In this document: piece by piece, positions 1 to 64,000 of the stretch
Numbering within the stretch: the stretch's first letter is position 1
Layout of the letters: the number at the start of each line of letters is the position of its first letter
Sequence record: MT811961.1
Direction: 5' to 3' (one strand)
DNA: 64,000 nt
Translations under genes and position numbers: made by a program
Notes under the pieces: generated by a model
What the model was told of the DNA's origin: nothing
The model's input: the letters and a program-made list of their open reading frames with translations, nothing else
Database searches by the model: none

Positions 1-2
1 AC

Positions 3-446
3 TACGGCTTCCGTACGTACTCACATGACTTTGGCATGGATCTTGAAGGTCGTCAATACGGTCTTGTTAAGAAAGGCAAAGTTAAAGTCAAGAACAACGA
101 AGTTAATATGGTTGCCGAATATGACAACCTACCTGAATTCATGAAACGCTGTCTAGCGCCTAAAGAGTTCCAGGTGATGAAAGAAATCAATGAGCAATCA
201 CGTGATGGTTTCCGTGGCGCAGTTATCTCAGCTGGTCCATTCTCTATTCGTGAAAGTATTGCTTATGTTCCGCCAGCAGCTATTCCATCTGTAAATTCAG
301 GTCAAAGCCAAGCTCCAGCGCAACAGTCACAGCAGCAAACTGATGAGTTCAACACTGCACCACAACAGCAGCAACAACCTCAACAACAAGCGCCGCAGCA
401 ATCACCAATGCAAGACGACATTAACTTCGATGAAATCGAGTTCTAA
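3..446 (+). CDS. 5'-truncated CDS with Q/P-rich linker and acidic-aromatic C-terminal tip (SSB-tail-like)
   Basis: Frame is open from position 3 (YGFRTYSHDFGMDLEG...) and ends ...QQAPQQSPMQDDINFDEIEF, followed by a terminator. Confidence 0.6.
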   Translation, partial: YGFRTYSHDFGMDLEGRQYGLVKKGKVKVKNNEVNMVAEYDNLPEFMKRCLAPKEFQVMKEINEQSRDGFRGAVISAGPFSIRESIAYVPPAAIPSVNSGQSQAPAQQSQQQTDEFNTAPQQQQQPQQQAPQQSPMQDDINFDEIEF

Positions 447-453
447 TAAAAGC

Positions 454-501
454 CCTACTCCCTCCGGGGAGTAGGCTTGTCCTTTTATTCTTTTTTTTTT
501 G
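454..501 (+). terminator. Intrinsic terminator
   Basis: Hairpin cctactccc-tcc-ggggagtagg (454-475) followed by a long T tract. Confidence 0.8.
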
Positions 502-507
502 TTAAGC

Positions 508-540
508 GAAAAAAAAATACCCACCCCGAAGGGCGGGAAG
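508..540 (-). terminator. Intrinsic terminator of the Ro60-like gene
   Basis: Hairpin at 520-537 preceded on + by an A run (U tract on -). Confidence 0.6.
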
Positions 541-624
541 AAATAGTATCTTAACCAATTAGAAGAACCAGTAAGCCCTCACTTACTCTGTCCCGAAGCT
601 TTTTAAAAAGCCATACTATTTGGT

Positions 625-2175
625 TTATTTTGCGAGGAAGATATCTACAAGCTTGGTTTGCAGAGTACCGATTCCTTTTACTGTTAACAGTCCAGCATGA
701 CGAGGTTCATCCAGAATCACTGTAGCGTCTTCTACGGCGACATGATGAACTATCTTAGTCAATGGGTTACGTCCAGTCAAATACGTATCCAGGGCGTCTA
801 GGAAGCCTTTACGGAAGTGTTCTGACTTAACCACTGGTCGATGTTCATAGATAACCACATTGTCATATGCTACCGGCTGTGTCATCAGAATCTGAATAAA
901 CGACATCGAAGGCATAACAACTCGATCTTTAGGAACTACACGCAGATGATCATAAAGGGCATCGACAGTAACGTTCTTAGGATCTAATACAAATGTACCT
1001 TCTCCAACAATAACAAGATTGCAATGAAGTGACTTGGCACGATCAAGTGCACCGGCAACAACTTCTTTAGAAATCTCATCCCAGTTAAGGAAAAGGAATA
1101 CTGCATTGTTTTCAATACCACGTTCAGGATATTCAACTTCTTCATAGCGACGAAGTAGCAAACGTCTTGTTTCAGGGAAACGTTCTGCATCCAAGGCCTC
1201 ACGATAAATCAATAGATCCACTGGTGTGATGCGCTGGTCTCTTAGCCAACCAGAAACAATACACATAAAGCGATCTGCTAGTTTGTCATCCAAGAATTCA
1301 AACGAAGGATCTATTTTTGCGATTTGCAGGAAGTTTTCCGGAGCTACATGTTTGCCATAGAATAATGCGCTCAGTATCTCAGCATAGTACAAGAACTTCT
1401 TCGGATAGACAGTGTGGTCGAAAGGTAAACCTTCTATCATCTTCGCAGCGGTCTCTACAGAGCCTTTAGCGCACAAGTTAAGGCCTAACACCTCTGAATA
1501 CGTTAAGAAGCGCTGAGGGACTTCTGAGGCGTCTCCACGATATCCTTTGATAATTCGCAGACATGCATCCTGTAGGTCATCACTGCCACGCAGAAACAAA
1601 CGACGTACAAGACTACGGTGGCTAAATGATATCGGTTTTTCATCGAACTGTACCGTTACCTTTTTATGGGCCAATACCTCACCGAGTAGATCACGAGGGT
1701 CTCGTTCAAGATACCAGCGACTAAGTACTTTCTTAACCATGCGGCCAAAGCCACGATAGTAAGAGATGAAACACGCAAAGCGAAGAATGTCTTCTGCATC
1801 CATACACAGATCTACTGCTGTATTTAGAGCATAGCTACTTGCTTCGAAGTCATCCGTATTGCCGGCTACCTTAGCCAGGATGAATAACCGATTTGCTTTT
1901 GTTTCTTTTGTAAATGAATACGATTGGGATACAACAAAACTAGTGATCCCTCTACCGCGTTGCTTGATCTGTTCCTCATAGCCATTGAAAGCCAAGTCGG
2001 AGTAAACTTGATCAGCACAGTCGATAGATGCCACATGACCATTCGAGCCCGTCAATAGAATGCGCTTCAGTGTAGTCTCTAAACTAATCACATTACGTTC
2101 TTTAAGGGAATCCAGCAAAGTACTTAATTCTACTTCGCCTTCGAATAATGTCTGGGTGATTTTATTTTTGTTCAT
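625..2175 (-). CDS. rsr: Ro60/Rsr-like TROVE-vWA RNA-binding protein with degenerate MIDAS motif
   Basis: 516 aa with ordered Ro60-like blocks: LKRILLTGSNG, GFGRMVKKVLSRWYLERD, SFSHRSLVRRL, and C-terminal ALDTYLTGRNPLTKIV...ILDEPRHAGLLTVKGIGTLQTKLVDIF. SD tgagga precedes the ATG. Confidence 0.8.
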   Translation of the reverse strand: MNKNKITQTLFEGEVELSTLLDSLKERNVISLETTLKRILLTGSNGHVASIDCADQVYSDLAFNGYEEQIKQRGRGITSFVVSQSYSFTKETKANRLFILAKVAGNTDDFEASSYALNTAVDLCMDAEDILRFACFISYYRGFGRMVKKVLSRWYLERDPRDLLGEVLAHKKVTVQFDEKPISFSHRSLVRRLFLRGSDDLQDACLRIIKGYRGDASEVPQRFLTYSEVLGLNLCAKGSVETAAKMIEGLPFDHTVYPKKFLYYAEILSALFYGKHVAPENFLQIAKIDPSFEFLDDKLADRFMCIVSGWLRDQRITPVDLLIYREALDAERFPETRRLLLRRYEEVEYPERGIENNAVFLFLNWDEISKEVVAGALDRAKSLHCNLVIVGEGTFVLDPKNVTVDALYDHLRVVPKDRVVMPSMSFIQILMTQPVAYDNVVIYEHRPVVKSEHFRKGFLDALDTYLTGRNPLTKIVHHVAVEDATVILDEPRHAGLLTVKGIGTLQTKLVDIFLAK

Positions 2176-2189
2176 AACAAATCCTCAAT

Positions 2190-2237
2190 AAATAAAAGAG
2201 GTATAGAGTACGGACGACCCACAAGGGCCGTCCGTAC
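2190..2237 (-). terminator. Terminator/attenuator between the candidate Y RNA and the Ro60-like gene
   Basis: Minus-strand hairpin gtacggacggccc-ttgt-gggtcgtccgtac followed by ctcttttattt. Confidence 0.65.
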
Positions 2238-2258
2238 CTACCTGTCCTCTCGGACAAT

Positions 2259-2345
2259 TCAACGAGCGAGGTCTAAACCTACACAGGGCGACTCACTGGG
2301 GTAAAGACCCAGGGTCGACCTGATTCGATCAAGCAGCTCGGCATG
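2259..2345 (-). ncRNA. Candidate YrlA-like Y RNA (circularly permuted tRNA-like module)
   Basis: On - strand: closing stem cgagc/gctcg, T-arm-like gcttg-ATCGAAT-caggt, closed acceptor-like hairpin, GG-containing D-like loop. It lies directly upstream of the Ro60-like gene. Confidence 0.45.
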
Positions 2346-2439
2346 CATGGTCCTACAATGTAGCTCCATGACTCACATTCAAATGCACAGTTTCATTTGG
2401 AGTTCCGACATGATACGCAAGCGTTCATACAGAGTTGTG

Positions 2440-2456
2440 CATACTATTAGGTATAG
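2440..2456 (-). promoter_or_regulatory. Class II (TATG-type) phage promoter driving the Y-like RNA / Ro unit
   Basis: Minus strand ctatacctaatagtatg, near-identical to copies at 6077 and 16220. Confidence 0.6.
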
Positions 2457-2463
2457 ATGTTTT

Positions 2464-2493
2464 TTTTTCATTGGTTCATGAGTTCTATATTAC
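2464..2493 (+). promoter_or_regulatory. Class I (early, TATATTAC-type) promoter
   Basis: tctatattac at 2484-2493 with upstream TTTCA. Matches the phiKZ early consensus TATATTAC. Confidence 0.65.
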
Positions 2494-2534
2494 CAGGGTA
2501 GATAGATACATTAAAAACTAAAAGGAATAAACCA

Positions 2535-3161
2535 ATGGAAGATATTAAATTCAATACCGTGCCAGCTGGCCTACACTTCAACGACAAACTTGAAGCAACA
2601 TTCTACCACGAGGAAGAAGCAGTCTCGTTTCTACTTCAATTACTTACACAACGCAAATCAGATACTCCGCTGTATCTTGTGGCGTTTCGCAATGGACCAC
2701 TACTGAAGTATCTTGTTACTGGCCGTCCAGAAAACGAAGAGGAAGATTTCCTGCGTTGGACAGGCTACCGATACTATAGTGCCAAACTAGTTAAAACGAG
2801 TCATCCTTCGATGCGCCGTCTGTGGTTAAACCAAGAAGGCGTATTTGATATGATGGATGCAGCCGGCGTTCCATTAATCCAGTGTCGCTACTTTGCTGTG
2901 GTTGACAAAGAGATCACCGAAAAGATGGAATATCATGGAGAGGATCTAAATCACGATACTGTTTCTAGTCTTCTTCATCGCTACACAAAGACCATTGCCG
3001 GCGAGGGTGATGGCAATCCAACTAACCGTTATTCGGCATCCTGTCCGGTAGAGGAGAATCTCATCGTAGTTTCTATTCCTCTATCTGACGATGCCTTTCC
3101 ACTAAAATACCATTGGGAGAAACACCATGTCTATAGCACATCTGATGCAAGCGGCCTATAA
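2535..3161 (+). CDS. Hypothetical early protein, 208 aa
   Basis: SD aaagga plus ATG, downstream of the early promoter. No recognised motif. Confidence 0.75.
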   Translation: MEDIKFNTVPAGLHFNDKLEATFYHEEEAVSFLLQLLTQRKSDTPLYLVAFRNGPLLKYLVTGRPENEEEDFLRWTGYRYYSAKLVKTSHPSMRRLWLNQEGVFDMMDAAGVPLIQCRYFAVVDKEITEKMEYHGEDLNHDTVSSLLHRYTKTIAGEGDGNPTNRYSASCPVEENLIVVSIPLSDDAFPLKYHWEKHHVYSTSDASGL

Positions 3162-3305
3162 TCTAATCAAGAAGGGCAAGTGTCCTAACTGCAAAACCGA
3201 ACTCAATGACTCGATGGAGGCAGGAGACAAGGAAATTTATACATGTGGTTCTTGTGCCTCTAACTGGGTTGTTGACCATAACGCCAAGACTGTGGAGAAG
3301 CACTA

Positions 3306-3611
3306 ATGGAAGTTATCATCGGTACTATCCTCCTGGGCGTTCTCATCGTCCTGGCAGTTTGGAGCGGGATCAAGATCTGGCCACAGACACTTTCTGATTC
3401 ATGCAATGGCGAGAGTGTCTATATGATCCAGAGATTGAATCAGGCCTATCGAGAAGCCGCCATAAAGACCGATGACCCGGTAAAAGCAATGGAGGCCGCA
3501 CGGGCCGTCCATTTTTCCTTTCGCAATCAATATCCCAACAATCCGTTTGTAACCAGATTTGACTTTGGTAAGTTTGTTGACAAACGCCATGAACATTACT
3601 TTGGGGTTTAA
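3306..3611 (+). CDS. Small membrane-anchored protein
   Basis: N-terminal hydrophobic helix. HFSFRNQYPNN resembles a motif in the next gene. Confidence 0.7.
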   Translation: MEVIIGTILLGVLIVLAVWSGIKIWPQTLSDSCNGESVYMIQRLNQAYREAAIKTDDPVKAMEAARAVHFSFRNQYPNNPFVTRFDFGKFVDKRHEHYFGV

Positions 3612-3612
3612 C

Positions 3613-3951
3613 ATGTTCGATATCGCAATTTTAGTTCTAATGCTGGTTGGTCTTTTCGGAGATCTTTTCTATATTCGTCTAATTGGCGTTCGTCAGCGTC
3701 GTTTGATTCTTCGTTGGAATCATGAGTTTGTTGATCTTATTCGTGAACTAGCCAGCGCGAGTTATCAGAACGATGACTATACATATGGACGAGAAGCCTC
3801 TGTAAAGCTCCATGGTCAGTTTTTAGACCAATACCCTAGCAACCTTATTCCTCAAGAGATGAAATCCCCTCAGATAGCTGTACGGATCTTCTCGCGGGAA
3901 TTTAACAAACTAACCAACGTACCAGGAGTAGACAATGGAGATGTTCTTTGA
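3613..3951 (+). CDS. Small membrane-anchored protein, paralog of the previous gene
   Basis: Likely start MFDIAILV directly after the upstream stop. N-terminal TM helix and HGQFLDQYPSN. Confidence 0.7.
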   Translation: MFDIAILVLMLVGLFGDLFYIRLIGVRQRRLILRWNHEFVDLIRELASASYQNDDYTYGREASVKLHGQFLDQYPSNLIPQEMKSPQIAVRIFSREFNKLTNVPGVDNGDVL

Positions 3952-4285
3952 TCCTTTGCATTATTTAACCATTATCGACCTTACGATACTGGGTGCACTT
4001 ATCGTCATCATCTTTGGATGGATGGCATATGACAAAGGTATCGACGTATACGATCGTAAACTACTTGATGAGTTTACTAAATTCCATCGTGAGTTAATTG
4101 ACTCAGAGATGCTGATCAACTACGTCAAGCAAGATGATCGCTCTGGTTGGAACATGTTCGTCTACACGATGGCTACCAATGCTGGACTAGATGAGAATCG
4201 ATACTTCCGTAAGTGGTATCTGAATCATGGCTTCCAGAAGCTGTTTGATGATCTACCTGAAGACTCTATACAACTGGCTTTATAA
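3935..4285 (+). CDS. Small membrane-anchored protein
   Basis: SD aggag, N-terminal TM helix, overlaps the upstream stop, followed by a terminator. Confidence 0.7.
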   Translation: MEMFFDPLHYLTIIDLTILGALIVIIFGWMAYDKGIDVYDRKLLDEFTKFHRELIDSEMLINYVKQDDRSGWNMFVYTMATNAGLDENRYFRKWYLNHGFQKLFDDLPEDSIQLAL

Positions 4286-4291
4286 CATCAT

Positions 4292-4337
4292 GGAGAGGGG
4301 TTATCCTCTCTCCTGCTCTACCTCTTTTTTCTTTTTT
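4292..4337 (+). terminator. Intrinsic terminator
   Basis: ggagagggg-ttat-cctctctcc followed by a T tract. Confidence 0.7.
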
Positions 4338-4405
4338 AAATTTAAAATAACAGACCATTCTAATCGTTTAGTTTTCCAAAAGGGGGAACCGTCTGGGAGG
4401 GGGTT

Positions 4406-4552
4406 TTAGCGTTAATCCTATTAAGACTTAATAGAGAGCTAGATACAGCTAGATAGAGATCATCTAGATCAGAGATAGATGAGAACTAGTAGCTAGCTAA
4501 GTAGATAGGATATCATCGATAGAGAGGGATAGGGACACTGGGATAACGCTAA
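4406..4552. repeat. AGAT/GATA-rich low-complexity tract flanked by a 9-bp inverted repeat
   Basis: ttagcgtta (4406-4414) and taacgctaa (4544-4552) enclose about 10 (A/G)GAT(A) units. Confidence 0.7.
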
Positions 4553-4592
4553 TACAAGCACCTAGATAAAAATTTTCGATTTTTTTTTTCAG

Positions 4593-4628
4593 CTGGCTCG
4601 AAAGAGCTAGTGTTATTATTTTTTTTTT
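4593..4628 (+). terminator. Probable intrinsic terminator
   Basis: ctggctc-gaaa-gagctag followed by a T run. Confidence 0.5.
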
Positions 4629-4704
4629 CGTATTTTGTGACCTATGTGAATTCTGTTGAAATACGTGTATGGGGATATGAGATTTCACGTAGACGGAGAA
4701 ATAC

Positions 4705-4735
4705 CCACTCCCTCCCCCGTTAAGGGGAGAGGTGG
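4705..4735. terminator. GC-rich hairpin, terminator-like
   Basis: ccactccctcccc-cgttaa-ggggagaggtgg. Confidence 0.45.
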
Positions 4736-5580
4736 ATACTTCAATGCGGATAACTCTGGATACTGGGGAATTTTCTTTAAAGTTAATTCGATAGTATTGA
4801 GTTGTGTTGGATCAGACGAGTGTATCTGATACCGATAACTTCTGTGAAAGTTATCACTTAGCTATATAAGTTCGATATCTTCCACATAACCCATGAGGAA
4901 GTATTTACTTATTAATCTGATAGATACATCAGATGAAAATGGATAATGGTCTTAGAGACACATACAGGGACTCTAAGGAGTTAACAATATCATTAACTCA
5001 CAGGGTTTCTAACTAAGTCCTTTAAGAGAAGCAAACAAAATAGAAACTTTGTTAAGATATAAAGGCTCATAGTGGAATTCAAAAGATCTTAATATATTGT
5101 GTCGTAGAATAAAAAACAACCTTATCACCTAGTGTAATAAAATTTTGATATGTTATAAATTCATGTTAGTTAAGTTAGATTATGATATTGTATCTAGTTT
5201 TACTAAGATGAAGTTACACATCATGAGATTCTACTACATAATATCCACGAGATGTAATTACCAACAAATCCATATTTTCTATCAGAGATATAAATAATCA
5301 TGATTCCTCCCTCACGGGAGAAATCTACAAAATCATCTTTATGAGAAAAATAACCACGCGCTCTCGCGCGTTATTATATTTATCTTTATCTTTAGATAAA
5401 GTAAATGGACCTCTCTTTATATTTATTTAACCTGTTATTATTTCTTTTTACTAATTATATCTAAAGATATAAGTATAAAGATATATTAAGCTCGTGTCAA
5501 ATAATTTAATCAGCTGGTTAATTTTGATGAACTGTGGACAAAGCCAGTCACCATAAGGCCTGAGAAAAGTTTTAAGAGAT

Positions 5581-5714
5581 TATACCCAATCTTGTAGACA
5601 ACCATGTTATGACGACGGCGTGGATGAGATCACTGGCGAGTAATCTCTGCATTGTCTATCTCCTCTGAATTACCATCCCTCTCCCACTAGGGAGGGGGGT
5701 AGGTATTATTCTTT
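5581..5714 (+). ncRNA. Candidate small RNA unit U1
   Basis: Promoter-like tatacccaatcttgtag, closing stem agacaa/ttgtct, inner gagat/atctc hairpin, terminator 5671-5714, no ORF. Confidence 0.45.
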
Positions 5715-5741
5715 GTCCTGATGGAAATAAAAAAAAAACAC

Positions 5742-6072
5742 ATACACCCAATAGTATGACTTCAGTGAACCATTAATTGCTCTCCTAAGTGTTGATGTAT
5801 CTCGTTTAGTCCTTTCTTACATTGTTCGGTTCCTGTAAACCGATGGTGCATGATAGTTTCTCTGATCGCCTCCCTTGTGGAAGTTATTTGAGTGAAGCCT
5901 CCAATTTAGATTGTTTTAGTTGTGATGCCTCCTGACCTCAGGTTTGGAGGCTGCCTTCTAAAGTCATCTGCATGAGATTGACCCATTGCAGTTTTACCTT
6001 ATGATCTGCAACGAAACCGTTAAGAGTGTGAAGCCTCCCTGCCTATGGCGGGGAAGCTAATTATTCTTTTAT
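5742..6072 (+). ncRNA. Candidate structured small RNA unit U2 (about 310 nt)
   Basis: Promoter-like atacacccaatagtatg, long-range helix atgactt/aagtcat, several hairpins, terminator 6032-6072. Confidence 0.5.
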
Positions 6073-6076
6073 CAGT

Positions 6077-6258
6077 TTATACCTAATAGTATAGTAAAAG
6101 TGTTGATCTCTTTCTGCTTTTTCTGCATGCCTATTTCCTTGGGCACGTCATCGTTTTGGAAACTGTTCGCTCCTCTGAGCGTGGTGGCTTTCTGATATTA
6201 GACATAATGATTCCTAGAGCTACCCTCCTGCCTTTGGTGGGAGGGTGAATTTCTTTTT
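6077..6258 (+). ncRNA. Candidate small RNA unit U3
   Basis: Promoter-like ttatacctaatagtata, hairpins such as cgctc-ctct-gagcg, terminator 6222-6258. Confidence 0.45.
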
Positions 6259-6267
6259 AACCGTCGT

Positions 6268-6571
6268 GTCTAATGATGTAGCAACGAATTACCATTTGTT
6301 GATTAAAATGCTTTTAATGAATTACCTCAATAAAGCTGAATTCATTGTCGGAGGTCAAGTCCTGTTACCGACTGACAGTGAAGTAGTGGTGGTGTTATTG
6401 CATCGTCCTCGATCTGGACTTTCCTTAGGGTCCAAATAGTAATTGTCTGAAAAGTTACTGCTTTTTTAAATTTCATAACGTTTGTATCGTTATGGGTTGA
6501 CTCAGGAAGAGTCGATCCTTAAGCATCGATGGTGGTGGGGGTGTTGTCCCTCGCCCCGCATCTTATTTTTT
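6268..6571 (+). ncRNA. Candidate small RNA unit U4 (may encode a short peptide)
   Basis: Promoter-like gtctaatgatgtag, hairpins cataacg/cgttatg and gactc/gagtc, terminator 6528-6571. A weak ORF ends at 6439. Confidence 0.35.
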
Positions 6572-6576
6572 ATGTA

Positions 6577-6708
6577 GTCACCTAATCTTATGGTTAAGTG
6601 ACGTATCCAATTCTTTGGTCGGGATTGGACACCTGGATTCTTTCAGGTTCTCTCTTGCTATTCCTCCTGCCCTTCGGGGTGGGAGGTTATAGTTTATTTT
6701 TTGTTTTC
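6577..6708 (+). ncRNA. Candidate small RNA unit U5
   Basis: Promoter-like gtcacctaatcttatg, two hairpins each near attcttt, UUCG terminator 6663-6708. Confidence 0.45.
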
Positions 6709-6795
6709 CTTATTGACAGCGAATCCTATGGGTATAATTTTAGTTAATTAAAGTTACTCCTTCAATCGTATTAGTTAATAAGAGGTAGGCGAAGT

Positions 6796-7077
6796 ATGGG
6801 TACACCGATACTATTCGCGGCTTTAATCGGCTTTAGCTGGCTCATAATTTCTATGGAAAGAAAGTCGGTTTTACGAGAGTGTGAGTCTGAGAAAACTTCG
6901 ACGTTGGGCAAACTCCATTTACTGGCTAGTCATAAATGGCAACCCGATACAGCTGAGAAGAAGATTCAACAGATCGCACAAGTAAGACGAACCAATGGGC
7001 TAGGTAATAAGTTGGTTCCAGGCATCAGCGACGATGACATCAAGCGAGTATGCCGAGACAAAGCTTGCAGTCTCTAA
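6796..7077 (+). CDS. Small membrane-anchored protein, 93 aa
   Basis: SD gaggt and an N-terminal hydrophobic helix. Confidence 0.7.
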   Translation: MGTPILFAALIGFSWLIISMERKSVLRECESEKTSTLGKLHLLASHKWQPDTAEKKIQQIAQVRRTNGLGNKLVPGISDDDIKRVCRDKACSL

Positions 7078-7125
7078 GACTAAAAACAAAAACAACAACC
7101 AATATAGATTATAACAACAAGAGGA

Positions 7126-7515
7126 ATGGCCATGACCAGTTACGGTTATATTGCTCTCGCGTTGGTGATAGGCTTAGTTGCGTTAGCGTCTTGCTGGACT
7201 GTCAGTAAGAAAAGGGATGAAGTTAACCAACAGCACATGGAAAACGTAGAAGAGATACTCGAGAAAAAGAAAGCACCTCCAGTTGAAATGGAAGAGGCCG
7301 ATCTTTATATCGCATTGTTTACTATTTATGCTCGCGACCACGTAACGTCAACTGGACGCAAGCTATCAAGTAACCGTCTAAGTAAACTAGAAGCTGCATA
7401 CCGCGAAGGCTATCAAGTCTTAATGGGTAGAGGCTTACCGGAAATGGATAAGCCATACCAGCGAATCAAAGCTGCTTTGAAGTCACATGATCTCATGGTT
7501 GAGCAAGTGGGCTAA
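7126..7515 (+). CDS. Small membrane-anchored protein, 129 aa
   Basis: SD agagga and an N-terminal TM helix. Confidence 0.7.
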   Translation: MAMTSYGYIALALVIGLVALASCWTVSKKRDEVNQQHMENVEEILEKKKAPPVEMEEADLYIALFTIYARDHVTSTGRKLSSNRLSKLEAAYREGYQVLMGRGLPEMDKPYQRIKAALKSHDLMVEQVG

Positions 7516-7528
7516 AAAAAAAGATAAT

Positions 7529-7553
7529 CCTATCCCCCGTAATGGGGGATAGG
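7529..7553. terminator. Bidirectional terminator
   Basis: cctatccccc-gtaat-gggggatagg with A and T flanks, between convergent genes. Confidence 0.8.
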
Positions 7554-7562
7554 GTTTCTTAT

Positions 7563-8327
7563 TTATCGTGTAATACCTAAACGTAAAATACGGTTATATG
7601 TTTTACGATCGTTCATGATTGCCTTGGCAGGAATCTTCTTCAGTTCTTCTTCGTAGATCTCTTTGGCACTTGCGTACTCGTCGATAATCTGACGCATATA
7701 AGAAGAAGGCGCACCACCCCAGCCATCACCGTCGCCTACCTTTCCAGCAAGCTCAATGTTGATCAGGTGCTTGGCTGCCAAAACAGCTAGCTGTGCAATT
7801 GATCTCTGGAAGCGTGGATTGATGTTTCCTAGGTTGTCATCATGGGCAAGTTGACAGCGAACAAAGGTTCTCCAGCCTAAACTCCATTCATAAACAGCAA
7901 TGGTGTTTGGTGCTACGAGTTCTGCTCGTGCTGTACCCGTGCCTCTTGGTCCCATAGAAGCTTCGCCAACAATAGCAGACAAACCACCTTGTGCCATACC
8001 GATGTCGTCATTGTCCATTTCTAAACTATGGACAGCAGTAATGCGACGGCCATGTGTTCTGCTAGTCGGGATCTTAAATACATGTGCATTGTTGATCTGC
8101 TGATAAGGAAGATCATGCACAGGAATCGTTTCGCTTTGACCGCTAACTAAGTTAAGGTCAACCATCAAGTAATCACGTACGACCTTTTGTTCAATATAGT
8201 ATTCCAGGTTATATGTATCATACGCACTCCATTGCGATTGCGGTTTAAATGCACGCGTTAGAATGTTCTTGTCGATATCTGCCATGATGCGTTGAACGCA
8301 CAAGGCTATACAGCTGTTGTATGACAT
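7563..8327 (-). CDS. Conserved virion protein, possibly T4 gp13-like neck/head-tail adaptor
   Basis: Likely start MSYNSC. C-terminal GG...RQIIDEYASAKEIYEEEL pattern recalls neck proteins. Position matches the phiKZ-like core block. Confidence 0.45.
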   Translation of the reverse strand: MSYNSCIALCVQRIMADIDKNILTRAFKPQSQWSAYDTYNLEYYIEQKVVRDYLMVDLNLVSGQSETIPVHDLPYQQINNAHVFKIPTSRTHGRRITAVHSLEMDNDDIGMAQGGLSAIVGEASMGPRGTGTARAELVAPNTIAVYEWSLGWRTFVRCQLAHDDNLGNINPRFQRSIAQLAVLAAKHLINIELAGKVGDGDGWGGAPSSYMRQIIDEYASAKEIYEEELKKIPAKAIMNDRKTYNRILRLGITR

Positions 8328-8406
8328 TATTGGCCCTCTTTTGTACAAATGGACATACCGAGTCAATAGTATGTAAAGACTCTATATAATACGGCTCATG
8401 AGGCCA

Positions 8407-8436
8407 AATCCCAAGCCAATTTGTAATCTATATTAC
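8407..8436 (+). promoter_or_regulatory. Class I early promoter
   Basis: tctatattac at 8427-8436, with aatcccaag ending 11 nt upstream. Confidence 0.6.
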
Positions 8437-8469
8437 TTCGTTGGTGTTTAATCTTCTAAGGAAAAAACT

Positions 8470-8787
8470 ATGGATGCAATTTATACGATCGGCAATGCCG
8501 GCTTCTTTGAGGATTTCAAGGAAGTAGTTGAGGACGTAAAGAATCCCAACTATCCGGATATGATCTTAGCTTGGGTATTGGCAGTCATTGAAAGGCAGAC
8601 GGGACGCCGTCTGGCTACCGACGAATCTATTTGTACAGATGGATTCGCTTTGTTGTCAAAGTCATACGAAGACCTCATTGTTTATATAGCGGATTTGCAA
8701 GTCCAAATCACTGAACGTCCTTTGTCGGACAAACCACTGAAGTTGGAGTTGCTGGATTTCGAAACCATCATTTTGAGAGAAGTATAA
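8470..8787 (+). CDS. Hypothetical protein, 105 aa
   Basis: SD aagga, first gene of a tightly coupled operon. Confidence 0.7.
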   Translation: MDAIYTIGNAGFFEDFKEVVEDVKNPNYPDMILAWVLAVIERQTGRRLATDESICTDGFALLSKSYEDLIVYIADLQVQITERPLSDKPLKLELLDFETIILREV

Positions 8788-9746
8788 TGACTAACCAAAA
8801 GAAACCGACCAACCACGTCGATCAGTTTAAAGAAATCACGATTGATTGGCGATCAAAGGCTGTTGAACTATTAGGGAAAATCCCTCACGTCCCTACTGAG
8901 TATACTGATGCGCAAAACATCCACTGGGATGTACGCTTTGTCTACGACTATGTTCGCGCTACTTATGAAGATGCTTTTGTTAATGCACTCAATGCAGGTA
9001 TTCCTGGGTTAAGCAGTGCATTAAAAGCAGAAGACATTCTGGAATCTGCACTTGATGCAATCATCGAGATTACACGTGGCGAGTGGTTCCAAGAGTACTA
9101 TCCTTCGTCAGGTATTACTGTTTCTGAGATGAACCAGCAGCACGCAGAAAATCTAGCGGCTAACAAAGTTCGTCTTCGTGAGCATATTGCCAAGTACAAG
9201 TTGTTCTTCCGTGAACTCACACTAGAGATCTATGATGAAGTTTATAACTTTACTGGACGTCCATGTACGGATCTTTGGACTACTCGAGAAGATGAGGAAG
9301 GTCGCCTACATTGTAAGAACGAAGGTGATTTCCGTATCATCGAATGGGAGATGATGAAGCTAGATGAAGATGGGCTTTATATCCGTCCTCAGTACCATGG
9401 TGCAGATGTTGACCTGGATACATACATCACAAGTCCAGTACAAGTATCCTCTCGTATTCTAAAAGATCGTGAAGTTTGTGTTGTTGGCTTTAACCTGGTC
9501 GGCGCACACGAATTCGATCACTCTGGTATGAAGTCAGTATTGCGTGGGCTCGGTGCAAATCCGGCATCATTCCTGTCCGCACAGACCGACCTCGTTGTAG
9601 CAAGTCGTTTAGATACATTGACCCCAGTGGATCGTCAGACTCTTGCTTCAGCACAGGCACGAGGAATCCATGTAGTGCCAGAGGAAACAATCATCGGTTT
9701 CCTTAATGCAACTTCCGCACCAAAGAAAAAGAACAAAAAGAAATAG
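8787..9746 (+). CDS. Protein with C-terminal BRCT-like domain and lysine tail
   Basis: VCVVGFNL...MKSVLRGLGANPASFLSAQTDLVVAS resembles the NAD-ligase BRCT domain. Ends KKKNKKK. Confidence 0.6.
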   Translation: MTNQKKPTNHVDQFKEITIDWRSKAVELLGKIPHVPTEYTDAQNIHWDVRFVYDYVRATYEDAFVNALNAGIPGLSSALKAEDILESALDAIIEITRGEWFQEYYPSSGITVSEMNQQHAENLAANKVRLREHIAKYKLFFRELTLEIYDEVYNFTGRPCTDLWTTREDEEGRLHCKNEGDFRIIEWEMMKLDEDGLYIRPQYHGADVDLDTYITSPVQVSSRILKDREVCVVGFNLVGAHEFDHSGMKSVLRGLGANPASFLSAQTDLVVASRLDTLTPVDRQTLASAQARGIHVVPEETIIGFLNATSAPKKKNKKK

Positions 9747-9755
9747 GAGATAGTT

Positions 9756-10214
9756 ATGCCAGACCCAACAATGGCCGTGACTTATTCTTTGCATCCTGTA
9801 GCTTGCTGGCTACAGTTTCAACTCTCGTTAGTTATGAATGAACTCGAATCAGATGAAGTACACTTTTCCGATTGTGTCGATATCGTTCGAGATATGTTTC
9901 AAAGCTATATTGCAGGCATGGATGTAGTAGAGGAAACGTTCCCTACTAACAACATGGTCTATGGCGAATTCGAATACCTTAAGTTAACACCCCAACATGC
10001 CGTATGGCTATCAAAAGGTATCGTCGGTATGTTCACTGGCATTGTGGCCAACACAATCAGAAATATCGATCAACGAGAATTCCAAGTAGTTAACATGATT
10101 TCCGACACTGACTTTGTGATTGAGCAAACGGTAAACCAAGCATATCAAAATGATGTGATCCACCAAGTTCAAACGCAAATTACAGCAGACGAAGTTAAAG
10201 CGAGATATGTATAA
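9756..10214 (+). CDS. Hypothetical protein, 152 aa
   Basis: SD aggag, coupled operon gene. Confidence 0.7.
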   Translation: MPDPTMAVTYSLHPVACWLQFQLSLVMNELESDEVHFSDCVDIVRDMFQSYIAGMDVVEETFPTNNMVYGEFEYLKLTPQHAVWLSKGIVGMFTGIVANTIRNIDQREFQVVNMISDTDFVIEQTVNQAYQNDVIHQVQTQITADEVKARYV

Positions 10215-10804
10215 TGCAAAACATCCAAATCAACAAAGCGACTCCGGTTGCCTCGCTGGCAAACATTTCTGTACCAGCAGCCCCACTCGCTGCGCAGCCT
10301 TCTTCTCCGATGACTGCACAATCAACCCCGGCGCAGATCAAGTATCCTTCGGTAATGATCGCTACGGATATCATGATGTCAATGAACTACAATGCAGAGC
10401 TATGTACCCGTGCACTGGTTGCGGTTATTTCCTTTGCTTGTCGTTCGGTTGCGACATGTCCCAATGAAGGACTTATCTTACAATGTACGTTCCACAATAT
10501 CCTTCCTAGTACAGCGGATATGGATGGCAGTCTGCGTGTAGAAGATCTTGTCGAATATCTGGCAGAGAACTATATGCCGGAAGATTGTTGCCCTACCTTC
10601 ACAGAAACTTTCTGTGCGTGTACGATGGGTCGCGTGTGTCGTACTTGCCAGGCAGCTGAAGAAAAGATGGAGCTATACAAGGCAATCCTTTGGGACATCA
10701 TGACTCGTACGATCATTCCTTTCCATGCTTTACCGAAAAACTATGTCGGTGGTATGGGAGTTGATCCGATTGGTCCTGATACTGTGATGGTGAAGTTTGT
10801 ATGA
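10214..10804 (+). CDS. Hypothetical Cys-rich protein, 196 aa
   Basis: Overlaps the upstream stop by 1 nt. CACTMGRVCRTC is a possible Zn site. Confidence 0.65.
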   Translation: MQNIQINKATPVASLANISVPAAPLAAQPSSPMTAQSTPAQIKYPSVMIATDIMMSMNYNAELCTRALVAVISFACRSVATCPNEGLILQCTFHNILPSTADMDGSLRVEDLVEYLAENYMPEDCCPTFTETFCACTMGRVCRTCQAAEEKMELYKAILWDIMTRTIIPFHALPKNYVGGMGVDPIGPDTVMVKFV

Positions 10805-11214
10805 ATATAAGCAAAACGGTTGTAATCCGAATGGAAAACGCCTTTGCTTTCTTGGGTACGGCAAACCACGAAATGATAGAGATGTCTGAGATCATCATCC
10901 GAGGAATGATTGAATCGGTTGACTCGACTACTATCAACGAGGCTTGTCATCCTATAGCCTTTCCTTTGTTTGGGGAAGACTATGAGGAGTACGTACATGA
11001 GCTTTATGAGATCTTTCGTTCCTCTTTAAATCAAGAGGACTTAACTGTCCTTGCTCATTGCTGGGAGCTAACTAATGGCGAAGGTGATCTAAAGCTCATC
11101 CTGTTGGAACCAGAGGTAATAATGATAACGCTGGAGTATTGTCATGTACAAAACAGTCCTGTTACCAGTACCGCATCTCTCAGACTACCTTGCACCGTCG
11201 GACCCACTGTTTGA
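10801..11214 (+). CDS. Hypothetical protein, 137 aa
   Basis: ATGA overlap with the upstream gene. Confidence 0.65.
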   Translation: MNISKTVVIRMENAFAFLGTANHEMIEMSEIIIRGMIESVDSTTINEACHPIAFPLFGEDYEEYVHELYEIFRSSLNQEDLTVLAHCWELTNGEGDLKLILLEPEVIMITLEYCHVQNSPVTSTASLRLPCTVGPTV

Positions 11215-11497
11215 TAACTCACTGGCCTCATGGGCCGGTGAGTATTTTTCAAGCCACGGTGATGATTTTCATACGATGCAACATATAAGCAATATGGATA
11301 TAGAAGACGATAAGTTCGAAGATCTTGCTGACTCGTTTACGTCTATATCAACCGAATTAGGTGAAGAGGCCGCGAGACTATTCCAAGTGAGTAGCTATCG
11401 TGACCTGGATCTAATAGTCCGTGTCTCGATGCATGATTATGAGACACTAAGGTTTGATATCGATGAAGCACCTAAACCAAGTCGTCAGTTACTCTGA
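11144..11497 (+). CDS. Hypothetical acidic protein, about 117 aa
   Basis: Tandem overlapping operon gene. Confidence 0.6.
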   Translation: MYKTVLLPVPHLSDYLAPSDPLFDNSLASWAGEYFSSHGDDFHTMQHISNMDIEDDKFEDLADSFTSISTELGEEAARLFQVSSYRDLDLIVRVSMHDYETLRFDIDEAPKPSRQLL

Positions 11498-11810
11498 TGG
11501 CTTATACGAAGCAGCAGCAAGAGATTATGTAACTTACAATCTGCACAAGCGCATCACAATGGATGCCTACTTAAAACATGCCCTCAGCTTTTCCATCCAT
11601 GGTAACGGGACGATCCAATATAGTAATGACTACGTGCGGACTCCCAATACTTTTCTCATAGAGGGACTTAAGCGGATAGGCAGAGAATGCTTAGCTGGCT
11701 TGCCCGGATTGGAAATGCTTGATTTGGGTTTTGTGGAAGAAGTAGCAGGCAGTGTGTATTTCCATGTGTATGATGTACGGTTTAATGAGAGGAACCTAAT
11801 ATGGATTTGA
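11463..11810 (+). CDS. Hypothetical protein
   Basis: Tandem overlapping operon gene. Start uncertain (11454 or 11463). Confidence 0.6.
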   Translation: MKHLNQVVSYSDGLYEAAARDYVTYNLHKRITMDAYLKHALSFSIHGNGTIQYSNDYVRTPNTFLIEGLKRIGRECLAGLPGLEMLDLGFVEEVAGSVYFHVYDVRFNERNLIWI

Positions 11811-12151
11811 GAGTAAACAAAGAAACATCTTTTGTTGTCTTCTCGCCAAAGATCGAAGAGTTACTAAAGAGCATTGTTTCATATGTTCATGGTGGTCCAG
11901 AAGTAGTAGATATGGAAAACCTGAATATGTTAATGGAACTTGTAATTGCTAATGAAGTGCTTCGTGACTTTTACGCAGCAGTTGCTGATGATAACTACGA
12001 TGATATTGGTACCGACTTCGAAATGAAGATGATTGATATTGTCGATACGATCAAAGGACTCATTCAAGAAGATCTTGGCATCTGTCTTGATAAAATGAGC
12101 CCGCGCCACATTGAGTTCCTAGAGCCCAAAGCCTTGCGTATAATCTTATAG
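11801..12151 (+). CDS. Hypothetical acidic protein, 116 aa
   Basis: SD gagagga, overlaps the upstream stop. Confidence 0.7.
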   Translation: MDLRVNKETSFVVFSPKIEELLKSIVSYVHGGPEVVDMENLNMLMELVIANEVLRDFYAAVADDNYDDIGTDFEMKMIDIVDTIKGLIQEDLGICLDKMSPRHIEFLEPKALRIIL

Positions 12152-12168
12152 TTAAGAGGAGACGTACA

Positions 12169-12585
12169 ATGAGACTCAGTGAAATCGCTGTAGGGAAGAA
12201 AATCCAATTCTCTCTATATGGCGAGGTAGATAGTCGCACGTCTGTTATTGGTGAGGTTTACGGTACCTTTAAAGGTTATACCGTACCAAACGCCAATGAG
12301 ATGCGTGCGTACCATCAGGCAATTTATCAATTGTTGCCAGAAGAAAACAAAGCTTCCACTCCGGTGGATTATCGTGAATGTGAATTCGTTTTGGTCATGA
12401 CAACAGAAGGCAGTGCTGTCTATGTTGCCAAACAATGGATCATCGAATCCACATTACAAGAAGTAACCCAACGTGGATTCCGTATCGAAGGTCGTAACTG
12501 GGACCGTACGAAGATTTCTGAAGAAGATATCCGTACGTACCTTGGCCAATTCGGAATCGTAATTACTTCAATCTTGGAAGAATAA
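12169..12585 (+). CDS. Conserved phiKZ-like hypothetical protein upstream of the DNA polymerase
   Basis: SD gaggag, 138 aa, syntenic position. Confidence 0.7.
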   Translation: MRLSEIAVGKKIQFSLYGEVDSRTSVIGEVYGTFKGYTVPNANEMRAYHQAIYQLLPEENKASTPVDYRECEFVLVMTTEGSAVYVAKQWIIESTLQEVTQRGFRIEGRNWDRTKISEEDIRTYLGQFGIVITSILEE

Positions 12586-12590
12586 CAAGC

Positions 12591-12724
12591 CTACCCAATA
12601 ATATAGCAAAGAGTGCTGCGAGTAATCTATGCTGTGGAACATTGAAAGATGTTCCGTTGGGGTGGTGAGAGGATGAGTCGGGTGTTGGGACCCGACTCAT
12701 CCTTTTTCTTTTTTTTTTCTTTTT
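12591..12724 (+). ncRNA. Candidate small RNA unit U6, related to U1
   Basis: Promoter-like ctacccaataatatag, gcgagtaatctatgc shared with U1, ggaacatt-gaaa-gatgttcc hairpin, 13-bp terminator 12670-12724. Confidence 0.45.
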
Positions 12725-12766
12725 CGACTGACCCCGGTAATAGGATAGTCTAAAAGGAGAATTCTC

Positions 12767-14938
12767 ATGTCCTTCCAAAACCCATTCTTTTTACCACTTG
12801 ACGCATACCAGCGTGATTTGGACTTGGTAGGTAACTACAAAAAGTCACAGGCTAAGTATCTGTCTGTGAAAAGAAAAATGCCTTTAGAGAAGGCAGAAGC
12901 AATTGTCGAGCGTATGGAACTTAAGCCAAACTCTCCGACAATGAACATGCTCCGTCGCAAAGTTATGCAGGATCGTGTTAAGTCTCGCGGTGATCTCGTG
13001 AGCTACCTTGATTGGGTAAGTACCAATTCACATATTCTGGCACCTAACCTTATTGCCTATGCAAACCCAGATGTTCATCGAGCATTCGTTGCTGACTTTA
13101 TCGACGTTAACTTGGGTTTACGTAAAAAGGTTAAAAAGGCAGGTCAGGTAGCAAAACAAAACGGTGACCAAGTTTATGCAGATTTCTGTGACCTGTTACA
13201 GGCCAACTACAAAATCCGTAACAACTCGATCTCGGGCGCTACTTCATCTCCACATAACCCATTGTACTACGCTAGTGCACACACAACACTAACGTCACTA
13301 TGTCGCACTATCACGACAACGGCTAACTCAATCAATGAGAAGATGCTTGCATCTAACCGTCATTACTTTAGTCCGATTGTTACAATGGAGAACTTGGTTT
13401 ACCTTGTTCGCAATACTGACTACGCATTAGTCAACAATGCCATCGTTAAGTACGACTTACATATCCCTACTGCTGACGAAGTCTTTGAACAGATTCTTCG
13501 TTCGACTCGTAAGTACTGGGAAGATGCAAAAGAAGAAGCATCACTGCGTGAGTTCATCGAAGGTATTGATCCAGTTGAACGTGCCATCATCGCAATGTGT
13601 GGTGATATTAAAGCACTGACAATCTACAACAACCAGTTCATGCGTCAGATGTACGAACGTCTAATGCAAGAGCCAAGTGACATCATGTCGTTCGATGATT
13701 CAGTAGAATTCATGAAGTCGGCTGATGACGATCTATTGGCACTGGCTGGTATGTTGACATCGAAAGAGATGAAAGGTAAAGAACTACGTAACGTGATGAA
13801 AGAGGAACCTGAGCTTTACTGCTTCATGGCTTCTCGTCTAAAACATGTTTACCATATCTTTACTGAATACTCTGATTTCGTTAAGGCGTTTATCACTACT
13901 CTGAACTACCCTGCTCATCTACATAGCTTCCCTAGTATGCTTCGTGATGGTGTTGTAGCATCAGATACTGACTCATCTATCTTTACTACTCAGCATCAGT
14001 GCCAATGGTTCTGCAACTCTTTGGTTAACACACCAGAGATGGTTTCTGTAGCGGCAATCACTACTTACTTTGCTTCTCAGAATATCGCACATAACCTTGG
14101 TATGCTTTGTGCACAGGTAGGTGTAGAACGCAATGCTCTATTCCGTTGTACGATGAAGAATGAATTCTACTTCCCAGTGATGGTAGTAACGACTCGTACA
14201 AAACACTACATGGCGATCATCTCAGCATGTGAAGGTCAAGTATACGGAAAGAACAAAACAGAGATCAAAGGTGTAAACCTTAAGAACTCGAAGCTCCCAC
14301 CTAAAATCCGTAAGGTACTGGAAGATTACCAGTTGAACATTATGGACCAGATAGGCAAGGGTAACAACCTGACTCCGATGAATATCGTTGCCCCTATTGC
14401 AATGGTTGAGCACAACGTACTGGAAGATATTCGTTCTGGTGGTGCCACATTCTATCGTTATGAGCAGGCTAAAACAAAAGAGACGTATGCACGTCCTGAG
14501 TCTTCTAACTATGAGAAGATTGAGTTATGGAATGCCGTGTTTGGTGACAAGTACGGATGTGCAGAACAGCTGCCAGTTCAATGTGTGAAAATCCCAGTAA
14601 CTATCGACAAGAAAGAAAAGCTACTTGAGTATGCTTCTAAACTCGACGATACGATGGGTCGCAATTTAATGCGTCATGCAGAACAATGGGGTAAAGCAGG
14701 TAAAGGTTACACTAACTTACTTGTTCCAGTTGAGCTGTTGGCCGATGGTAAGATTCCAGCCGAAATGAGAAGTATCATTGACGAACGCAAAATCCTGCGT
14801 ACGATGACAGATGCCTTTTATATCACATGTGAATGTTACGGCCTGTACTCACTTAACAAACGCAACACTCGTTTCTACTCTGACTTGTACAGCAAAGAAG
14901 AAGCAGAGAAAGCATTGTTCTTCCCTGTTGAACTATAA
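12767..14938 (+). CDS. DNA polymerase, family B polymerase-domain subunit (phiKZ gp50-like)
   Basis: Motifs KIRNNSISG, ASDTDSSIF, MKNEF, KHY, KGVNLK. 723 aa with no exonuclease domain. Confidence 0.9.
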   Translation: MSFQNPFFLPLDAYQRDLDLVGNYKKSQAKYLSVKRKMPLEKAEAIVERMELKPNSPTMNMLRRKVMQDRVKSRGDLVSYLDWVSTNSHILAPNLIAYANPDVHRAFVADFIDVNLGLRKKVKKAGQVAKQNGDQVYADFCDLLQANYKIRNNSISGATSSPHNPLYYASAHTTLTSLCRTITTTANSINEKMLASNRHYFSPIVTMENLVYLVRNTDYALVNNAIVKYDLHIPTADEVFEQILRSTRKYWEDAKEEASLREFIEGIDPVERAIIAMCGDIKALTIYNNQFMRQMYERLMQEPSDIMSFDDSVEFMKSADDDLLALAGMLTSKEMKGKELRNVMKEEPELYCFMASRLKHVYHIFTEYSDFVKAFITTLNYPAHLHSFPSMLRDGVVASDTDSSIFTTQHQCQWFCNSLVNTPEMVSVAAITTYFASQNIAHNLGMLCAQVGVERNALFRCTMKNEFYFPVMVVTTRTKHYMAIISACEGQVYGKNKTEIKGVNLKNSKLPPKIRKVLEDYQLNIMDQIGKGNNLTPMNIVAPIAMVEHNVLEDIRSGGATFYRYEQAKTKETYARPESSNYEKIELWNAVFGDKYGCAEQLPVQCVKIPVTIDKKEKLLEYASKLDDTMGRNLMRHAEQWGKAGKGYTNLLVPVELLADGKIPAEMRSIIDERKILRTMTDAFYITCECYGLYSLNKRNTRFYSDLYSKEEAEKALFFPVEL

Positions 14939-14944
14939 TAAAAC

Positions 14945-14968
14945 CTCTGTCCCCGATTGGGGACAGAG
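14945..14968. terminator. Bidirectional terminator
   Basis: ctctgtcccc-gatt-ggggacagag between convergent genes. Confidence 0.8.
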
Positions 14969-14982
14969 ATTCTTTTTTTTTT

Positions 14983-16047
14983 TTACATTGCTTCAAACAT
15001 GAATTGGATATCGAGACTATAGAGAGTTAACTCGGTCGACATTAGTGCATCGTCTAATGAACTATAAGTTTTCTCCTGCTCCATGCGGCGCTGTTCTCGT
15101 TTGAACTTGTTCTTCAGTGCACGACCATCTTGGTTGTCCGTGGCAATTTCCATTGCTACCTTTAAAGGACGCAGGAAAGCAGAACTTCTTGCCCAGTGAC
15201 TTTGTTTAGGTACATACCCACGAGGAAAGAGAATCGCATCAAACTGATTGTTTCTGAAGACAGCAGGCAATGACTTAAGTACATCCTCTACTGTGTTAGC
15301 AGCATTAAGTTCTGATTTAAATTCATGAAGGTATTTAAAGAAGTCCTTACCTACGTCAGGCAACATCTGTTTTGCTTTGCTTTCACAAGCTTCAAATGTT
15401 TTTGCTTCTAAAACAGCCAAAGGATAGTTATCTGCCTGGGCATACATCGCATTTGGTAAAACCCATCGACCAATGAACTGTTCAACACCCTCTCGTTTAT
15501 CAGGGGCCTTCTTCATGTTCTGTTTCATCCACTGAGTTAAGCCCATGGCAAACAATGGAACGTCAACAGTGATAAGCCCAAAACCAGTTTCATGCTCAGC
15601 TAGGTCAGGACGCAACAGATTGTCTTTTGCACTTGGTACGTGTACAACCTTCACCGGACGCAGTGTCTGGTAGTTGTTACTCGATACAAATACCTCTGCT
15701 GGATTAGAGCGATCTAGTGCCAAGATGGCTGTAGGTGTATCACCAAAGAATTCATAGTGGACTTTGCCTTCATGAACATCAGACGTGAAACCAATCGGAC
15801 TGATTAGTTCCTGCATGAAAGTCTTAGCTGTCTGATATGCAAGCATTGCATTGTCTTGTCGATAAGATAGGATGCCATAAGCTAATCGGATCAGTGGGTT
15901 ACGCCCATTAACTTCTTGGTAGTTCTCTTTGTACCACGCGATTTGTTTCTCAGCATTGGTTTTATGTTGGGCCACAAGTCGAGATACATGTGGATTGACC
16001 TTTGTACCCCGTGATAGAGTAATGTCTTTGTTAATGAGGCTGTACAT
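14983..16047 (-). CDS. Conserved phiKZ-like protein (gp52-like position)
   Basis: 354 aa, SD aggagg, lies between the DNA polymerase and chimallin as in related phages. Confidence 0.65.
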   Translation of the reverse strand: MYSLINKDITLSRGTKVNPHVSRLVAQHKTNAEKQIAWYKENYQEVNGRNPLIRLAYGILSYRQDNAMLAYQTAKTFMQELISPIGFTSDVHEGKVHYEFFGDTPTAILALDRSNPAEVFVSSNNYQTLRPVKVVHVPSAKDNLLRPDLAEHETGFGLITVDVPLFAMGLTQWMKQNMKKAPDKREGVEQFIGRWVLPNAMYAQADNYPLAVLEAKTFEACESKAKQMLPDVGKDFFKYLHEFKSELNAANTVEDVLKSLPAVFRNNQFDAILFPRGYVPKQSHWARSSAFLRPLKVAMEIATDNQDGRALKNKFKREQRRMEQEKTYSSLDDALMSTELTLYSLDIQFMFEAM

Positions 16048-16078
16048 AGTTTCCTCCTGTTAATCCTCTATTTAATTT

Positions 16079-16108
16079 GATTTCAAGAAACACACATGTC
16101 TATATAAC
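16079..16108 (+). promoter_or_regulatory. Class I early promoter, distal, for chimallin
   Basis: GATTTCAAG-N11-TCTATATAAC. Confidence 0.6.
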
Positions 16109-16219
16109 CCAGATGTTTATGAAAGAGTATTTCAAAATTAACACTTGGTGTTTATAATATAGGAAGTGATCAGTTGATCTCTTTCGATAATGAATCTCCC
16201 AGTAAAAACTTGCTAGTGT

Positions 16220-16236
16220 TTATACCTAATAGTATG
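16220..16236 (+). promoter_or_regulatory. Class II promoter for chimallin
   Basis: ttatacctaatagtatg. Confidence 0.6.
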
Positions 16237-16287
16237 ACACTCGTACTGGGAAACCAGTACGGGGTGATTACCACCCCCTTTAGAGTT

Positions 16288-16317
16288 GATTTCAAGAAAT
16301 ATTGATTTCTATATAAC
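16288..16317 (+). promoter_or_regulatory. Class I early promoter, proximal, for chimallin
   Basis: GATTTCAAG-N11-TCTATATAAC. Confidence 0.65.
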
Positions 16318-16385
16318 AATGATGGATTGGAACGTTAAACCAATCAATTCGAATTGATTAACCATAAAGAAACCAGGAGTCCGCG

Positions 16386-18323
16386 ATGACATTCGTAGCA
16401 CCAAACGCACAACAAAACAAACCAGCTGAAACTCAAGTAGAAGTAGCTCAGCCACAAGTGCAACCACAAGCAGCAGCACAAACTGCTCAACCACAACAAC
16501 CTGCGCAACAAACTGGTGGCTTTAAGTCTATGCTTGCAGCGTTCGGTCACACTCAAGTATCTTCTCTAGGTGAAGGTACATTCGCTAAGTTCGTAGAAGC
16601 GACTGAAGAAATCCAAAAAGGCGACGGCTCTGCTGACGCAGTTAAGTTCTTCCACGCTAAGCCAGCTGATCTAGCTCTACCGATTATGGTTTACGCTAAG
16701 AAAGTTCAAGCTCGCGTTTACTTCTACGCTCTATTGCCAGAAGCACTTCTTTACGCACCAATGCGTCAACACGAAGAGCTAGTTAACAAAAACTTCGCTG
16801 GCGGCGGTAAGAAAATCACAATCGACTTCCCAGTTTCTAAATGTTGGAACGAACGCTACATCGGTAAAGTACGTGCTTTCCTAGCAGAGAAATTCCAAGT
16901 AGCTGGTGAAGCAGTTGTACCTGTACACTTCTACGCTGTAGGTAAGAACCAACCAATCCTTGAAGAAGGTAACGTTGAGCGCATCTACAACCTAGCAGCG
17001 AACGCAATCAAGTCTAAAGCAAACCCTGCGAACTTGGTTGACGTGTCTCTATTCAAGAGCCAAGAAGTTCAAGTTGACGTTGACACAGAAATCCTACCTG
17101 GTCAAAACGTTGTAATGAGCAACGGTCGTGCAACAGCATGTGACGCAGTTATCACTGTTCGCGCTTCTGAGCGTAAGAACAACAGCTTCGACCCACATGA
17201 CGACGGTATGTCTGCACTGCTATCTCGCACAGCAGTTAAGTTCGACACTATCCGTACTCCTGGTATCATGCCACAAATGCAACCAGGTATGATGCACAAC
17301 GGTGCTCGTCCAGAAAACCATGCGCTACTAGTACTAACAGGTGTTGATGCATCTGAGTCTTGTGCACGTGTAACTATCGAAAACCCACTGACTCCTGTGA
17401 TCGGTCTAATGTCTACAACTCTGTTGGCATCTGGTCGTAACTGGGAATCAATCTTCGCTAACCCTGCTAAGCGTGGTCCTATCTCTCGTGATCTAGGTGT
17501 ACTAGGTTACCAATACGAACCATACGCAGGTGCTGGTGTTCAGTTCACACCTAAGCCAAAAATGATTGAGTACACTCAAGCAGCTTCTTCTACTGACTCT
17601 GTTACATTCCGTGCATTCTGTGATGCGTACTTCGTGCACAACTCAATGACACTAGCAATGGACATCGGTATCGGTACTGCTGAATCTTGGACTCAACAGC
17701 TATTCCTAGCTGCGGCTAAACGTGTATCTGGCGCTAACGATGCGTTGATCAACCTGTTCGATGCAATGACTGGTGGTGAGTTCTCTAAACAGTGGGCTCA
17801 AGCTAAGGACAAAGAAGTTGTTCAAGCTAACACAGTTATCGTTCACGGCGGTGAGTACAACCTGCCTGATGGTTCTCCATCTGACATCCGTCACATCGAT
17901 ACGCTATTTGCAGTAGCAGCAGCTAAAGAGCAAGCAGCATCTATCGATTCTCCAGTGAATGCATTCTCTGAATCTTTCATCCCTGGTGCAACTGACGGTG
18001 CTCAAGGTCTAGAACGTCTAGACGGTCGTCGTAAAGATATCGTTGCTCTTGAGCCATCTGCTGAAGGTAACTTCGATACTCTATACATCCGTGTGTTCTT
18101 CAACCCAGAGCTTGGTCCACGCATGGCAGCAGCTATGTCTGTAGCGGGCATCAACATGAACCCACGTGGTCTAGTTGATACTCAAATCATCAGCCAGCTA
18201 GCAAGCGGCTTCGTATACGGTCAAGCAATTGACGGTAACGTAGTTAACAATGTGTTCCGTGCAAACGTTGGTGCAGCAGGTAGCCAATTCGGTAACCACA
18301 TCCCTGGTCACATCTACATCTAG
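16386..18323 (+). CDS. chmA: Chimallin, phage nuclear shell protein
   Basis: 645 aa, extreme high-expression codon bias, disordered Q/A/P N-terminus. Position directly upstream of nvRNAP beta' is the hallmark ChmA synteny. Not confirmed by alignment. Confidence 0.8.
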   Translation: MTFVAPNAQQNKPAETQVEVAQPQVQPQAAAQTAQPQQPAQQTGGFKSMLAAFGHTQVSSLGEGTFAKFVEATEEIQKGDGSADAVKFFHAKPADLALPIMVYAKKVQARVYFYALLPEALLYAPMRQHEELVNKNFAGGGKKITIDFPVSKCWNERYIGKVRAFLAEKFQVAGEAVVPVHFYAVGKNQPILEEGNVERIYNLAANAIKSKANPANLVDVSLFKSQEVQVDVDTEILPGQNVVMSNGRATACDAVITVRASERKNNSFDPHDDGMSALLSRTAVKFDTIRTPGIMPQMQPGMMHNGARPENHALLVLTGVDASESCARVTIENPLTPVIGLMSTTLLASGRNWESIFANPAKRGPISRDLGVLGYQYEPYAGAGVQFTPKPKMIEYTQAASSTDSVTFRAFCDAYFVHNSMTLAMDIGIGTAESWTQQLFLAAAKRVSGANDALINLFDAMTGGEFSKQWAQAKDKEVVQANTVIVHGGEYNLPDGSPSDIRHIDTLFAVAAAKEQAASIDSPVNAFSESFIPGATDGAQGLERLDGRRKDIVALEPSAEGNFDTLYIRVFFNPELGPRMAAAMSVAGINMNPRGLVDTQIISQLASGFVYGQAIDGNVVNNVFRANVGAAGSQFGNHIPGHIYI

Positions 18324-18347
18324 TAAGTGTTGATTAATTAATACCTT

Positions 18348-18390
18348 GCCCAGTAGCCGCGTGCTACTGGGCTTGTATTCTTTTAATTTT
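18348..18390 (+). terminator. Terminator after chimallin
   Basis: gcccagtagc-cgcgt-gctactgggc followed by a T-rich tail. Confidence 0.8.
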
Positions 18391-18415
18391 TATTTTTGTC
18401 AACGAGGAGATAGTA

Positions 18416-19750
18416 ATGACAAAACCAACACTGAAAGAAAAGGGCCTTGTATTCCGACCGGTAAACTTCGAAGAACAATTTAATGCTTTGAAGAGCCCAC
18501 CGATCATTGTTAATGAGCTGTCGGTAGATACAAAAGATGACGAACGCTTCTTAGAGAGTTTGACTGTAACCACATGTTCTACAACAGACGTACTAGAAAA
18601 CCGTCCTCGTTGTTTGTGTGGTAAGTACAACAAAGCTCACCAAGTAGGTATTCAATGTGATGTTTGCGGACAAGTCGTCGCTTCCCCAAACTTACGCGCT
18701 ATTCAGTCTGATCTATGGATTGCAGCTCCACACGAGATCGAGTTTCTATTCATGCCTCTTGCATGGGTAATGCTAAGTAAACCATTGACACATCGCAAGT
18801 TCAATGGCCTCGAGTGGATGTGTAACCCTAACAAGGTAACGCCAGAAGTTTCCTCTAATCGCGCTAACTGTAAGACAACTCGCATTATCGAAGGTTTCCA
18901 TAACCTAGGTATTCGTCGCGGTCTGCGTAGTGTGATTGAGAACTTTGATGTTATCTTAGATAAGATCATCCTGAAGAATATCACTAACGTACAGCGTCGC
19001 TTAGAACTTCAGTTATTTGTTCAAAAGTACCGCAATGCAATCTTTACACGTGTTATCCCATTGCCTAGTAAAGTAGCTATGATTATCGAAGAAACGTCTG
19101 TAGGTACATACTACGACCAGACGATTGATTCGGCAGTTGAAGCAGCTTTCACAGCAGCAGGGATAAAAGAAGAACGTGACATTACTCGACTAGAAGCTCG
19201 CTTTACATCAGTAATGGTTAATCTAGGTGAATACTACCAGAACGTTGTAACCAATGTATTGTCTGGTAAGCCTGGGTGGTTGCGTCGTGTACTTTATGGT
19301 AACCGTCTGAACTTCTCGTACCGTGGGATTATCACATCTCGCCATGAACCCCATGAGTACGATACGCTTATTGTTCCATACAACCAGTTGTTGTCTTGTC
19401 TCCAACACGTCGTAGTTCGTCGACTTGTTAGACAACATGGCTTTACCCTATCTGCCGCGATGGCATATGTAAACGAACATGCTAAAGACTGTGATCCTTT
19501 GTTGTGGCATATCTTGGAAGATCTTATTGATGAGACACCTCCACTGAAGCCTAATGAAGTTTCACCGGTAGAAGCAGAGATAGGTTGTACACTAAAGACC
19601 CGCTCGGTAAGAAAAGGTCGTGGTATTATTACCACACTAACACGTTACCCATCATTGGACCGTTTGTCTACACAGCGCTTCCGCATCGTTGGTATCTCTC
19701 GAGATGACATCAAGATCTCTGTTATCTCTATTAAAGGGCCCAACGCAGAC
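18416..19750 (+). CDS. Non-virion RNA polymerase beta'-like subunit, exon 1 (phiKZ gp55-like)
   Basis: Zn finger CLCG...CDVC, GKPGWLRRVLYGNRLNFSYRGII, RYPSL, ending GPNAD (first half of NADFDGD). Confidence 0.9.
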
Positions 19751-21073
19751 AAAATAAAACAATACCTCTAAGGAGGGTACATGGAAATCGTGATCAACGG
19801 CATGATTTTCAGACGCTCTGGCCAGCATCCTTCACTTGCAGTCTCTGTTTGTGGAAGGGTCTATAATCTGAATTTAAAACAAGAAGCAGAGATCAATCCA
19901 CCAAAGGAAAATTGGTAGCTGACTCTAACCTCACCGGATACGAACAAGACGATTCTCTTGCATCGTCTCGTTGCCGAATCGTGGGTTATAAATCCAGATC
20001 CGTTATTGTTCAAGGTCGTCAATCATTTAAATGGCGACAAGCACAACCCCCATGCTAGAAATTTGGAGTGGACTACCTATCGTGGTAATCTTCTACATGC
20101 CTATGCACTGGGGCTGAGGACTGAAATGAAGTCCTTGGAAGTTTTCGACAAAGTCAAGAAAATTTGGTTTAAATCGGATGGCGTCAATGCGACGTCAGAA
20201 AAGATCGGTTTGTCTTCGGCTCAGCTTTCATATCATCTGAAAGTTTCTGGTTGGTATGAGAACGATAGTCATATCGTACAACTGCCCAATCTAGAAGAGC
20301 GAGTAATTCCAGGTACGTTATCGGTAACTGATTCTGTTTATGCTAAGCATATCGAAACAGGAAAAGTTTATGTCGATGTCAATGTCGCATCACTGGCAAG
20401 ACAGATAAATGTACCAAAATCAAATATCAAGCGGGTATTAAAGAAAGGCAAGGAGTACCCAACGGGTGGTTTCTTGTTTAGTCTCGATGGTGAGTTTCCT
20501 GAAACTTTCAGGTACAATCATCGCACTGCGGTGAATTATTGCCTGGTTAATGAAACTGGCGATGAAATCACTGGAACTAGTATTCGCGATCTTATATCGA
20601 AAACAAAGATTAACGGAAAACGACTCAGTAGGATGAAGAAGGAAAATACTTCTTTCAAAGGCTGGAAGTTTAAATTGTAAGTCCGCCCCTATGGTGACAT
20701 ACGGGTGAGAGTGTGTTAATTGCTGGTAAAGTCTAAAGCCCAACACCAAAACGGAATCCGAAAGGATAGACGGCAATGGTGACGAAAGTCAGAAAAGACG
20801 TTGGGATGGCCTATGGTGAGAGCCTAAGGGTTTTGATAATGGACAATTCGAGCAGCCAAGTGCCTAAGTATATCCGTGAGGATAGATATGGTAAAGGTTC
20901 AACGACTAAGGGATTCTGCACCCTGTAGGGGCCAAGTGGCTTCCAAACGCACACGCCTCGGGTTGACTGAAGAAGTCTTATCCCCGAGGATTGATATAGT
21001 CTCGGCGTCCAGTGAAAACCTGGAGAAGTTCATAAGAGAACTGCATAGATTAACGACCTATGTGAAGACTCCG
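19751..21073 (+). mobile_element. Group I self-splicing intron with homing endonuclease
   Basis: Core elements: aattgctgg (20718), aattcgagcagcc (20845), gttcaacgacta (20897), gatatagtct (20993). P3 gtgtgtt/aacgcac, P7 gacta/tagtc, terminal G. Removal restores NADFDGD in frame. Confidence 0.92.
19781..20680 (+). pseudogene. NUMOD4-HNH homing endonuclease with in-frame TAG at 19916-19918
   Basis: SD aggagg plus ATG 19781 is in frame with LHRLVAESW..NHLNGDKHNPHARNLEW. One amber codon falls at codon 46. Confidence 0.75.
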
Positions 21074-21265
21074 TTCGACGGGGACATGATGACTGGCGAG
21101 CTTATCCTAGATAATGCTACAGCAGATGGTTTCGAAACTTTAGCGCCACATTACGGTATCCATGATACTTTGAATCCTGGCACTATTCGACATATCGCTG
21201 ACTTACCTAGTCCAACTGTTCAAACAATCGCCAACTTCATTGCAAGTGAAGTAATGGTAATCTAA
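21074..21265 (+). CDS. nvRNAP beta'-like subunit, exon 2
   Basis: Begins FDGDMM. Spliced product is 445+63 = 508 aa. Confidence 0.9.
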   Translation, partial: FDGDMMTGELILDNATADGFETLAPHYGIHDTLNPGTIRHIADLPSPTVQTIANFIASEVMVI

Positions 21266-21310
21266 AAGGAGGAGGGGGTAAAACCCCTCTTCCCTTATCT
21301 TATTTTTATT
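21266..21310 (+). terminator. Intrinsic terminator
   Basis: aaggaggagggg-gtaaaa-cccctcttccctt followed by a T-rich tail. Confidence 0.65.
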
Positions 21311-21323
21311 TGAGGAATTATTT

Positions 21324-21710
21324 ATGTTACGTTCAGAAGTTACTTTCGACAACAAAGAAAAACTAGATCCTAAGAAACACACGCCATTCACATTTTATGA
21401 TCACAATCATGAAATCTGGTTCGACTTCTCGAGAGTGGAAGATGGCTTCTTCTACTTTACCGTATTGCGCTTTGAGTCTTCTCCTTGTGATGACGAGGCA
21501 AAAGCAATGACCAAAGATCAGCATGCCCGCATGATGCATCCTGAAACAGAAGTCGAAGAGATCTTCTGTGGTAACTTCACGGTTGGCGAGTACCGTCATA
21601 CCAACTTCTTCCCAGAAGAGGACGGTTACGGATTCTACCCGCCTATGGAAATCATGACCAAGGTATTCCAGCTATTGACATTGATTGCAGATGCAATGAA
21701 CGCAAAGTGA
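21324..21710 (+). CDS. Hypothetical protein, 128 aa
   Basis: SD gagga plus ATG. Confidence 0.7.
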   Translation: MLRSEVTFDNKEKLDPKKHTPFTFYDHNHEIWFDFSRVEDGFFYFTVLRFESSPCDDEAKAMTKDQHARMMHPETEVEEIFCGNFTVGEYRHTNFFPEEDGYGFYPPMEIMTKVFQLLTLIADAMNAK

Positions 21711-21712
21711 TC

Positions 21713-21722
21713 TCTATATAAC
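21713..21722 (+). promoter_or_regulatory. Class I early promoter core
   Basis: tctatataac, without a clear upstream TTCA element. Confidence 0.45.
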
Positions 21723-21755
21723 CACATTGTATTTAAACCACAAAAGGAACATAGT

Positions 21756-22262
21756 ATGTTCAAGCTTTCTAGTTTAGACAAAGCCAAGCTTTTGGCATCA
21801 TGGACCAATGCACTTAAGAACGACAAGGTGAGTGTGTGGGCACGTAACAACTTGCCAGAGCACATGAAGGAACTAACCACAAATACTGATCGTATGTTGG
21901 TTGGTAAATGGAATGGCGTTGAAAAGATCATTGTCACGATGATGATGGCCCGTACGGATTCTGTTACTGTGATGGTGTACAATCCAGAGATTCATGCCAT
22001 GGAGTCTCAAGATGGCCTGGCCGAGTTAGAAGGTCTCAGCTGGTTGGATGAGACAACAATGATGGTTACCCTCATGCATGGTAAAGACCGTGAGCCTCTG
22101 GCAGAAATAGCCGCTGAACGAATGAGTGGAGAAAAGGTTAAGTTGATTCTAGCTGATGCAAAATCATCACCTTTCCTTGGTGGTACCTTGTATCGACACG
22201 AAGAATCACAGGAATTAATTCTTGTAAAACCACAGTTCCTCAAATCACATATGAAGGCTTAG
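21756..22262 (+). CDS. Hypothetical protein, 168 aa
   Basis: SD aagga plus ATG. Confidence 0.7.
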   Translation: MFKLSSLDKAKLLASWTNALKNDKVSVWARNNLPEHMKELTTNTDRMLVGKWNGVEKIIVTMMMARTDSVTVMVYNPEIHAMESQDGLAELEGLSWLDETTMMVTLMHGKDREPLAEIAAERMSGEKVKLILADAKSSPFLGGTLYRHEESQELILVKPQFLKSHMKA

Positions 22263-22322
22263 TCCTTTATTTATAACGCCTCAGCACAATCTTGTGATGA
22301 AAGCAAAAAGAGAGAAGACCCC

Positions 22323-22934
22323 ATGATGATGTCCCACAATATGGCAATTGCCTCTATGTTTGGTAAACCATCGACTGGACTGCAAAACGCTATCCAGCAG
22401 ATTCACCAATCATATGTAGGTACTGCCGTGGCAGCAACAGGTATTCTTCAGCAGGTACAGCAAAAGTTCCATGATCTAAACTTCGGTACAACCGCAAAGA
22501 TCATCGACTCGATGCGTGCTAAGAATGAAGTAATCCTGCAAGCAGAACCAATGCGCTTGTTAGTTACCTTAGGTGACTTCCAGCATGCCAACTCTAAAGA
22601 ACGTCGCGTAATCATGGCCACTCCAGTAATCCGTGAAGAATACCAAGCAGGTAACCTGCGCGGCTACGGAGACTTGTACGTCAACGCTTCGCCTACTGGT
22701 GTTGGTAGTTCACATTATGACTACCGTGCGTTCACTAGTGGTGTGGTTCAAACACAGACTCAGGAAGATGGAACAACTCGTTCTCAAGCTTCTTGGTACT
22801 ATGAATCACACAAAGAAGAACAAGATCTATCTATCGCCGAGAAACGAAATGCAGCTGTGTTGATGACAACCGCAGCATGGATGATCGACGAAACAGAGTA
22901 CGACTTGACTTCTCCAGAAAACGACCTAATGTAA
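22323..22934 (+). CDS. Conserved phiKZ-like hypothetical protein, 203 aa
   Basis: Core-block position, followed by a UUCG terminator at 22937-22954. Confidence 0.7.
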   Translation: MMMSHNMAIASMFGKPSTGLQNAIQQIHQSYVGTAVAATGILQQVQQKFHDLNFGTTAKIIDSMRAKNEVILQAEPMRLLVTLGDFQHANSKERRVIMATPVIREEYQAGNLRGYGDLYVNASPTGVGSSHYDYRAFTSGVVQTQTQEDGTTRSQASWYYESHKEEQDLSIAEKRNAAVLMTTAAWMIDETEYDLTSPENDLM

Positions 22935-22967
22935 TCAAGGCCCTTCGGGGCCTTTTAAGGACCCTCT

Positions 22968-23369
22968 ATGAAACAACCTGTTGTTCTGCATCTAGGTGCA
23001 AAGAATGTGGTCAAAGACCCTGAAGACCTTTTGCGTATGCTGTTTCTACAGGCATATACGGCCACTGCCCAACAGGGCAAAGGCCTGGGCAAAGTTTTTT
23101 CTTTTCAATATCTGACCGGACTTTACGGTAATGAACCAAAAGAGTTTGTACGCCAACTCGAATCACAGTTCGGTGACTATTTGAAATCGTACTTCACTGA
23201 AGGTGCTTTGGTTACTGTAACTGATGTAAACTCAGATGAGGCTGCTCGTTATACAATTGAGTTATCTGCCCGTGTAACCTATGGCGGACAACCATACCAG
23301 CTCTCTGAGGTTTTGCGTCTAGACCCAGATAAAACATTGACACGCATCACCGATGCGTTAAGAGGTTAA
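22968..23369 (+). CDS. Conserved phiKZ-like protein (possible gp25-like fold)
   Basis: 133 aa, SD aagga. Function is a guess. Confidence 0.6.
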   Translation: MKQPVVLHLGAKNVVKDPEDLLRMLFLQAYTATAQQGKGLGKVFSFQYLTGLYGNEPKEFVRQLESQFGDYLKSYFTEGALVTVTDVNSDEAARYTIELSARVTYGGQPYQLSEVLRLDPDKTLTRITDALRG

Positions 23370-23370
23370 T

Positions 23371-23847
23371 ATGAAACCCGAAAACTTTGAAGATGTCCCA
23401 CAAATCAACGAACACAATTTCGTTAAGAACTACCTTCCTCTTCTATTAGATAACGAAAATCCGAATGGTCGTATGCGCTGGGTAGAAGAAGTATCTATCC
23501 AACCTACGTTGTCCGTAGAGGTAGTTGATGATGAAGATCATACTAAAGTTCTTTATCGTGTCCCGCCTCTTGTTTATACCCCTGAAACCCAGATAGGTAC
23601 AAACATGGGCAATATCATTAACAAGGGCCTAGAAGACACTCGTCACAAGCGTAACCCTGCTTACCTTAATGGGGCAGTAAGTGCACTGCGTGAAGTAATC
23701 GATGCTTCTGAGCCTCCGCAGGAAGACATAGAGGCATGGGAATTTATCCTGAATCGCTATGGTTACCTGGATACACCGGCTAGTAAAGAAGGAGAGACTG
23801 GTGCTAAAAACAATAGACCAGCTACCTATGAGGAAGAAGATTGGTGA
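23371..23847 (+). CDS. Conserved hypothetical protein, 158 aa
   Basis: Coupled to its neighbours, acidic end EEEDW. Confidence 0.7.
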   Translation: MKPENFEDVPQINEHNFVKNYLPLLLDNENPNGRMRWVEEVSIQPTLSVEVVDDEDHTKVLYRVPPLVYTPETQIGTNMGNIINKGLEDTRHKRNPAYLNGAVSALREVIDASEPPQEDIEAWEFILNRYGYLDTPASKEGETGAKNNRPATYEEEDW

Positions 23848-24961
23848 TTTAGCTTTTGCTACGATCTCCGATGTTCACCTTTGCCATCCTCGTGTACCTA
23901 TCAGTAGACTACTTGCTACGATTAACCGATTCTTCCCAGATAATGATCTGACAGGAGAACTCGATTATATCTTGGTTGCGGGTGATTTATTTGATCGTCT
24001 TCGCACATTGGCAGATAATGAAGTCTATGCTGTGATGGACTTTATGATGTATTGGCTAGCCATGCTAAAAGAACGTGGAGTCAGACTTCGTGTACTAGAA
24101 GGCACGCCTTCACATGACCGAAATCAATCAGAGCTCGTTGTAAGAATCAATAACGCACTGGGTGAAAAAGGCTGTGATTTGCGATACGTCGATGTACTTA
24201 AGATAGATCACGAAGAAGAGTTCGGAATCAACATTCTTTATGTGCCTGACGAATGGCGTGGTGAAACAGATCAAACCTGGCAAGAAGTCAGAGAACTAAT
24301 GCGTCAACAGCGATTGGATTCAGTAGACATTGCAGTTATGCATGGTATGTTCGGACATCAATTGCCAAATGGCATTATGCGCGATCACCACAAGGCAAGC
24401 AACTATGAGTCTATTGTCAATTGGTTCATTACGGTTGGGCATATTCATAGCTCGTCTAATTATGGCAAGATCTTTGCACAGGGTTCACCCGATCGTCTAA
24501 GTCACAACGAAGAAGAAGCCAAAGGCATCTTTAAGTTTGTTGTCACGCCAGAAAACAACGCAGTAGTATCCAAGTTCGTTGAGAATGATGATGCAACTCC
24601 GTTTGTTACACTGGACCTAGTGGGACTAGACATGGATCCTGCCATGCAGATCATCAAAAACAAACTTGATGAGATATCCTATGGTAACATCCGTCTACTG
24701 GTAGATGGCAAACTCTTCGGTGATGGCATTCTTGACTCTGCAACTGACCTGGCTGGTGAAAAAGAAATCATCTGGTCAAAGAAAGTAGAGAAGCAGAAGA
24801 TTAAAGAAGGACAGGATGATTCGGCAACGATGATGGCTCTTGATCTGCCGTCTATAAATAAGAATACAATCACTGGGCTGACACATTCTTATGCTGAACG
24901 ACAAGGATATGCCCCAGGAGCCATCACAGTGGCCCTAGAGCTGTTAGAGGAATATAAATGA
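23828..24961 (+). CDS. sbcD: SbcD/Mre11-like metallophosphoesterase nuclease (phiKZ gp65-like)
   Basis: Calcineurin-like motifs SDVH, GDLFD, GTPSHD, MHG, GHIH. Likely start MRKKIG. Confidence 0.85.
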   Translation: MRKKIGDLAFATISDVHLCHPRVPISRLLATINRFFPDNDLTGELDYILVAGDLFDRLRTLADNEVYAVMDFMMYWLAMLKERGVRLRVLEGTPSHDRNQSELVVRINNALGEKGCDLRYVDVLKIDHEEEFGINILYVPDEWRGETDQTWQEVRELMRQQRLDSVDIAVMHGMFGHQLPNGIMRDHHKASNYESIVNWFITVGHIHSSSNYGKIFAQGSPDRLSHNEEEAKGIFKFVVTPENNAVVSKFVENDDATPFVTLDLVGLDMDPAMQIIKNKLDEISYGNIRLLVDGKLFGDGILDSATDLAGEKEIIWSKKVEKQKIKEGQDDSATMMALDLPSINKNTITGLTHSYAERQGYAPGAITVALELLEEYK

Positions 24962-25755
24962 TCGAACGTGTACTCGGAGAAGAAATAGCTATCTCCGTGG
25001 CTACGGCACAGATCTTTGAACTGACTCTTACTCAAGAAATCCCAAATAAGCCAGATGGTGTGATCTTTAATGTTCGCACTCTCTGGCGTAACTTCTGGGA
25101 AGCTTACGATAAGGATACTCGACCTATTACGCGTAATCTTGTCGAACCTTTCTTTGAGGAACTAGAAGTGATTGCTGGGCTTATGGTCAACATAGGTATC
25201 CAGCATTATTTCTATTGGCCGGAGTACCGTGGACTTTATACAAAGTTTCCTGGTAGCGTGCCAAAGTCAGATGAAAAGAAAACGGCCAATGCCATTATCT
25301 TTGATGCTTCAGAAGCTTTAATTGCTGCTGAAGTCAAGCGCCGCAAGGCCGCAACAATACTGGATCTATTGTTACCTAATAACAATGGTAACTTTTGGCT
25401 AGTTAGTCACTTGCCCATAGATCTATTTAATCGCTATCAATTCTCTTCCTTGCTGCTTCTTCAGAGTCATACGGGTAAGTTAATTGAACCTATTGGCTGG
25501 AACAAGACGATCTTCGCAAACGAGCGTTATCGCAGAATGCCGTTTAATCCGTTTACCTTCTCTATCTTTGGCGATAGAAGCAAGATGTTCTCGGGTCATC
25601 CTATCCGTATACGTAAGGCAGTATTCCAACTGGCAGAAGAAAACCATTGGACTCCGCTTACTACAATAGAGAAGATCCGTTATGACATCCGTAAGGTAAC
25701 TGACGCGGACCTTAAGAAGATCCTGATGAAAGCTTTAGAGTATCGCCTGTCTTAA
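24958..25755 (+). CDS. Conserved phiKZ-like protein (gp66 position)
   Basis: 265 aa, ATGA overlap, core synteny. Confidence 0.7.
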   Translation: MIERVLGEEIAISVATAQIFELTLTQEIPNKPDGVIFNVRTLWRNFWEAYDKDTRPITRNLVEPFFEELEVIAGLMVNIGIQHYFYWPEYRGLYTKFPGSVPKSDEKKTANAIIFDASEALIAAEVKRRKAATILDLLLPNNNGNFWLVSHLPIDLFNRYQFSSLLLLQSHTGKLIEPIGWNKTIFANERYRRMPFNPFTFSIFGDRSKMFSGHPIRIRKAVFQLAEENHWTPLTTIEKIRYDIRKVTDADLKKILMKALEYRLS

Positions 25756-25817
25756 AAATAACGATACATCTTAATCAGGTAGAGTATTTTTGATAATAAT
25801 AACCGGAGTAATCCATC

Positions 25818-26516
25818 ATGTCTAACTCACCCCAATCCCAATTCGGTGCTACGCCACTAAACCAATTCTCATTCAAGCTTCGCGGTGAACGCTGGAACGA
25901 GTCAGATTGGAAGCGTCCCGAACTTACCCTAGATATGGTAAACAACAACCCACGTTTCGTGGTATTCTGCAATAACCCATCTGAAGCAGAAAAGACACGT
26001 GAAGTGGATGGTCGTACGAAGAAGGTAGCAAACACGCCTATCTCTTGTCGTATGAAATGGTCAGACTTCTGGAAGTTTACTTTCCTAATGGAAGAAGTAA
26101 TTGCTTCTAGTGAGCCGATCGAATTCTCTATGTCGTTCAAAGGTGCGAAATACGAGAACGGTCAAAAGGTTCCTGGTAAGACAGTTGTGAACTCTCGACT
26201 ATCATTTGGTCAAGATAGTGACGGCTGTATCTACATGAAGATCTATGAGAAAGATCGTGATAAAGCATTGTTCCGTTTCGCTGACGAGTACTGGGTACCA
26301 ATCCAACAGGATGGCCAAGAACTTCCTAAAGCTAAGAACTCTAAGCTTTCTGCTCGTTCATGGTGGATGCAGATTATGGAAGTATGTGGACCATTGGCGG
26401 TTGCATACTACGTACCTCAAGCTGGTCGAGAAGTCAAAGACCAACGCACCAATAAACCAACTGCTGCTCCTAAGACTGACGACATCGTTGTAAACGAAGA
26501 CGACGGTTGGGAATAA
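25818..26516 (+). CDS. Conserved protein with acidic-aromatic tail, possible ssDNA-binding protein (gp67 position)
   Basis: Beta-rich aromatic core, ends DDIVVNEDDGWE. Terminator at 26525-26551. Confidence 0.6.
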   Translation: MSNSPQSQFGATPLNQFSFKLRGERWNESDWKRPELTLDMVNNNPRFVVFCNNPSEAEKTREVDGRTKKVANTPISCRMKWSDFWKFTFLMEEVIASSEPIEFSMSFKGAKYENGQKVPGKTVVNSRLSFGQDSDGCIYMKIYEKDRDKALFRFADEYWVPIQQDGQELPKAKNSKLSARSWWMQIMEVCGPLAVAYYVPQAGREVKDQRTNKPTAAPKTDDIVVNEDDGWE

Positions 26517-26625
26517 TAATTAATGACACTCGGCCACATGGGCCGAGTGTCTATTATTGTTTTATCATTATTGACTCAACACAATAATGATATGATGAAT
26601 TTGAATTAACTTAGGGAATAGCATC

Positions 26626-26655
26626 GATTTCAAGTGATGTTAATATCTATATTAC
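26626..26655 (+). promoter_or_regulatory. Class I early promoter
   Basis: GATTTCAAG-N11-TCTATATTAC. Confidence 0.7.
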
Positions 26656-26691
26656 TGCATGGTATAGAATTCCTAAGTCAAAGGAGAGTAG

Positions 26692-28155
26692 ATGAAAATC
26701 GAACTGAGTCGTCATGACAGAGTAATTAGTGTTTCGCACGGCAACGAAAAACTAAACTTCCTGTTCAGTGTTTGGACCACACTAAACCACAACCCAACTG
26801 AGGTTATCTTTGGTCCTACAAACGAGTATCTTGCAGTCCTGCCAGAAGAAAAACAACAAGCTTTGTTTGAGTGTTATCGTCGAGCAGAATCAGTATTCTC
26901 TGATGCGAGTAAGATCAAACATCTAAAAGCAGAAATCATTACTATCAACAAGGATCTAACAAACCTTATTGATTATGACCATCTGCATGCTTGGTGTACA
27001 GCTAATGCTAACTTCTATCAAGATCCACCGCAGCCAGTACTAGCTGGCAAGAATCCACCAGAGATGACGTACTCATTACAAGAGATGTTTGACTTGCGTG
27101 CGATGTGTGTTGGTCTGAAGTTACTTACTCCGATCATTGGTTCTTTTGTTATCAGTACAAAAGATGAAATCCAAACAACCCAGAAAGAACGTGTGACTGG
27201 TGAGATTGTTTCTGCTACAAGCTTGGCAGAATGGCCTCCGTTTGTACGTTTCTCTCGCTACATTGCAGTTCTTGCACATCGTCGTCAATCGGCAGTCCCA
27301 ATGCCATTGCGCTTTGGTGCAGCAAAAACAAACTTAGACAAATACCTGATGGGTATGTCTATTGTTCGTCGCTTTGCTATTGCCCGCTTGCGTAATACTG
27401 ATGATGGTAACATCATTGCTTATGTGTATACATTCCTTGATGACAAACTGCGCAACTTAAATAAGGACAGCTGGAACCATAAGTTTAATACTGGTGATAG
27501 TAGTGGTGGCGCAGAATCAATTGGTTATGCCGATCACCACCGTATTTCAGAAGAAGTAACAAAAGACTACGTTGTAGCCTCTGAGTTATATCTGGAAGAT
27601 TATCAGACAGTGGTTCATCATCTTGGATTAAATCCAGATGTACTGCCTCGTGTAGAAAACTATCTGCGTCTATTGCATGAACGTATCGAACAGTATCATA
27701 TTGTTCCAGAGATCCACTACTTCCTGGTAGGTCTTGTGATCAAAGATATCATCGATCCACGTTCACTGATGATTGTAGAGTCTAAGCCTGCACTACTTGC
27801 CGTTATTGCAGTAGCTTGTGTTTACTACGAAAACCTAGGATATAGTGATCTGGCTCGATTGCTTCTGTCTCGCCGTGAAGAACGAGACCCATCGATGCTA
27901 ACTGGTGCGTCCGGTACATTGGTAATCAGTCACCTTAGTCATTCACTGGCAGCCGACCTGAGTGCATGTTACCCATATGTACTTGAGGCTGATATTAAAG
28001 CGAAGACCAATCCTGGTAAACGTTCTATCGAAGGCCTAGTAAAATCAGTCCTAACCTACGACTGGATCGATGCAGAAAACATTTCTGATATCCGTCGTTC
28101 TATCGCATCTTGCCTAATCATGGCAGCAAAACAACCAACCCAACAACAAGCTTAA
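26692..28155 (+). CDS. nvRNAP promoter-specificity (sigma-like) subunit, phiKZ gp68-like
   Basis: 487 aa helical protein at the gp68 position with an early promoter. Assigned by synteny. Confidence 0.65.
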   Translation: MKIELSRHDRVISVSHGNEKLNFLFSVWTTLNHNPTEVIFGPTNEYLAVLPEEKQQALFECYRRAESVFSDASKIKHLKAEIITINKDLTNLIDYDHLHAWCTANANFYQDPPQPVLAGKNPPEMTYSLQEMFDLRAMCVGLKLLTPIIGSFVISTKDEIQTTQKERVTGEIVSATSLAEWPPFVRFSRYIAVLAHRRQSAVPMPLRFGAAKTNLDKYLMGMSIVRRFAIARLRNTDDGNIIAYVYTFLDDKLRNLNKDSWNHKFNTGDSSGGAESIGYADHHRISEEVTKDYVVASELYLEDYQTVVHHLGLNPDVLPRVENYLRLLHERIEQYHIVPEIHYFLVGLVIKDIIDPRSLMIVESKPALLAVIAVACVYYENLGYSDLARLLLSRREERDPSMLTGASGTLVISHLSHSLAADLSACYPYVLEADIKAKTNPGKRSIEGLVKSVLTYDWIDAENISDIRRSIASCLIMAAKQPTQQQA

Positions 28156-28169
28156 AAGGAAAATCAAAC

Positions 28170-29627
28170 ATGTACGAACATTCAGTAATTGCTCAAGTTA
28201 ACCAAGGTGTAACAGTTAACCTAATCGGCGCAATGTTCTTTGAAGTTCCTGCCTCGCAGCCACTCCACTATCGTCCAATGAACATCCACCTAAGTCAAGC
28301 AGGCATCAATGCTCTGCAAAACGTAACTGAAGGTGGTGCTATCATTAACGAAGCAACATTACGTGATATCGCTCACGATATCATCCGCCCATCTGATACA
28401 TCTCGTGGTGAGATTGGTATCCAAGGTGGTTGGGGTACTTCTCGTTGTTCAGTATTCCTTAACTTCGAAATCAAGTCTGGTGAAATGACTTACTACGAAG
28501 TTCTGACTGGTTACACGGCAACACCAGAAATCGGTGCTAACAATACTGTTGCAAACCATCTGCTTATCATTCCTAACTCGCTATTGCGTGTGGGTCAACA
28601 AAGCTCGCATGGTGCAATGGGCCAGCGTCTGACTATGAGTACTCGTCAAAACCAGCACGTACTGACACCGATTCAAGTAATGACTCAAACAGGTCAAGTA
28701 AGCGGTGCTAACTCACAGCGTCCTACTGACTTGTTGGTCGGTCTACAAAACCAAGTTGTTGGTACAAGCCGTGATGGTTATGATCCACGCCAAGCGCTTA
28801 ACAAGCCTACTGGTGTTGCATCTGACCGTGTAGTTAACTCGTCTTCTGCTAAGACACTGAACCGCATCTTGACTTCTTGGTCTCAAGCGGCACAGCAAAG
28901 TGAGAAATCACTACAGCACAATGACCGCTACATGATCGGCCTTGCAGCAACCAATGCTCGTGAAAACGATTTCAGTTCAAGCCAACTGTTCACTCTATTG
29001 GGTGCTCGTACACAGTTCGGCCAGTCTGGTGCATTTACATGGCAAGAGCTATGTGGTGCAGTAGCTGGTGTTAACTGGCAGGCAGTGCGTACACAACCTC
29101 TTATGGGTGGTATGCCTAATGCAGCTAACATGGCAAGCTGGGGCGGTTTCAGTGAAGAAGTTAAGATTGGTAACCGTCTGACGCAGGCTGTTCCAAGTAT
29201 CGTAACTCAAGTACTGGGCGCAGAGTTCAGCTTCACGGCAACAAAGGACATCATCAACAATACACATGCCGTCCTACCAGAAATCTTCCGCCCTATGTTT
29301 GAAGTACAGTCTGATGCACATTACATGCACGCAGCTGTTCAAGCAATGGCGAGTACTATCTTGCCTGAGATCATCCCACCAACAGTTGGTCAATACCAAC
29401 TTAAGTGTCACTTCGTAATCGGTGGTGACATGTTCATGGAAATCTCACTAGATGGTAAACCACCAGTTCCACTAATCATGCCATGTTACTGTGACTCATT
29501 GTCCTCAATGAACATTGCGACTTCTAAAGAAGAAGTAGATGCCAACGGTCAGAAGATCGGTGAGATCATCCGCAATACATTCGTAGGTGCAGCTAGTCCA
29601 GCACAAGCAACGGCACTTTATGTCTAA
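28170..29627 (+). CDS. picA: PicA/Imp1-like nuclear-shell protein import factor (phiKZ gp69-like)
   Basis: 485 aa from the SD-preceded ATG, directly after the gp68-like gene. Assigned by synteny only. Confidence 0.55.
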   Translation: MYEHSVIAQVNQGVTVNLIGAMFFEVPASQPLHYRPMNIHLSQAGINALQNVTEGGAIINEATLRDIAHDIIRPSDTSRGEIGIQGGWGTSRCSVFLNFEIKSGEMTYYEVLTGYTATPEIGANNTVANHLLIIPNSLLRVGQQSSHGAMGQRLTMSTRQNQHVLTPIQVMTQTGQVSGANSQRPTDLLVGLQNQVVGTSRDGYDPRQALNKPTGVASDRVVNSSSAKTLNRILTSWSQAAQQSEKSLQHNDRYMIGLAATNARENDFSSSQLFTLLGARTQFGQSGAFTWQELCGAVAGVNWQAVRTQPLMGGMPNAANMASWGGFSEEVKIGNRLTQAVPSIVTQVLGAEFSFTATKDIINNTHAVLPEIFRPMFEVQSDAHYMHAAVQAMASTILPEIIPPTVGQYQLKCHFVIGGDMFMEISLDGKPPVPLIMPCYCDSLSSMNIATSKEEVDANGQKIGEIIRNTFVGAASPAQATALYV

Positions 29628-29670
29628 TTAAAGCCAGGGGGAGGAAACTCCCCCATCGGAGAATCAAACA

Positions 29671-31587
29671 ATGCAAATCTCTAAAATCTATGAAGGTATC
29701 CTTTCTTCTCTTGACGCGTACATGGATCAGGATACTCGTCATCTTTACACTCATGTGCACAAAGGCAAAAAGTCTTCAGTTAAAGTAAACTACCGTGCAC
29801 CAGGTACAGACTCAGCAAAACAATTCCCGATCGTGCTTGTAGACGAAGCAATGGCTAACAAGTGTGACGATCCATCTGTACTTAAGTTTAACCCAATGGT
29901 TGAGTCTTACTTGGCCAAAGGTCAATCTGAAGTTCAGAAGCGCCTAGTCTTTGATGCGTCGAATGCAGTAATGGTTCGTCTAGTAGAAGTATTCGTATCT
30001 ATGGTTTACATGGTTACAAATACAGAAGCACACGAAGGCCTAACTGGTGAGCTGTACGAACTACTTAAAGGCATTCCTTCACCAAAAGATGGTAAGGCGG
30101 CTGAGAAGTTCATCAGCTACATGAACACGGTAATGAAGAAGCATACTGGCGTTAAAGGTCGTAATGCACTTTGTCGTTACCAGCAGCAATCAAATGTTAA
30201 GATTGGCGATAAAACTCATATCCGTGTTACAGCACTGATTACGCCATACCTTGACAAACTGAATGCAGATCAACCAGCGGGCATCAAGCCACCAAATAAA
30301 GATGTTGGTAAAATGATTCGTCTCGTAGCAACACGACTAAAAGAATACTTGGATGTCGTGTCTACTTGGGATGGTCGTAATGCACCATACTTCATGTCTC
30401 TATTGGAGTGTCACGCAGAAGTAATCCGTCGTCTTAACAAGTTAGGCAAACTACTTGATCTAGAGATGGGTGTTAACTTCAATGCCGATTGGTACACTGA
30501 AGACCTAGAGACAAAACTGCAAGATCTTTACGTTAAAGAACTTAATGTAGAGTTCCCTGCAAACCAAGGCGAAATGAAAGAACAAGCAGCGGCTCCAGTT
30601 GTAAACGAAGCACCGGTGTCTACTATTCAGACTACGACTCCTGTAACAACTGCTCCAACCCCAGCACCAGCTGCACCACAACCAACTCAACCTAAATCAA
30701 CGACACTTGCCGAAGTACCAAAAACCTCCGGCCCTATCAAGTTAGAAGGACGCAATAACATGGCTATCCAAACTCGCACTGAAGTACTTGCACAAGCTCA
30801 CGCACCTGTATCTGAATACCAATCAGGTTTTGCAAAGTCCTCGGCCGCAACTAATACAGAGCAGACTGTTGCGGTAAGTCAGCCAGCGGCGACTGCTCCG
30901 TCTCAAAGTGCAACAGCACCGGTACTAAAAGAAGCTCCGTCGGCAGCTCCTGCTGGTAGCCATGCTCCTGTACTAAAAGAAGCTATGGTGCACGTCCAAG
31001 ATGCAAATGGTGCTTACCTGTACAACCGTGATAACTCACCGTACAAACTAGCATCATCTGATATCCCACGTGACCCGTTCCTTCAAGAGAAGCAAACTAA
31101 TGGTGCGTTGATCTTTAACTCTGATGGTACGCCATCTCTGTACAAAGCAACATTGGCTTCCGGTGCTCCTGCTAACTCATACCATGCAGCTCCAACTACT
31201 GCGCCAGCTAACCCATACCATGCAGCTCCAGTTCAGTCTGGTCCATACAACCCATACCATGCAGCTAATCAGCAAAATGGTCCTGCGGGCTTTGGTCATA
31301 CTGCTGCGGCTTATGGTACTGCACCACAGATGCCTACAATCATCCTGATGATGCGCAATGGTCAGCAAGTACAGGCACAGTTCGATGCAAATGGTAATGC
31401 AATGGGTGAGTACTTCACTTCAGCTGGTCAGCCTGTAACGCACTTCAGTCAGATTGCACATCTGGTTGGCGGTGCGGCAGCTCCAGCAACTGGTTACTGT
31501 CAGCCTAATGCTTATGGTCAACCACAACAAACTGGTGGCTTCCAATTTGGTCAGCAAACAACTGCGCCATCATACTCGCACTTTTAA
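29671..31587 (+). CDS. Conserved phiKZ gp70-like protein with long low-complexity C-terminus
   Basis: 638 aa. The C-terminal half is A/P/T/Q-rich with internal repeats. Confidence 0.7.
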   Translation: MQISKIYEGILSSLDAYMDQDTRHLYTHVHKGKKSSVKVNYRAPGTDSAKQFPIVLVDEAMANKCDDPSVLKFNPMVESYLAKGQSEVQKRLVFDASNAVMVRLVEVFVSMVYMVTNTEAHEGLTGELYELLKGIPSPKDGKAAEKFISYMNTVMKKHTGVKGRNALCRYQQQSNVKIGDKTHIRVTALITPYLDKLNADQPAGIKPPNKDVGKMIRLVATRLKEYLDVVSTWDGRNAPYFMSLLECHAEVIRRLNKLGKLLDLEMGVNFNADWYTEDLETKLQDLYVKELNVEFPANQGEMKEQAAAPVVNEAPVSTIQTTTPVTTAPTPAPAAPQPTQPKSTTLAEVPKTSGPIKLEGRNNMAIQTRTEVLAQAHAPVSEYQSGFAKSSAATNTEQTVAVSQPAATAPSQSATAPVLKEAPSAAPAGSHAPVLKEAMVHVQDANGAYLYNRDNSPYKLASSDIPRDPFLQEKQTNGALIFNSDGTPSLYKATLASGAPANSYHAAPTTAPANPYHAAPVQSGPYNPYHAANQQNGPAGFGHTAAAYGTAPQMPTIILMMRNGQQVQAQFDANGNAMGEYFTSAGQPVTHFSQIAHLVGGAAAPATGYCQPNAYGQPQQTGGFQFGQQTTAPSYSHF

Positions 31588-31595
31588 ATAGTTAA

Positions 31596-31623
31596 CCTCC
31601 CCGTACCTAATGGCACGGGGAGG
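31596..31623. terminator. Bidirectional terminator
   Basis: cctccccgt...acggggagg between convergent genes. Confidence 0.7.
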
Positions 31624-31635
31624 CTATTTGCATAA

Positions 31636-31977
31636 CTATTTTCTTTTGTACGAAGTAATCAATTTGTCTATTTCCTGCTCGGTAGGAACTAGCAATACTG
31701 CATTCTTCCAGGACTCGTTGAAGTTCTGTGGGTCGCGCATTCTATTGATTACGAGTATTGGAGTCCACAGTTTGGGGGTGATTCCCTTTGACCGCAGATA
31801 ACCAAAGAAGTCAGAGCGATAACGAAAGGTACTGATGGGATCTACAGTTATTGTTGTCGTAGTGCTTAAGCTGCGCAAGTAACTGGAGTGATCTTCTATG
31901 AGACTAATAAAGTCTTTTTCGAAATACCGCTTCGTTGCCTCTGTATACATGATATTATTCTGTGTGATCTTCATCAT
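31636..31977 (-). CDS. Small conserved protein (possible LysM/tail-X-like)
   Basis: FRYRSDFFGYLRSKGI..LW..ILVIN...P pattern. Start uncertain. Confidence 0.5.
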   Translation of the reverse strand: MMKITQNNIMYTEATKRYFEKDFISLIEDHSSYLRSLSTTTTITVDPISTFRYRSDFFGYLRSKGITPKLWTPILVINRMRDPQNFNESWKNAVLLVPTEQEIDKLITSYKRK

Positions 31978-31996
31978 AAAAAAATCTCTATATAAC
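31967..31996 (+). promoter_or_regulatory. Class I early promoter
   Basis: tctatataac at 31987-31996 with TTCA at the same offset as in other copies. Confidence 0.6.
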
Positions 31997-32035
31997 AAGT
32001 CAGAGTCTAAAAGATTCGACCGAAGGAGAAAGACA

Positions 32036-34105
32036 ATGCTAGTTGAAAAACTGCACACCAATTCGTTAGCCATTGGCATTACAGAAGCTATTACCTCGTT
32101 TGAGCGTTTTAACTCTGGTTCGCGTACAGCAATGACAGCCTCACAGTCGTCACAAGCGGTTGTTTTTGCAGATGGCCCTGATAGTGCTCGTATCTTAACA
32201 ACATTCGAGAACGAACAGGCTATTTACTCAATGGGTACGACAATGCCTGTTGATGGACTAAGTAAAGGATTGATTAACAAGTTTAGTACTGGCTATGGTA
32301 TGAACGCAATACGCGTCAACCCGTCTCGAACAATGTTGTTTGTTGACCAAGATACAAACGAACTTGATTGTCTTGATGTGAAGACGTTTGATTATACGCA
32401 CGATATCTTTGGATATGAACTAAAAGAAAATCCATTGATTCGTCACACTGCTCGTGAAAACGTGGCAATCCCTAAAGGCACAAAGCTAACAAGCTCATCG
32501 TCTGTAATGGACAATGGTCTTTATAGTACAACACTACAAGCAAACTACTGTTACCTATCTGCATCTCCAACAATTGAGGATGGTGTATGGGCATCAGAGT
32601 CTTTTGTTCGTCGTGCGATGCCTTATGCCTTTGCCAAGATTACATTTGAATGGGGTCGTACTCATTACCCTCTAGATACATACGGTGATGGATCCATCTA
32701 TAAACCATTCTGTGGTCCTGGTGAAAAGATCAAGCCATCTGGTTTGGTTGCAGCTACTCGTGCTAAGTGTCCTATCTTTGATGGGATTCTAATGTTACCT
32801 TCTGAACTAAGAAAGGTACAGGTATTCGACAAAGCTGTTTATGCTCCGCCAGAATCAGAAGATGTGGAAGTGGCTGACATCACGGTTACGACAACAACCC
32901 GTGACCATAGTCGTCTACCATTGACTCCGATTGGCATGGAAGCATATCCACGTATCTTTGCAGAACAGCATTCGAAGTTCTATGATCGTCTACTGGAAGT
33001 TTATAGTGAGTATATGCGCACAACAAACTTCAAGGGTCGTATTAGTCCTCGTCTAAGTAATCTACTTACTCGTGCTTATGCCGATAAGCCGAACGACAGC
33101 CGTGCACGTTTTGGTGCTCGTAAAGCAGGTGGCATTACGCGTACGCAGCGTGGTACTCCTATTGACGAATGGCATGTTGAACTTAAGCTTAAATGGAAGT
33201 TCCGTATCGGGGATGGTGGTAAAGTTACAAACCTCCACGGAAGTAAGGGTGTATTCTCGCGTATCGTACCTGACGAAGATATGCCGACAGACCAATTTGG
33301 TCGTCGTGCGGAAATCGTAATGTATGGGGGTTCAACAATCGCTCGTCTTAATGATGGTCAGTTGTATGAACAGTACGTGAATGCCTGTGGTGATACAGTC
33401 GCCATGAAGGTAAAACAAATGCTTGATGGTGGTGACCTAGAAGGAGCATGGAGCTTCCTGATGGGATGGTATGAGATTGCAAGCCCAGAAACATTTGCAG
33501 TCATGTCCAACAAAGCACCAGACAAACGAGCAGCCCACATTAACCTTATTGCTGAGAATGGTCCAACACTAATCATTCCTGGTGATAATACTTATGTAGG
33601 TGTTGACTGGATCAAGCGTTTGAATGCGTATTGTCCACCAATCAAAACTCCTGTTACTTTCCGTAACCTGGATGGTAACATGGTAACAACCGAAGTTCCT
33701 GTATTGATCGGCAGTGCTTCATGGTGGATTCTAGATAAGTCTTCTACCAAACCAATGGCAGTATCGGTAGCCCGTCGTCAAATCCATGGCTTGCCGAGTA
33801 CGCTTAATAAGTCTACGAAGATCAGTAGTCCAACTAACAAACAGCCATCTCGTGCTTATGCCGAATCAGAGATTCGTGGTATTACTGCGGCGGTTCATGG
33901 TAAGTATGTAATGGATGTCGTAGACTTGTCTGTTAACCCAGAAGCACTTGACATGATGTTACGTGCACAATGGAAGTCAGACAACCCTATGGGCGAATAC
34001 AACATGGTAGACCGTTCTCAGGTCGGCTATGGTGAAGGTCGCTCAGTATCGATTCCACGACACATTCTAGAGTGTCTGGGTCCAACAATCACACGTTCAG
34101 CTTAG
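32036..34105 (+). CDS. nvRNAP beta-like subunit (phiKZ gp71-73-like), uninterrupted
   Basis: NSGSRTAM, IEDG, GDGGKVTNLHGSKGV, SRAYAESEIR. SD aaggag before ATG 32036. Confidence 0.9.
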   Translation: MLVEKLHTNSLAIGITEAITSFERFNSGSRTAMTASQSSQAVVFADGPDSARILTTFENEQAIYSMGTTMPVDGLSKGLINKFSTGYGMNAIRVNPSRTMLFVDQDTNELDCLDVKTFDYTHDIFGYELKENPLIRHTARENVAIPKGTKLTSSSSVMDNGLYSTTLQANYCYLSASPTIEDGVWASESFVRRAMPYAFAKITFEWGRTHYPLDTYGDGSIYKPFCGPGEKIKPSGLVAATRAKCPIFDGILMLPSELRKVQVFDKAVYAPPESEDVEVADITVTTTTRDHSRLPLTPIGMEAYPRIFAEQHSKFYDRLLEVYSEYMRTTNFKGRISPRLSNLLTRAYADKPNDSRARFGARKAGGITRTQRGTPIDEWHVELKLKWKFRIGDGGKVTNLHGSKGVFSRIVPDEDMPTDQFGRRAEIVMYGGSTIARLNDGQLYEQYVNACGDTVAMKVKQMLDGGDLEGAWSFLMGWYEIASPETFAVMSNKAPDKRAAHINLIAENGPTLIIPGDNTYVGVDWIKRLNAYCPPIKTPVTFRNLDGNMVTTEVPVLIGSASWWILDKSSTKPMAVSVARRQIHGLPSTLNKSTKISSPTNKQPSRAYAESEIRGITAAVHGKYVMDVVDLSVNPEALDMMLRAQWKSDNPMGEYNMVDRSQVGYGEGRSVSIPRHILECLGPTITRSA

Positions 34106-34115
34106 GAGATAGAAA

Positions 34116-36080
34116 ATGGTAAACAGAGACTACACGATTGATCAAATTGTCGCGATGACAAAAGAACAAGTGTGGGAGTTACCAGTTGGCGGCCTTCGTG
34201 TCGCCTTTTCTGATAAGACCATTGTATGTCCAACTAACATCGTCAAGATCAACTGGTATTTCTGGCAGTTGTATAAGTTTGGCGGTATCGAAGGTATCAG
34301 CAGTGATGCCTACATGGGTAACATTGACTTTAATGGCGGTGTTCCAAGTAAAGAACTAAGTAAGATCTTCTGGGAAGTTTACATGCGCCGCGTAGGCGGA
34401 TTCTTCCCTGGTCAAGGTCTAGACTTTGTGTGGGAAATGTCTCGTCGCACATATCAAGTAATCAATGAGCTGTACAATGACTCTATCTTCAAGATGGCTA
34501 GTCATGTATCGACATTGGATATCATGGATTTGATCAATGTACTTGATGCACCAGAAGTTCAAGATGCGCAAGCAAAATGGGCTGTTGGCGATATGGATGT
34601 GGATGACTGTCACGATGTAACATGGAATACGTTGACATCTGGTCGCCCAGAATTCCACTTCAATGAGATCTCTCGTGGTGCTCGTGCTAAAATCTTTAAC
34701 CAGCGTCAGACTAACCAAACGATCGGTCCTCGTGCTTATATTCCAGAAATCAACGGTACGGCATTTAAGACGCCGATTGCACCTGGTTATATCTCTGGTC
34801 TAGAAAGCCAATATGACCGCCTCATTGAATCGCGTACAGCGGCTATTGCATATTTCATGGCAAAAGCACCGCTAGAGGATTCAGAGTACAATAACCGCAT
34901 GGCACAGTTCTTGTGTTCGGTTATTCGTGGTATTGATCATTGTGACTGTGGCACTAAACATACGCTAACCTGGCGTGTTGGTGGACCTAAGGATCTAAGT
35001 CGTCTTCGTGGTAAGTTCTACATGAAAGATGGCCAGCATCACATGATCTATGGCAATGAGAAGGAACTCATTGGCCAGACTCTGGAGATTCGTTCGTTTA
35101 CGCGGTGTGAATCAAAAGACCCACAATATCCATGTGCTATCTGTATTGGTTGGAATGCTTGGACTACTCCACCTAATACAGTACTTGGCCATCACTTGTC
35201 AACCGAACCTCTTGGTCGTATCTCTCAGAAGATCCTTTCGACTAAGCACGTTATTGCATCTACGAAACCTTTGTATCTGCATGTTGGCGTTGACAATGCG
35301 AAGTTCATGGAACTGGATATGGACAACCCGCATCTTGTGCGTTTACGTGAACAAGAAAATGTAGACTCAGTTAGCCTACGTCTAAGTCGAGATGAAGCAG
35401 CCTTCTTGAATGATGTGCTGTCAGTCGAAGATCCACATGAGCTAATCGAAAGTCGCATCTCTTGCATTACGAACCTACAAGTGCATTATATGATCAATGG
35501 ACGTACAACTCCACATATTGTTAACCTGGATGTTAGTCTTGGTGGCTTTGGCTCTCCTTTGACTACGGACTTCCTAACTTATCTGAAAGAAGTAAGCTGG
35601 GACGTTATGGGTACAAACATTATTGTGGATATGAATCGTTGGAATTACGCAATGCCAATTATTCGTACACCAGCTCGTGGTGCTGATGTAATGACAGTAC
35701 TACATGCTTTCCAAGATTTTGTAAACAGTCCTAACAAACCACATGCGGTTCGCGCAACAGACTACAACCATCCTGGTCCAGCTATTGCTGCATTGATGGA
35801 AGCACTGTCTGAACACATTCCGATTAACTTTAGTCACGCTGAAGTTTTCGTACGTGCATTGATGTGCCGTGTAAATGAGAGCGGGCATGCTACTTATGAG
35901 ATGCCTCGAGGCGGTGATGAGTTTGTATTTGGCTCGATGAAAGATTTGATTCACAATCGTTCAGAAGGTACAGGTATGGCATTCGAATCACACGTCCGTA
36001 AGATCTTTAGTCCTGGTACATATCTAAAAGATGGACAAGACATTCCGTCTACTAGTATGGACTACATCTGGTCTGAATAA
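34116..36080 (+). CDS. nvRNAP beta'-like subunit (phiKZ gp74-like)
   Basis: SEYNNR, CDCGT, CAICIG, QKILSTKH. Confidence 0.85.
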   Translation: MVNRDYTIDQIVAMTKEQVWELPVGGLRVAFSDKTIVCPTNIVKINWYFWQLYKFGGIEGISSDAYMGNIDFNGGVPSKELSKIFWEVYMRRVGGFFPGQGLDFVWEMSRRTYQVINELYNDSIFKMASHVSTLDIMDLINVLDAPEVQDAQAKWAVGDMDVDDCHDVTWNTLTSGRPEFHFNEISRGARAKIFNQRQTNQTIGPRAYIPEINGTAFKTPIAPGYISGLESQYDRLIESRTAAIAYFMAKAPLEDSEYNNRMAQFLCSVIRGIDHCDCGTKHTLTWRVGGPKDLSRLRGKFYMKDGQHHMIYGNEKELIGQTLEIRSFTRCESKDPQYPCAICIGWNAWTTPPNTVLGHHLSTEPLGRISQKILSTKHVIASTKPLYLHVGVDNAKFMELDMDNPHLVRLREQENVDSVSLRLSRDEAAFLNDVLSVEDPHELIESRISCITNLQVHYMINGRTTPHIVNLDVSLGGFGSPLTTDFLTYLKEVSWDVMGTNIIVDMNRWNYAMPIIRTPARGADVMTVLHAFQDFVNSPNKPHAVRATDYNHPGPAIAALMEALSEHIPINFSHAEVFVRALMCRVNESGHATYEMPRGGDEFVFGSMKDLIHNRSEGTGMAFESHVRKIFSPGTYLKDGQDIPSTSMDYIWSE

Positions 36081-36088
36081 GAAATCTT

Positions 36089-36122
36089 CCTCTAGCCCTT
36101 GTGGCTAGGGGCTTTTCTTTTT
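36089..36122 (+). terminator. Intrinsic terminator
   Basis: cctctagcc-cttgt-ggctagggg followed by a T tract. Confidence 0.75.
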
Positions 36123-36184
36123 AAACTTTCTTCTTTAATATTATAGTTTACGTAATATTATTAAGGAGGTGCGCCATCGATATT

Positions 36185-37693
36185 GTGGTTAATAGCCATG
36201 GGTTCTTTGTATACCCCATTGGTGAAAAACAAGTAAACCTCATTCGTGGGTTCGCTGGTTCCGTAACCGAAGTCGAAGAAGTTAAAGATCCTCGTTCCGG
36301 CGTAATGAAACGTCAGGCAAAAGCCATCTATGCAACATGGAAACAAGACTTAACAGAGTTTGGTTTTCTTCGTGCTGACCTAGAACCTTTTCTAAGTCAC
36401 TGTGAGTTTGCTGGTTGGTCAAGGGATAACTTTAACATCAAGATGCGTCCTATGTATAAGCCGGTGGAAATTGAAAACCTCATGCGTGAGGAGTTCAAAC
36501 CAAGAGACAAGCAAAAGCCAGCCGTTGAGTTCCTATCTAAGATAGATGAGGTCAACCGTGTCATTGATGCGGCTACTGGTTTTGGTAAGTCTTTCCTCGG
36601 ACTTAATACTGCAATGAACTGCAAGCAACGCGCCGCCTTTATTATGGAACCTGGTCACATCAAGACCTGGTTAAACTCTATACCAGAACAAACCCATCTG
36701 AAGAAATCAGATATTGTTGTGGTACAGGGTTCGGCTAGTATACGTGCAGTTGTCGATTTGCAGAGAGCAGGACAGCTAGACTACAAGTTATTGTTTTTCA
36801 GTGCAACCACGCTTCGTAACTTCTATAAGACCTACGAAGAAATGATGGAATACGATTATGACTTCCCACCACAAGACTTATTTGAGTTCTTGGAAGTAGG
36901 TACGATTATTCGAGACGAAGTTCATGAGTCAATTCATAGTTTGGTTCGCCAAGTTATCTATACGCATGTACCTCGTGTAATATTCCTATCAGCAACACTG
37001 GTTTCAGATAATGCCTTTATTAACAAAGTGTATGAGCGGGTATTCCCTAAGAAGGATAGATGGAAGTCAGAAGACAACAAACACATCTGTGTGCGTTCAG
37101 TCCTCTATGACATGTACGATCCTAAGAACGTGATCAAGTTCAAGGGTTTCCGTGGATACTCTCATGTTAAGTACGAACAATCCATCATGAAGAAACCGAA
37201 GATACTTGAACAGTATCTGGATTTCTTAGCTGGCATGCTTCGCGGTTCTTTTATGAAGAACTATAAAGAAGGATGCAAGTTCTTGATGATTTGTTCTACA
37301 AAAGAAATGTGTCGTCTAGTAACCGAACGCTTCCGTCAGGAAGTTGGAGATCTAACCGTTGGGTGTTATATCCACGGTGCGAAGGATGAGGAGCTCTATG
37401 AGCGTGATATTATTGTTAGTACACCTAAGGGCGCAGGTACGGGCGTAGACATCCCTAACCTCTCTGTAGGCTGGCTAACAGTAGGTCTAAGTTCTACTCA
37501 GCTGTCTCGTCAAATTATGGGTCGTTTGCGACCAATCAAACGTTATCCAGACAGAGATCCAGTTTTCTGTTATCTAACGAACAAGCGCATTAGTGCTCAT
37601 CGTATCTATGATAACAAGCGACGCCAAGACGTTCGATTTAGAAGTAAAGATTTCAAGGCCATCGAAACTGGCTTTATACTAAAGGCAGCCTAG
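36185..37693 (+). CDS. SF2 DEAD/DEAH-like helicase (phiKZ gp75-like)
   Basis: AATGFGKS, DEVH, SAT, GTGVDIPNL, QIMGRLR. The start may lie a few codons upstream. Confidence 0.9.
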   Translation: MVNSHGFFVYPIGEKQVNLIRGFAGSVTEVEEVKDPRSGVMKRQAKAIYATWKQDLTEFGFLRADLEPFLSHCEFAGWSRDNFNIKMRPMYKPVEIENLMREEFKPRDKQKPAVEFLSKIDEVNRVIDAATGFGKSFLGLNTAMNCKQRAAFIMEPGHIKTWLNSIPEQTHLKKSDIVVVQGSASIRAVVDLQRAGQLDYKLLFFSATTLRNFYKTYEEMMEYDYDFPPQDLFEFLEVGTIIRDEVHESIHSLVRQVIYTHVPRVIFLSATLVSDNAFINKVYERVFPKKDRWKSEDNKHICVRSVLYDMYDPKNVIKFKGFRGYSHVKYEQSIMKKPKILEQYLDFLAGMLRGSFMKNYKEGCKFLMICSTKEMCRLVTERFRQEVGDLTVGCYIHGAKDEELYERDIIVSTPKGAGTGVDIPNLSVGWLTVGLSSTQLSRQIMGRLRPIKRYPDRDPVFCYLTNKRISAHRIYDNKRRQDVRFRSKDFKAIETGFILKAA

Positions 37694-37704
37694 GTAACTA
37701 GGCT

Positions 37705-37717
37705 GTCTAATCTTATG
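37705..37717 (+). promoter_or_regulatory. Class II promoter for the ClpP-like pair
   Basis: gtctaatcttatg directly after the hairpin at 37686-37706. Confidence 0.5.
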
Positions 37718-37753
37718 GCCATTATTTTTTTTTTGATCAAAAAGGAACATTCC

Positions 37754-38239
37754 ATGTATAAAACTTCAACCCTATCGGTCCAAGGACTGATGACAGAGTT
37801 GATGCGTTTCACCGAGCAGGGTATGACAGGTCCTTTCGTAGTCTGTGTCTATGATGCCCTGTACAACCCACACGATGCTTTAGCAGCTAAGAACATTATC
37901 GAGATGTTCCCAAATGTTGATATTCGTGTAGCCATCATGGCAGGTAATACTTCTGGCGCTTTGTTGATTGCAGCAGCTGTAGAAGAAGATAAACGTTACC
38001 TGACATCACAAGGTGTTTTCGCATTCACAAGTCCAGACTTTGTTGGACATGGTGCTTACAAAGATCTTAACAATGCAGCTGTAGCTCAAACTGAGTTGCG
38101 TGAGCGCATGAACCAGATCTTGGATAAAGCATTTAACCTACCTCGTACTTCAGAAGAAATGCACAAAGAAAAAGAACTTCCTCGTGCACCCGAAGTAATG
38201 AAGTTTGGTTTCCGTCCACTAGAGGAGCTAACCGCATGA
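37754..38239 (+). CDS. ClpP-fold protein, probably catalytically inactive (ClpR-like)
   Basis: Aligns by eye to ClpP (AGNTSGA, KRY, FVGHGAYKDL...RERMNQIL, PEVMKFG). The catalytic His position reads Thr and the Asp position reads Glu. Confidence 0.6.
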   Translation: MYKTSTLSVQGLMTELMRFTEQGMTGPFVVCVYDALYNPHDALAAKNIIEMFPNVDIRVAIMAGNTSGALLIAAAVEEDKRYLTSQGVFAFTSPDFVGHGAYKDLNNAAVAQTELRERMNQILDKAFNLPRTSEEMHKEKELPRAPEVMKFGFRPLEELTA

Positions 38240-38730
38240 TCAATACAGAACGCACAGTGTTCTTGACCTGCGGAGTAGACATGGGCATTGGCAAAGAAGT
38301 CATCAAGCGTCTAGAAGCACTGGAGCAGGAAAGTCAAGAACCTATTCTTTTAGTTATTAGTACCTATGGTGGCTGTTGTCGTACAATGCTTGCAGTCCGC
38401 GATGCAATGAAACGTAACCGCTGTGTAATTAATGTTCTTGCCATTGGCAAGGCAATGTCTGCTGGCTGTTATCTATTGGTGGCTGGTGCAGCTACAGGTA
38501 AACGCGCCATTACTCGTGATTGTCAGATGATGATCCATGGTCCTAATGGTGGTGCTGAACTTACCGAGAAAGGTCTAGGTAACATGCGCTACTACTATGA
38601 GATCGTTTATGACCACTTCGCAGAAGACGCAGGATTTACAAAGGAAGAGATGGACAAGTATCTCGACCGTGATTTTTACTGTATGGGTGACAAAGCTGTT
38701 GAGCTTGGTTTCGCCGATTATGTAATATAA
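38236..38730 (+). CDS. clpP: ClpP-like serine protease with intact triad
   Basis: ISTYGG, GKAMSAG (Ser), MMIHGP (His), DRDFY (Asp), AVELGFAD. Confidence 0.85.
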   Translation: MINTERTVFLTCGVDMGIGKEVIKRLEALEQESQEPILLVISTYGGCCRTMLAVRDAMKRNRCVINVLAIGKAMSAGCYLLVAGAATGKRAITRDCQMMIHGPNGGAELTEKGLGNMRYYYEIVYDHFAEDAGFTKEEMDKYLDRDFYCMGDKAVELGFADYVI

Positions 38731-38736
38731 TAATAC

Positions 38737-38764
38737 CTACCTCCTCCCACACGGGAGGAGGTAG
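38737..38764. terminator. Bidirectional terminator
   Basis: ctacctcctccc-acac-gggaggaggtag. Confidence 0.8.
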
Positions 38765-38768
38765 TATA

Positions 38769-39125
38769 TTAACTTTTTTCTTTGCTTTCTTTTATCTTTG
38801 TTATCGCATCTTGAACCGATGCTTCTAACTCTTGAGTACGTTCGGCTTCCTCTATGTTGAGTTCCTCGACCATATTCATAAGATAATCATAAAAGCCTAA
38901 GTCTAGGGCAAGTATGTCCTTAAGCCCCATTTGAGCTTTTTCACAGACACCTGACCGGAGTATTCTCTTGATCTGGTGTTTGAGTATCGTATCGCGTTCC
39001 TTCGTCTGGTGGTGGGTTACAGACTGTATCGGGTTGTAATAACGATCGTTACTGTAGTCAACATAACCCATTTCATGTTCGGCAATAATCTTACCAATAA
39101 AAGCATCCGATGCCTTGCCTGTCAT
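38769..39125 (-). CDS. Conserved hypothetical protein, 118 aa
   Basis: Downstream of the Zn-knuckle gene in the core block. Confidence 0.6.
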   Translation of the reverse strand: MTGKASDAFIGKIIAEHEMGYVDYSNDRYYNPIQSVTHHQTKERDTILKHQIKRILRSGVCEKAQMGLKDILALDLGFYDYLMNMVEELNIEEAERTQELEASVQDAITKIKESKEKS

Positions 39126-39202
39126 CTCTATTTGTAATAGTCGATTAACAATGTTTTGGGCTGTACCCGCGGGTGGTACATAACGGATGCTCTTAGGGGT
39201 AT

Positions 39203-40672
39203 TTAAATCGTCGACTGATAAGCTCGGACCACCAGGATACTGAAAAAATAAGCACTCATTGAAATAGGAATGAGGTTAATCTTTTCTTCGCCATCTGGTT
39301 GTGTCTTCTTACAAGAAGGACATGTCCAGTTAGGAATAGCACAAAGACCATGAATCTGTGACTTGGTGAACTTACGAATGTCGTTCTTCACACGTTCCGC
39401 TAACTGGCGATCTTCCGCAAGAATAGCAAGAGCAGACTCAACATCTTCACGACTGTCAGTATAAGCACCGTTCATACTTACACGTTCAATCCAACACATC
39501 TGGCGCTGAGTCATAACTTGACGTACGCGACTAACGATATGTTCATTACGCTGAGTAGCTTCTTCTTTCTTGTTTGCACTAGGAGAAGTTAAGCTCTCTG
39601 CAACATCAACAACGTTAGCAATCCAAGTAAGACCTTCGGCTTTGTATTGAAGGTAAGAAGGAGTCTTGCCACGCAGACGAATCTTCGTAGGACCGAAGTC
39701 ATAAGTACCGATAACCAAAGAGGAGTTATTGAAGTTCAATAGTTTCTCTTGATAATCTTTTACTTCTTCTAGTGTAACTTTCTCTTTGCGCAAGAAACGT
39801 TTCTGCTCTGCACCAAAGCGATGAGGAAGAAGAATCATTGTACGCATGAAGTTAAGCTTAGACAACTCATCAAGCTTGTTTTCTGGCGGAAGAGTAATGT
39901 AATCACACTTCTTCTCATTAGAAAGTTTGTTCTTGCAGTCCTGGATAAGTGGGTAACCATCCGGATACATCGCATCTAGGGCTAGACCCATAAGACGTTC
40001 GGTGTCGGTAACAACTAAAGCTTCTTCTAGTGTTGCACGATCTTGCCAGCCTTGTAGGTTTGAATCAAGAACATGATCTAGAATGAAGTCAATGATCACT
40101 GTGCGGATATGGACGTCATCTGTAGAGAACAAGATAGAGTTCGTTGCAATACCGATGTTGTCTCGTGCATCTTTTAGCTTAGATGCAGTACGGAAACATT
40201 TCTCGGAATCAAAGTCACCAATCTTTAACCAGAAACCAGAAGAGTACATGTAGTCTTCCGCATGACCACCATTCTTTGTCGCTGCACGAAGAGCTTGTAG
40301 GAAAGCATTGCCAAGTACTTGGCCTTCGTCATGTAGAACAGGAGTAAGACGTTTAGGCTTGATTACTTCGCCATCTACTTCAAGAGACTGTGCTAGCTGT
40401 TCTGGATCCGAAACGATGTCTGTATAGTTTTCAGACTCTTGCCAGAACGCTTGGTTTTCCGCAGCATTGATCATGCGGAAACGTTCTACTTGCTTCTCGT
40501 TTGGTTTACGTGTGCCAGAAGCCTCTACTTCTTTGTAGAGGGCTGTCTTTTGTTCAGTGAGGTTAAGTTGTTCCCCCGGTGCACGCAGAGGGAAATCTTT
40601 GTTTTTGATTTCTTCGTCCTGCTTGTATTGGGAGAGAGGCAAACGAAGATTCGGTTTGTTATCATTTTCCAT
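39203..40672 (-). CDS. Conserved phiKZ-like protein with CxxC knuckle (possible baseplate hub assembly factor)
   Basis: 489 aa with WTCPSCKK near the C-terminus. Function is tentative. Confidence 0.6.
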   Translation of the reverse strand: MENDNKPNLRLPLSQYKQDEEIKNKDFPLRAPGEQLNLTEQKTALYKEVEASGTRKPNEKQVERFRMINAAENQAFWQESENYTDIVSDPEQLAQSLEVDGEVIKPKRLTPVLHDEGQVLGNAFLQALRAATKNGGHAEDYMYSSGFWLKIGDFDSEKCFRTASKLKDARDNIGIATNSILFSTDDVHIRTVIIDFILDHVLDSNLQGWQDRATLEEALVVTDTERLMGLALDAMYPDGYPLIQDCKNKLSNEKKCDYITLPPENKLDELSKLNFMRTMILLPHRFGAEQKRFLRKEKVTLEEVKDYQEKLLNFNNSSLVIGTYDFGPTKIRLRGKTPSYLQYKAEGLTWIANVVDVAESLTSPSANKKEEATQRNEHIVSRVRQVMTQRQMCWIERVSMNGAYTDSREDVESALAILAEDRQLAERVKNDIRKFTKSQIHGLCAIPNWTCPSCKKTQPDGEEKINLIPISMSAYFFSILVVRAYQSTI

Positions 40673-41010
40673 TATTGAAATGACTCCATGGTTTTCACAA
40701 TTTCACCAATCGCCAATGTATGGAACGAATGAATCGCATAAGCGACTGGCATTTGATCGGCAGTTAAAGGGGTGTTAACAACAAGCAGATGATTTTTATC
40801 TGCCATGTACTTGTTTACTTGATCTTCAATCAAGGCAAGTTGGTGCAGACAGTTATCGGCACGTTGTTTGATTTGTGTCTGCTGACTAGCAGCGGCATTG
40901 ATACCTACTTGCAATAGGGCAGTTTTGACTTCTTCAAAAGCAGTAGAAAAAGCTTGACGGACTTCGATGCAGTCGTTCCACGTAAGTGGATTTTGTTGGT
41001 CGTTAGACAT
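40672..41010 (-). CDS. Hypothetical protein, 112 aa
   Basis: SD ggag, 1-nt overlap with the downstream gene. Confidence 0.7.
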   Translation of the reverse strand: MSNDQQNPLTWNDCIEVRQAFSTAFEEVKTALLQVGINAAASQQTQIKQRADNCLHQLALIEDQVNKYMADKNHLLVVNTPLTADQMPVAYAIHSFHTLAIGEIVKTMESFQ

Positions 41011-41125
41011 GAGGGCGTTCTCCGAGTTTATTCTTCTTTATTACTAGGTTTAATCGTCATACCATTTTTGCCCCCTGTCTTTAATGATTCAGCGGCTAAA
41101 TCTAATAGAGACAAGGAGAAACCCC

Positions 41126-41947
41126 ATGATTGACATTATCGCTCTTTATGATGGTATCCTTCCTCCTGCCGATATTGAAGCTATGGTGCATACAGAACAA
41201 CTGTTTGACCATTTTACCTATGCTGCTCATGAGCTGTCTGTAATCGAACTGATGGCCGTCAGAGCCTTCGAGAACGACGACAAGGCTCAACAAACATATG
41301 GTGTCTATTATGCACATGCACTTAAGTTGATTAACTTATTTGGTGTACATACGGCGGAAGGGCTGGATGCTCCACTTACACTCAAAAACCTAAATGTCCT
41401 TTTAGAAGGCCTTAGTGTTATGGACGATCCAGACAACCTGGATGTTCTACAAAGTTTCGTTACAGATGAAACAGAAACCGAAGAAGTGCTCTTGGCAAAA
41501 ATGATCGCCGAACTAACAGAGTCTACCTTTGGTGAAATCGTTGAATGGATCGGTCAAGTAGACCCAGCCCTATTCGACAAGATGATTGAGATTGCTGAAG
41601 AAGACAGTGTAGAATTCGATATCATCTCCCGTGGTCGAGTTATTCGTGATCGTTATCTGAGCTTCATGCAAGATCAGAAATCTGGTCCTGTTTATGAGTT
41701 TGTTACTCGTGTAACAGAACTACCGGTAACTCGTGCGGCTGTTTATGAAGCAATTGCAGAGGCCCTACTGGAAATTAACAATGCCTCTCTTCTAGCAATC
41801 GAACTTGTCGCTGCTGAAATCATTAGTGGTACAAAAGATGACATGTTGGAAGTTAATGCTCGAGCAGCTCGTTTGAATTTGCTTCCGCACCAAGAACTAG
41901 TAGACCGCTATATCGGTGAAGTAGTTGAGGAGTTTACACGTGAATAA
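41126..41947 (+). CDS. Conserved acidic virion protein (phiKZ gp79 position)
   Basis: SD aaggag plus ATG 41126, directly upstream of the vRNAP subunit. Confidence 0.65.
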   Translation: MIDIIALYDGILPPADIEAMVHTEQLFDHFTYAAHELSVIELMAVRAFENDDKAQQTYGVYYAHALKLINLFGVHTAEGLDAPLTLKNLNVLLEGLSVMDDPDNLDVLQSFVTDETETEEVLLAKMIAELTESTFGEIVEWIGQVDPALFDKMIEIAEEDSVEFDIISRGRVIRDRYLSFMQDQKSGPVYEFVTRVTELPVTRAAVYEAIAEALLEINNASLLAIELVAAEIISGTKDDMLEVNARAARLNLLPHQELVDRYIGEVVEEFTRE

Positions 41948-43211
41948 ACGACAATTCTTCATTGATTGCATAAAGCTAGAGATGTACTGTAGTCGTATCT
42001 GGTGCTTGCGTTCTACTGCTCTTCCTAAAGACATGGTTGAGCATACTGAGCGTAACATGCCGAATAACGATGGTAAGCGCTGGTACTTCTATAATGACGA
42101 AAACGAACTCGTTGTTATCGAGGGTGCTGATCCTAAAGCTCCGTTGTTTGGTCGCGAAGAAAAGATGACGCTTAGCGAAGGTGAATTCCCTGGCGTTAAG
42201 GGTACGATCAATACGGCATATAGCCAAGCACTTATCAATGCTATTCTTTTTGTATGGCCATTCGAAGCAGTTCTGCCTTATGTACAGGGTAGAGTAAACG
42301 GCAAGGCAGTCGACAAGATCGTTGCCGAGCTTGCAGAGAAAGGCACGATTACTGTAGAAGAGTATCGTCGCCGTTGGCATAAAGCATGTGGCCATATTAA
42401 AGCATTTACACAGACACAAGTAACTGCTGCAACTCCTCGTTCTATTTCGCCTTCTCCAGAAGCACTGAAGAAACGTGAAGAACTATTGAAGAAGTATGCG
42501 GGCAAGCTTGATGATCCAGCAGTACTTGCTGAAATCGACCAAACAATCTCTGCGATTGACCGTGAGTTTATCAAAGGCGATGAATCAGAACGATTCTTCT
42601 TGAAGGGTAAACAGATCGATACGGTACGTAAGAAACTGTTCCATATTCAAGGTGGTGTTCCTCGTCTAGATGACCCGACTCGTATGGACCTGCTAGCTAA
42701 CTCTCTGGACGAAGGTATGACTCCGGACAACATGCCAGCTGCGGTAAACAACTTACGTTCAGGTTCTTATGGTCGTGCAAAAGATACGGCACTGGGTGGC
42801 GAGGCTGCTAAGTTCGCAACTCGTGCATTCCAGAACGTGCGTATTCCATCAGAAGATTGCGGTACCCAAATCGGTGAGCCTACAATCATCACTTCTGACC
42901 ACGTAGATGAATTAACTGGGATGTTCTTGGTTGGTGAAGATGAACCATTGACCGAGGCACGCATCAAGAAACTCATTGGCAAGAACGTTTATGTTCGTGT
43001 CCCTGCTACCTGTAAAGAACCACAACGTAACTACTGTCGTCGTTGTGTTGGTACTCGCATTGCAGATTCCGGTATCGGTATCGGTGCGTTGATGAACCAA
43101 ACAGGTAACGTATTCATGTCAGTATCCCTGGCAGCTTTCCACGGCTCTTCTCTAAAGACCACTCGCTTAACACGCGAAAAAGGCTTCAAGAAGATCTACC
43201 GTGTTATGTAA
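41940..43211 (+). CDS. Virion RNA polymerase beta'-like subunit (phiKZ gp80-like)
   Basis: RSGSYGRAKDTALGGEAAK, EDCGT, CRRCVG, LAAFHG. GTG start with SD gaggag. Confidence 0.85.
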   Translation: MNKRQFFIDCIKLEMYCSRIWCLRSTALPKDMVEHTERNMPNNDGKRWYFYNDENELVVIEGADPKAPLFGREEKMTLSEGEFPGVKGTINTAYSQALINAILFVWPFEAVLPYVQGRVNGKAVDKIVAELAEKGTITVEEYRRRWHKACGHIKAFTQTQVTAATPRSISPSPEALKKREELLKKYAGKLDDPAVLAEIDQTISAIDREFIKGDESERFFLKGKQIDTVRKKLFHIQGGVPRLDDPTRMDLLANSLDEGMTPDNMPAAVNNLRSGSYGRAKDTALGGEAAKFATRAFQNVRIPSEDCGTQIGEPTIITSDHVDELTGMFLVGEDEPLTEARIKKLIGKNVYVRVPATCKEPQRNYCRRCVGTRIADSGIGIGALMNQTGNVFMSVSLAAFHGSSLKTTRLTREKGFKKIYRVM

Positions 43212-43236
43212 TCTATAACCAAAAGGAAATTGTCTC

Positions 43237-43911
43237 ATGACAACCCAAAAACAACAAAAGCAACAAAAGCAACAGAAAAACCAACAGCCACGCGGTATGC
43301 AAGCAAAAGTCACTGCAATCGACGAAGCAGGCTTTGTACCAGAAGTAGAAGTTGGTGATACTGTTGCAGTAATGGAGCAAAGCGGTGAGCTTATTGAAGG
43401 TACTGTTGTTGAACAACCTGGTGGCGAAATCGAAGTTCTAGCAGAAGACGGCGAAGTACTTGCTTCTTCTGAATTTGAACCAGAAGAAAACCATCCAGTA
43501 ATCGAAGAGATGATCGAGTACGTTAAAGTGATGGGTCCACAACGTGCACCTACACAAGCAGAACAAACTTCTGCGCTACAACGTATCGAGTCTGTATTCG
43601 AAGTACTATTCAACGAAGCGAAAGGCTTTGAAGTAGCATCTGAAGTATTCCTAACAGCGATTACTTACGGTCGTGCTAATCCTAAGACTTTTCGTGCTGA
43701 CCGTGTACTACGTGGCCTATGGCATACTTACCCTGGCAACATCGAACGTCAGCGTGAAGTACAAGCTTATGCAACTGTGTTTGCACAAGTAATGGAGAAG
43801 GGCCCCAAAGCTCGCTTCCAGCGTGGTAACCTTGTATTGATGCTCGGTGAAGAACGTGTAGAACGTCTACATAAACTTCTAAGCAACGCAATGAACATCC
43901 GCATCGCCTAA
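43237..43911 (+). CDS. Highly expressed hypothetical protein with KQQ-repeat N-terminus
   Basis: 224 aa, biased codons, UUCG terminator at 43921-43944. Confidence 0.7.
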   Translation: MTTQKQQKQQKQQKNQQPRGMQAKVTAIDEAGFVPEVEVGDTVAVMEQSGELIEGTVVEQPGGEIEVLAEDGEVLASSEFEPEENHPVIEEMIEYVKVMGPQRAPTQAEQTSALQRIESVFEVLFNEAKGFEVASEVFLTAITYGRANPKTFRADRVLRGLWHTYPGNIERQREVQAYATVFAQVMEKGPKARFQRGNLVLMLGEERVERLHKLLSNAMNIRIA

Positions 43912-43961
43912 TCTAACATTGCCTCTTCCCTTCGGGGAAGAGGTGTGTTTTTGGAGTTTTT

Positions 43962-44357
43962 ATGATTATGACTATTTTAGGCTGGTTCAAAACAAAAGCC
44001 GGTATTTCTAATTTGTTGATCTATATCCTTATCGGTGCCATGGCATTCGGTTTCTATATGGACTGGAAGGCAAAAGTAGAAAAGGCAATTATCTTAGAAC
44101 AAGCAAACAAAGCGTTAACTGACCAACTCAGCAAGACAACGGATCTAATCCTACTTGAACGTGAAGTCGGTTTACGCTTACAAACCTCATGGGGAGAAGT
44201 AGCAGCTGCCCGTAAAGAGGCCACCCGTATTATAGAGGAAACAAAAGATGAAGAAGGTAATGTTGATCGCACTGCTGTTGCTCGTCTCCTGTGCAAGCGT
44301 GGACTCGCCGATAAGCGAGCCTGTGAAAGAACCCTTGCCACAGAGTCTATTGAGTGA
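43962..44357 (+). CDS. i-spanin (Rz-like)
   Basis: N-terminal TM helix plus coiled coil and C-terminal Cys residues. Overlaps the lipoprotein gene. Confidence 0.75.
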   Translation: MIMTILGWFKTKAGISNLLIYILIGAMAFGFYMDWKAKVEKAIILEQANKALTDQLSKTTDLILLEREVGLRLQTSWGEVAAARKEATRIIEETKDEEGNVDRTAVARLLCKRGLADKRACERTLATESIE

Positions 44358-44538
44358 CATCGACACACCACAGGCCAAGGGCTTCGAATATGAAGATATC
44401 CTTAATTGGGCTTTTGATCTTGTGGAAGCAATAGATCGAAAACGATGTGAGTTATATCAAGCCAGACGTTTGAATTCTCCCGACTCAGAAGAGGTCGAAC
44501 CCGCGGTCTGTAAGGCGAATAAGCCTTTAGACAAATAA
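44248..44538 (+). CDS. o-spanin lipoprotein (Rz1-like)
   Basis: Signal peptide MKKVMLIALLLLVS-C with lipobox. Starts in another frame inside the i-spanin. Confidence 0.8.
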   Translation: MKKVMLIALLLLVSCASVDSPISEPVKEPLPQSLLSDIDTPQAKGFEYEDILNWAFDLVEAIDRKRCELYQARRLNSPDSEEVEPAVCKANKPLDK

Positions 44539-44599
44539 TTTGAATATATTCAAACCCCCGAAAAATTTTCGGAAAAAACGTTTTTAGGAGAATTATCCA

Positions 44600-45946
44600 A
44601 TGGATATCCAACTATCTGAACTTGCTTTTGAAAAAGAGCTTCTTTCTATGACACATGATCTAGAAAGAGCAATGACTTTCGCTGAGAACCTACGTCGCGT
44701 AGAAGAGTTTACTTTGACGGCAGCTCCAACCAAATCAAACTTGGCAATCGCTGAGAAAATGATTGATGGTGTAAACGAAGTACTTGGCGGCCATGCCTTA
44801 ACTTTTGACAAAGGCGAATACATGCGTCGCATGCACGGACTAGACTCTGAAGGTCTTAAGGACTTCGGCTCTCGTGTTTACCGCGCTATTGCTGATTTGA
44901 TTCGTCGTATTTACAATATCATCCGTGGTATCTTCAAGAACGATGCGAAGAAGACAGAACAGCGCCAGAAAAAACAAGCAGATGCTTTGGTTATTTTCGA
45001 TGAAATGCTTGAGCTGTCTGACAAGTACATCAAAGAAACCGGTCTAGAAGAAGGCAAGGCCTTGTCCGCGGAACAAGTCTCTGCTATTCCAGAGGGATTG
45101 AAGATTGCTATCTATGGCGATCGTGATCAAAAGTCATTCCGTCCAATCACGTCTACTACTATTGCAAACAACATCCTTAAGGCACATGATCTCCGTGCAC
45201 TTGCACGCCAAGCCAGTCTTTTGACTTTGGAGCGTGAAGTATCAGACATCATTCCTCGTGTACGCAAAGAACTAAATGTATTGACCGATATTGCCAACTG
45301 TGGCAGTAACGAAGATGTGTTTAACTTCTTGCGTAAGGTTGTTGCAATCCGTACAGAGCGCGATATGATGGATGCACTGAATCATCTGGATACAGCCGGT
45401 AAGGAATATCATGTCAAGCTAGCAGAGGCTTTGAAGAAACATGGCGTTTCAAGAAAATACCCTATTGTTATCGGACATTCGGATGTTCGTGTTTCTACGA
45501 ACAAGATTAAAGCGATTCCTATCCATACAGGTAAGCTGGCGCAGTCTCCGAAGAAAACAACTAATGGTAAGATCAACGGCGTCTTTAGTCGTGCCCATCT
45601 TGAAGAGTTGGTTATTGTGAGCTCGGATATCCTTCAGTTAAAAGAGAAGTTCAATACAATCGTTAACCAATACAACGAAGAACTGGCCGCTTACAGTGGT
45701 GAAAACGCGAAGCCTATCCAAGAAGGCGATCTCGGCATCATGCAGGCCGAAGTTGCACCGGCACTAAAAGACGGTAAGAAACGTCTAGTCGGCATTCCAG
45801 TCAAGATTGCAGAAATCCTTCGCAGTGAAATGGACCTATTCCGAAACATCGCAAGTGGGTTGGATGCACTACACGCTGACGTGTCTTCAGACATTGTTGC
45901 GATCACAGCAGTAGATGCTGTTATGGCTGACAAACCAGCGAAGTAA
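44600..45946 (+). CDS. Inner-head/ejection protein paralog
   Basis: Acidic propeptide ending LDSE, then amphipathic helix AIADLIRRIYNIIRGIF. Confidence 0.65.
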   Translation: MDIQLSELAFEKELLSMTHDLERAMTFAENLRRVEEFTLTAAPTKSNLAIAEKMIDGVNEVLGGHALTFDKGEYMRRMHGLDSEGLKDFGSRVYRAIADLIRRIYNIIRGIFKNDAKKTEQRQKKQADALVIFDEMLELSDKYIKETGLEEGKALSAEQVSAIPEGLKIAIYGDRDQKSFRPITSTTIANNILKAHDLRALARQASLLTLEREVSDIIPRVRKELNVLTDIANCGSNEDVFNFLRKVVAIRTERDMMDALNHLDTAGKEYHVKLAEALKKHGVSRKYPIVIGHSDVRVSTNKIKAIPIHTGKLAQSPKKTTNGKINGVFSRAHLEELVIVSSDILQLKEKFNTIVNQYNEELAAYSGENAKPIQEGDLGIMQAEVAPALKDGKKRLVGIPVKIAEILRSEMDLFRNIASGLDALHADVSSDIVAITAVDAVMADKPAK

Positions 45947-45959
45947 AAAAAAAAATAAG

Positions 45960-45989
45960 TATCCTCTCTCCCGTTTGGGAGAGAGGATA
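45960..45989. terminator. Bidirectional terminator
   Basis: tatcctctctccc-gttt-gggagagaggata. Confidence 0.85.
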
Positions 45990-45996
45990 CTATTAT

Positions 45997-47724
45997 TTAG
46001 GCCGCTACTTGAATGCGTTGTAGCCGATCATCGTTAGCTGCTTCCATTTCATCATACATCGCAACTACCTCGTCGAACTCTGGCATATCCAATACCCGAG
46101 TACATATTTCGTAAGCATTGGCAGGACAAGCCATGAGGTCAACCGATAGCTGTTTAATCTGATTCCGGTTAAGTCCAGAGATAGAACAAACTTCTGCAAG
46201 GGTTGTTGATTTAGAAACGTTTGCGATAAACTGTGCGTTAGGGTAACCAGATGTGATATCGATATCCGCTACGCCTACTGCTGCACGAGTAAGTAGGTTA
46301 GGTAGTTCTTTGTAGAGTGCGATACCTGATTCATCAGCTAGTTCGTTTGCTAGGGTAACAATCCAGTCACGTTTATCAAGTACGAACTTGTCAAACTCTT
46401 CTGTCATGTCATCCGCAGTAGAACAAAGTACTTTGCCTTTCTCTACCAGGAACAAGTGAATCGCGTTAGCTAGACGTTTAGGGTTAGAGCTCAATGAGCT
46501 GAAATCAGAACCATCGGCATAAAGACCGATTTTCTTAGACAAGTCAGTTGTTTCTTCATCAAGCAATTCAACCGAGATACAGTCAAACAAGTTGTATACC
46601 AAGTATTCAATTTTCTTGTTAAGCTGCATGAAACGGTGCCAGTTCAAGTTGTGGTTTCCGTCTACGCCAGGAATCTCAAGTTTACGAATACCCAGTTCGT
46701 CATTTAGAATCGCATCCAATGAGTAACTGTGTCGTTTACCTTTAACAACACGCAACATACGGAATACACACATCGCATCGATAACATAGAAAGAAGCAGG
46801 ACATTCAACCACATGCCAAGCATCTGATGGATCCTTGTTCATCTTTTTGCCAGAGGCAGTGATACGGTTAACTGCGTCTTCACGATAGTTAAAGAAACGG
46901 TAATGTGCAGGTACGTTTGGATCACTAAAGATGAAAGCAGGGTCTTTGCCGTGACGCTCACAAGACTGCATCATCTTCTTAATATCGAAGTTCATGTTCC
47001 AGAATGTCAGGAAGTCTGGTTTCCACATGTGTGCATAAAACATAAGTTTCTTGGCAACTTCGAAATCGTTTGGTACGACGTGTACTTTGATTTTGATATC
47101 GCGTTTCTTGATATCTTCTTCTAAGTACTTATTACACATCTCTAGGACACGTTCTTCCAGGTTAGGAATATTAGCAACAAAGTCTTGCGATACAACAATC
47201 ACAGCTTTGTCCTTCATAGAGATAGCGCCCGAGATGATTTCTTCATCTACTGAGTGAGTGTTTGTCTCAAAGTCCATTACGGCAATTGAGTAGTCTGGAA
47301 CCCACGAACCATTTGCTGCTGTATTGGCTTTGTCTAGTTTATGTTTCTCTAGTACAGATACTGAAATGTCAGTACCATAGATATACGGAGAGCGACAAGA
47401 TTTAGACAATGATTGATAACCGCCTTTAAAGCCGATTGCTTTCGCAACGCGCAAAGGAAGTTCTGCTTGAGTACAAGTACGCATCTCTAGATTGTGTGCG
47501 TATTCGAACTCTCGTTTTTGTGTATGTTGTTTCTGTACTTCTGGCTTTGATACCCAGTAAGGACGTTGTACGTTTGTTGCAATACGAATACGTGGCTTTT
47601 CACGGCCAGTCTCTTTGCATCGTAATCGTTCTTTGATTAAGACTGCATCTTCTACACGACTATTTTGGTTGCGCATGTAGGTCGTGAACATGCAGTGAGA
47701 CATGATCTCTCTTGGTTTGGTCAT
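45997..47724 (-). CDS. DNA polymerase, 3'-5' exonuclease/N-terminal subunit (phiKZ gp82-like)
   Basis: ExoI DFET, ExoII WNMNFD, ExoIII YNLFD, and polB motif A DITSGYPN. Confidence 0.9.
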   Translation of the reverse strand: MTKPREIMSHCMFTTYMRNQNSRVEDAVLIKERLRCKETGREKPRIRIATNVQRPYWVSKPEVQKQHTQKREFEYAHNLEMRTCTQAELPLRVAKAIGFKGGYQSLSKSCRSPYIYGTDISVSVLEKHKLDKANTAANGSWVPDYSIAVMDFETNTHSVDEEIISGAISMKDKAVIVVSQDFVANIPNLEERVLEMCNKYLEEDIKKRDIKIKVHVVPNDFEVAKKLMFYAHMWKPDFLTFWNMNFDIKKMMQSCERHGKDPAFIFSDPNVPAHYRFFNYREDAVNRITASGKKMNKDPSDAWHVVECPASFYVIDAMCVFRMLRVVKGKRHSYSLDAILNDELGIRKLEIPGVDGNHNLNWHRFMQLNKKIEYLVYNLFDCISVELLDEETTDLSKKIGLYADGSDFSSLSSNPKRLANAIHLFLVEKGKVLCSTADDMTEEFDKFVLDKRDWIVTLANELADESGIALYKELPNLLTRAAVGVADIDITSGYPNAQFIANVSKSTTLAEVCSISGLNRNQIKQLSVDLMACPANAYEICTRVLDMPEFDEVVAMYDEMEAANDDRLQRIQVAA

Positions 47725-47803
47725 CTTAACTGTCTCCGCTAATTAGATAGGTGACTAAATAATTTACTCACCCTGTTCGAACAGAAAAACAAGAGTAAAG
47801 ATA

Positions 47804-49066
47804 ATGTTTACACACGAAGAAATGAGTTCGTATTTTGGCGACGGCTTTGATACTGAATCTCTATGGTCTAAGTCCGAACTTGGACCACGCTTAGAAGCAG
47901 AATTAAAACGCATGAGAGCCAATGGTCGTATTGGCAAAAAAGATCTCGAGCGTTCTGACTTCGTTAAAATCGTAAAAGAAGAAACGGGCATTACAGCTCG
48001 TTTTAAATATCGTTCTGGTGACGATAATATGGACCTTTGGGTAATGACCCCGGTAATGGATGCCAACCATGTTTTCCTTGGAGCACGAGACTTATCGGTT
48101 TTATATCAAGAACATGCAAATCCAAAAGGACCAGAAGAAGCGAAATTGGGCTTTGTTGATTTTAAGAATGGTCGTGTTGGCGGCTGGTTCTCGGAAATCA
48201 TGCATGACATCGGCGTCGGCGAGTGGTTTATGAATGACCACAAAACGTTTGAGGCAGGTGAGCTTGTAGGCGGTATCTTGCACGAGATCGGACATGTGTT
48301 CTATTTCTATGCGATGCTAGACTATGCCATGTCGACAAACTACTACATGGACTTCCTGGCTAAAGAAGCATTCATGCAGCCAACGCCAGAAAAGCGCGTT
48401 GCTTTCCTAACTGAAAAACAACTTCGCAAAGGTGACCTTAAACGCCTGGATGAAGCCAAAGCCGCTACTACCCAAGACCAGCTATCTATTGTCCTTTTTA
48501 AAGAAGCAACAGATAATGCCAAATCACAGCTTGGTCTTCCGGCCTACGACATGCGTGGTTGGGAGTTCTTGGCCGACCGCTATGCTATACAGCAAGGCTA
48601 TGGCAATCAGGTATCGAGCTTCATATACAAAATAGAAGACTGGATTGGGGATTTAAATCAGCTCTCTAATAATCGTTGGATGTCAGTCCTCGTAACAGTT
48701 CTGTGTATCCTGGCAAGTTTAATCTACTTCCCAATTACATTGCTCATTCTGGCTAGCTGTGATCTTCAATTCGATATCTATGATAAAACAAAGCAGCGTC
48801 ACAAAGTTATCCGAAAAGGCATTATTCAAAATCTGAAGTATGTGGATGACAAAGACAAGAAAGAAATTCTGCGTCAAGTAGAGGAGATGGATAAGCGTCT
48901 TCTTAAATATGGCGAAGACCAACGTGGTCTATGGGAATTCCTTCAGTCAACCTTTGGTCCTACTGGCCGTAAAAAATACCGCAGTATTACTACTCAAAAA
49001 CTATTAGAGCATTTCGCAAACAGCGAACTGCGTGTTGCCGCAGAGCGACTTAACCACGGAGTTTAA
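47804..49066 (+). CDS. Virion-cluster protein with M48-like zinc metallopeptidase motifs and TM segment
   Basis: HEIGH plus EFLADRYAIQQGYG, and a hydrophobic stretch WMSVLVTVLCILASLIYFPITLLIL. Confidence 0.7.
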   Translation: MFTHEEMSSYFGDGFDTESLWSKSELGPRLEAELKRMRANGRIGKKDLERSDFVKIVKEETGITARFKYRSGDDNMDLWVMTPVMDANHVFLGARDLSVLYQEHANPKGPEEAKLGFVDFKNGRVGGWFSEIMHDIGVGEWFMNDHKTFEAGELVGGILHEIGHVFYFYAMLDYAMSTNYYMDFLAKEAFMQPTPEKRVAFLTEKQLRKGDLKRLDEAKAATTQDQLSIVLFKEATDNAKSQLGLPAYDMRGWEFLADRYAIQQGYGNQVSSFIYKIEDWIGDLNQLSNNRWMSVLVTVLCILASLIYFPITLLILASCDLQFDIYDKTKQRHKVIRKGIIQNLKYVDDKDKKEILRQVEEMDKRLLKYGEDQRGLWEFLQSTFGPTGRKKYRSITTQKLLEHFANSELRVAAERLNHGV

Positions 49067-49069
49067 ACA

Positions 49070-51046
49070 ATGAACCAAGATAAAATCTTACAGAACGTTG
49101 CCCTTGGTGCGGGCTCTCTGCAATTTAATGTAGGCTCACCGATGTCTATGGCAACAGCACTAATTATCAACCAGCATCTTCCGCTTGTCATTACAGATGA
49201 TAACCATGAGTTCTTGACTCGTTGGTCTGTAGAAGTTCTTCCGATTGCCAAGCAAGAAATTGCAAAGATTGCCAAGTACCAAATGGTAGATGAAACACTT
49301 GCACTAGAGATGGCACGTCTCGTTTACCAGCATCGTCTACTTATTGCGAAAGATCCATTGTACATCTTGTTTGAGATGTTGACGGCGTACAACTACGTTG
49401 AAGTAGAGCACAAAGAAAACCGTCTTTATAAAGACGAGCATGTTTTCCATCAAGCATTCTACTATGTAATGGAAGTTGTGTTTACAAACCGTCGTGAGAT
49501 CATGACGTACTTCTCTGACATCAACTACATGCGCAGTCCAACTCGACTTATCGATCAGTTGACTGACCGCATCTACGATGCAATGGATCGTACGTTGAAA
49601 GAAGTGTCACCTGAAACAATGCAAGCATATCACCGTATCGTTCGTTCGGTGGTTACTGATATGTTTGAGATGTATCGTGGTAACATGAAGTTTGAATTCA
49701 TCACCGATCAAAAATTCAAACTGCTAGTAGAAGATCAAGTCATTTCTGCAATGCAAGGCAGCATCACCCATCGGGCTAAAGCGGCGTTCATCAATGCTTT
49801 CTATGGCAAAGAACTTATGTGCCGTGAAGAAGCGATGCGTGAAGACCAGAAGCTAACCAGCTTTACTTATGACTGGTCGGTTGAAGACGGTGCGGATACA
49901 GAGAGCTTCGGCGAGGACTTTGATGCAGAGTCTTTCAGTAATCAACTAGAAGAGCGATTTGCTGTAGTAGAACGCAATGAGCAATTACTACGTGAACTTC
50001 TGACAGAAGGTATCTCTCGTGCCGATGCAATGATGCTCGGCAGTCTCCATCCAGTTAAAGACCGCGAAGCTTTGGCAATGTTCCCAGAGAAACGCAGTGG
50101 TTCTGTAGCCAATCCTGAAATTGTACTTGGTTTGTTTGGAGCAATCCGCAAAGCAGGCCAGGGTTTAATCAAAGCGGCTATTCGTTTTATCGAAGCGATC
50201 ATTACAAACGTAATTAACTTCTTCGGCGCACCGTTTAACTTGAAGGTTCGTTTCAGTATCAGTGAACGCGGCGAGTTAGTAGACAAATGGAAGAAAGCAT
50301 TCAACAAACCAATTCATGGATTGATTGCTACAGGTCTTCCTATTGTTGCTGAGCAGCGTGTTGGTCCAGAAGCCATCAAGAGCAGTCTGAATCATATTGG
50401 TGACTATGTGGATCTTTTTGAGCGTCTAGCTGACGAAGCTGAAGAAAGCTTCCGTAGCGATAACAAAGAAGAGCTTGGGCGCATCAACGACGAGATGAAC
50501 CGCCGTGGTCTAGAGATCGCATCTGGTTTTGATTCTGCAATTAATACTTCTGGTGTTTTCTCTAACATCATCAAGAATCCAGCTACTGGTACTGGTTTGA
50601 GTGTTGCCAATGGCGAGGCGATTGAAAAAGCAAGTGAGTTGAGCTCGTTTATCAATGTCACTGAAATGCAAAACAAGGTTCGCAATTCTAAGACAGAAGG
50701 CTTTGGTGCCTCTGATATCACAGAAGCGGCAATCGAAAAAGTAGTATCTGTTTTCCCTGACATCGATGTGATGGAAAAGACCGCAGAAGAACTTGAGCAA
50801 ACTGCCCGTGATATCCAGCGCAAGGTCAAACGCATTCGCAGTATTGACTTTAAGTTCATGGATCGTCAATCTGAAAAGGCTGATGTTTTGGAGCAAGAAC
50901 AAATTGTTCGTGAATCATTCGTTGTGCATAACCATACATTAAAAACTATGGCCCGTACAGCTTCTGCTTTGGCATCGACCTATCGTTCAATTGCACAAGA
51001 AGCAGTGTCCATGAAAGTTACGTGGATGGCAGCTACAGAGAAGTAA
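49070..51046 (+). CDS. Inner-head protein with internal maturation sites
   Basis: Acidic linker GADTESFGEDFDAESF followed by the amphipathic family helix. Confidence 0.6.
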   Translation: MNQDKILQNVALGAGSLQFNVGSPMSMATALIINQHLPLVITDDNHEFLTRWSVEVLPIAKQEIAKIAKYQMVDETLALEMARLVYQHRLLIAKDPLYILFEMLTAYNYVEVEHKENRLYKDEHVFHQAFYYVMEVVFTNRREIMTYFSDINYMRSPTRLIDQLTDRIYDAMDRTLKEVSPETMQAYHRIVRSVVTDMFEMYRGNMKFEFITDQKFKLLVEDQVISAMQGSITHRAKAAFINAFYGKELMCREEAMREDQKLTSFTYDWSVEDGADTESFGEDFDAESFSNQLEERFAVVERNEQLLRELLTEGISRADAMMLGSLHPVKDREALAMFPEKRSGSVANPEIVLGLFGAIRKAGQGLIKAAIRFIEAIITNVINFFGAPFNLKVRFSISERGELVDKWKKAFNKPIHGLIATGLPIVAEQRVGPEAIKSSLNHIGDYVDLFERLADEAEESFRSDNKEELGRINDEMNRRGLEIASGFDSAINTSGVFSNIIKNPATGTGLSVANGEAIEKASELSSFINVTEMQNKVRNSKTEGFGASDITEAAIEKVVSVFPDIDVMEKTAEELEQTARDIQRKVKRIRSIDFKFMDRQSEKADVLEQEQIVRESFVVHNHTLKTMARTASALASTYRSIAQEAVSMKVTWMAATEK

Positions 51047-51054
51047 GAAATAAG

Positions 51055-51078
51055 CCCTATCCCCAAACGGGGATAGGG
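51055..51078. terminator. Bidirectional terminator
   Basis: ccctatcccc-aaac-ggggataggg. Confidence 0.85.
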
Positions 51079-51084
51079 TACTTA

Positions 51085-53931
51085 TTATTTTGTCCATTCG
51101 ATATTGATGTCATCAACAATATCTAACTCACCGTTGGCTAGTACAAGAGCTTTGGTCGCCAGTGTAAAGCGAGCGTTCTCTTCAAGTAGGATAGCCATGT
51201 CTGCACTAGGGATTGGAGAATCAATCTCAATAGCACGGATGTTTTCAGGAGATAGGTTTGCCATGACAGCATAGAGTCCAGATAGATAGAACTCACTCGA
51301 GTCTAGTTGCTCCAATAACAAGGTTGTCAATGAATCACGTAGACGTTTACGAATATTAGGATTTTGGTATGCACTGTCAGTTAGACGTACACGGAACGAG
51401 AAGCTTAGGGCCGTCGGGATTGTAGATTCGCGACCAGAGTCAAGACGAGCGCGTGCATCCACTTTATCGCTTACTGGTTCAAAGAAAAGATTCGTTTCTT
51501 CGAATAGGGCTTTAGCAACGCGTTCAACTGGACCACGCAGAGTAGCAGTTACTGTACTTGGAATCTCTTGTTCGTACGCAACAATCTCTGATGTGTTCGC
51601 ATAACGATAAGAAGCGTCCACCAAAGCAAGTCGGCATTTGAATGCTGTACCGCTTGGTTTCACTTCGATGAAGTTACCTTCGCTGTTGACTACACGTTCA
51701 CCTTTGCGTGCCTCGTATTGCAATTCACCATCGATGACTACTTGATCGCCCTGATAGTGTTTTACAACGAAGTCCCATTCGCCCGGTTTTACTTCTGTGA
51801 TAACTGGACCTTCAATACCCATCTCAAACTCAGTCTTAGGATAAACCATAGGTACATCATAAGTCCATGTTTGGTAAGTAGGCGGGGTGATGATCTTGCG
51901 CATCGGTGTGTAAAGACGCTCTAGGAACTCACCAAACGTAATGTCGAGTGTTTCATGAGCAATCGCAGTATATGTACCAGTCAAAGCTTTCTTGGCCAAT
52001 ACAGAGTCAAACGACGTGGTATTCGCACTTGACGTGTTCAGGTAAACCAGATCTAACTGATGGTCACTCAAACTAAAACGAGGATTACCAGTACCAGTCC
52101 AGCCATCAACCGTAAAGTTATGCTCGCTGTCGATGTCAATCATTGAACCAAAGACAAAGTCATAACGTGTGCGATCACTATCAATGTATGTAGGAGTTCC
52201 GATGATGTCCCACTTCTGGTTCGTTACAGGGTCCGTGTAGTTAAGTACAGCAATTGTACGTTCACCCATGTTAGGTGTTTCGGCAATAACAGAAAGAGAG
52301 TACTGCTGTGTCACTTCATCATAAAGAATCTGTGAGTTACTTGTACTGATAGTAAAGCCAGCTGTCGCATTTTGCTGGATGGCATTGACAGTATTGACCA
52401 CAGGCGTACGCAGGTAGTAGGCACGCAGAGCATTCATCGAAGAACTCTCGTCAACTACATAGTGGTATGGAGTATAGAAGTATTCTTCGTTGTTGAGATA
52501 ATCTGCCTTGTCATAAACACTTAGGTTTTCAAAAGAGATCGTCTCTTGATCACTCAACAGAGCCAGTGCACCCGTCATCTTTTTGAAGAGAGCCGTTGGC
52601 TTCAGTGTACCTAGATCACCCATCTTAACGAGATGGTTATTGATGTCGTCTCGCGATAGATCAAGAGTCACTTCCGCAGAAGCTGTACCAGTACCAGTAC
52701 TTAGACCATACTTGTCTGGAATCTCAAGTTTCTTAGTTGCAACAAACGTACGGTTGCCGATTGTGTCTTTCTGACGCTCAACACCGAGTTGCTCTTTGGC
52801 AAGTTCGGTTTTAAGCTCATCAAAACTCAATGCTTTTTCTTTGTCTCCGTGACCATAGATAACACGCTGTTTAACTTCGGCAAAGGTCAGGCCAGCACGA
52901 CCACCGATTGTCTTATCCAAAGATTCAACAGAACGAATGGTCAAGTTCAGTACAGGGTCAATAAAGGTGCCGGACTCCATACCAAAGTCAATGAACTCAC
53001 CGGACCATACATCAGAACTGTATTCAGCCAGGTTCATGTTGAGGACACCCTTTGTGGTAAAGAGGTCAACACGCACTGTACTGCCATTCATGTTCTGTGT
53101 GAAGTAAATCTCAGGTAGTCGAATGTGAATAAGATTTTCTTCTACCTTCAAGACTGCTGTCGGTTCACTTGGGTCATAAACCTGTTCATCGAAAGTTGTT
53201 TGTATCTCTTTCCAGCCCGTAGTAGAACGCATATAAATGCGAGCCGCATAGAAATGATCTTCAAACTGCTGAGTGATCTTAAAGCCAGAAGCTACAGAAG
53301 ATGGCTGTGACGACGTGGAGGCAGAAAGCTGGATCATTGGAACAGTGAGAACCAAAACCTCACCAGCTGGCGTATAGAGCGTTTTTGTTGGTATGTGGTT
53401 AGTAGCAAGCGAACGCAATGAATTTGGAGTACTGTCGTCCCAACGACATGTGAACTGACCGTCGTCCATCATGTACAGGTCAATCGGATAACCAGTATAG
53501 AAAGAAACGCCAGCAACGCTAAAGCTAGAGTCACGCGGTATGGTTAGTTTCTTCATGCCGCTTTCGGTATCGGAGACAGCAGCTCCTCGTAATTCACTTG
53601 CACTGAAGCCCAAGTAGACAACGGTGTCTTCTACTGGTTTAGCAAAACGATCCAGGTGATCATCGCTGGACATGTGTGGGAATAGATCATCCCATGTCTG
53701 TGCTAGTGCAGGATACTCTCTTCGAGATAGGCTTTCCATGCGTAACATAGAACCTGCATTGATTGTCGCCGTAGTTGCCAATAGTGAAACCATCGGAGAT
53801 GTCGCATCTACGATATCGATCTCGCCATTGTATGCTTCATCGAGCATATCCAGTGACAATTCAAAAATACTGCCAGGGGATGTTTCTAGATGAGTAGCAA
53901 GGGAAACTAACGCTTCTTTTGCCTTAGTCAT
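51085..53931 (-). CDS. Baseplate wedge-like structural protein (phiKZ gp87 position)
   Basis: 948 aa beta-rich, with GGRAGLTFAEVKQR resembling baseplate J / gp6. Synteny. Confidence 0.6.
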   Translation of the reverse strand: MTKAKEALVSLATHLETSPGSIFELSLDMLDEAYNGEIDIVDATSPMVSLLATTATINAGSMLRMESLSRREYPALAQTWDDLFPHMSSDDHLDRFAKPVEDTVVYLGFSASELRGAAVSDTESGMKKLTIPRDSSFSVAGVSFYTGYPIDLYMMDDGQFTCRWDDSTPNSLRSLATNHIPTKTLYTPAGEVLVLTVPMIQLSASTSSQPSSVASGFKITQQFEDHFYAARIYMRSTTGWKEIQTTFDEQVYDPSEPTAVLKVEENLIHIRLPEIYFTQNMNGSTVRVDLFTTKGVLNMNLAEYSSDVWSGEFIDFGMESGTFIDPVLNLTIRSVESLDKTIGGRAGLTFAEVKQRVIYGHGDKEKALSFDELKTELAKEQLGVERQKDTIGNRTFVATKKLEIPDKYGLSTGTGTASAEVTLDLSRDDINNHLVKMGDLGTLKPTALFKKMTGALALLSDQETISFENLSVYDKADYLNNEEYFYTPYHYVVDESSSMNALRAYYLRTPVVNTVNAIQQNATAGFTISTSNSQILYDEVTQQYSLSVIAETPNMGERTIAVLNYTDPVTNQKWDIIGTPTYIDSDRTRYDFVFGSMIDIDSEHNFTVDGWTGTGNPRFSLSDHQLDLVYLNTSSANTTSFDSVLAKKALTGTYTAIAHETLDITFGEFLERLYTPMRKIITPPTYQTWTYDVPMVYPKTEFEMGIEGPVITEVKPGEWDFVVKHYQGDQVVIDGELQYEARKGERVVNSEGNFIEVKPSGTAFKCRLALVDASYRYANTSEIVAYEQEIPSTVTATLRGPVERVAKALFEETNLFFEPVSDKVDARARLDSGRESTIPTALSFSFRVRLTDSAYQNPNIRKRLRDSLTTLLLEQLDSSEFYLSGLYAVMANLSPENIRAIEIDSPIPSADMAILLEENARFTLATKALVLANGELDIVDDINIEWTK

Positions 53932-54970
53932 TGTTTACTCCTGCTGTTTCCAAAATCGAGTCATACACGTCTTGTTCAATCCACCATTCTAGTTCAGAGG
54001 TGTTTGGATTGATAAACGGATAACCACGATTGTTAAAATAATAAGCTTTGTACATGCTAGGGATTTTCACTAGCTTGTGTTCTTTGTCGGTATGTATTTT
54101 AAACATATCGAATTTGAAGTTACCGACGGTTTTGTTGAAACGATCGACAATTGCTGGATCGTTATAAAGAAAGCCAAAGCAACGCATAGGTACGGAAATC
54201 TGTCTACTGCCTAGTTGAACAGATGGACCTTTTTCGACATTAAATTGTGCGCCGTTGTTCGTACCCATCCAGTAGCCGCCCATATTGAGGCAGGCAATTT
54301 TGTGAACGAACTTTTTCGTTCTATCCATGAGTATGACATAAACGTTTTGCGCATAGTCGATTTCAAACTCTATTTCACTGATCGGTAATGGGTCGATCGT
54401 ACCGATTCCAATGTGCCCCATATACTGATGCATTGCAGTAAAGAATGCACCATGTGGGTCGCCTTCTTTTGAATTAAACGTGAACTGCAAATCAAATGTA
54501 CTAAAACTCTCTGGTCGACCATCTGCCCAACCATAAACTTCTTTAGCCCAGCCTTCTTCTGATTCGAAGAATTCCATTGCTTCGTCTGGCCAGCCAGACA
54601 AAGATTCTAAACTTGAGCTAAGGAAAGGGATAAAAGCATAGTCGTCATTGACAGCATTTGATCGAATGCCATCTCGCTGAACATCCCAATAATGCTTTGT
54701 CGACATAGAGCATTTTATTGCACATGACAAACTGTTTGGATCTTCATCTGCCAAATTGTATAGTTTGCGGACTTTCGCGATATTGCCCTTGCTCATATTG
54801 CAATTCGGTTTAGTGATAAAGACATAGCCAAGAACATCTTGGTTGATCTGAACGAGGTCAGCACTACCAGTGTGACTTGGTCCGTAAAACATATTAAAGA
54901 TAGCGCTATCTGGGTCACCGGTGGTGGCCTTTTGTCTAACTCCGCGCGGTGTTAGATTATCAATGGACAT
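53924..54970 (-). CDS. Tail/baseplate structural protein (phiKZ gp88 position)
   Basis: Likely start MSIDNL with SD ggag. Tube-initiator-like beta content. Confidence 0.55.
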   Translation of the reverse strand: MSIDNLTPRGVRQKATTGDPDSAIFNMFYGPSHTGSADLVQINQDVLGYVFITKPNCNMSKGNIAKVRKLYNLADEDPNSLSCAIKCSMSTKHYWDVQRDGIRSNAVNDDYAFIPFLSSSLESLSGWPDEAMEFFESEEGWAKEVYGWADGRPESFSTFDLQFTFNSKEGDPHGAFFTAMHQYMGHIGIGTIDPLPISEIEFEIDYAQNVYVILMDRTKKFVHKIACLNMGGYWMGTNNGAQFNVEKGPSVQLGSRQISVPMRCFGFLYNDPAIVDRFNKTVGNFKFDMFKIHTDKEHKLVKIPSMYKAYYFNNRGYPFINPNTSELEWWIEQDVYDSILETAGVNND

Positions 54971-55029
54971 GAAAAACTCCTTCGTGTCTAGCTCTTTTTC
55001 TTCGAAGAAATATATAAAGGAACACAATA

Positions 55030-56136
55030 ATGTCTCAAGTACAATCTCCGGATTTGTTAACTCGACTGCTTGGTATCCTAAAAATTGTAGAGGATGATCG
55101 TGAATCGATCGCGGAAGCTGCCGATATGGCAAGTCTTACTCCGCTTATCTTGACCGGTAATGACCTGGTCAACTCTCTAGATACCGAAACTATTCATAAC
55201 ATTTATCAGTTTAAGTTGAGCATGTATACAGCTCTTTGGCTTAAAGCTGCATCGCTAATTCTTCCGGCTGACGGAGTTATTCCTCCAGGTACTTCGGTTG
55301 AAGAAATCCTTGCGCCTATTTCTGATCGTCGTCCACGTACTACGACCAACGGTGCACTGGAGCGCGTTAAAGAATTCATCACTGACATCACACTAGAAGG
55401 CTACGACGACGTAAACCTAGTGGGCGGTGATTACGGTGACCTACTTTCACAGTTTGATGCTGAGAACTACAAAGAAGCAGAAATCTCTAAACCATCAAAC
55501 CTCGCAGTAGGCAAACTTGTGTACGTTCCAATCCGTGTAGGCAAGACTGAAATTCAGCAGCCTATCACTGTACGCGTTAAACCAAACGTAGTAGACGTTA
55601 ACTTCCTTAACAAACTACTTTATGCTTTCATCGGTCAAGATCAATCTATCATGGGCCGTTGGAACCGTTTCCTAGCTGGCGACATCGAAGGCTCTGCAAC
55701 CTACCTGCTTGGCCTGGACATTCTTCGTGAAGATGGCAAACTGCGCCTAGAAGACAAAGATGGTCTTTACGGTCTAATGCGCGACAACCGTCGCCGTGGC
55801 ACTGTGGCGTCTATTGCAAACAACAAGAAGATGAACTTTAACGTTGCTTCTAACATGGTTGTAATGTCTGCTGCTTCTCTTCGTTCAATGGAAACAGCTA
55901 TGCGTGGTTCATTTAGCAATCCACGTATTCGCGACCAATTCTTTGACCGCACTGGCACAATGGTAATGTCTGTTGTTGATCCTACTATGGACATCATCAA
56001 GGTTTACACTGTTGGCCAGAAAGACTACGGTACTTATGATCTATCTGATCTTAAGCCAAAAGGTAGCGGCGGTGGTTCAAATGACATCGAAGGTATGATG
56101 AAGTCGTTTGAGCTTGGTAAGGCATTTAACCTGTAA
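55030..56136 (+). CDS. Abundant inner-head protein (phiKZ gp89 position)
   Basis: 368 aa, high-expression codons, divergent from the baseplate genes. Confidence 0.6.
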   Translation: MSQVQSPDLLTRLLGILKIVEDDRESIAEAADMASLTPLILTGNDLVNSLDTETIHNIYQFKLSMYTALWLKAASLILPADGVIPPGTSVEEILAPISDRRPRTTTNGALERVKEFITDITLEGYDDVNLVGGDYGDLLSQFDAENYKEAEISKPSNLAVGKLVYVPIRVGKTEIQQPITVRVKPNVVDVNFLNKLLYAFIGQDQSIMGRWNRFLAGDIEGSATYLLGLDILREDGKLRLEDKDGLYGLMRDNRRRGTVASIANNKKMNFNVASNMVVMSAASLRSMETAMRGSFSNPRIRDQFFDRTGTMVMSVVDPTMDIIKVYTVGQKDYGTYDLSDLKPKGSGGGSNDIEGMMKSFELGKAFNL

Positions 56137-56146
56137 GGAACTAACA

Positions 56147-57028
56147 ATGTCATTGACAAACTTTGTTGCTCGAGTATTTACTCCGACCGAAAAAGAGATC
56201 GTTGTTAAAGGTCTTGAGCAAAACATCGACAATCATGAAGGCATGCTTGAAGAGATCCTAATGGTGGATGACCGAGCTTATGCTGATTTGCCTGTTTACA
56301 AAATGATCGACTCTACTCTGCGTCGTTCTAGCTTTACTGGCGATATCTACAAAGGCAATGTTCTTCAGTTCTTGCGTATGACTGTTAAGGAACTGGCTAA
56401 GAACAAAAACGATTACCTGAAGATGATTGAAAAATCTTTCGATCGTGAAGTAATTCGTGAAGGCCTTGATTACCATCGCGTACATCTTCTTCAGATGTGT
56501 GCAGCTATTGATACCTTCTTTGACTTTGCTACAAAGTTTGCGGCAGTACTATCTGCAAATGCAAGCAGTGATCTGTACAAGAAAGACAAGATCATCTCGA
56601 AGTACGAAGAAGAGATCAATAACTACGGTTTCCAACAAGCGGCGTTCTATGGTATCATGATTGCCCACAAACGTCCTTCTCAACTTGAGTCGGCTTTTGC
56701 TCAGGGTAAAGATGTACCATTCATCGAAGAGCGTGCGAAAGAAATGGAAGCAGCCTACAAAGAAAAGGTTGATCCATTCCGTTCTAACTTGATTCCGGTT
56801 ATCGGACACGTTGCTATCTTTGTCGGTGAATACTGGAATAGCTGGATTGCGTACCGTCGTGATCGTGCTAAAGAAATCCTAAATCGTATTCGTATGGAGC
56901 AACTATATCGCAAACGTGCGATGGAAGGCGCTACTGGCGAAGAGCTTGAGAACATCAAGAAACAGATCAAGCATTACGACAAACGCATCCGTATCCTTGA
57001 GCAAAAAATCAAGGACATGGAAAGTTAA
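56147..57028 (+). CDS. Abundant inner-head protein (phiKZ gp90 position)
   Basis: SD aagga plus ATG 56147. Helical, with a C-terminal coiled coil. Confidence 0.6.
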   Translation: MSLTNFVARVFTPTEKEIVVKGLEQNIDNHEGMLEEILMVDDRAYADLPVYKMIDSTLRRSSFTGDIYKGNVLQFLRMTVKELAKNKNDYLKMIEKSFDREVIREGLDYHRVHLLQMCAAIDTFFDFATKFAAVLSANASSDLYKKDKIISKYEEEINNYGFQQAAFYGIMIAHKRPSQLESAFAQGKDVPFIEERAKEMEAAYKEKVDPFRSNLIPVIGHVAIFVGEYWNSWIAYRRDRAKEILNRIRMEQLYRKRAMEGATGEELENIKKQIKHYDKRIRILEQKIKDMES

Positions 57029-57039
57029 GGAGATAGAAA

Positions 57040-57501
57040 ATGCGCAACATGGTTGCTGACTTTCTCCATTTCCACAAGAGCTATGAAGCAGGAGATTGTC
57101 AAATCGATGACATCTCCCGCTTAAAAGAAATCCTAGTATGGCGCAATCAAATCATGAAAGCTGCCATGGGGATGCGTGAAGATTACGCGGCTGTTTCTTG
57201 TGTGATGGAAACCCTATTTAAACGTGCGGCTGGTTGCCACACGGTATTGCGTCCATGTGACTTCCTGTACATGGGCTTACAACCGGCGAATGAAAAAACT
57301 GTCGAAAGCTGTACAAATGCTCGCGACAAGTTTGTTCGTTTGACAGGCATTGTACGCCGAGAGGAAATGGTCGATAAGCTTATCCCTCTTATGTCAATGA
57401 AGCAAGTAGATGAAGCCATCGAAACCTTGATGGTGCTTGCTCAAGTTATCCAGGGAGATCGTAATCCTCCTGGTCCAGCTACTCCTCCACCGGATAATTA
57501 A
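57040..57501 (+). CDS. Hypothetical protein, 153 aa
   Basis: SD aaggag. Confidence 0.7.
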   Translation: MRNMVADFLHFHKSYEAGDCQIDDISRLKEILVWRNQIMKAAMGMREDYAAVSCVMETLFKRAAGCHTVLRPCDFLYMGLQPANEKTVESCTNARDKFVRLTGIVRREEMVDKLIPLMSMKQVDEAIETLMVLAQVIQGDRNPPGPATPPPDN

Positions 57502-57510
57502 AAACTATTC

Positions 57511-57525
57511 TGCCTAATAGGATAG
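57511..57525 (+). promoter_or_regulatory. Class II promoter variant
   Basis: tgcctaataggatag upstream of the major inner-head gene. Confidence 0.45.
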
Positions 57526-57611
57526 AAAACGCTCATCCGTAGAGGCGATTCTGAAAATGTTTAAAAACTCTCAAAAATCTGAGAACAACCCTTTGCAAAG
57601 GAAAACAAAAA

Positions 57612-58913
57612 ATGTTTGAACAACCATCTCTTGAAGATCTATTCTCAACTGAACTAGATCAAGAAAACATGAACACTGAACTAGTATTCGGTGAAACAGT
57701 AGATTTCGAAGCACTTGGCATTGACCTAGGTATGGATGAAACTGTTCCTGCTGAGGAACTAGAACTACTTCAACTAGAAAGCAACTTCCAGCGCGTTGCG
57801 TCGGCTACTGAAGAACACGAGCGTCTAGCTGCAACTCTTCAAGCAGCACGCGAAAACGGCGGTGCACGTGGCGATACAGTTACTACTCTAGCTAGCTGGT
57901 ACGAAGGCGCTTCTGCGATTCTTGGCGCGCACGCGGCTGATGGCTTTGATGCTGAAGCATTTACTGAAGCTGGCGGTGCAATGTCTGCGACTGAAGACGC
58001 AGAAATGAAAGTTAAGGCTAACCTGTCTAAACTTAAAGAAGGCGCTAAGAACATCGTTAAGAACATCGTTGCTGCCCTTAAGAAACTATTCGTTCGCTAC
58101 CTAACTAAAGCTGGTCGCGTTGAAGCTAAAGTTAAACAGGTATTCGGCGTAGCTGCGACAGTTAAGGGCCAAGCGAAAGATAAAGCTGTTTCTTTCAAAG
58201 GCATTGGCTATGCATCTAATGCGGACGACTCTAAAGAAGCTGCTGCTTACGCAATGGCGTTTGCTAAAGCTGGTATGGGTCAAACTGCGGCTGGTATCAA
58301 AGACTTTATCTCTGCTGTAAGCGGTGAGAAAGTAGACATGGCTGCACGCAACACTGCATTTGGTCGTATCCGCGAAGGTATCGAGAAAGACCTTGGTAAG
58401 ATCCAAAAGGTTGATGCTGGTCACGAGCTAGTTAAGAAAGCTAAGCTTAAAGGCGAAGGTAACTTCTACGTAACTGGTCAAAACATCGGCGGCAAGATCC
58501 TTGTTGTTCATGTACCTACTGCAAACGACTCTAAAGCGGCTCCAACCGTTCGTGCCGTACAGACTGCTTCTAAGAACCCATCTGAGATGCCTCACGTAGA
58601 ACCGGCTACATTGGGCCCAGGTGCTAAAGAGCTAGTTGCAAACTCTAAGCTTGTTGGTGAGAAACTAAGTAGCGTTCTTAGCGGCCTAGAAGGCGCAGGT
58701 AATGTTAACGGTGAACATGCTAAACAAGTTAAAGGCATGATCAGCTTCCTTGGTGAAGTAGGTAAACAAGTACACGTACAAACGATCCTTCAGGCTGAAG
58801 CCCAGGCTAACTACGCTGCTGCATGTATCAAGAACATGGTAGAAAAAGCACCAGCTAAGAAAGACGACAACAAAGACAACAAAGACGACAAGAAAGGCGA
58901 AGGCGAAGAGTAA
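57612..58913 (+). CDS. Major inner-body/ejection protein (phiKZ gp93-like family)
   Basis: Very acidic propeptide with A/S-x-E sites (FDAE, SATE), strong codon bias, family helix IVKNIVAALKKLF. Confidence 0.7.
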   Translation: MFEQPSLEDLFSTELDQENMNTELVFGETVDFEALGIDLGMDETVPAEELELLQLESNFQRVASATEEHERLAATLQAARENGGARGDTVTTLASWYEGASAILGAHAADGFDAEAFTEAGGAMSATEDAEMKVKANLSKLKEGAKNIVKNIVAALKKLFVRYLTKAGRVEAKVKQVFGVAATVKGQAKDKAVSFKGIGYASNADDSKEAAAYAMAFAKAGMGQTAAGIKDFISAVSGEKVDMAARNTAFGRIREGIEKDLGKIQKVDAGHELVKKAKLKGEGNFYVTGQNIGGKILVVHVPTANDSKAAPTVRAVQTASKNPSEMPHVEPATLGPGAKELVANSKLVGEKLSSVLSGLEGAGNVNGEHAKQVKGMISFLGEVGKQVHVQTILQAEAQANYAAACIKNMVEKAPAKKDDNKDNKDDKKGEGEE

Positions 58914-58957
58914 TCTAGTCTAAGCCTAAAATGTTTCTTTGGTGAAGCTTGACTGAG

Positions 58958-58990
58958 ATAATCGACTGGCCCTCGTGGCTGGTCGATTAT
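58958..58990 (+). terminator. Hairpin/terminator
   Basis: ataatcgactggcc-ctcgt-ggctggtcgattat. Confidence 0.6.
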
Positions 58991-59032
58991 TATTATATTG
59001 TCAAATCGTATAGTTAATACAGGAGAATACTA

Positions 59033-60148
59033 ATGAGCTCATATGTGCCTCTCCACGACGACTTTATGGAACCAGAAGAACTAGAAATGCTGAGAGAAGA
59101 AATTGCACTCAATGCAAAGCTAGATCATCTGGATATACTATGTGACGCAGTGCGCACCATACAAGATCCGAGTACTTCCCAAGTAGCCAAGTCGATTGCC
59201 ATTGAACACGCTTCGACATATATTGGTGAGCAGGCTCTAGGTTATCTTTATGATCTAGAAAAAGAAAGGGATACTGGACTTACCCTGGTTGGGAAAATAT
59301 TCCGACTGGTAGCTAAGTTACTGCAAACGATCGCAGAAGGCTTCTTTCGTTATATGGCAAAATTGCTTTCTATGACGGCGAAGCGCGAACGTGCCTCGGC
59401 CAGGTTGATAACACAAATCAACAAAAATATCCATAAGTATCGTGACCAAAAACCAAAAATTAAACTAACCCAAACCATGATTCCATTGACGAATGATGGT
59501 AAGTTACTCAATGGACATAGCATTTCTAAACTCATCGATGGACAAATATCCAAGATCAATCCAGATGTGATGATGTCTAAGATGGGGGCAATTATTAATG
59601 GCATCCCTGCTGACATTGAATCAGGGAAAGACTATGAAACAATCAGAAAAGATATAACAGGAATCTCCGAAACAGTTCACGCTGTACTCAAGGGTGCTTA
59701 TGGTGCCCAAGAGTCAATCATTAAGAATGTTCGTACTAGCACGGTGCGAATCCCTGGTGTAAATATCTCACTGGTTGTTCGTACCAAACCCGGACGGATT
59801 TCAGAGGCAAAACTTGAAACCCAGAAGATCAAAATAAAGTCTAAGACCATGGCGGACGGCTTATCGCCCCAAGAGGCATTCAGTGCCATAAGTACGGCTA
59901 ACCAGGCATTTAATCGACTCCTTGACCGTGATGATGGCTATCGTTTCAAAAAAGACACGAATGACCTGATTCGCATGATTAAGGCATCGAGTCCAAATGA
60001 TGCCAAAAAGGATCTTGTTCGTTATATCCCGCGCTGGGTTAGTTTCATTCGTCAATACATCAAGACGACAAATGACCTTGAATACCGCGTCGCTTTGGCT
60101 GTGCTTGCCACAGTTGAAGCCTCTAAGAAAGAATGGAGTATTTCATAA
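59033..60148 (+). CDS. Inner-head protein paralog
   Basis: Acidic N-terminus, then the amphipathic helix and KRERAS motif of the family. Confidence 0.6.
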   Translation: MSSYVPLHDDFMEPEELEMLREEIALNAKLDHLDILCDAVRTIQDPSTSQVAKSIAIEHASTYIGEQALGYLYDLEKERDTGLTLVGKIFRLVAKLLQTIAEGFFRYMAKLLSMTAKRERASARLITQINKNIHKYRDQKPKIKLTQTMIPLTNDGKLLNGHSISKLIDGQISKINPDVMMSKMGAIINGIPADIESGKDYETIRKDITGISETVHAVLKGAYGAQESIIKNVRTSTVRIPGVNISLVVRTKPGRISEAKLETQKIKIKSKTMADGLSPQEAFSAISTANQAFNRLLDRDDGYRFKKDTNDLIRMIKASSPNDAKKDLVRYIPRWVSFIRQYIKTTNDLEYRVALAVLATVEASKKEWSIS

Positions 60149-61377
60149 TGCTTACACAAAACATCGCTGACATCTTAATGGAAAGCGAAAACGAAATCAA
60201 AGACCAAGAAGCAGCACACTGTAAACTTGGTGAACATGACTGGGCATCCATGTTCAATGAAGACATCTCGGTTGTGGAATTCGGACTGGTACAAGAGTTC
60301 TTCCATTTGGATAACCACCATCGCGAAGAAGAAAATCTAGAGCGATTGCTGGCACAGACCGAAGTGACTGATTTCAATGATGATTCCAGTGCAACGGCAT
60401 GGTACCACATGGCAGCGGGCTATGGGTTTGATGCATCGGTGATGGCGGAGTCTGGCAAGGAAGGCAAAACAGCCACAATCAAAAAGCGCTTAGCTAAGAT
60501 TCAGGAAAACATTGGTAATGTAATCAGCAGAATCATCGGCAAGTTAAGAGAGTTCCTGCGCAACCTGTTCGATATGAATGATCGTCGCCAGAAAGCAGCA
60601 AACGATCTTCTTAAAGCAATGGAAAAACGCAAGGCAGGACTGAAGAAGAAAACAATCGCCCTGAAAGGACCATCGCGCTATTTTGTTGGTGGTGCCGACA
60701 TGAAGCCATTGGAACTGTCCGCAATCGGTGATGCGATTCAGAAGTTCAAAGAAGCTGACCTAGATCAAATCGGTAAGAATCTGGCTAATGCCCATACTGC
60801 CGAAACTGCGAAATCAATCAACACAATGATACGCAAGCAGTTAGAAGGTTCGCTGGAAATGGGCCCACCAAAAGGAATTACGGTTACTGGTGACAGGGCA
60901 GTATTCCATTTGGCTCCGGATTTCTATTCTCCAATTGCTTTGGTAATCACACGAAGCAAAGAAAGTCGCTGGTCGGCTGTGGCAATGACTGACAAGAAAG
61001 CAGCTGCCAAAGTAGATTCTCGTAAGAAGAAACTAGAGGTTGAAGTTACAGCACAGGAAATGATCGATCTGCTAGAAATGGCGGAATCTAACTTTGACGT
61101 TCTTAAAGAACTCAAGGATGCAATTCCAAAAGAAGACTTCAAAGCAGGACAGATTTCTGAGGCGACTGATACGAAAGCCATTCAGGGTCTTCTGGAGTTT
61201 GTATCTCGGCTATGCATCTCCTCTGGCCGTTATGGCACTATCTTGTCAACGGGTGTGACGAAGATGGCACGTGATTACTATGGTGCTTTCTATAAGATCG
61301 CAGACAAGGCACAATCCGTAGCGGGCATCGATCCCGATGCAGCCACTGCTGGTCCAGACGAAAACAACGAAGAATAA
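60148..61377 (+). CDS. Inner-head protein paralog
   Basis: Acidic propeptide ending MAES, then helix ISRIIGKLREFL. Terminator at 61383-61412. Confidence 0.6.
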   Translation: MLTQNIADILMESENEIKDQEAAHCKLGEHDWASMFNEDISVVEFGLVQEFFHLDNHHREEENLERLLAQTEVTDFNDDSSATAWYHMAAGYGFDASVMAESGKEGKTATIKKRLAKIQENIGNVISRIIGKLREFLRNLFDMNDRRQKAANDLLKAMEKRKAGLKKKTIALKGPSRYFVGGADMKPLELSAIGDAIQKFKEADLDQIGKNLANAHTAETAKSINTMIRKQLEGSLEMGPPKGITVTGDRAVFHLAPDFYSPIALVITRSKESRWSAVAMTDKKAAAKVDSRKKKLEVEVTAQEMIDLLEMAESNFDVLKELKDAIPKEDFKAGQISEATDTKAIQGLLEFVSRLCISSGRYGTILSTGVTKMARDYYGAFYKIADKAQSVAGIDPDAATAGPDENNEE

Positions 61378-61448
61378 GAAGATGCCTGCCTCCTTTGGGG
61401 GCGGGCACTTTTTGTTAAATTTTATAGTTTTAGTTAGGAGATAGAACA

Positions 61449-63053
61449 ATGGGCAGAGCGTTCATTACCATCGACCAAACGGACATTACTGTTACTCGTG
61501 CCATTATGCGCGATGCTGCTCGCTTTCTCGTTAAGAACACGGGTTTTGACAATAGCGCTAAAATCATCTTTGATGACGAGTCAGTAGATTCCCCACGTCA
61601 GATTAAGAACATGTTTGACGGATGCCTAAATTCAGAAGGTATTCGTACACAGTATCGTTCATATGTCTTTGTAGAGTACACAGACAGAACAACAGAACAC
61701 GGCTGGGTAAACAGTATGCGAGAGGGTCGTCGTACCCCGCCACTGTTTGATGATCCAGCAATCGGCGTTCAGATGAATAGCCGTTACATCGAGCACGAAG
61801 CAGAAATGACAATTCGTTTCCGTTCAAACAGTAAGGCAAAGTTAGACCAGTGGCTCAATGCCTTGAGAGCATCCGATGCTATTCGTACACACCTAGGTTA
61901 CTTTGACATTACCTATGACTACGCAGTACCGTCGCCTTTCCTTGACTTTATTCATGATGCATGGCAAGCAATCGACAAGCATCCGTCCGAAACACCAAGC
62001 CTGAAGGAATATTTATCAGAGCACCTGAGAAACGACATAACAAAGCGTTCTAACTTGAATGACACATTCAGCGCAGTTGTTGCAATTGAGCGCCAGAAGA
62101 ACGTAGAGGGCGTACCAGAGGATGCCATGTTCTGGAATACACGCAGTATTCAGCGCGGCATCTACGAGGTCTCTCTATCTTATCGTTTCCGCTATGATAG
62201 AATAGTTGGGGTAGAACTAACTTACCCCGCTGTCATCTACAATAGCTTTATTCCTAGAGAGTACGTAAAAGCTTTCCATAGTCCTCTTCGTTTACGTAAT
62301 GATTTCGATTATACTCAATCACTGACCTTTATCGACAACAAACTCCAGGACTATGAGATCAACTACTATTATCTTGGTGATGGCGGTAGCCGGATGGTTC
62401 CATGGGATGACTTCTTTCCTAAGAACCCAATGCTCAATACCCAGACGGTGAGTTTGTTTCCTGTGAAGATAGATGAGAACAATACAAAGAATCTCTTTAA
62501 CATCACAGACCTGACGGATAAGTTTTTACCTAAGGCCGTATTGGATTACGTACTTAGCGAGAAAGAACATATCAATCGTCACTTGCAATCACTTGTTCAG
62601 TTTGAACTTTACAGCGTTGGAGAAGATGAAGAAAAAATCTTTGTCCACCTGGATGACGACTTTAATGTTCTTGCAGCAAAACCACTCGATAGTCGACGTA
62701 GACATTATGTCCGTATTGGACTATTAAAAGACATCCCGTCAATTCACCCTGAGTCACTAAAGCGCATACTGAATAAACCAGATATTGCCTTTGAGCTTTT
62801 CAAGCTTTATGATGCTTCATTAGAAGTAACAGACTCAGAAGATGAATGGAAGCGTCGTGTTGGCACGGAGATGCCACAGGGCAGGGATATGACTATTCCT
62901 AGTTTGTTGTTCAGAACAAGCAAGGCAATCACGGACTATTCGTTTACTCGTTGGGTACGCAAGCTCAAAGATACAAATGAATGGTTTATCAATTTGCGTC
63001 CTACAATGCCTAAGTATGTGGGACAATACAATATTAATGTACGGAGACCATAA
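61449..63053 (+). CDS. Conserved virion structural protein (phiKZ gp98 position)
   Basis: 534 aa, SD aggag, structural cluster. Confidence 0.6.
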   Translation: MGRAFITIDQTDITVTRAIMRDAARFLVKNTGFDNSAKIIFDDESVDSPRQIKNMFDGCLNSEGIRTQYRSYVFVEYTDRTTEHGWVNSMREGRRTPPLFDDPAIGVQMNSRYIEHEAEMTIRFRSNSKAKLDQWLNALRASDAIRTHLGYFDITYDYAVPSPFLDFIHDAWQAIDKHPSETPSLKEYLSEHLRNDITKRSNLNDTFSAVVAIERQKNVEGVPEDAMFWNTRSIQRGIYEVSLSYRFRYDRIVGVELTYPAVIYNSFIPREYVKAFHSPLRLRNDFDYTQSLTFIDNKLQDYEINYYYLGDGGSRMVPWDDFFPKNPMLNTQTVSLFPVKIDENNTKNLFNITDLTDKFLPKAVLDYVLSEKEHINRHLQSLVQFELYSVGEDEEKIFVHLDDDFNVLAAKPLDSRRRHYVRIGLLKDIPSIHPESLKRILNKPDIAFELFKLYDASLEVTDSEDEWKRRVGTEMPQGRDMTIPSLLFRTSKAITDYSFTRWVRKLKDTNEWFINLRPTMPKYVGQYNINVRRP

Positions 63054-64000
63054 TGGCTTTATTTGGCGAAGAAGAATCTGTACCAGAAACCCCGGTCATC
63101 AAAGAAACGGTTGTTGAGCATAATACCGCAACAGTTTATGAAGATCGCTATCCTGGCAAGGAGTCAGGTGTATTCATTACAGAGATCGAAGGTAGCCCAT
63201 GGACTACTGAGGCCTGGATTGGTCAGATACTCGGTGAAGATGATTATCCTAATCGACATGACTTGGCGCTGGATCCATCGCTACAGCAGTATGCAAGAAT
63301 CCATAATCTGGAACTGCGTACGACAACCTCTCTTAGTGGCGAGACAGACGACAATGTAATTACAACGATCTCTGGTGAAGCTACCGTGCTACCTGGCATT
63401 GTACCGAACCAATGGGATATGTTTATTGCGACAATGAAGGATGGTCGTAAAGGTATCTTCGCAGTTGTTGAGTTACCTCGTCCCCTAACTTACTTTGCAT
63501 ACACGGCTTACAGTATCCAGTATGAGCTTATGGCTTACTGGAACCAAGAGCTACAGGACGATATTGATTCCAAGGTAGTTAAAGAACTTTACTTTAATCC
63601 TGACAATCCTTATTGTCCTACTGAGAATGTTCAGGCTGTAGTTGAGCGAGTAGACCTTATCAAGTACATTCTAAAGTACCTGAATATCTACTATTCTCTT
63701 TTCTATGATCGTCGCAATGAAACCTTCCTCTATGTCGATGATTCTCGTGCGAAGATCTATGATGATGCGGTAAGTAAGTTCATGAATCACATTGTGCCAC
63801 ATCAGGCTCGTGACAAAGCGAGACATCCGTTTGCACAGCTGTTCAGTGTTCCATCGAACGATTACCAATTTAAGTCAAAGACAATTTACGATATCTTACA
63901 AGATAATGAATTGAATCTTTTACCTATTGTTGATACTCAATACCAAAAGTCATCGACCGCAGAGTTTTACTCTCCGTTTGTCATGCATTCGATATTGATG
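63053..64000 (+). CDS. Conserved virion structural protein, 3'-truncated by the window end
   Basis: TAATG overlap. Frame MALFGEEESVPETPV... stays open to 64000 and is missing from the supplied ORF track. Confidence 0.75.
   Translation, partial: MALFGEEESVPETPVIKETVVEHNTATVYEDRYPGKESGVFITEIEGSPWTTEAWIGQILGEDDYPNRHDLALDPSLQQYARIHNLELRTTTSLSGETDDNVITTISGEATVLPGIVPNQWDMFIATMKDGRKGIFAVVELPRPLTYFAYTAYSIQYELMAYWNQELQDDIDSKVVKELYFNPDNPYCPTENVQAVVERVDLIKYILKYLNIYYSLFYDRRNETFLYVDDSRAKIYDDAVSKFMNHIVPHQARDKARHPFAQLFSVPSNDYQFKSKTIYDILQDNELNLLPIVDTQYQKSSTAEFYSPFVMHSILM

What the first reader, a model, noticed from the sequence alone, without database searches (positions are those of the whole stretch)
625..2175. 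Ro60/Rsr-like RNA-binding protein in a nucleus-forming jumbo phage, with a dead MIDAS site
Seen: Ro60-like blocks in the right order across TROVE and vWA. The MIDAS DxSxS position reads LNWDEIS and the TDNE position reads YEHR. Known: Ro60 rings bind Y RNAs and damaged structured RNA. Bacterial rsr often sits with Y RNAs and rtcB, and Salmonella couples it to RNA repair. Inference: the phage runs its own Ro RNP, possibly to protect or triage tRNA or mRNA against host RNA-targeting defences, since mRNA must leave the shielded phage nucleus. I know of no description of this in Chimalliviridae.
Basis: partly seen in the sequence, partly recalled or inferred. Interest (0 to 1): 0.85.

Follow-up and report, generated by a model that had tools for sequence, protein, structure and literature searches.

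The report
Divergent Ro60 gene in Vibrio jumbo phage
This jumbo Vibrio phage carries a real but strongly diverged copy of the RNA-binding ring protein Ro60 that has lost its metal site and its usual tRNA-like partner RNA, and a different conserved structured RNA now sits in front of the gene; the basic Ro60 call was already in GenBank and in the phage's 2020 genome paper.

Summary
The window is Vibrio phage vB_pir03 (MT811961.1, positions 62001-126000). ORF 625-2175 (-), 516 aa, is a true Ro60/Rsr homolog. Pfam TROVE misses it, but a profile of its clade matches bona fide TROVE+vWA_Ro60 proteins (hhalign 99.7%, E 6.5e-27, 460 columns). An AlphaFold model (pLDDT 86) hits only Ro60 structures (TM up to 0.64). 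The MIDAS site is gone (D-S-S-T-D reads N364, D366, gap/I368, S423, H445), while 115 of 134 full-length homologs keep it intact. dN/dS is 0.11, so the protein is functional. The phage encodes chimallin (16386-18323). The Ro60 call is not new: GenBank says 'TROVE containing domain protein', the 2020 paper says 'Ro60-related', and 354 phage records carry Ro60.

New here: BONAISHI has a canonical, MIDAS-intact Ro60 at the same syntenic slot, with two unannotated YrlA Y RNAs just upstream. The pir03 clade has no YrlA. In its place is a conserved structured leader (2176-2351, -): an invariant stem, variable hairpins, and a terminator-like hairpin 20-30 nt before the start codon. No rtcB, RNA ligase or tRNA gene supports the RNA-repair idea.

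Verdict: new variant of a known kind, moderate interest.

The parts
625..2175 (-). Ro60-like gene, 516 aa (QNI21009.1, ORF 64 of vB_pir03)
   Evidence: dN/dS 0.107 against C-ZP2022
1126..2091 (-). TROVE / HEAT-repeat ring part (aa 29-350). It retains R38, G43, R141-G-x-G144, W154-Y155, H186, R191 and P258. It has lost the canonical Q..KY..R motif, and the H187-equivalent is F194.
628..1125 (-). vWA-fold domain without a MIDAS site (aa 351-516)
   Evidence: dN/dS 0.163
1069..1089 (-). LNWDEIS (aa 363-369) at the position of the canonical DxSxS loop
838..849 (-). YEHR (aa 443-446) at the position of canonical xTDN (T to E444, D to H445)
2176..2351 (-). Conserved structured leader or candidate small RNA. 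P1 is the stem GAGC (2336-2339) paired with GCUC (2264-2267), inside the invariant blocks GAGCTG (2334-2339) and CCTCGCTC (2264-2271). P2 is a long variable hairpin. P3 is the hairpin at 2242-2257. P4 is a GC hairpin. After it, a pyrimidine tract pairs with the ribosome-binding site.
   Evidence: three ~30-aa GenBank ORFs here are not called in any relative
2208..2237 (-). P4, a 13-bp GC-rich hairpin followed by a U-rich tract (terminator-like), ending about 32 nt before the ATG
   Evidence: 7 pairs with changes on both sides in the extended stem; equivalent hairpins in BONAISHI, L011 and L012
2485..2495 (.). Invariant GGTAATATAGA / TCTATATTACC block. It is most likely the promoter of the divergent + strand operon, because it sits a fixed 36-47 nt from that gene's ATG in 10 loci.
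520..537 (-). Terminator-like hairpin plus T-run about 90 nt downstream of the Ro60-like stop codon
2535..3161 (+). Divergently transcribed 208-aa gene of unknown family, paired with the Ro60(-like) gene in all ten loci
16386..18323 (+). Chimallin (nuclear shell protein) homolog; context for 'nucleus-forming'
   Evidence: Pfam PF25677 at 31.9 bits (cut-off 27) and PHROG 4795 at E 4e-26

Best explanation
The gene is the fast-evolving ortholog of a canonical phage Ro60 that an ancestor of this group of Vibrio chimalliviruses carried at this locus together with tRNA-like Y RNAs (YrlA). BONAISHI still has that arrangement. In the lineage leading to pir03, C-ZP2022, sm033 and at least five metagenomic relatives, the protein kept the HEAT-repeat ring closed by a vWA domain and stayed under purifying selection. 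It lost the MIDAS metal site, the canonical Q..KY..R motif and (in pir03) the His that canonical Ro60 needs for Y RNA binding. YrlA was replaced by a different conserved structured RNA transcribed towards the gene. Inferred mechanism: a transcript that starts in the intergenic region folds into P1-P3 and mostly ends at the P4 hairpin and U-tract, giving a small RNA of roughly 150-250 nt. Read-through yields the Ro60-like mRNA, whose ribosome-binding site can pair with the preceding pyrimidine tract. The protein binds this RNA as a non-canonical Y RNA and/or as an autoregulatory operator, and as an RNP acts on RNA metabolism in the infected cell. The closest tested analogy is Thermus phage phiLo Ro60, whose upstream-encoded Yrl RNAs tether host PNPase and slow RNA decay. 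Shown: homology, fold, MIDAS loss, selection, synteny with a canonical Ro60-YrlA module, and RNA structure conservation. Inferred: transcription of the leader, protein-RNA binding, and any effect on host RNA decay or defence.
For: Homology and fold. MIDAS loss is specific to the clade. Purifying selection on both domains: dN/dS 0.084 (TROVE) and 0.163 (vWA). Orthology by synteny in 10 loci (terminase ... Ro60 ... divergent ~200-aa gene ... DUF7484). BONAISHI ORF49c is Pfam TROVE 53 bits plus vWA_Ro60 89 bits with an intact DVSGS/GGPT/TDNE. It has two YrlA hits immediately upstream on the same strand (59.3 bits, E 6e-11; 35.8 bits, E 4e-4). No YrlA or Y RNA signal in pir03, sm033, L005, L011 or L012. 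Leader: invariant blocks across phages whose proteins are ~40% identical. The same four-element fold is obtained independently in 5 lineages. z is -2.9 to -6.6 with 0/200 shuffles reaching the observed energy in all six. RNAalifold gives P1 plus a 20-bp P4 with 7 pairs changed on both sides. pir03 and C-ZP2022 differ at 9% of leader positions against pS 0.46 in the gene, with two double-sided compensatory changes. A hairpin before the ATG is present in all loci, including BONAISHI. Precedents: phage Ro60 with upstream Yrl RNAs and PNPase (PMC12135203); Y RNAs upstream of rsr processed from one precursor in M. smegmatis (PMC4201824).
Against: There is no direct evidence that the leader is transcribed as a separate RNA or bound by the protein. 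It matches no Rfam family and has no tRNA-like T or D arms. The invariant P1 cannot show covariation. P2 and P3 conservation rests on only five independent lineages and on single-sequence MFE folds. The U-tract in pir03 starts 8 nt after the stem, so P4 is not a textbook terminator and the simple scan did not call it. The promoter for the leader is not identified, and the one invariant promoter-like block probably serves the opposite strand. Loss of the H187-equivalent and of the basic KY..R motif could mean that RNA binding was weakened, not retargeted. The high-confidence model used an alignment containing canonical Ro60s, which biases it towards that fold, although the clade-only model gave the same top hits.
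Confidence: 0.5

Rival explanations
1. The leader is purely cis-regulatory: a transcription attenuator and/or translational operator of the Ro60-like mRNA, not a trans-acting partner RNA. The protein then either binds other cellular or phage RNAs without a dedicated Y RNA, or uses the leader only for autoregulation.
For: The layout (structured domain, then terminator-like hairpin, then a ribosome-binding site that can pair with the preceding pyrimidine tract, directly before the regulated gene) is the classic leader arrangement. There is no YrlA or tRNA-like module. The invariant P1 and internal-loop sequence suggests a specific ligand or protein site.
Against: In BONAISHI the same position holds bona fide YrlA genes followed by a hairpin. 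In M. smegmatis and phage phiLo the Ro60 partner RNAs lie just upstream of the gene. So position alone does not separate the two readings, and they are not mutually exclusive.
Confidence: 0.27
2. One reading: a Ro RNP coupled to RNA repair or triage that protects phage mRNA or host tRNA from RNA-targeting host defences, needed because mRNA must leave the phage nucleus.
For: Ro60 and Y RNA sit with rtcB/rtcA in Salmonella (PMC7790460, listed). Jumbo-phage TROVE proteins were discussed in an RNA-repair context by Iyer et al.. The phage encodes chimallin, so its mRNA is exposed in the cytoplasm.
Against: The genome paper reports no RtcB and no RNA ligase (0 occurrences). There are no tRNA genes. 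Neighbouring genes are small proteins of unknown family. The one phage Ro60 studied biochemically attenuates PNPase and is not linked to repair. Most chimalliviruses lack any Ro60: tblastn finds it in only 3-4 Vibrio phage records among 50,697. It is therefore not a general requirement of the nucleus life style.
Confidence: 0.12
3. Neofunctionalised scaffold: the TROVE-vWA ring no longer binds RNA and has been recruited for a protein-binding or structural role.
For: Clade-wide loss of MIDAS, of Q..KY..R and (in part of the clade) of the H187-equivalent. Loss of YrlA. Clade-specific invariant motifs (DDLQDAC, EPRH) not seen in canonical Ro60.
Against: The most conserved TROVE signature residues are retained. 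A conserved structured RNA persists right at the gene. The function of MIDAS in Ro60 is unknown in any case (PMC12135203).
Confidence: 0.1
4. Not a Ro60 relative at all: chance resemblance of a helical-repeat protein.
For: No Pfam or PHROG hit and no single-sequence PDB hit.
Against: hhalign E 6.5e-27 over 460 columns. Profile search E 2.9e-12 to Pfam-confirmed Ro60s in a library of 1.8 billion proteins. The eight best PDB fold matches are all Ro60, with a gap to E>=0.01 for the next hit. A canonical Ro60 occupies the syntenic slot in BONAISHI.
Confidence: 0.01

Closest known systems
Vibrio phage BONAISHI ORF49c ('RNA binding protein', AXH70790.1) with its two upstream YrlA RNAs
   Same: Same syntenic slot in a related chimallin-encoding Vibrio jumbo phage. 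Same length class (539 against 516 aa). TROVE ring plus vWA. An upstream RNA gene or genes on the same strand, followed by a hairpin before the start codon.
   Different: Only ~20% identical. BONAISHI passes Pfam TROVE and vWA_Ro60, keeps the MIDAS residues and has tRNA-like YrlA RNAs. pir03 fails all three.
Thermus phage phiLo Ro60 (PDB 9KOP, 9L5Y) with Yrl1/Yrl2
   Same: Phage-encoded Ro60 ring whose partner RNAs are encoded directly upstream of the gene. Structural match TM 0.51-0.57. It is the best functional analogy: an RNP that recruits host PNPase and slows RNA decay.
   Different: About 14-16% identity. The phiLo RNAs were picked by a CGAA motif in a bulge, which is not conserved in the pir03-clade leaders. 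The host and phage type are unrelated (small thermophilic phage, no nucleus).
Bacterial Rsr (D. radiodurans 2NVO; Salmonella Rsr) with Yrn1/YrlA, the RYPER complex
   Same: Best overall fold match (TM 0.62/0.64). Same domain order. Retained RGxGR, WY and SHR signatures.
   Different: Canonical MIDAS, canonical Q..KY..R/HP motifs, Y RNAs with a tRNA-like module, and frequent linkage to rtcB/rtcA. None of these is found here.
'Ro-like RNA binding protein' of actinobacteriophages, Atu_ph07 and Phosso
   Same: Phage-borne Ro60 genes, 354 records in the phage collection. YrlA was reported next to most phage Ro60s (PMC4201824).
   Different: Those are canonical (30-34% identical to BONAISHI, recognised by standard annotation). 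The pir03 clade is recognised only by profile or structure methods.

Membership tests
Ro60 / Rsr (TROVE + vWA_Ro60) | Single-sequence match to Pfam TROVE (PF05731) or vWA_Ro60 (PF25045) at the gathering score | tested here: not met
   No hit even at E<=10. The same holds for sm033, P0003, P0005, P0007 and P0008. NCBIfam Rsr scores only 12.4 bits against a cut-off of 900.
Ro60 / Rsr (TROVE + vWA_Ro60) | Full-length, co-linear homology to bona fide members by profile methods | tested here: met
   hhalign 99.7%, E 6.5e-27, 460 columns. hmmsearch E down to 2.9e-12 against Pfam-confirmed Ro60s.
Ro60 / Rsr (TROVE + vWA_Ro60) | HEAT-repeat ring closed by a vWA domain (fold) | tested here: met
   AF2 model with pLDDT 86, pTM 0.77. 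The top 8 PDB matches are all Ro60, TM up to 0.64. The clade-only model gives the same top hits. This is a prediction, not a solved structure.
Ro60 / Rsr (TROVE + vWA_Ro60) | MIDAS motif DxSxS...T...D in the vWA domain | tested here: not met
   It reads N364, D366, gap/I368, S423, H445. 115 of 134 full-length homologs are perfect, and 5 more differ only by T to S.
Ro60 / Rsr (TROVE + vWA_Ro60) | His equivalent to Xenopus/mouse H187, needed for Y RNA binding (PMC11277228) | tested here: not met
   F194 in pir03. The clade reads F/F/Y/Y/H/H/R against 89% His in canonical proteins. This depends on the alignment.
Ro60 / Rsr (TROVE + vWA_Ro60) | Adjacent Y RNA / YrlA gene | tested here: not met
   No RF02553 or RF00019 match at E<=10 in 2170-2540 or 1-8000. 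The BONAISHI positive control scores 59.3 bits. A different structured RNA is present.
Ro60 / Rsr (TROVE + vWA_Ro60) | Binds Y RNA or misfolded RNA | not testable with these tools
   Needs RIP/CLIP or EMSA.
Chimalliviridae (nucleus-forming jumbo phages) | Encodes chimallin (ChmA) | tested here: met
   Window 16386-18323: PF25677 at 31.9 bits (cut-off 27) and PHROG 4795 'nuclear shell protein' at E 4e-26.
Chimalliviridae (nucleus-forming jumbo phages) | Multisubunit phage RNA polymerases and phiKZ-like core genes | tested here: met
   Record annotation and genome paper list several RNAP beta and beta' ORFs and phiKZ-like structural proteins. The divergent family B DNA polymerase PF20286 is in the window.
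Chimalliviridae (nucleus-forming jumbo phages) | A phage nucleus is seen during infection | not testable with these tools
   Shown by microscopy for the related vibriophages Eric and Ariel (PMC10587174), not for pir03. No PhuZ was identified among the ORFs tested.
YrlA / Y RNA (for the upstream leader) | Match to the Rfam YrlA covariance model; tRNA-like T and D arms | tested here: not met
YrlA / Y RNA (for the upstream leader) | Encoded next to, and on the same strand as, the Ro60 gene | tested here: met
   It is directly upstream and occupies the position of YrlA in BONAISHI.
YrlA / Y RNA (for the upstream leader) | Terminal stem with a conserved Ro60-binding helix closing a large internal loop | tested here: inconclusive
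   P1 (GAGC/GCUC plus invariant flanking bases) closes a variable hairpin, but it is only 4 bp and invariant, so there is no covariation.

The most novel reading that the evidence does not exclude
A clade of chimalliviral Ro60 proteins has co-evolved away from the canonical system. It lost the MIDAS site and the canonical Y-RNA-contact residues at the same time as it exchanged its tRNA-like YrlA for an unrelated structured RNA. That would create a new class of Ro RNP, and a natural experiment on what MIDAS and the tRNA-like module do in Ro60 biology. Such an RNP could work in the cytoplasm of cells infected by a nucleus-forming phage, for example to shield exported phage mRNA from host exonucleases.
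Probability: 0.3. Interest if true: 0.7.

Novelty: new variant of a known kind. Interest (0 to 1): 0.45.

Why it matters
Ro60 is conserved from bacteria to humans, yet the role of its MIDAS site is still called unclear (PMC12135203), and the reason bacterial Y RNAs mimic tRNA is also unclear. Here two closely syntenic phage lineages differ in exactly these features. BONAISHI has MIDAS and tRNA-like YrlA. The pir03 clade has neither, but keeps a selected protein and a new conserved RNA. That pairing gives a tractable comparative system: swap the proteins and RNAs between two Vibrio phages, or test binding in vitro. For nucleus-forming phages it would add a second, lineage-restricted RNA-handling factor beside ChmC (PMC11077065). 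For annotation, it shows that a divergent Ro60 clade escapes Pfam and PHROGs, that BONAISHI's YrlA genes are unannotated, and that the tiny ORFs called in the pir03 leader are probably spurious.

Tried and rejected
1. Direct family scans (Pfam, PHROGs, NCBIfam, single-sequence PDB) gave nothing significant. Only profiles worked.

2. I first read the invariant GGTAATATAGA block as the promoter of the leader. I rejected that because it sits a fixed 36-47 nt from the divergent gene's ATG in all 10 loci, and its other copies precede + strand genes.

3. A T-arm reading of GATCGAAUC in pir03 P2, and the 'CGAA motif' used for phiLo: not conserved in L005, L008 or L009, and broken in C-ZP2022.

4. Y RNA / YrlA identity of the leader: no Rfam signal even when searched alone, and ARAGORN finds nothing.

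5. More clade members for covariation: two IMG/VR scans and one JGI metagenome scan found none, and a second word-indexed protein search added none. Extra loci came only from exact-protein look-ups.

6. PhuZ next to the gene: the 343-aa ORF with an acidic tail and the 319-aa ORF have no tubulin or PDB match, and the latter does not match BONAISHI PhuZ.

7. The large gene-poor region 4400-6800 as a home for Y RNAs: no Rfam hit, and it is conserved only with C-ZP2022.

8. I had recalled K170/R174 as the Y RNA contacts. The review shows H187 is the Y-RNA-binding residue, so I use only H187. The role of K170/R174 (misfolded-RNA platform) rests on my memory and is not used as evidence.

9. The first hmmalign MIDAS table was wrong because --trim shifted the numbering. 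It was redone.

10. One literature query was wasted on the common word 'trove'.
Full report
**Identity of the window.** The first 6 kb match Vibrio phage vB_pir03 (MT811961.1, 286,284 bp, host Vibrio harveyi) at 100%, positions 62001-68000, and Vibrio phage C-ZP2022 at 83.4%. The ORF at 625..2175 on the minus strand is 516 aa. It corresponds to QNI21009.1, which GenBank already labels 'TROVE containing domain protein'. The genome paper (PMC7765460) lists ORF 64 as 'a structural homolog to Ro60-related proteins' and mentions Y RNAs in its discussion. The basic call is therefore not new.

**Is it really Ro60?** Single-sequence methods almost fail. There is no Pfam TROVE or vWA_Ro60 hit even at E<=10, no PHROG, and no PDB sequence hit. 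NCBIfam Rsr gives only 12.4 bits, E 0.038, though co-linear. Profiles settle the question.
- A profile of the five closest relatives hits exactly one of 177,635 PDB sequences, Xenopus Ro60, co-linearly (E 0.045).
- The same profile finds 238 proteins at E<=1e-3 among 1.84 billion representatives. Most are 510-580 aa.
- All eight tested hits beyond the immediate clade carry Pfam TROVE and vWA_Ro60.
- Profile-profile comparison with 30 of them gives probability 99.7%, E 6.5e-27, over 460 columns (query 29-512, template 34-530). This covers both the HEAT-repeat ring and the vWA domain.
- An AlphaFold model from the clade alone (pLDDT 65) already has Ro60 structures as its four best PDB matches.
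- A model from a deep alignment (pLDDT 86.1, pTM 0.77) has Ro60 structures as its eight best matches: Xenopus 1YVP at E 1.4e-12, D. radiodurans Rsr at TM 0.62/0.64, human Ro60 at 0.60/0.62, and phage phiLo at 0.51-0.57. The next hit is at E>=0.011.

**The MIDAS site.**
- In 134 full-length homologs the six positions D-S-S / T / T-D are perfect in 115, and five more differ only by T to S. The eight clade members cannot even be aligned there by a Ro60 HMM.
- hhalign and MAFFT place LNWDEIS (aa 363-369) after the first vWA strand, where canonical proteins read DVSGSM. They place YEHR (aa 443-446) where canonical proteins read xTDN.
- The five ligands read N364, D366, gap/I368, S423, H445. These positions vary within the clade: N/N/G/G/K/E/E, D/D/D/E/-/P/P, and H/H/E/E/H/V/A.

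The vWA domain is nevertheless under purifying selection: dN/dS against C-ZP2022 is 0.163, with 0.084 for the ring and 0.107 overall.

**What is kept and lost in the ring.** The clade retains R38, G43, R141-G-x-G144, W154-Y155, H186, R191 and P258. The canonical invariant Q..KY..R motif is replaced (E166, A169, H170, V173). The His equivalent to H187, whose H187S mutant lacks Y RNA binding according to PMC11277228, is F194 in pir03. The clade reads F/F/Y/Y/H/H/R at that position, against 89% His in canonical proteins.

**Nucleus-forming phage?** Window 16386-18323 encodes a chimallin homolog, with Pfam PF25677 at 31.9 bits (cut-off 27) and PHROG 'nuclear shell protein' at E 4e-26. The record has multiple split RNAP subunits. 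The relative BONAISHI has ChmA and PhuZ, and related vibriophages were shown to form nuclei (PMC10587174). A nucleus has not been observed for pir03 itself, and I found no PhuZ among the neighbouring ORFs.

**Comparative context, the main new result.** The gene sits in the same syntenic slot (large terminase ... ~345-aa convergent ORF ... Ro60-like ... divergent ~200-aa gene ... small genes ... gene-poor gap ... DUF7484) in ten loci: pir03, C-ZP2022, sm033, BONAISHI and six metagenomic contigs.
- In BONAISHI the occupant (ORF49c, 'RNA binding protein') is a canonical Ro60, with TROVE at 53 bits, vWA_Ro60 at 89 bits and an intact DVSGS/GGPT/TDNE.
- Directly upstream of it, on the same strand, Rfam finds two YrlA (Y RNA-like) genes with clear tRNA-like T and D arms. 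They are L002:6654-6765 (59.3 bits, E 6e-11) and 6452-6571 (35.8 bits, E 4e-4). Neither is annotated in the record.
- A canonical Ro60-YrlA module therefore exists in a chimallin-encoding phage. The pir03 gene is its fast-evolving ortholog.

**The pir03-clade leader.** No YrlA or Y RNA signal is found in pir03, sm033, L005, L011 or L012, even with the leader searched alone. ARAGORN finds nothing either. The 290-360-nt intergenic region of the seven closest loci instead holds invariant blocks: GAGCTG, CCTCGCTC, and GGAYGGCC..GGTCGTCC. Folded independently, five lineages give the same architecture.
- P1 is the invariant GAGC/GCUC stem.
- P2 is a long hairpin of unrelated sequence in each lineage.
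- P3 is a small variable hairpin.
- P4 is a GC-rich hairpin with a U-rich tail ending 20-30 nt before the ATG.
- A pyrimidine tract after P4 can pair with the ribosome-binding site.

Supporting numbers:
- Folding z-scores are -2.9 to -6.6, with 0 of 200 dinucleotide shuffles reaching the observed energy in all six; the 291-nt pir03 region gives z -5.0.
- RNAalifold recovers P1 and a 20-bp P4, with 7 pairs changed on both sides.
- pir03 and C-ZP2022 differ at 16 of 176 positions (9%), against pS 0.46 in the adjacent gene, including GC to CG in P2 and UA to CG in P3.
- Hairpins at the same place precede the gene in BONAISHI, L011 and L012.
- The three ~30-aa ORFs that GenBank calls in this stretch are called in none of the relatives and are probably spurious.
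- The invariant GGTAATATAGA block is most likely the promoter of the divergent operon. The leader's own promoter is unidentified.

**Interpretation.** The best-supported reading (about 0.5) is a non-canonical Ro RNP. The ring protein is retained and selected, its canonical partner RNA has been replaced by a new structured RNA encoded at the same place, and that RNA serves as partner and/or autoregulatory operator. The nearest tested analogue is Thermus phage phiLo Ro60, which binds two upstream-encoded Yrl RNAs and, with host PNPase, slows RNA decay (PMC12135203).
- A purely cis-regulatory leader (0.27) cannot be separated from this without transcript mapping.
The genome paper mentions no rtcB or RNA ligase, and there are no tRNAs. 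Ro60 is also restricted to a few Vibrio chimalliviruses and is not a family-wide feature.
- Loss of RNA binding altogether (0.1) remains possible.

**Novelty.** Phage Ro60 is common: 354 records, mostly actinobacteriophages, plus Atu_ph07 and Phosso (PMC4201824). It has a crystal structure. TROVE proteins in jumbo phages were noted for groups 2 and 3 only. No paper in the library links Ro60 or Y RNA to nucleus-forming phages. The gene call is known. The MIDAS-less clade, its orthology to a canonical Ro60-YrlA module in BONAISHI, and the replacement RNA are new observations. I rate it a new variant of a known kind, interest 0.45.

Noticed in passing
L002 (BONAISHI MH595538.1) 6452-6571 and 6654-6765, + strand of the locus (record about 54335-54648): Two YrlA (Y RNA-like, RF02553) genes with tRNA-like T and D arms lie directly upstream of the canonical Ro60 gene ORF49c. 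Nothing is annotated there in the record.
   Followed up: yes
window 20646-21025 (+): Group I intron (RF00028, 54.7 bits, E 4e-11) in the region of the split RNA polymerase beta' ORFs, next to an ORF that the genome paper lists as an HNH endonuclease. It is probably a mobile intron in an RNAP gene.
   Followed up: no
window about 4400-6800: A gene-poor, low-GC (0.36) stretch of about 2.4 kb. GenBank fills it with ~30-aa ORFs. Terminator-like hairpins are in excess (18 in 1-7500 against 4.7 expected). Only C-ZP2022 aligns (85.5%), yet every relative has a gene-poor gap at the same place. There is no Rfam hit.
   Followed up: partly
window 2535-3161 (+): A 208-aa protein with no Pfam or PHROG family is divergently paired with the Ro60(-like) gene in all ten loci, including BONAISHI. 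It is a possible functional partner.
   Followed up: partly
window 2486-2493, 8429-8436, 26648-26655 (+); one-mismatch copies at 16100-16109 and 21714-21723: A CTATATTAC(C) motif lies 33-80 nt upstream of + strand genes and is invariant at the Ro60 locus in ten phages. It is a candidate phage promoter element, but it is not significantly over-represented in the window (4 against 1.8 expected).
   Followed up: partly
L010 1154-1651 and 1617-2651: In an sm033-like metagenomic contig the Ro60-like gene is split into two overlapping ORFs. This is a frameshift or an assembly error. Its leader is identical to that of sm033.
   Followed up: no
window 36-446 (+), C-terminal part of QNI21007.1 (343 aa): The convergent neighbour ends in a Q/P-rich low-complexity region and an acidic tail (DDINFDEIEF). 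It has no Pfam, PHROG or PDB match and is not demonstrably PhuZ.
   Followed up: partly
window 12767-14938 (+) and 7563-8327 (-): A divergent family B DNA polymerase (PF20286, E 2e-189) and a DUF7484 protein (E 2e-68) are both annotated only as 'hypothetical protein' in the record.
   Followed up: no

What the first reader, a model, noticed from the sequence alone, without database searches (positions are those of the whole stretch)
2205..2456. Candidate Y RNA (permuted tRNA mimic) in its own transcription unit just upstream of the Ro60-like gene
Seen on - strand: promoter motif (2456-2440), then cgagc (2340-2336) pairing with gctcg (2267-2263). This encloses a T-arm-like gcttg-ATCGAAT-caggt, a stacked closed hairpin cgac-ctggg/cccag-gtcg and a GG loop (aggttt). 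A terminator lies at 2237-2190. The flanks tgCCGA and TTGA resemble the GUCCGA/UUGAC Ro-binding helix. Known: YrlA-type Y RNAs have this T arm, closed acceptor-like stem, D arm order and lie next to rsr. Inference: this is the Ro partner and may act as a tRNA decoy. The D arm is imperfect and the T loop has A at position 54.
Basis: partly seen in the sequence, partly recalled or inferred. Interest (0 to 1): 0.85.

Follow-up and report, generated by a model that had tools for sequence, protein, structure and literature searches.

The report
Phage Ro60 partner RNA, not tRNA-like

Summary
The window is Vibrio phage vB_pir03.

- **Protein:** ORF 625-2175(-) is a real but very divergent Ro60. It has no Pfam hit. 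Profile-profile comparison with canonical Ro60 gives 99.7% probability, and the nine best fold matches in the PDB are all Ro60 structures. Its MIDAS motif is lost.
- **RNA:** the roughly 250-nt stretch upstream (about 2440 to 2187, minus strand) is under purifying selection. It is 89.5% identical to phage C-ZP2022, against 56-68% at third codon positions. Its architecture is kept in six syntenic phage loci: a promoter-like box TAYACCYAATAGTATG, an invariant helix YGAGC/GCUCR with a U/CUC internal loop, a long hairpin of variable sequence, a small hairpin, and a long terminator whose U-run abuts the Ro60 ribosome-binding site.
- **tRNA mimicry fails:** three substitutions in C-ZP2022 break the proposed T stem but fit the long hairpin. 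The T and D sequences are absent from the other homologues. Rfam YrlA gives no hit, although it finds two YrlA-like RNAs at the same position in the related phage BONAISHI, which has a canonical Ro60.

The best reading is a non-tRNA-like Y-RNA analogue co-transcribed with Ro60. Binding to the protein is untested. A second conserved small RNA lies just downstream of the gene.

The parts
2440..2455 (-). Promoter-like box TATACCTAATAGTATG. It ends in TATG, and by analogy with phiKZ late promoters the final G (2440) may be +1.
   Evidence: The box is conserved upstream of the RNA in all homologous loci. There are five copies with up to 3 mismatches in the window against 1.3 expected, and 1 of 100 shuffles reaches 5. 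The other four copies each precede a short stretch that I read by eye as ORF-less and hairpin-rich. The TATG/+1 rule comes from phiKZ nvRNAP (PMC4666361). That pir03 encodes multisubunit RNAPs comes from PMC7765460.
2341..2439 (-). 5' domain of the RNA, variable in length, containing the conserved AGUCA motif (within 2366-2374).
   Evidence: The alignment shows about 50 nt present in pir03 and C-ZP2022 but absent from L003 and L005, with AGTCA invariant.
2334..2340 (-). Invariant 5' motif CGAGCUG. CGAGC is the 5' strand of helix P1, U is the internal loop, and G opens P2.
   Evidence: CGAGCTG is invariant in five loci. sm033 has UGAGCUG.
2271..2334 (-). P2, a long imperfect hairpin of variable sequence with a pyrimidine-rich apical loop (UCUUUAC, 2301-2307).
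   Evidence: Each locus folds into a hairpin here although the sequences are unrelated, with z from -1.7 to -3.9. Between pir03 and C-ZP2022 there is a G-C to C-G change, a G-U to A-U change, a G-C to G-U change and a shifted mismatch.
2263..2271 (-). Invariant 3' motif CCUCGCUCG. C closes P2, CUC is the 3-nt side of the internal loop, and GCUCG is the 3' strand of P1.
   Evidence: CCTCGCTC is invariant in six loci. The last pair of P1 is C-G in pir03 and C-ZP2022, U-G in sm033, and C/A in L003, L005 and L006.
2242..2257 (-). P3, a small hairpin UUGUCC-GAGA-GGACAG.
   Evidence: There is a compensatory U-A to C-G change in C-ZP2022. A hairpin of different sequence sits at the same place in L003, L005, L006 and sm033.
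2187..2241 (-). P4, a long GC-rich terminator hairpin (2203-2241) followed by the U-run CUUUUAUUUAUU (2187-2198).
   Evidence: Folds are. The top of the stem (CGGAYGGCC/GGKCGKCCG) is conserved and the lower stem covaries across loci. The hairpin is 97.7% identical to C-ZP2022.
625..2186 (-). Shine-Dalgarno sequence (2182-2186) and CDS (625-2175) of a divergent Ro60/TROVE protein, 516 aa, with the MIDAS motif lost.
   Evidence: hhalign against canonical Ro60 gives 99.7% probability, E 2.5e-26, over 459 columns. The AF2 model has pLDDT 86.7 and pTM 0.84. The nine best Foldseek hits in the PDB are all Ro60 structures, led by D. radiodurans Rsr at E 1e-12 and TM 0.68/0.70. The protein itself has no Pfam hit. 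DxSxS is absent.
505..627 (-). Second conserved small-RNA unit just downstream of the Ro60 stop codon. It has the same kind of box (612-627), a 5' hairpin (598-611), a middle hairpin (570-587), a conserved single-stranded UCUYC..UGGUUAA stretch (550-567), and a terminator (520-537) with a U-run.
   Evidence: It is conserved in six loci. RNAalifold predicts 16 pairs, 13 of them with double changes. There is no credible Rfam match.
2484..2494 (+). A different box, TCTATATTACC, facing the divergent protein gene 2535-3161(+). It is context for the locus, not part of the RNA.
   Evidence: It is invariant in the homologous loci. The same box sits 33 nt upstream of the ATG at 8470, and variants of it lie upstream of the ATG at 16386.

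Best explanation
The region encodes a phage small RNA of about 250 nt (roughly 2440 to 2187, minus strand).

Transcription (inferred): it starts at a phage-type promoter box and ends at a strong hairpin plus U-run that sits directly on the ribosome-binding site of the Ro60-like gene. Most transcripts would stop there and give the free RNA. Read-through would give the Ro60 mRNA, so RNA and protein come from one unit with the RNA in excess.

Function (inferred): the RNA is the functional counterpart of a Y RNA for this divergent Ro60 ring. The invariant module is the likely protein-binding site. That module is helix YGAGC/GCUCR with its 1x3 internal loop U/CUC. The variable long hairpin P2 and the 5' domain would then gate the ring or tether it to another factor, for example a host 3'-5' exoribonuclease, as in Ro60-Y RNA-PNPase complexes. 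The RNA has no tRNA-like domain.

Shown here: the RNA is conserved, structured and under selection; the neighbouring protein is Ro60-like; a related phage has YrlA-like RNAs at the same position.

Inferred only: transcription start and end, read-through, binding to Ro60, and any effector.
For: 1. Ro60 identity of the neighbour. hhalign gives 99.7%, and the nine best fold matches are all Ro60 structures. The profile finds canonical TROVE+vWA_Ro60 proteins at E 1e-12 to 1e-5 among 1.8 billion proteins.

2. Selection on the RNA. It is 89.5% identical to C-ZP2022, against 56-68% at codon position 3. The GenBank mini-ORFs in the region lose their start codon or reading frame in C-ZP2022.

3. Conserved architecture with divergent sequence in six syntenic loci.
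- A covariance model built from pir03 and C-ZP2022 alone finds L003, L005 and L006 full-length, at the expected place, with E 0.0015-0.02.
- One of 200 decoy loci carrying the same 17-nt motif scores as high.
- 92.8% of cells are paired and 28 of 48 pairs change on both sides, against 29-46% paired in the slid controls.

4. Positional homology. BONAISHI shares flanking genes and has a canonical Ro60. It has two Rfam YrlA matches at the same place upstream of that gene.

5. Correlated change. The lineages whose Ro60 has become undetectable to Pfam and has lost MIDAS are the ones whose upstream RNA is no longer YrlA-like.

6. Precedent. Thermus phage phiLo Ro60 binds two Y-like RNAs encoded upstream of its gene (PMC12135203). 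Chen et al. 2014 report likely Y RNAs encoded near Ro60 in more than 250 bacterial and phage species (PMC4201824).
Against: - There is no binding or expression data of any kind.
- The whole neighbourhood is syntenic, so conserved adjacency alone does not prove a functional link.
- The known Ro-binding signature GNCGAAN0-1G (PMC4201824) is not met. pir03 has GCCGAGCUG, three homologues have AUCGAGCUG, and sm033 has AUUGAGCUG.
- Helix P1 is internal to the predicted transcript. In known Y RNAs the Ro-binding stem is formed by the two ends.
- The more distant relatives L007 and L008 keep the box-RNA-terminator layout but not the P1 motif.
- The same promoter box precedes several other stretches in the window that I read as ORF-less and hairpin-rich. 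The RNA could therefore be one of a set of phage sRNAs unconnected with Ro60.
- Covariation rests on five or six sequences and on an alignment fitted to the model.
Confidence: 0.5

Rival explanations
1. The region is a cis-acting leader or attenuator of the Ro60 mRNA. The structured region exists only to control read-through of the terminator or translation of the gene, possibly by the Ro60-like protein binding its own leader. It has no role as a free RNA.
For: In all six loci the terminator U-run abuts the Shine-Dalgarno sequence, and the gene has no room for its own promoter. The gene must therefore be transcribed through the element.
Against: I saw no alternative (antiterminator) pairing by eye; this was not searched systematically. 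The terminator stems are very long and stable, 17-22 bp. L007 has two box-plus-terminator units in tandem, which looks like separate RNA genes. The same box-RNA-terminator layout occurs downstream of the gene, where no ORF follows. This rival is not exclusive of the best explanation.
Confidence: 0.2
2. The region encodes an independent phage small RNA, for example a base-pairing regulator of host or phage mRNAs. It merely lies next to the Ro60 gene within a conserved gene order.
For: The same 16-nt box precedes other stretches that look ORF-less and structured, at 5743, 6078, 16221 and 612. The ORF-less 4290-6790 region is patchily 90-98% conserved with C-ZP2022. Synteny of the whole neighbourhood is conserved.
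Against: BONAISHI has bona fide YrlA-like RNAs at exactly this position. The RNA type and the Ro60 type change together across lineages. The 17 invariant nucleotides form a helix-loop module, not a single-stranded seed.
Confidence: 0.2
3. One reading: a YrlA-type Y RNA with a permuted tRNA-like domain (T arm, closed acceptor-like stem, D arm) that acts as a tRNA decoy.
For: In pir03 and C-ZP2022 the order 'AUCGAAU loop, closed hairpin, GG-containing stretch' resembles the T-AS-D order. The RNA lies next to Ro60. A related phage does carry YrlA-like RNAs.
Against: There is no Rfam YrlA hit at E<=10 in 2100-2560, none at E<=0.1 in the whole window, and none at E<=1 in the homologous loci. The positive control scores 59.3 and 35.8 bits. 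The T stem loses 3 of 5 pairs in C-ZP2022, while the same changes fit the long hairpin. L003, L005, L006 and sm033 lack the T-loop and D-loop sequences altogether. ARAGORN finds nothing.
Confidence: 0.04

Closest known systems
YrlA (Rfam RF02553; Chen et al. 2014, PMC4201824)
   Same: It is encoded next to a Ro60 homologue and is a highly structured RNA. YrlA-like RNAs occupy the same position in the related phage BONAISHI.
   Different: There is no match to the covariance model, and no conserved T arm, D arm or tRNA-like tertiary-contact nucleotides. The 5' GNCGAAN0-1G motif is not met. The RNA is about 250 nt rather than about 110 nt, and it has a built-in terminator.
Yrl1 and Yrl2 of Thermus phage phiLo (PMC12135203; PDB 9L5Y)
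   Same: They are phage RNAs encoded upstream of a phage Ro60 gene in the same orientation, with a stem, internal loop and stem layout. They are not described there as tRNA-like. The phiLo Ro60 is among the fold matches of the pir03 protein.
   Different: The phiLo RNAs were picked by a CGAA motif in a large internal bulge. Here the invariant motif is CGAGCUG/CCUCGCUC with a small 1x3 loop. Binding is shown for phiLo and untested here. I did not compare the phiLo RNA sequences directly.
Metazoan Y RNAs (Rfam RF00019) and D. radiodurans Yrn1
   Same: The proposed role is the same: an RNA partner of a Ro60 ring, with a conserved helix-plus-bulge protein-binding module and a variable effector module. 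From memory of Green et al. 1998 (not checked here), the Ro site is a conserved helix flanked by a 1-nt bulge and a 3-nt bulge. That is topologically like P1 with its U/CUC loop.
   Different: There is no sequence or covariance-model similarity. The conserved helix is not formed by the RNA's 5' and 3' ends. The GGUCCGA/UUGAC sequence is absent.
Ro60/TROVE proteins (Pfam PF05731 + PF25045), for the neighbouring gene
   Same: It has the full-length Ro60 fold, a HEAT-repeat ring plus a vWA-like domain. The RGxGR, WY and SHR motifs are shared.
   Different: It falls below the Pfam thresholds, shares only 14-20% identity, and has lost the MIDAS DxSxS motif.

Membership tests
YrlA (Rfam RF02553) | Match to the family covariance model | tested here: not met
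   There is no hit at E<=10 in window 2100-2560, none at E<=0.1 in the whole window, and none at E<=1 in L002, L003, L005, L007, L008 or L249. As a positive control, the BONAISHI upstream region gives 59.3 bits (E 8e-13) and 35.8 bits.
YrlA (Rfam RF02553) | Nearly invariant T stem-loop resembling the tRNA T arm | tested here: not met
   The candidate GCUUG/CAGGU stem loses 3 of 5 pairs in C-ZP2022. The AUCGAAU loop is absent from L003, L005, L006 and sm033. Position 54 is A.
YrlA (Rfam RF02553) | Nearly invariant D stem-loop with GG | tested here: not met
   No D stem can be drawn. In the supported fold the GG-containing stretch pairs with the 'T-loop' region, and it is not conserved in the homologues.
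YrlA (Rfam RF02553) | Closed stem-loop of variable sequence between T and D | tested here: inconclusive
   A closed hairpin exists (CGAC-CUGGG/CCCAG-GUCG), but it is simply the apical part of one long hairpin, P2.
YrlA (Rfam RF02553) | 5' motif GNCGAAN0-1G, the presumed Ro-binding site (PMC4201824) | tested here: not met
   pir03 and C-ZP2022 have GCCGAGCUG. L003, L005 and L006 have AUCGAGCUG. sm033 has AUUGAGCUG.
YrlA (Rfam RF02553) | tRNA-type modifications and recognition by tRNA enzymes | not testable with these tools
   This needs RNA from infected cells.
Y RNA in the functional sense (RNA partner of Ro60) | Encoded next to a Ro60 homologue | tested here: met
   The RNA ends 11 nt before the start codon of a protein shown to be Ro60-like. 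The arrangement is kept in six loci.
Y RNA in the functional sense (RNA partner of Ro60) | Specific binding to the Ro60 protein | not testable with these tools
   This needs EMSA or RIP.
Y RNA in the functional sense (RNA partner of Ro60) | Conserved bulged helix formed by the 5' and 3' ends | tested here: inconclusive
   A conserved helix with a 1x3 internal loop exists (P1). In the predicted primary transcript it is internal, flanked by about 100 nt on the 5' side and two hairpins on the 3' side. Processing is unknown.
Ro60/TROVE (neighbouring protein) | TROVE and vWA_Ro60 domains by Pfam | tested here: not met
   Neither the pir03 protein nor any of its close relatives has a Pfam hit.
Ro60/TROVE (neighbouring protein) | Homology to Ro60 over the full length, and the Ro60 fold | tested here: met
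   hhalign gives 99.7% probability, E 2.5e-26, over 459 columns. The nine best Foldseek hits are all Ro60 structures, with TM 0.68-0.70 to Rsr. The only PDB sequence hit of the profile is Xenopus Ro60.
Ro60/TROVE (neighbouring protein) | MIDAS motif DxSxS in the vWA domain | tested here: not met
   The motif is absent in P0001-P0008 and present in the canonical Ro60 rows of alignment A4.

The most novel reading that the evidence does not exclude
A clade of jumbo vibriophages has replaced the tRNA-like YrlA partner of Ro60 with a new, unrelated class of Y-like RNA. This RNA carries a YGAGCUG/CCUCGCUCR helix-loop module. It co-evolved with a MIDAS-less Ro60 ring that is invisible to Pfam. The gene is flanked on both sides by dedicated small RNAs driven by an sRNA-specific phage promoter box. 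The downstream RNA carries an anti-Shine-Dalgarno-like single-stranded motif.
Probability: 0.35. Interest if true: 0.65.

Novelty: new variant of a known kind. Interest (0 to 1): 0.5.

Why it matters
Ro60-Y RNA particles are known from animals, bacteria and a few phages. Until now the bacterial and phage RNA partners have been found mainly by their tRNA-like (YrlA) signature or by a CGAA motif.

This locus shows a phage lineage in which the Ro60 protein and its neighbouring RNA have both drifted out of reach of the standard models, while a sister phage keeps the canonical pair at the same locus. If the RNA does bind the protein, two things follow. tRNA mimicry would not be required for a Ro60 partner RNA. 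And the two phage lineages would form a natural pair of systems for asking which part of a Y RNA the ring actually reads.

It also flags unannotated RNA genes in published jumbo-phage genomes that are being considered for aquaculture phage therapy.

Tried and rejected
- **Direct family scans.** Pfam and PHROGs scans of the Ro60-like protein gave nothing. phmmer against the PDB also gave nothing. Only profile and fold methods worked.
- **Protein-guided locus searches.** Searches in viral, metagenome and genome collections found no further relatives. A search with a canonical Ro60 in genome contigs, meant as a YrlA positive control, also found nothing. BONAISHI later served as the control.
- **DNA pattern search.** CGAGCTG-N38-68-CCTCGCTCRT in viral and metagenome contigs returned only chance matches. 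None of those loci encodes the protein. I used 200 of them as decoys. One decoy (L126, GC 0.64) scored 19.6 bits, as high as the true homologues, so the covariance-model scores alone are weak evidence.
- **Model R1 limits.** R1 did not detect sm033, L007, L008 or BONAISHI. sm033 was recognised by eye from the invariant motifs.
- **A 'bulged-C' reading of P1.** I considered U-A to C-G covariation around a bulged C, which would resemble the Ro site. sm033 (UGAGC...GCUCG) fits a plain terminal pair C-G / U-G / C-A at least as well, so I dropped it as evidence.
- **Coding potential.** The three GenBank mini-ORFs in the region lose their start codon or reading frame in C-ZP2022.
- **Sigma-70 promoters.** The consensus scan found none for the RNA. 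This phage encodes its own RNA polymerases, so that scan says little.
- **Attenuator.** I looked by eye for an antiterminator alternative to P4 and saw none.

Full report
**Source and context.** The window is Vibrio phage vB_pir03 (MT811961.1, bases 62001-126000), a 286-kb jumbo phage of Vibrio harveyi. Its only close relative in the phage collection is Vibrio phage C-ZP2022, 82.6% identical over the first 4.5 kb. GenBank labels ORF 625-2175(-) 'TROVE containing domain protein' and places three 30-36-aa 'hypothetical proteins' on the region of the finding. The pir03 paper mentions a Ro60-related protein (ORF 64). It notes that phages can carry YrlA, but it identifies no RNA (PMC7765460).

**Is the neighbour really Ro60?** Direct scans fail. 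There is no Pfam or PHROGs hit and no PDB hit by phmmer.
- A profile of the five closest proteins has a single PDB hit, Xenopus Ro60 (E 0.045, collinear).
- In an exhaustive search of 1.8 billion proteins, the same profile gives 238 hits at E<=0.001. Every distant hit that I then checked against Pfam carries TROVE plus vWA_Ro60.
- Profile-profile comparison with 16 such proteins gives 99.7% probability and E 2.5e-26 over 459 columns, nearly end to end.
- An AlphaFold2 model has pLDDT 86.7 and pTM 0.84. Its nine best PDB matches are all Ro60 structures: D. radiodurans Rsr (E 1e-12, TM 0.68/0.70), human and Xenopus Ro60, and Thermus phage phiLo Ro60.
- The MIDAS motif DxSxS of the vWA domain is absent from this clade.

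The gene is therefore a full-length but strongly derived Ro60.

**The observation.** The 271-nt region folds much better than shuffles, with z = -4.6.

**Comparative evidence for a functional RNA.** Relatives of the protein (37-42% identity) lie in four further syntenic loci, besides pir03 itself and its close relative C-ZP2022. These are three Logan contigs (L003, identical to L004; L005; L006) and Vibrio phage vB_VpaM_sm033 (L249). More distant relatives are L007, L008 and BONAISHI.

The upstream spacers align into the following modules.
- An invariant box GGTAATATAGA. Read on the other strand (TCTATATTACC), it faces the divergent protein gene. The same box also precedes other protein genes.
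- A second box, consensus TAYACCYAATAGTATG (2455-2440).
- A 5' domain of variable length with an AGUCA motif.
- The invariant motif CGAGCUG.
- 42-62 nt (65 nt in sm033) of unrelated sequence that folds into a hairpin in every locus (z from -1.7 to -3.9).
- The invariant motif CCUCGCUC(G/A).
- A small hairpin.
- A long GC-rich hairpin with a conserved top, followed by a U-run.
- Within about 10-25 nt of that, the Shine-Dalgarno sequence and start codon.

Between pir03 and C-ZP2022 the RNA is 89.5% identical (the terminator 97.7%). Codon position 3 of the flanking genes is 68% and 56% identical. The GenBank mini-ORFs lose their start codon or reading frame in C-ZP2022.

**Structure.** The supported fold has four helices.
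- P1 is CGAGC (2340-2336) paired with GCUCG (2267-2263).
- A 1x3 internal loop (U / CUC) follows.
- P2 is one long imperfect hairpin (2334-2271) with apical loop UCUUUAC.
- P3 spans 2257-2242 and P4 spans 2241-2203.

Of the 13 differences between pir03 and C-ZP2022 in this 152-nt stretch:
- two pairs change on both sides (G-C to C-G in P2, U-A to C-G in P3);
- three change compatibly;
- one lost pair is offset by a new neighbouring pair;
- one pair at the base of P2 is lost;
- three lie in loops and one in the U-run.

A covariance model built from these two sequences alone recovers L003, L005 and L006 full-length at the expected position (21.6, 18.2 and 17.0 bits; E 0.0015-0.02). Among 200 decoy loci chosen because they contain the same two motifs at the same spacing, one reaches that level (19.6 bits) and the rest stay at or below 13.9 bits. 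On the model-fitted alignment 92.8% of cells pair and 28 of 48 pairs change on both sides. The slid controls show 29-46% paired. That alignment leans towards the model and has only five real rows.

**The tRNA-mimic reading fails.**
Two of those substitutions keep their pairs in the long hairpin. The third is offset there by a new neighbouring pair.
- The AUCGAAU and GG stretches do not exist in L003, L005, L006 or sm033.
- Rfam contains YrlA (RF02553). It gives no hit at E<=10 on 2100-2560, none at E<=0.1 in the whole window, and none at E<=1 in the other family loci.
- The same type of search on the BONAISHI spacer gives two YrlA matches, 59.3 bits (E 8e-13) and 35.8 bits (E 5e-6). Both show clear T arm, closed stem and D arm order. 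The test therefore had power.
- The published Ro-site motif GNCGAAN0-1G (PMC4201824) is not met in any member.

**Why a Ro60 partner is still the best reading.**
- BONAISHI shares flanking genes with pir03. Its gene at this position is a canonical Ro60 by Pfam, with two YrlA-like RNAs directly upstream in the same orientation.
- The pir03-type RNA thus sits where a Y RNA sits in a sister phage. The lineages in which the protein diverged are the ones in which the RNA changed.
- Thermus phage phiLo likewise encodes two Y-like RNAs upstream of its Ro60, and these have been shown to bind it (PMC12135203).
- The 17 invariant nucleotides forming a helix-plus-asymmetric-loop module are what a protein-binding site would look like. 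They sit inside an RNA that is otherwise free to vary.

All of this is circumstantial. Binding is inferred.

**Transcription.**
- The box ends in TATG in pir03, C-ZP2022, L006, L007, L008 and BONAISHI.
- In phiKZ the non-virion RNA polymerase starts at the G of a TATG motif (PMC4666361). pir03 encodes multisubunit phage RNA polymerases (PMC7765460). Position 2440 is therefore a reasonable guess for +1.
- The box occurs five times in the window with up to 3 mismatches, against 1.3 expected. By my reading of the sequence, each copy is followed by a short ORF-less, hairpin-rich stretch.
- The U-run of P4 touches the Shine-Dalgarno sequence in every locus, so the Ro60 gene must be read through the terminator. 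The RNA is thus not an independent unit in the strict sense, and a leader or attenuator role cannot be excluded.

**Other findings.**
- A second conserved small-RNA unit lies immediately downstream of the Ro60 stop codon (about 612-509, minus strand). It has the same box, a covarying 5' hairpin and middle hairpin, a conserved single-stranded UCUYC..UGGUUAA stretch, and a terminator. It has no credible Rfam match.
- The 2.5-kb stretch 4290-6790 has no credible ORF but is patchily 90-98% conserved. It carries two more box-plus-terminator units.

**Verdict.** It is a conserved, structured phage RNA coupled to a divergent Ro60 gene, and most likely a non-tRNA-like Y-RNA analogue (confidence about 0.5). 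It is not a YrlA-type tRNA mimic. I rate it a new variant of a known kind.

Noticed in passing
window 505-627 (-): A second conserved small-RNA unit lies directly after the Ro60 stop codon. It has the box TAAACCAAATAGTATG, a 5' hairpin, a covarying middle hairpin, a conserved single-stranded UCUYC..UGGUUAA stretch that resembles an anti-Shine-Dalgarno sequence, and a terminator plus U-run. It is present in all six family loci and is 93% identical to C-ZP2022.
   Followed up: partly
window 4290-6790: This 2.5-kb stretch has no credible ORF; GenBank has only calls of about 30 aa. It is patchily 90-98% identical to C-ZP2022. It holds two more copies of the sRNA-type box (5743-5758 and 6078-6093, +) and four hairpin plus U-run terminators (about 6036-6075, 6222-6260, 6530-6570 and 6660-6700). 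The motif TGA(A/T)GCCTCC recurs at about 5890-6040. It looks like a cluster of non-coding RNA genes.
   Followed up: partly
L250 (Vibrio phage BONAISHI MH595538.1) 1952-2071 and 2154-2265 (+): Two YrlA-like RNAs (Rfam RF02553, 35.8 and 59.3 bits, below the gathering score of 69) lie upstream of the canonical Ro60 gene ORF49c. No RNA feature appears in the part of the record I looked at.
   Followed up: partly
window 16221-16300 (+): Another exact copy of the box TATACCTAATAGTATG is followed by two short hairpins (GUACUGG-GAAA-CCAGUAC and GGGGUG-AUUA-CCACCCC). After these comes the promoter-like box of the next protein gene.
   Followed up: no
window 2484-2494, 8427-8437; variants at 16099-16109 and 16308-16318: The box TCTATAT(T/A)AC recurs. 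The copies at 2484-2494, 8427-8437 and 16308-16318 lie 33-70 nt upstream of protein-gene start codons. It is invariant in the homologous loci. It is probably a distinct class of phage promoter from the sRNA-type box.
   Followed up: partly
window 20646-21025 (+): A group I intron (Rfam RF00028, 54.7 bits, above the gathering score). By the coordinates in the pir03 paper it lies between an HNH endonuclease ORF and an RNA polymerase beta-prime fragment, so it probably interrupts a phage RNA polymerase gene.
   Followed up: no
window 625-2175 (-), residues about 357-365: The Ro60-like protein and its relatives P0002-P0008 lack the MIDAS DxSxS motif that the canonical Ro60 rows of the alignment keep.
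   Followed up: partly
window 2162-2257, 2259-2369, 2379-2471 (-): Three GenBank 'hypothetical protein' CDSs of 30-36 aa overlap the RNA. In C-ZP2022 one loses its ATG and one is frameshifted. The third begins with TTG and overlaps the terminator, the SD and the start of the Ro60 CDS. They are probably over-annotation.
   Followed up: yes
L007 3405-3590 and 3712-3985 (+): This distant relative has two box-plus-terminator units in tandem upstream of its Ro60-like gene. Neither has the P1 motif or a YrlA match.
   Followed up: partly

Follow-up and report, generated by a model that had tools for sequence, protein, structure and literature searches.

The DNA analysed here (the window, 64,000 nucleotides from sequence record MT811961.1) comes from Vibrio phage vB_pir03 (hereafter pir03), a phiKZ-like, chimallin-encoding, nucleus-forming jumbo phage with a genome of 286 kb. 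The window contains a partly AT-rich, gene-free island of 2.5 kb (4286-6795), in which five units follow one another head to tail on the plus strand (5582-6715). Every unit has the same order of elements, namely a promoter core with an A/T-rich "AC" element upstream, a U-rich body of about 65-265 nt, a strong GC hairpin and a T tail. Unit 1 (5582-5714) has its core at 5586-5597, a terminator stem at 5675-5700 followed by the tail, and a predicted RNA of about 125 nt. The corresponding elements are a core at 5748-5759, an RNA of about 319 nt and a terminator at 6030-6058 plus tail in unit 2 (5744-6072); a core at 6083-6094, about 164 nt and 6221-6247 plus tail in unit 3 (6079-6258); a core at 6270-6281, about 291 nt and 6538-6557 plus tail in unit 4 (6266-6571); and a core at 6582-6593, about 111 nt and 6663-6686 plus tail in unit 5 (6578-6708). 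The array is followed on the same strand by a sixth promoter of this type together with a 93-aa ORF (6720-7077; AAT at 6722, ORF at 6796-7077), and this ORF closes the array in all six phages compared.

The opening element of the island is a transcript-like segment outside the array, 'unit 0' (4372-4630, plus strand; terminator at 4592-4611), which is rich in purine, CTAG and GATAG and has a conserved G-rich 5' box. Pairing of unit 0 with the array RNAs was considered and rejected, as the duplex energies were no better than those of shuffles (z -1.7 to +2.0). None of the small proteins encoded in the neighbourhood belongs to a known RNA-binding family, and one protein of 59 aa has a zinc ribbon.

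The first-pass annotation had described five promoter-to-terminator units back to back, and we found five cores and five terminators in register. Its promoter coordinates lie within about 7 nt of the cores given above, T-rich tails end near each of its terminator ends (5714, 6072, 6258, 6571 and 6708), and its size range of 100-310 nt agrees with the predicted RNA lengths of 111-319 nt. It had also held that the units are neither tRNAs nor a CRISPR array, and both statements stand: ARAGORN found no tRNA or tmRNA cloverleaf in the whole window, and the array has neither CRISPR-like repeats nor a match to a CRISPR-DR family. Near-identical direct repeats are absent from the array, in which the shared segments are the promoters and terminator arms only; tandem identical repeats of the ToxI type were likewise not found there, and the neighbouring proteins have no family assignment. 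No Rfam family was credible in the array, either at gathering thresholds or at E<=10.

Promoters, terminators and selection on the array

The promoter core has the 12-mer consensus C-Y-AAT-NN-T-R-T-R-R. It has 13 matches in the 286-kb genome, compared with 14 +/- 2.9 in shuffles, and since so degenerate a core is not enriched, the motif count alone proves nothing. The placement of the cores is non-random, as are their substitution pattern and the recurrence of the array in relatives described below. Five of the 13 matches fall within 1.1 kb on one strand, and each core of the array lies 10-45 nt after a terminator. An extended promoter motif is common to 29 instances, and the promoter of unit 5 has the top score in the genome. 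Between pir03 and the related phage C-ZP2022, substitutions within the cores are at degenerate positions. The same core is present at orthologous sites upstream of the chimallin gene (position 16228 of the window, 2061 of L006 and 2141 of L007) and of the tail sheath gene (position 51367 of the record and 24743 of L003), as well as upstream of a divergent DNA polymerase gene (position 12597 of the window, and in four relatives). An 'early promoter' label was at first favoured, since the chimallin gene carries the motif; it was withdrawn because the core also precedes the tail sheath gene at orthologous sites and because the A/T-rich "AC" upstream element resembles the phiKZ middle-type motif as described previously (PMC8244752). 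In phiKZ, chimallin has both early and middle promoters (PMC8244752).

Terminators are more plentiful than expected by chance: between 4500 and 8000, 16 sites were found, compared with 2.3 +/- 1.6 in shuffles. In the six phages, each of the 28 units has at its end a hairpin (-12 to -30 kcal/mol) and, after it, a T-rich tail, and the T tract of a terminator doubles as the A/T-rich upstream element of the next promoter.

Five relatives, namely C-ZP2022, sm033 and three phages assembled from SRA data, have counterparts of the array at the syntenic position, with three to seven units each. In sm033 and the three SRA assemblies they occupy gene-free gaps of 1.3-1.75 kb that adjoin the same genes, which encode the 93-aa protein, a 128-aa protein and a DUF7484 protein. 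The counterpart of unit 1, recognizable by the motifs GACGACG and UCUCCU, opens the array in sm033, L006 and L007 and stands second in that of L005, where it comes after a segment resembling unit 0. A search for further relatives in IMG/VR and JGI metagenomes, by protein and by a DNA pattern made from the unit 1 motifs, returned chance matches in coding DNA, and none of 120 had a promoter and terminator context.

Between pir03 and C-ZP2022 the units diverge by 3-22%, compared with 33-36% at the four-fold sites of the flanking genes, which indicates, at the level of sequence divergence, that the array units are under purifying selection. Unit 3 is 93.6% and unit 5 97% identical in C-ZP2022, and unit 2 hardly varies between the two phages in its 3' half (about 5885-6072).

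These observations bear on whether the array acts at the level of DNA or transcription, for example as an insulator, as a polymerase sink or dosage device for the 93-aa gene, or as a landmark for replication or packaging, with the transcripts as by-products. The array does lie within a long, partly AT-rich and gene-free island that holds other conserved non-coding elements, promoters and terminators are its best-conserved parts among distant lineages, and the upstream elements of the promoters are formed by terminator T tracts. However, the divergence of the unit bodies between pir03 and C-ZP2022 is far below the neutral rate, short motifs within the bodies are conserved across lineages, and we found no GC-skew switch specific to the array. 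We therefore regard a role at the DNA level as very unlikely.

The region has also been read as coding. In GenBank, 11 tiny hypothetical proteins are annotated across it (ORFs of 29-49 aa), as would be expected if a very small protein were translated from each unit as a mini-gene, and two ORFs, one of 31 aa with a GTG start (6100-6195) and one of 26 aa on the minus strand (5906-5986), are still open in C-ZP2022. However, the surviving ORFs have no ribosome-binding site, have no ATG, or overlap one another in different frames, and no ORF in the array combines an ATG, a ribosome-binding site and conservation between pir03 and C-ZP2022. In C-ZP2022, stops or frameshifts disrupt most of the pir03 ORFs; for example, the annotated 44-aa ORF in unit 4 (6308-6439) has a premature stop there. 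The annotators of C-ZP2022 chose different ORFs, only two inside the array and one upstream, all three unlike the pir03 calls. No peptide is conserved between lineages (best E about 2e-4 in a tiny database), and the frame in which the conserved GACGACG stretch lies differs from phage to phage. A small antisense ORF with a good ribosome-binding site (5572-5652, minus strand) was examined as a further candidate and rejected, being frameshifted in C-ZP2022; the ATG behind its AGGAGA box is missing in that phage, and the shared motif is in another frame in sm033. The earlier statement that the units hold no convincing ORFs is thus upheld, and translation of the units is extremely improbable. The public annotation can be corrected in this respect, in that the 11 tiny proteins are probably not genes.

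RNA motifs and possible functions

In folding comparisons with shuffles, the unit bodies did slightly better (mean z -1.33, negative in 26 of 28), unit 4 having the most structured body (z -3.9). Unit 1 has a predicted 5' hairpin (5602-5623) with GACGACG in its loop and a predicted single-stranded UCUCCU at 5659-5664, the 3' half of unit 2 has three GCCUCC boxes, and unit 5 has two short predicted hairpins and a pyrimidine box, UUCUCUCUU, at 6648-6656. In the stem that carries the GACGACG loop, pairing is kept across lineages while the sequence has changed.

RNAalifold, a program that cannot report broken pairs, showed compensatory changes in units 1, 2 and 4. The covariation is thin because the comparative set consists of only six lineages, two of them close pairs. 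In the formal count for the unit 1 hairpin, MAFFT placed the single gap outside the loop, and the model built on that alignment learned the misregister. A model trained without pir03 and C-ZP2022 missed the pir03 hairpin at default settings, and with filters off found it weakly (8.9 bits, E 0.27 over 1.3 kb). Because of the misregister and this weak match, what we claim for unit 1 of pir03 is shared motifs and position rather than proven hairpin orthology.

In 10 of 23 units a pyrimidine box (UCUCCU/UUCUCU) lies within the 25 nt that precede the terminator, compared with 0.8 +/- 0.9 in shuffles, the box having been defined post hoc on the same data and the orthologous units in the count not being independent. 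The hexamer that this phage uses most often for ribosome binding is complementary to UCUCCU, and AGGAG(A) is the commonest ribosome-binding word of the phage's own long ORFs (14 and 9 of 43). This complementarity is generic, and neither the 64-kb window nor the loci yielded specific targets of the unit RNAs; candidate phage targets of the GACGACG loop were discarded as chance-level matches.

The presence of the same arrangement at the same place in five relatives argues for a real battery of small non-coding RNAs. The array is syntenic in six phages and under purifying selection, and no reading frame is conserved in it, so that the dedicated phage sRNA battery proposed by the first-pass annotation is the best reading of the locus. 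From the observed anatomy, synteny, constraint, missing coding conservation and recurrent motifs, we hypothesize, with a confidence that falls somewhat short of even, that the array comprises five autonomous small ncRNA genes with predicted transcription, whose products most likely act in trans. Each unit would be transcribed by a phage multisubunit RNA polymerase, from the promoter type that precedes the chimallin, DNA polymerase and tail sheath genes, and each transcript would stop at its own intrinsic terminator. The predicted products are U-rich RNAs of about 110-320 nt with a GC hairpin and a U tail at the 3' end, many of them with a short pyrimidine box (UCUCCU or UUCUCUYUU), presumably exposed, directly before the end hairpin. 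Short stretches of base pairing might let such RNAs act in trans, the most plausible partners being the purine-rich ribosome-binding regions of phage and/or host mRNAs, and their 3' module (U-rich stretch, hairpin and U tail) may be one of those bound by RNA chaperones such as Hfq.

A chaperone-binding module composed of a terminator hairpin, a U tail and a U-rich stretch is typical of Hfq-type sRNAs. The array units are similar to these sRNAs in size, in having their own promoter and a 3' intrinsic terminator immediately preceded by a stretch rich in pyrimidines or U, and in carrying short conserved boxes, predicted to be single-stranded, in a fast-evolving body. Unlike the bacterial Hfq-type sRNAs, they belong to a lytic jumbo phage and are predicted to be read by a phage polymerase. 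Multi-copy sRNAs of Vibrio such as Qrr also comprise several RNAs of about 100 nt, each with a promoter and a terminator as in the array, but their genes are dispersed rather than tandem and depend on a host sigma factor. No match to a Qrr-type host sRNA family was found in the array with Rfam, even at E<=10.

In nucleus-forming jumbo phages transcription takes place apart from translation, and almost nothing is known of their ncRNAs. For phiKZ and 201phi2-1, ncRNA candidates were obtained by dRNA-seq and ONT-cappable-seq; these chimallivirus candidates are scattered and mostly derive from 5'UTRs, through premature termination before a gene (PMC11512511, PMC10914365, PMC8244752). The array comes from the same kind of phage, with multisubunit RNA polymerases and chimallin, and likewise is predicted to give short transcripts running from a phage promoter to an intrinsic terminator. 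By contrast, its units are stand-alone genes arranged head to tail with their own promoters in a gene-free island of conserved synteny, and neither sequence nor Rfam comparison found any similarity to the published candidates. They also differ from 5'UTR attenuators, in that units 1-4 each precede another unit and unit 5 precedes the separate promoter of the 93-aa ORF. Where the published candidates are scattered 5'UTR fragments, this locus thus offers as many as seven stand-alone RNA genes in one cluster that is conserved and constrained. Their copy number varies among relatives, and their promoter type is also that of the chimallin gene. The locus gives a concrete starting point for questions about RNA control of host or phage translation, and about how such RNAs exit the phage nucleus.

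Alternative to specific mRNA pairing, the RNAs might be abundant decoys or sponges for a host RNA-binding factor (a chaperone, a degradosome component or RNase, or a translation factor) or an RNA-sensing defence, a possibility that we consider rather unlikely. The roles as decoys or antitoxin mimics put forward by the first-pass annotation are conjectural. It is consistent with the many units, with fast-changing bodies beside constant 3' modules and repeated short boxes, and the variation from three to seven units among relatives fits a dosage-type selection. Further, the array lies near homologs of gp42 and PhuZ, matching a phiKZ neighbourhood, and in phiKZ this same neighbourhood presumably encodes a protein inhibitor of the degradosome, which we count in favour of decoys. 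However, no known sponge family was matched (Rfam was empty for the array), and neither CRISPR-repeat-like nor antitoxin-like repeats were found. In addition, the conservation of units 3 and 5, and of unit 2 in its 3' half, extends far past the 3' modules, which suggests sequence-specific roles.

The Ro60-like gene and the RNA units around it

Upstream in the window, on the minus strand, lies a gene for a divergent Ro60/TROVE-vWA homolog of 516 aa (625-2175). The first-pass annotation had placed the array near a Ro60 homolog, and this holds at the level of profile matches, although the protein is very divergent and gave no Pfam TROVE match at E<=0.1. NCBIfam Rsr matched it with E 0.038, and a profile of its clade aligned over its full length with the Rsr of phage BONAISHI (hhalign, 97.9%, E 3e-13) and had Ro60 1YVP as its sole match among PDB profiles (E 0.014). 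The 'TROVE' protein would accordingly be a very divergent Ro60 relative with flanking RNAs of its own. Two RNA units on the minus strand flank its gene, one directly upstream (2188-2451; the same promoter core at about 2439-2451, a hairpin at 2208-2237) and a short one directly after the stop codon (509-622; the same core at 611-622, a terminator at about 521-536).

This raises the question of whether the array RNAs are partners or substrates of the Ro60 homolog, as Y-like adaptors or as cargo, in a phage RNP by which host RNA decay or quality control would be redirected, which we judge distinctly unlikely. A distance of 3.4 kb separates the array from the Ro60-like gene, and the two are linked in each of the six phages that make up the clade, although this linkage weighs little because gene order is conserved overall in the clade, and both RNAs flanking the Ro60 gene use the promoter core of the array. 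Several small ncRNAs in the vicinity of a Ro60 homolog are also what is seen with Y RNAs and YrlA, including those of phages; several Y RNAs near rsr are common in bacteria, and some escape sequence searches (PMC4201824). A broader and highly improbable version would unite the array RNAs, the two flanking RNAs and the Ro60 homolog in one system in which the RNAs guide Ro60 to host mRNAs. The pyrimidine boxes would then direct Ro60, and via it a host exonuclease, to the ribosome-binding regions of host mRNAs, and if this were true the system would amount to a programmable device for host shut-off, produced inside the phage nucleus or exported from it.

The structure of the units argues against such a partnership. 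Y RNAs are 80-130 nt long, with a long stem of the 5' and 3' ends that holds the Ro60 site and a large internal loop (PMC4201824). The array units, by contrast, lack tRNA-like T and D arms, and a regular-expression search of 29 units for GNCGAAN0-1G gave one match, in a terminator loop. A terminal stem of 5' and 3' ends is absent from their MFE and alifold structures, their 3' ends being terminator hairpins, and three of the five are far above the typical length of Y RNAs. Nor are they adjacent to the Ro60-like gene: five protein genes lie between, and the adjacent positions are held by the two other RNAs. Given this and the missing Y-RNA/YrlA hallmarks, the link that the first-pass annotation had drawn between the array and Ro60 is not supported, and the two flanking RNAs (2188-2451 and 509-622) are better Y-RNA candidates than the array units. 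In phage BONAISHI, which has a clear Rsr with tRNA-like RNAs yet no array at the syntenic site, the arrangement is the classical one, with a Ro60-adjacent RNA that carries the GNCGAAN0-1G motif and two T-loops.

Phage identity and the syntenic gap

Across 5300-7100, the sequence matches Vibrio phage vB_pir03 (MT811961.1; subtracting 62000 from a record position gives the window position) at 100% identity and Vibrio phage C-ZP2022 at 87.9%. vB_pir03 is a jumbo phage of 286 kb in which several multisubunit RNA polymerase genes are split (PMC7765460). Chimallin, a phiKZ gp42 homolog and a PhuZ-like tubulin neighbourhood are encoded in the window and in relatives. This gene content makes vB_pir03 a phiKZ-like and nucleus-forming phage, transcribed by polymerases of its own.

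Using the phiKZ gp42-like DUF7484 protein (7563-8327, minus strand) as an anchor, we found phage sm033 (63% at the amino acid level) and three more phages, obtained by assembling publicly available sequencing data (58-63%), here designated by their loci L005, L006 and L007, while scans of IMG/VR and JGI metagenomes returned no additional relatives. All of these anchor-found relatives share the same local gene order, i.e., the anchor, a ~128-aa gene, a ~93-aa gene, a gap, small genes and a Ro60-like gene. The gap, located between the ~93-aa gene and several small genes, is gene-free and 1.3-1.75 kb long, and it carries units of the same design as the five head-to-tail promoter-to-terminator units of vB_pir03 (units 1-5; 5582-6715, plus strand). 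There are seven such units in sm033, four in L006 and three in L007, and L005 has four or five. The array is absent from the syntenic site of BONAISHI and Yong phages, although the anchor gene is present there. Between the 93-aa and ~127-128-aa genes of vB_pir03, an A-rich (AAC)n run (7083-7158, plus strand) is fully conserved in C-ZP2022 and bears a weak resemblance to CrcZ in Rfam (24 bits, E 0.0024), scoring far under the gathering threshold.

Promoters and terminators

The first-pass annotation had placed five promoter-like cores and five terminators in the array, and these positions were confirmed. Terminator-like sites number 16 in 4500-8000, versus 2.3 expected, and every one of the 28 units has a terminator hairpin (-12 to -30 kcal/mol) that leads into a T-rich tail. 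The degenerate 12-mer core (C-Y-AAT-NN-T-R-T-R-R) is not enriched across the whole genome, scanned as seven separate pieces (13 matches versus 14 +/- 2.9 in shuffles), and therefore the evidence for promoters lies in clustering and conservation rather than in the count: five of the 13 matches fall within 1.1 kb on one strand, each directly behind a terminator, and core substitutions between vB_pir03 and C-ZP2022 fall on degenerate positions. Alignment of 29 instances from five phages shows that the core is preceded by an A/T-rich run, whose final 'AC' lies 11-12 nt before AAT. Within the array, a terminator's T tract doubles as this A/T-rich run for the promoter that comes next. It is conceivable that such an array has its role at the level of DNA or transcription, a possibility that we rate as very unlikely.

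The same core occurs at orthologous sites upstream of chimallin (window 16228, L006 2061 and L007 2141, with identical 20-mers), of the divergent DNA polymerase (window 12597, L003 208, L005 1569, L006 5673 and L007 5756; L003 is a further locus) and of tail sheath (record 51367, L003 24743). Further copies lie before UvsW and before the 93-aa ORF that follows the array (6796-7077), as well as on both sides of the Ro60-like gene. The motif resembles descriptions of the phiKZ early motif, an extended -10 with an upstream T-rich part, and of the middle-type motif, a 'TACT' preceded by an A-rich run and located ~22 nt upstream, both of which are found at phiKZ chimallin (PMC8244752), but the mixed set of genes that it precedes makes its temporal class not assignable.

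Upstream of the array, the segment 5380-5500 has 32% GC, is nearly invariant between vB_pir03 and C-ZP2022, and contains a perfect 12-nt inverted repeat (5387-5398/5458-5469). A sigma-70-like promoter (11/12) on the minus strand at 5500-5472 faces minus-strand terminators at 5371-5356 and 5325-5302. The segment might represent a small RNA read by host polymerase, or a protein-binding site.

Coding status, constraint and possible function

The GenBank record of vB_pir03 contains 11 ORFs of 29-49 aa, annotated as 'hypothetical proteins', across 5510-6747, and the C-ZP2022 record contains three ORFs in the matching region, all different from these 11. The 11 ORFs lack conservation in C-ZP2022 and are in all probability artefacts of annotation. 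Most vB_pir03 ORFs of at least 18 aa are interrupted or frameshifted in C-ZP2022, and the few still open there are without an ATG or ribosome-binding site, or overlap one another. When all stop-to-stop segments of all arrays were compared between lineages, no peptide match was better than E ~2e-4, a level to be expected when promoter and terminator DNA is shared. The earlier statement that the units hold no convincing ORFs is thus borne out; that the units are mini-genes, as the annotated ORFs would have it, is scarcely credible given the broken ORFs and a conserved GACGACG stretch whose reading frame differs between phages.

At four-fold degenerate sites of seven flanking genes, the difference between vB_pir03 and C-ZP2022 is 0.33-0.36, whereas units 1-5 differ by 13%, 12%, 6%, 22% and 3%, respectively, with unit 5, unit 3 and the 3' half of unit 2 conserved above neighbouring coding DNA. 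Since these non-coding units are far less diverged than the four-fold sites, this comparison indicates that they are under purifying selection. With synteny, constraint and no conserved ORF, the small-RNA battery proposed at first pass is best supported as a set of autonomous small RNA genes, and the units are very probably non-coding RNA genes.

Without their terminators, the unit bodies are U-rich (24-47% U), and their predicted folds beat those of dinucleotide shuffles by a modest margin (mean z -1.33; 26 of 28 negative, five below -2). As to covariation in related phages, which had been suggested as a check, pairwise RNAalifold gave a few compensatory changes, both in unit 1 of L006/L007 and in units 1, 2 and 4; broken pairs are not reportable by this method. 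Between distant lineages only promoters and terminators can be aligned, except for the GACGACG-bearing unit and one long second unit, which is alignable between sm033 and L005. The GACGACG-bearing unit is the first in vB_pir03, C-ZP2022, sm033, L006 and L007, and the second in L005, behind a segment like 'unit 0' (an element outside the array). GACGACG sits in the loop of a 5' hairpin, of which the stem varies in sequence but keeps its pairing (G-C; U.G/A-U/U-A; A-U/C-G; C-G/A-U; C-G/U-A), and an invariant UCUCCU lies a few nt 5' of the terminator. The hairpin match is weak for vB_pir03 and C-ZP2022, as a model trained on the other four phages missed their hairpin by default and scored it at 8.9 bits with filters off; therefore, we claim shared motifs and position, and nothing more.

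'Unit 0' itself (4372-4630, plus strand) is rich in purine, CTAG and GATAG; it carries a conserved 5' box that is G-rich, and ends in a terminator of its own. The element is also present in sm033, L005, L006 and L007, directly before the GACGACG-bearing unit in sm033 and L005 only, and its complementarity to the array RNAs is not significant. A GC hairpin followed by a ~20-nt box (GGATAACTCTGGAT.TGGGG) at 4700-4775 (plus strand) is conserved in vB_pir03, L006 and L007.

Of 23 units, 10 have a box of the form UCUC(C/U)U or UUCUC(C/U), a motif chosen post hoc, within the 25 nt that precede the terminator (0.8 +/- 0.9 when shuffled), where its density is 8-fold that in the remaining bodies. Among ribosome-binding words derived from the window's own ORFs, the commonest before the starts of long ORFs are AGGAG (14/43) and AGGAGA (9/43), to which the unit-1 box is exactly complementary. 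The 3' module and exposed pyrimidine boxes would fit trans-acting, chaperone-assisted pairing to purine-rich ribosome-binding regions, a mode of action that we put forward tentatively and with considerable doubt. The RNAs may instead be decoys that titrate a protein, which seems unlikely. Autonomous small RNA genes acting in trans might be the best explanation, held with a confidence that stops just short of probable, as it is shared out among the rival readings.

Previous work on phiKZ and 201phi2-1 reported scattered non-coding RNA candidates, mostly 5'UTR-derived, and one conserved 5'UTR small RNA (PMC11512511, PMC8244752, PMC10914365). By contrast, the vB_pir03 array consists of tandem, syntenic, stand-alone RNA genes; our literature search found no such cluster described for a chimallivirus, and nothing on this vB_pir03 locus.

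The Ro60 homolog and its flanking RNAs

The 516-aa protein annotated 'TROVE' (625-2175, minus strand) has no Pfam TROVE match and, as a single sequence, no PDB match. A profile of six Ro60-like proteins of the clade matched the BONAISHI protein, which has both a TROVE and a Ro60-vWA domain and is clearly an Rsr (457 columns aligned, 97.9%, E 3e-13), and its sole PDB match was Ro60 1YVP (E 0.014). These links, made by the clade profile only, indicate that the 516-aa protein is a very, indeed unusually, divergent Ro60 homolog.

In the spacer upstream of the BONAISHI Rsr (L004 11110-11875) there are two modules with tRNA-like T and D arms, so that this chimallivirus shows the classical arrangement of YrlA type (cf. 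PMC4201824); a promoter core like that of vB_pir03 lies at ~11185. Y-RNA hallmarks were found in none of the array units, and thus the proposed link between array and Ro60 reduces to conserved gene order, making it quite unlikely that the array RNAs are Ro60 partners. The Ro60-like gene of vB_pir03 is itself flanked by two minus-strand RNA units with array-type promoters, one of ~260 nt upstream (2188-2451), with its terminal hairpin just before the start codon, and one of ~100 nt downstream (509-622), which begins immediately behind the stop codon. Counterparts of both units, sharing short conserved boxes, are present in L006, L007 and sm033.

Elsewhere in the window, a group I intron (20646-21025, plus strand; Rfam 54.7 bits) lies in an RNA polymerase beta'-like gene region and adjoins an HNH endonuclease ORF.
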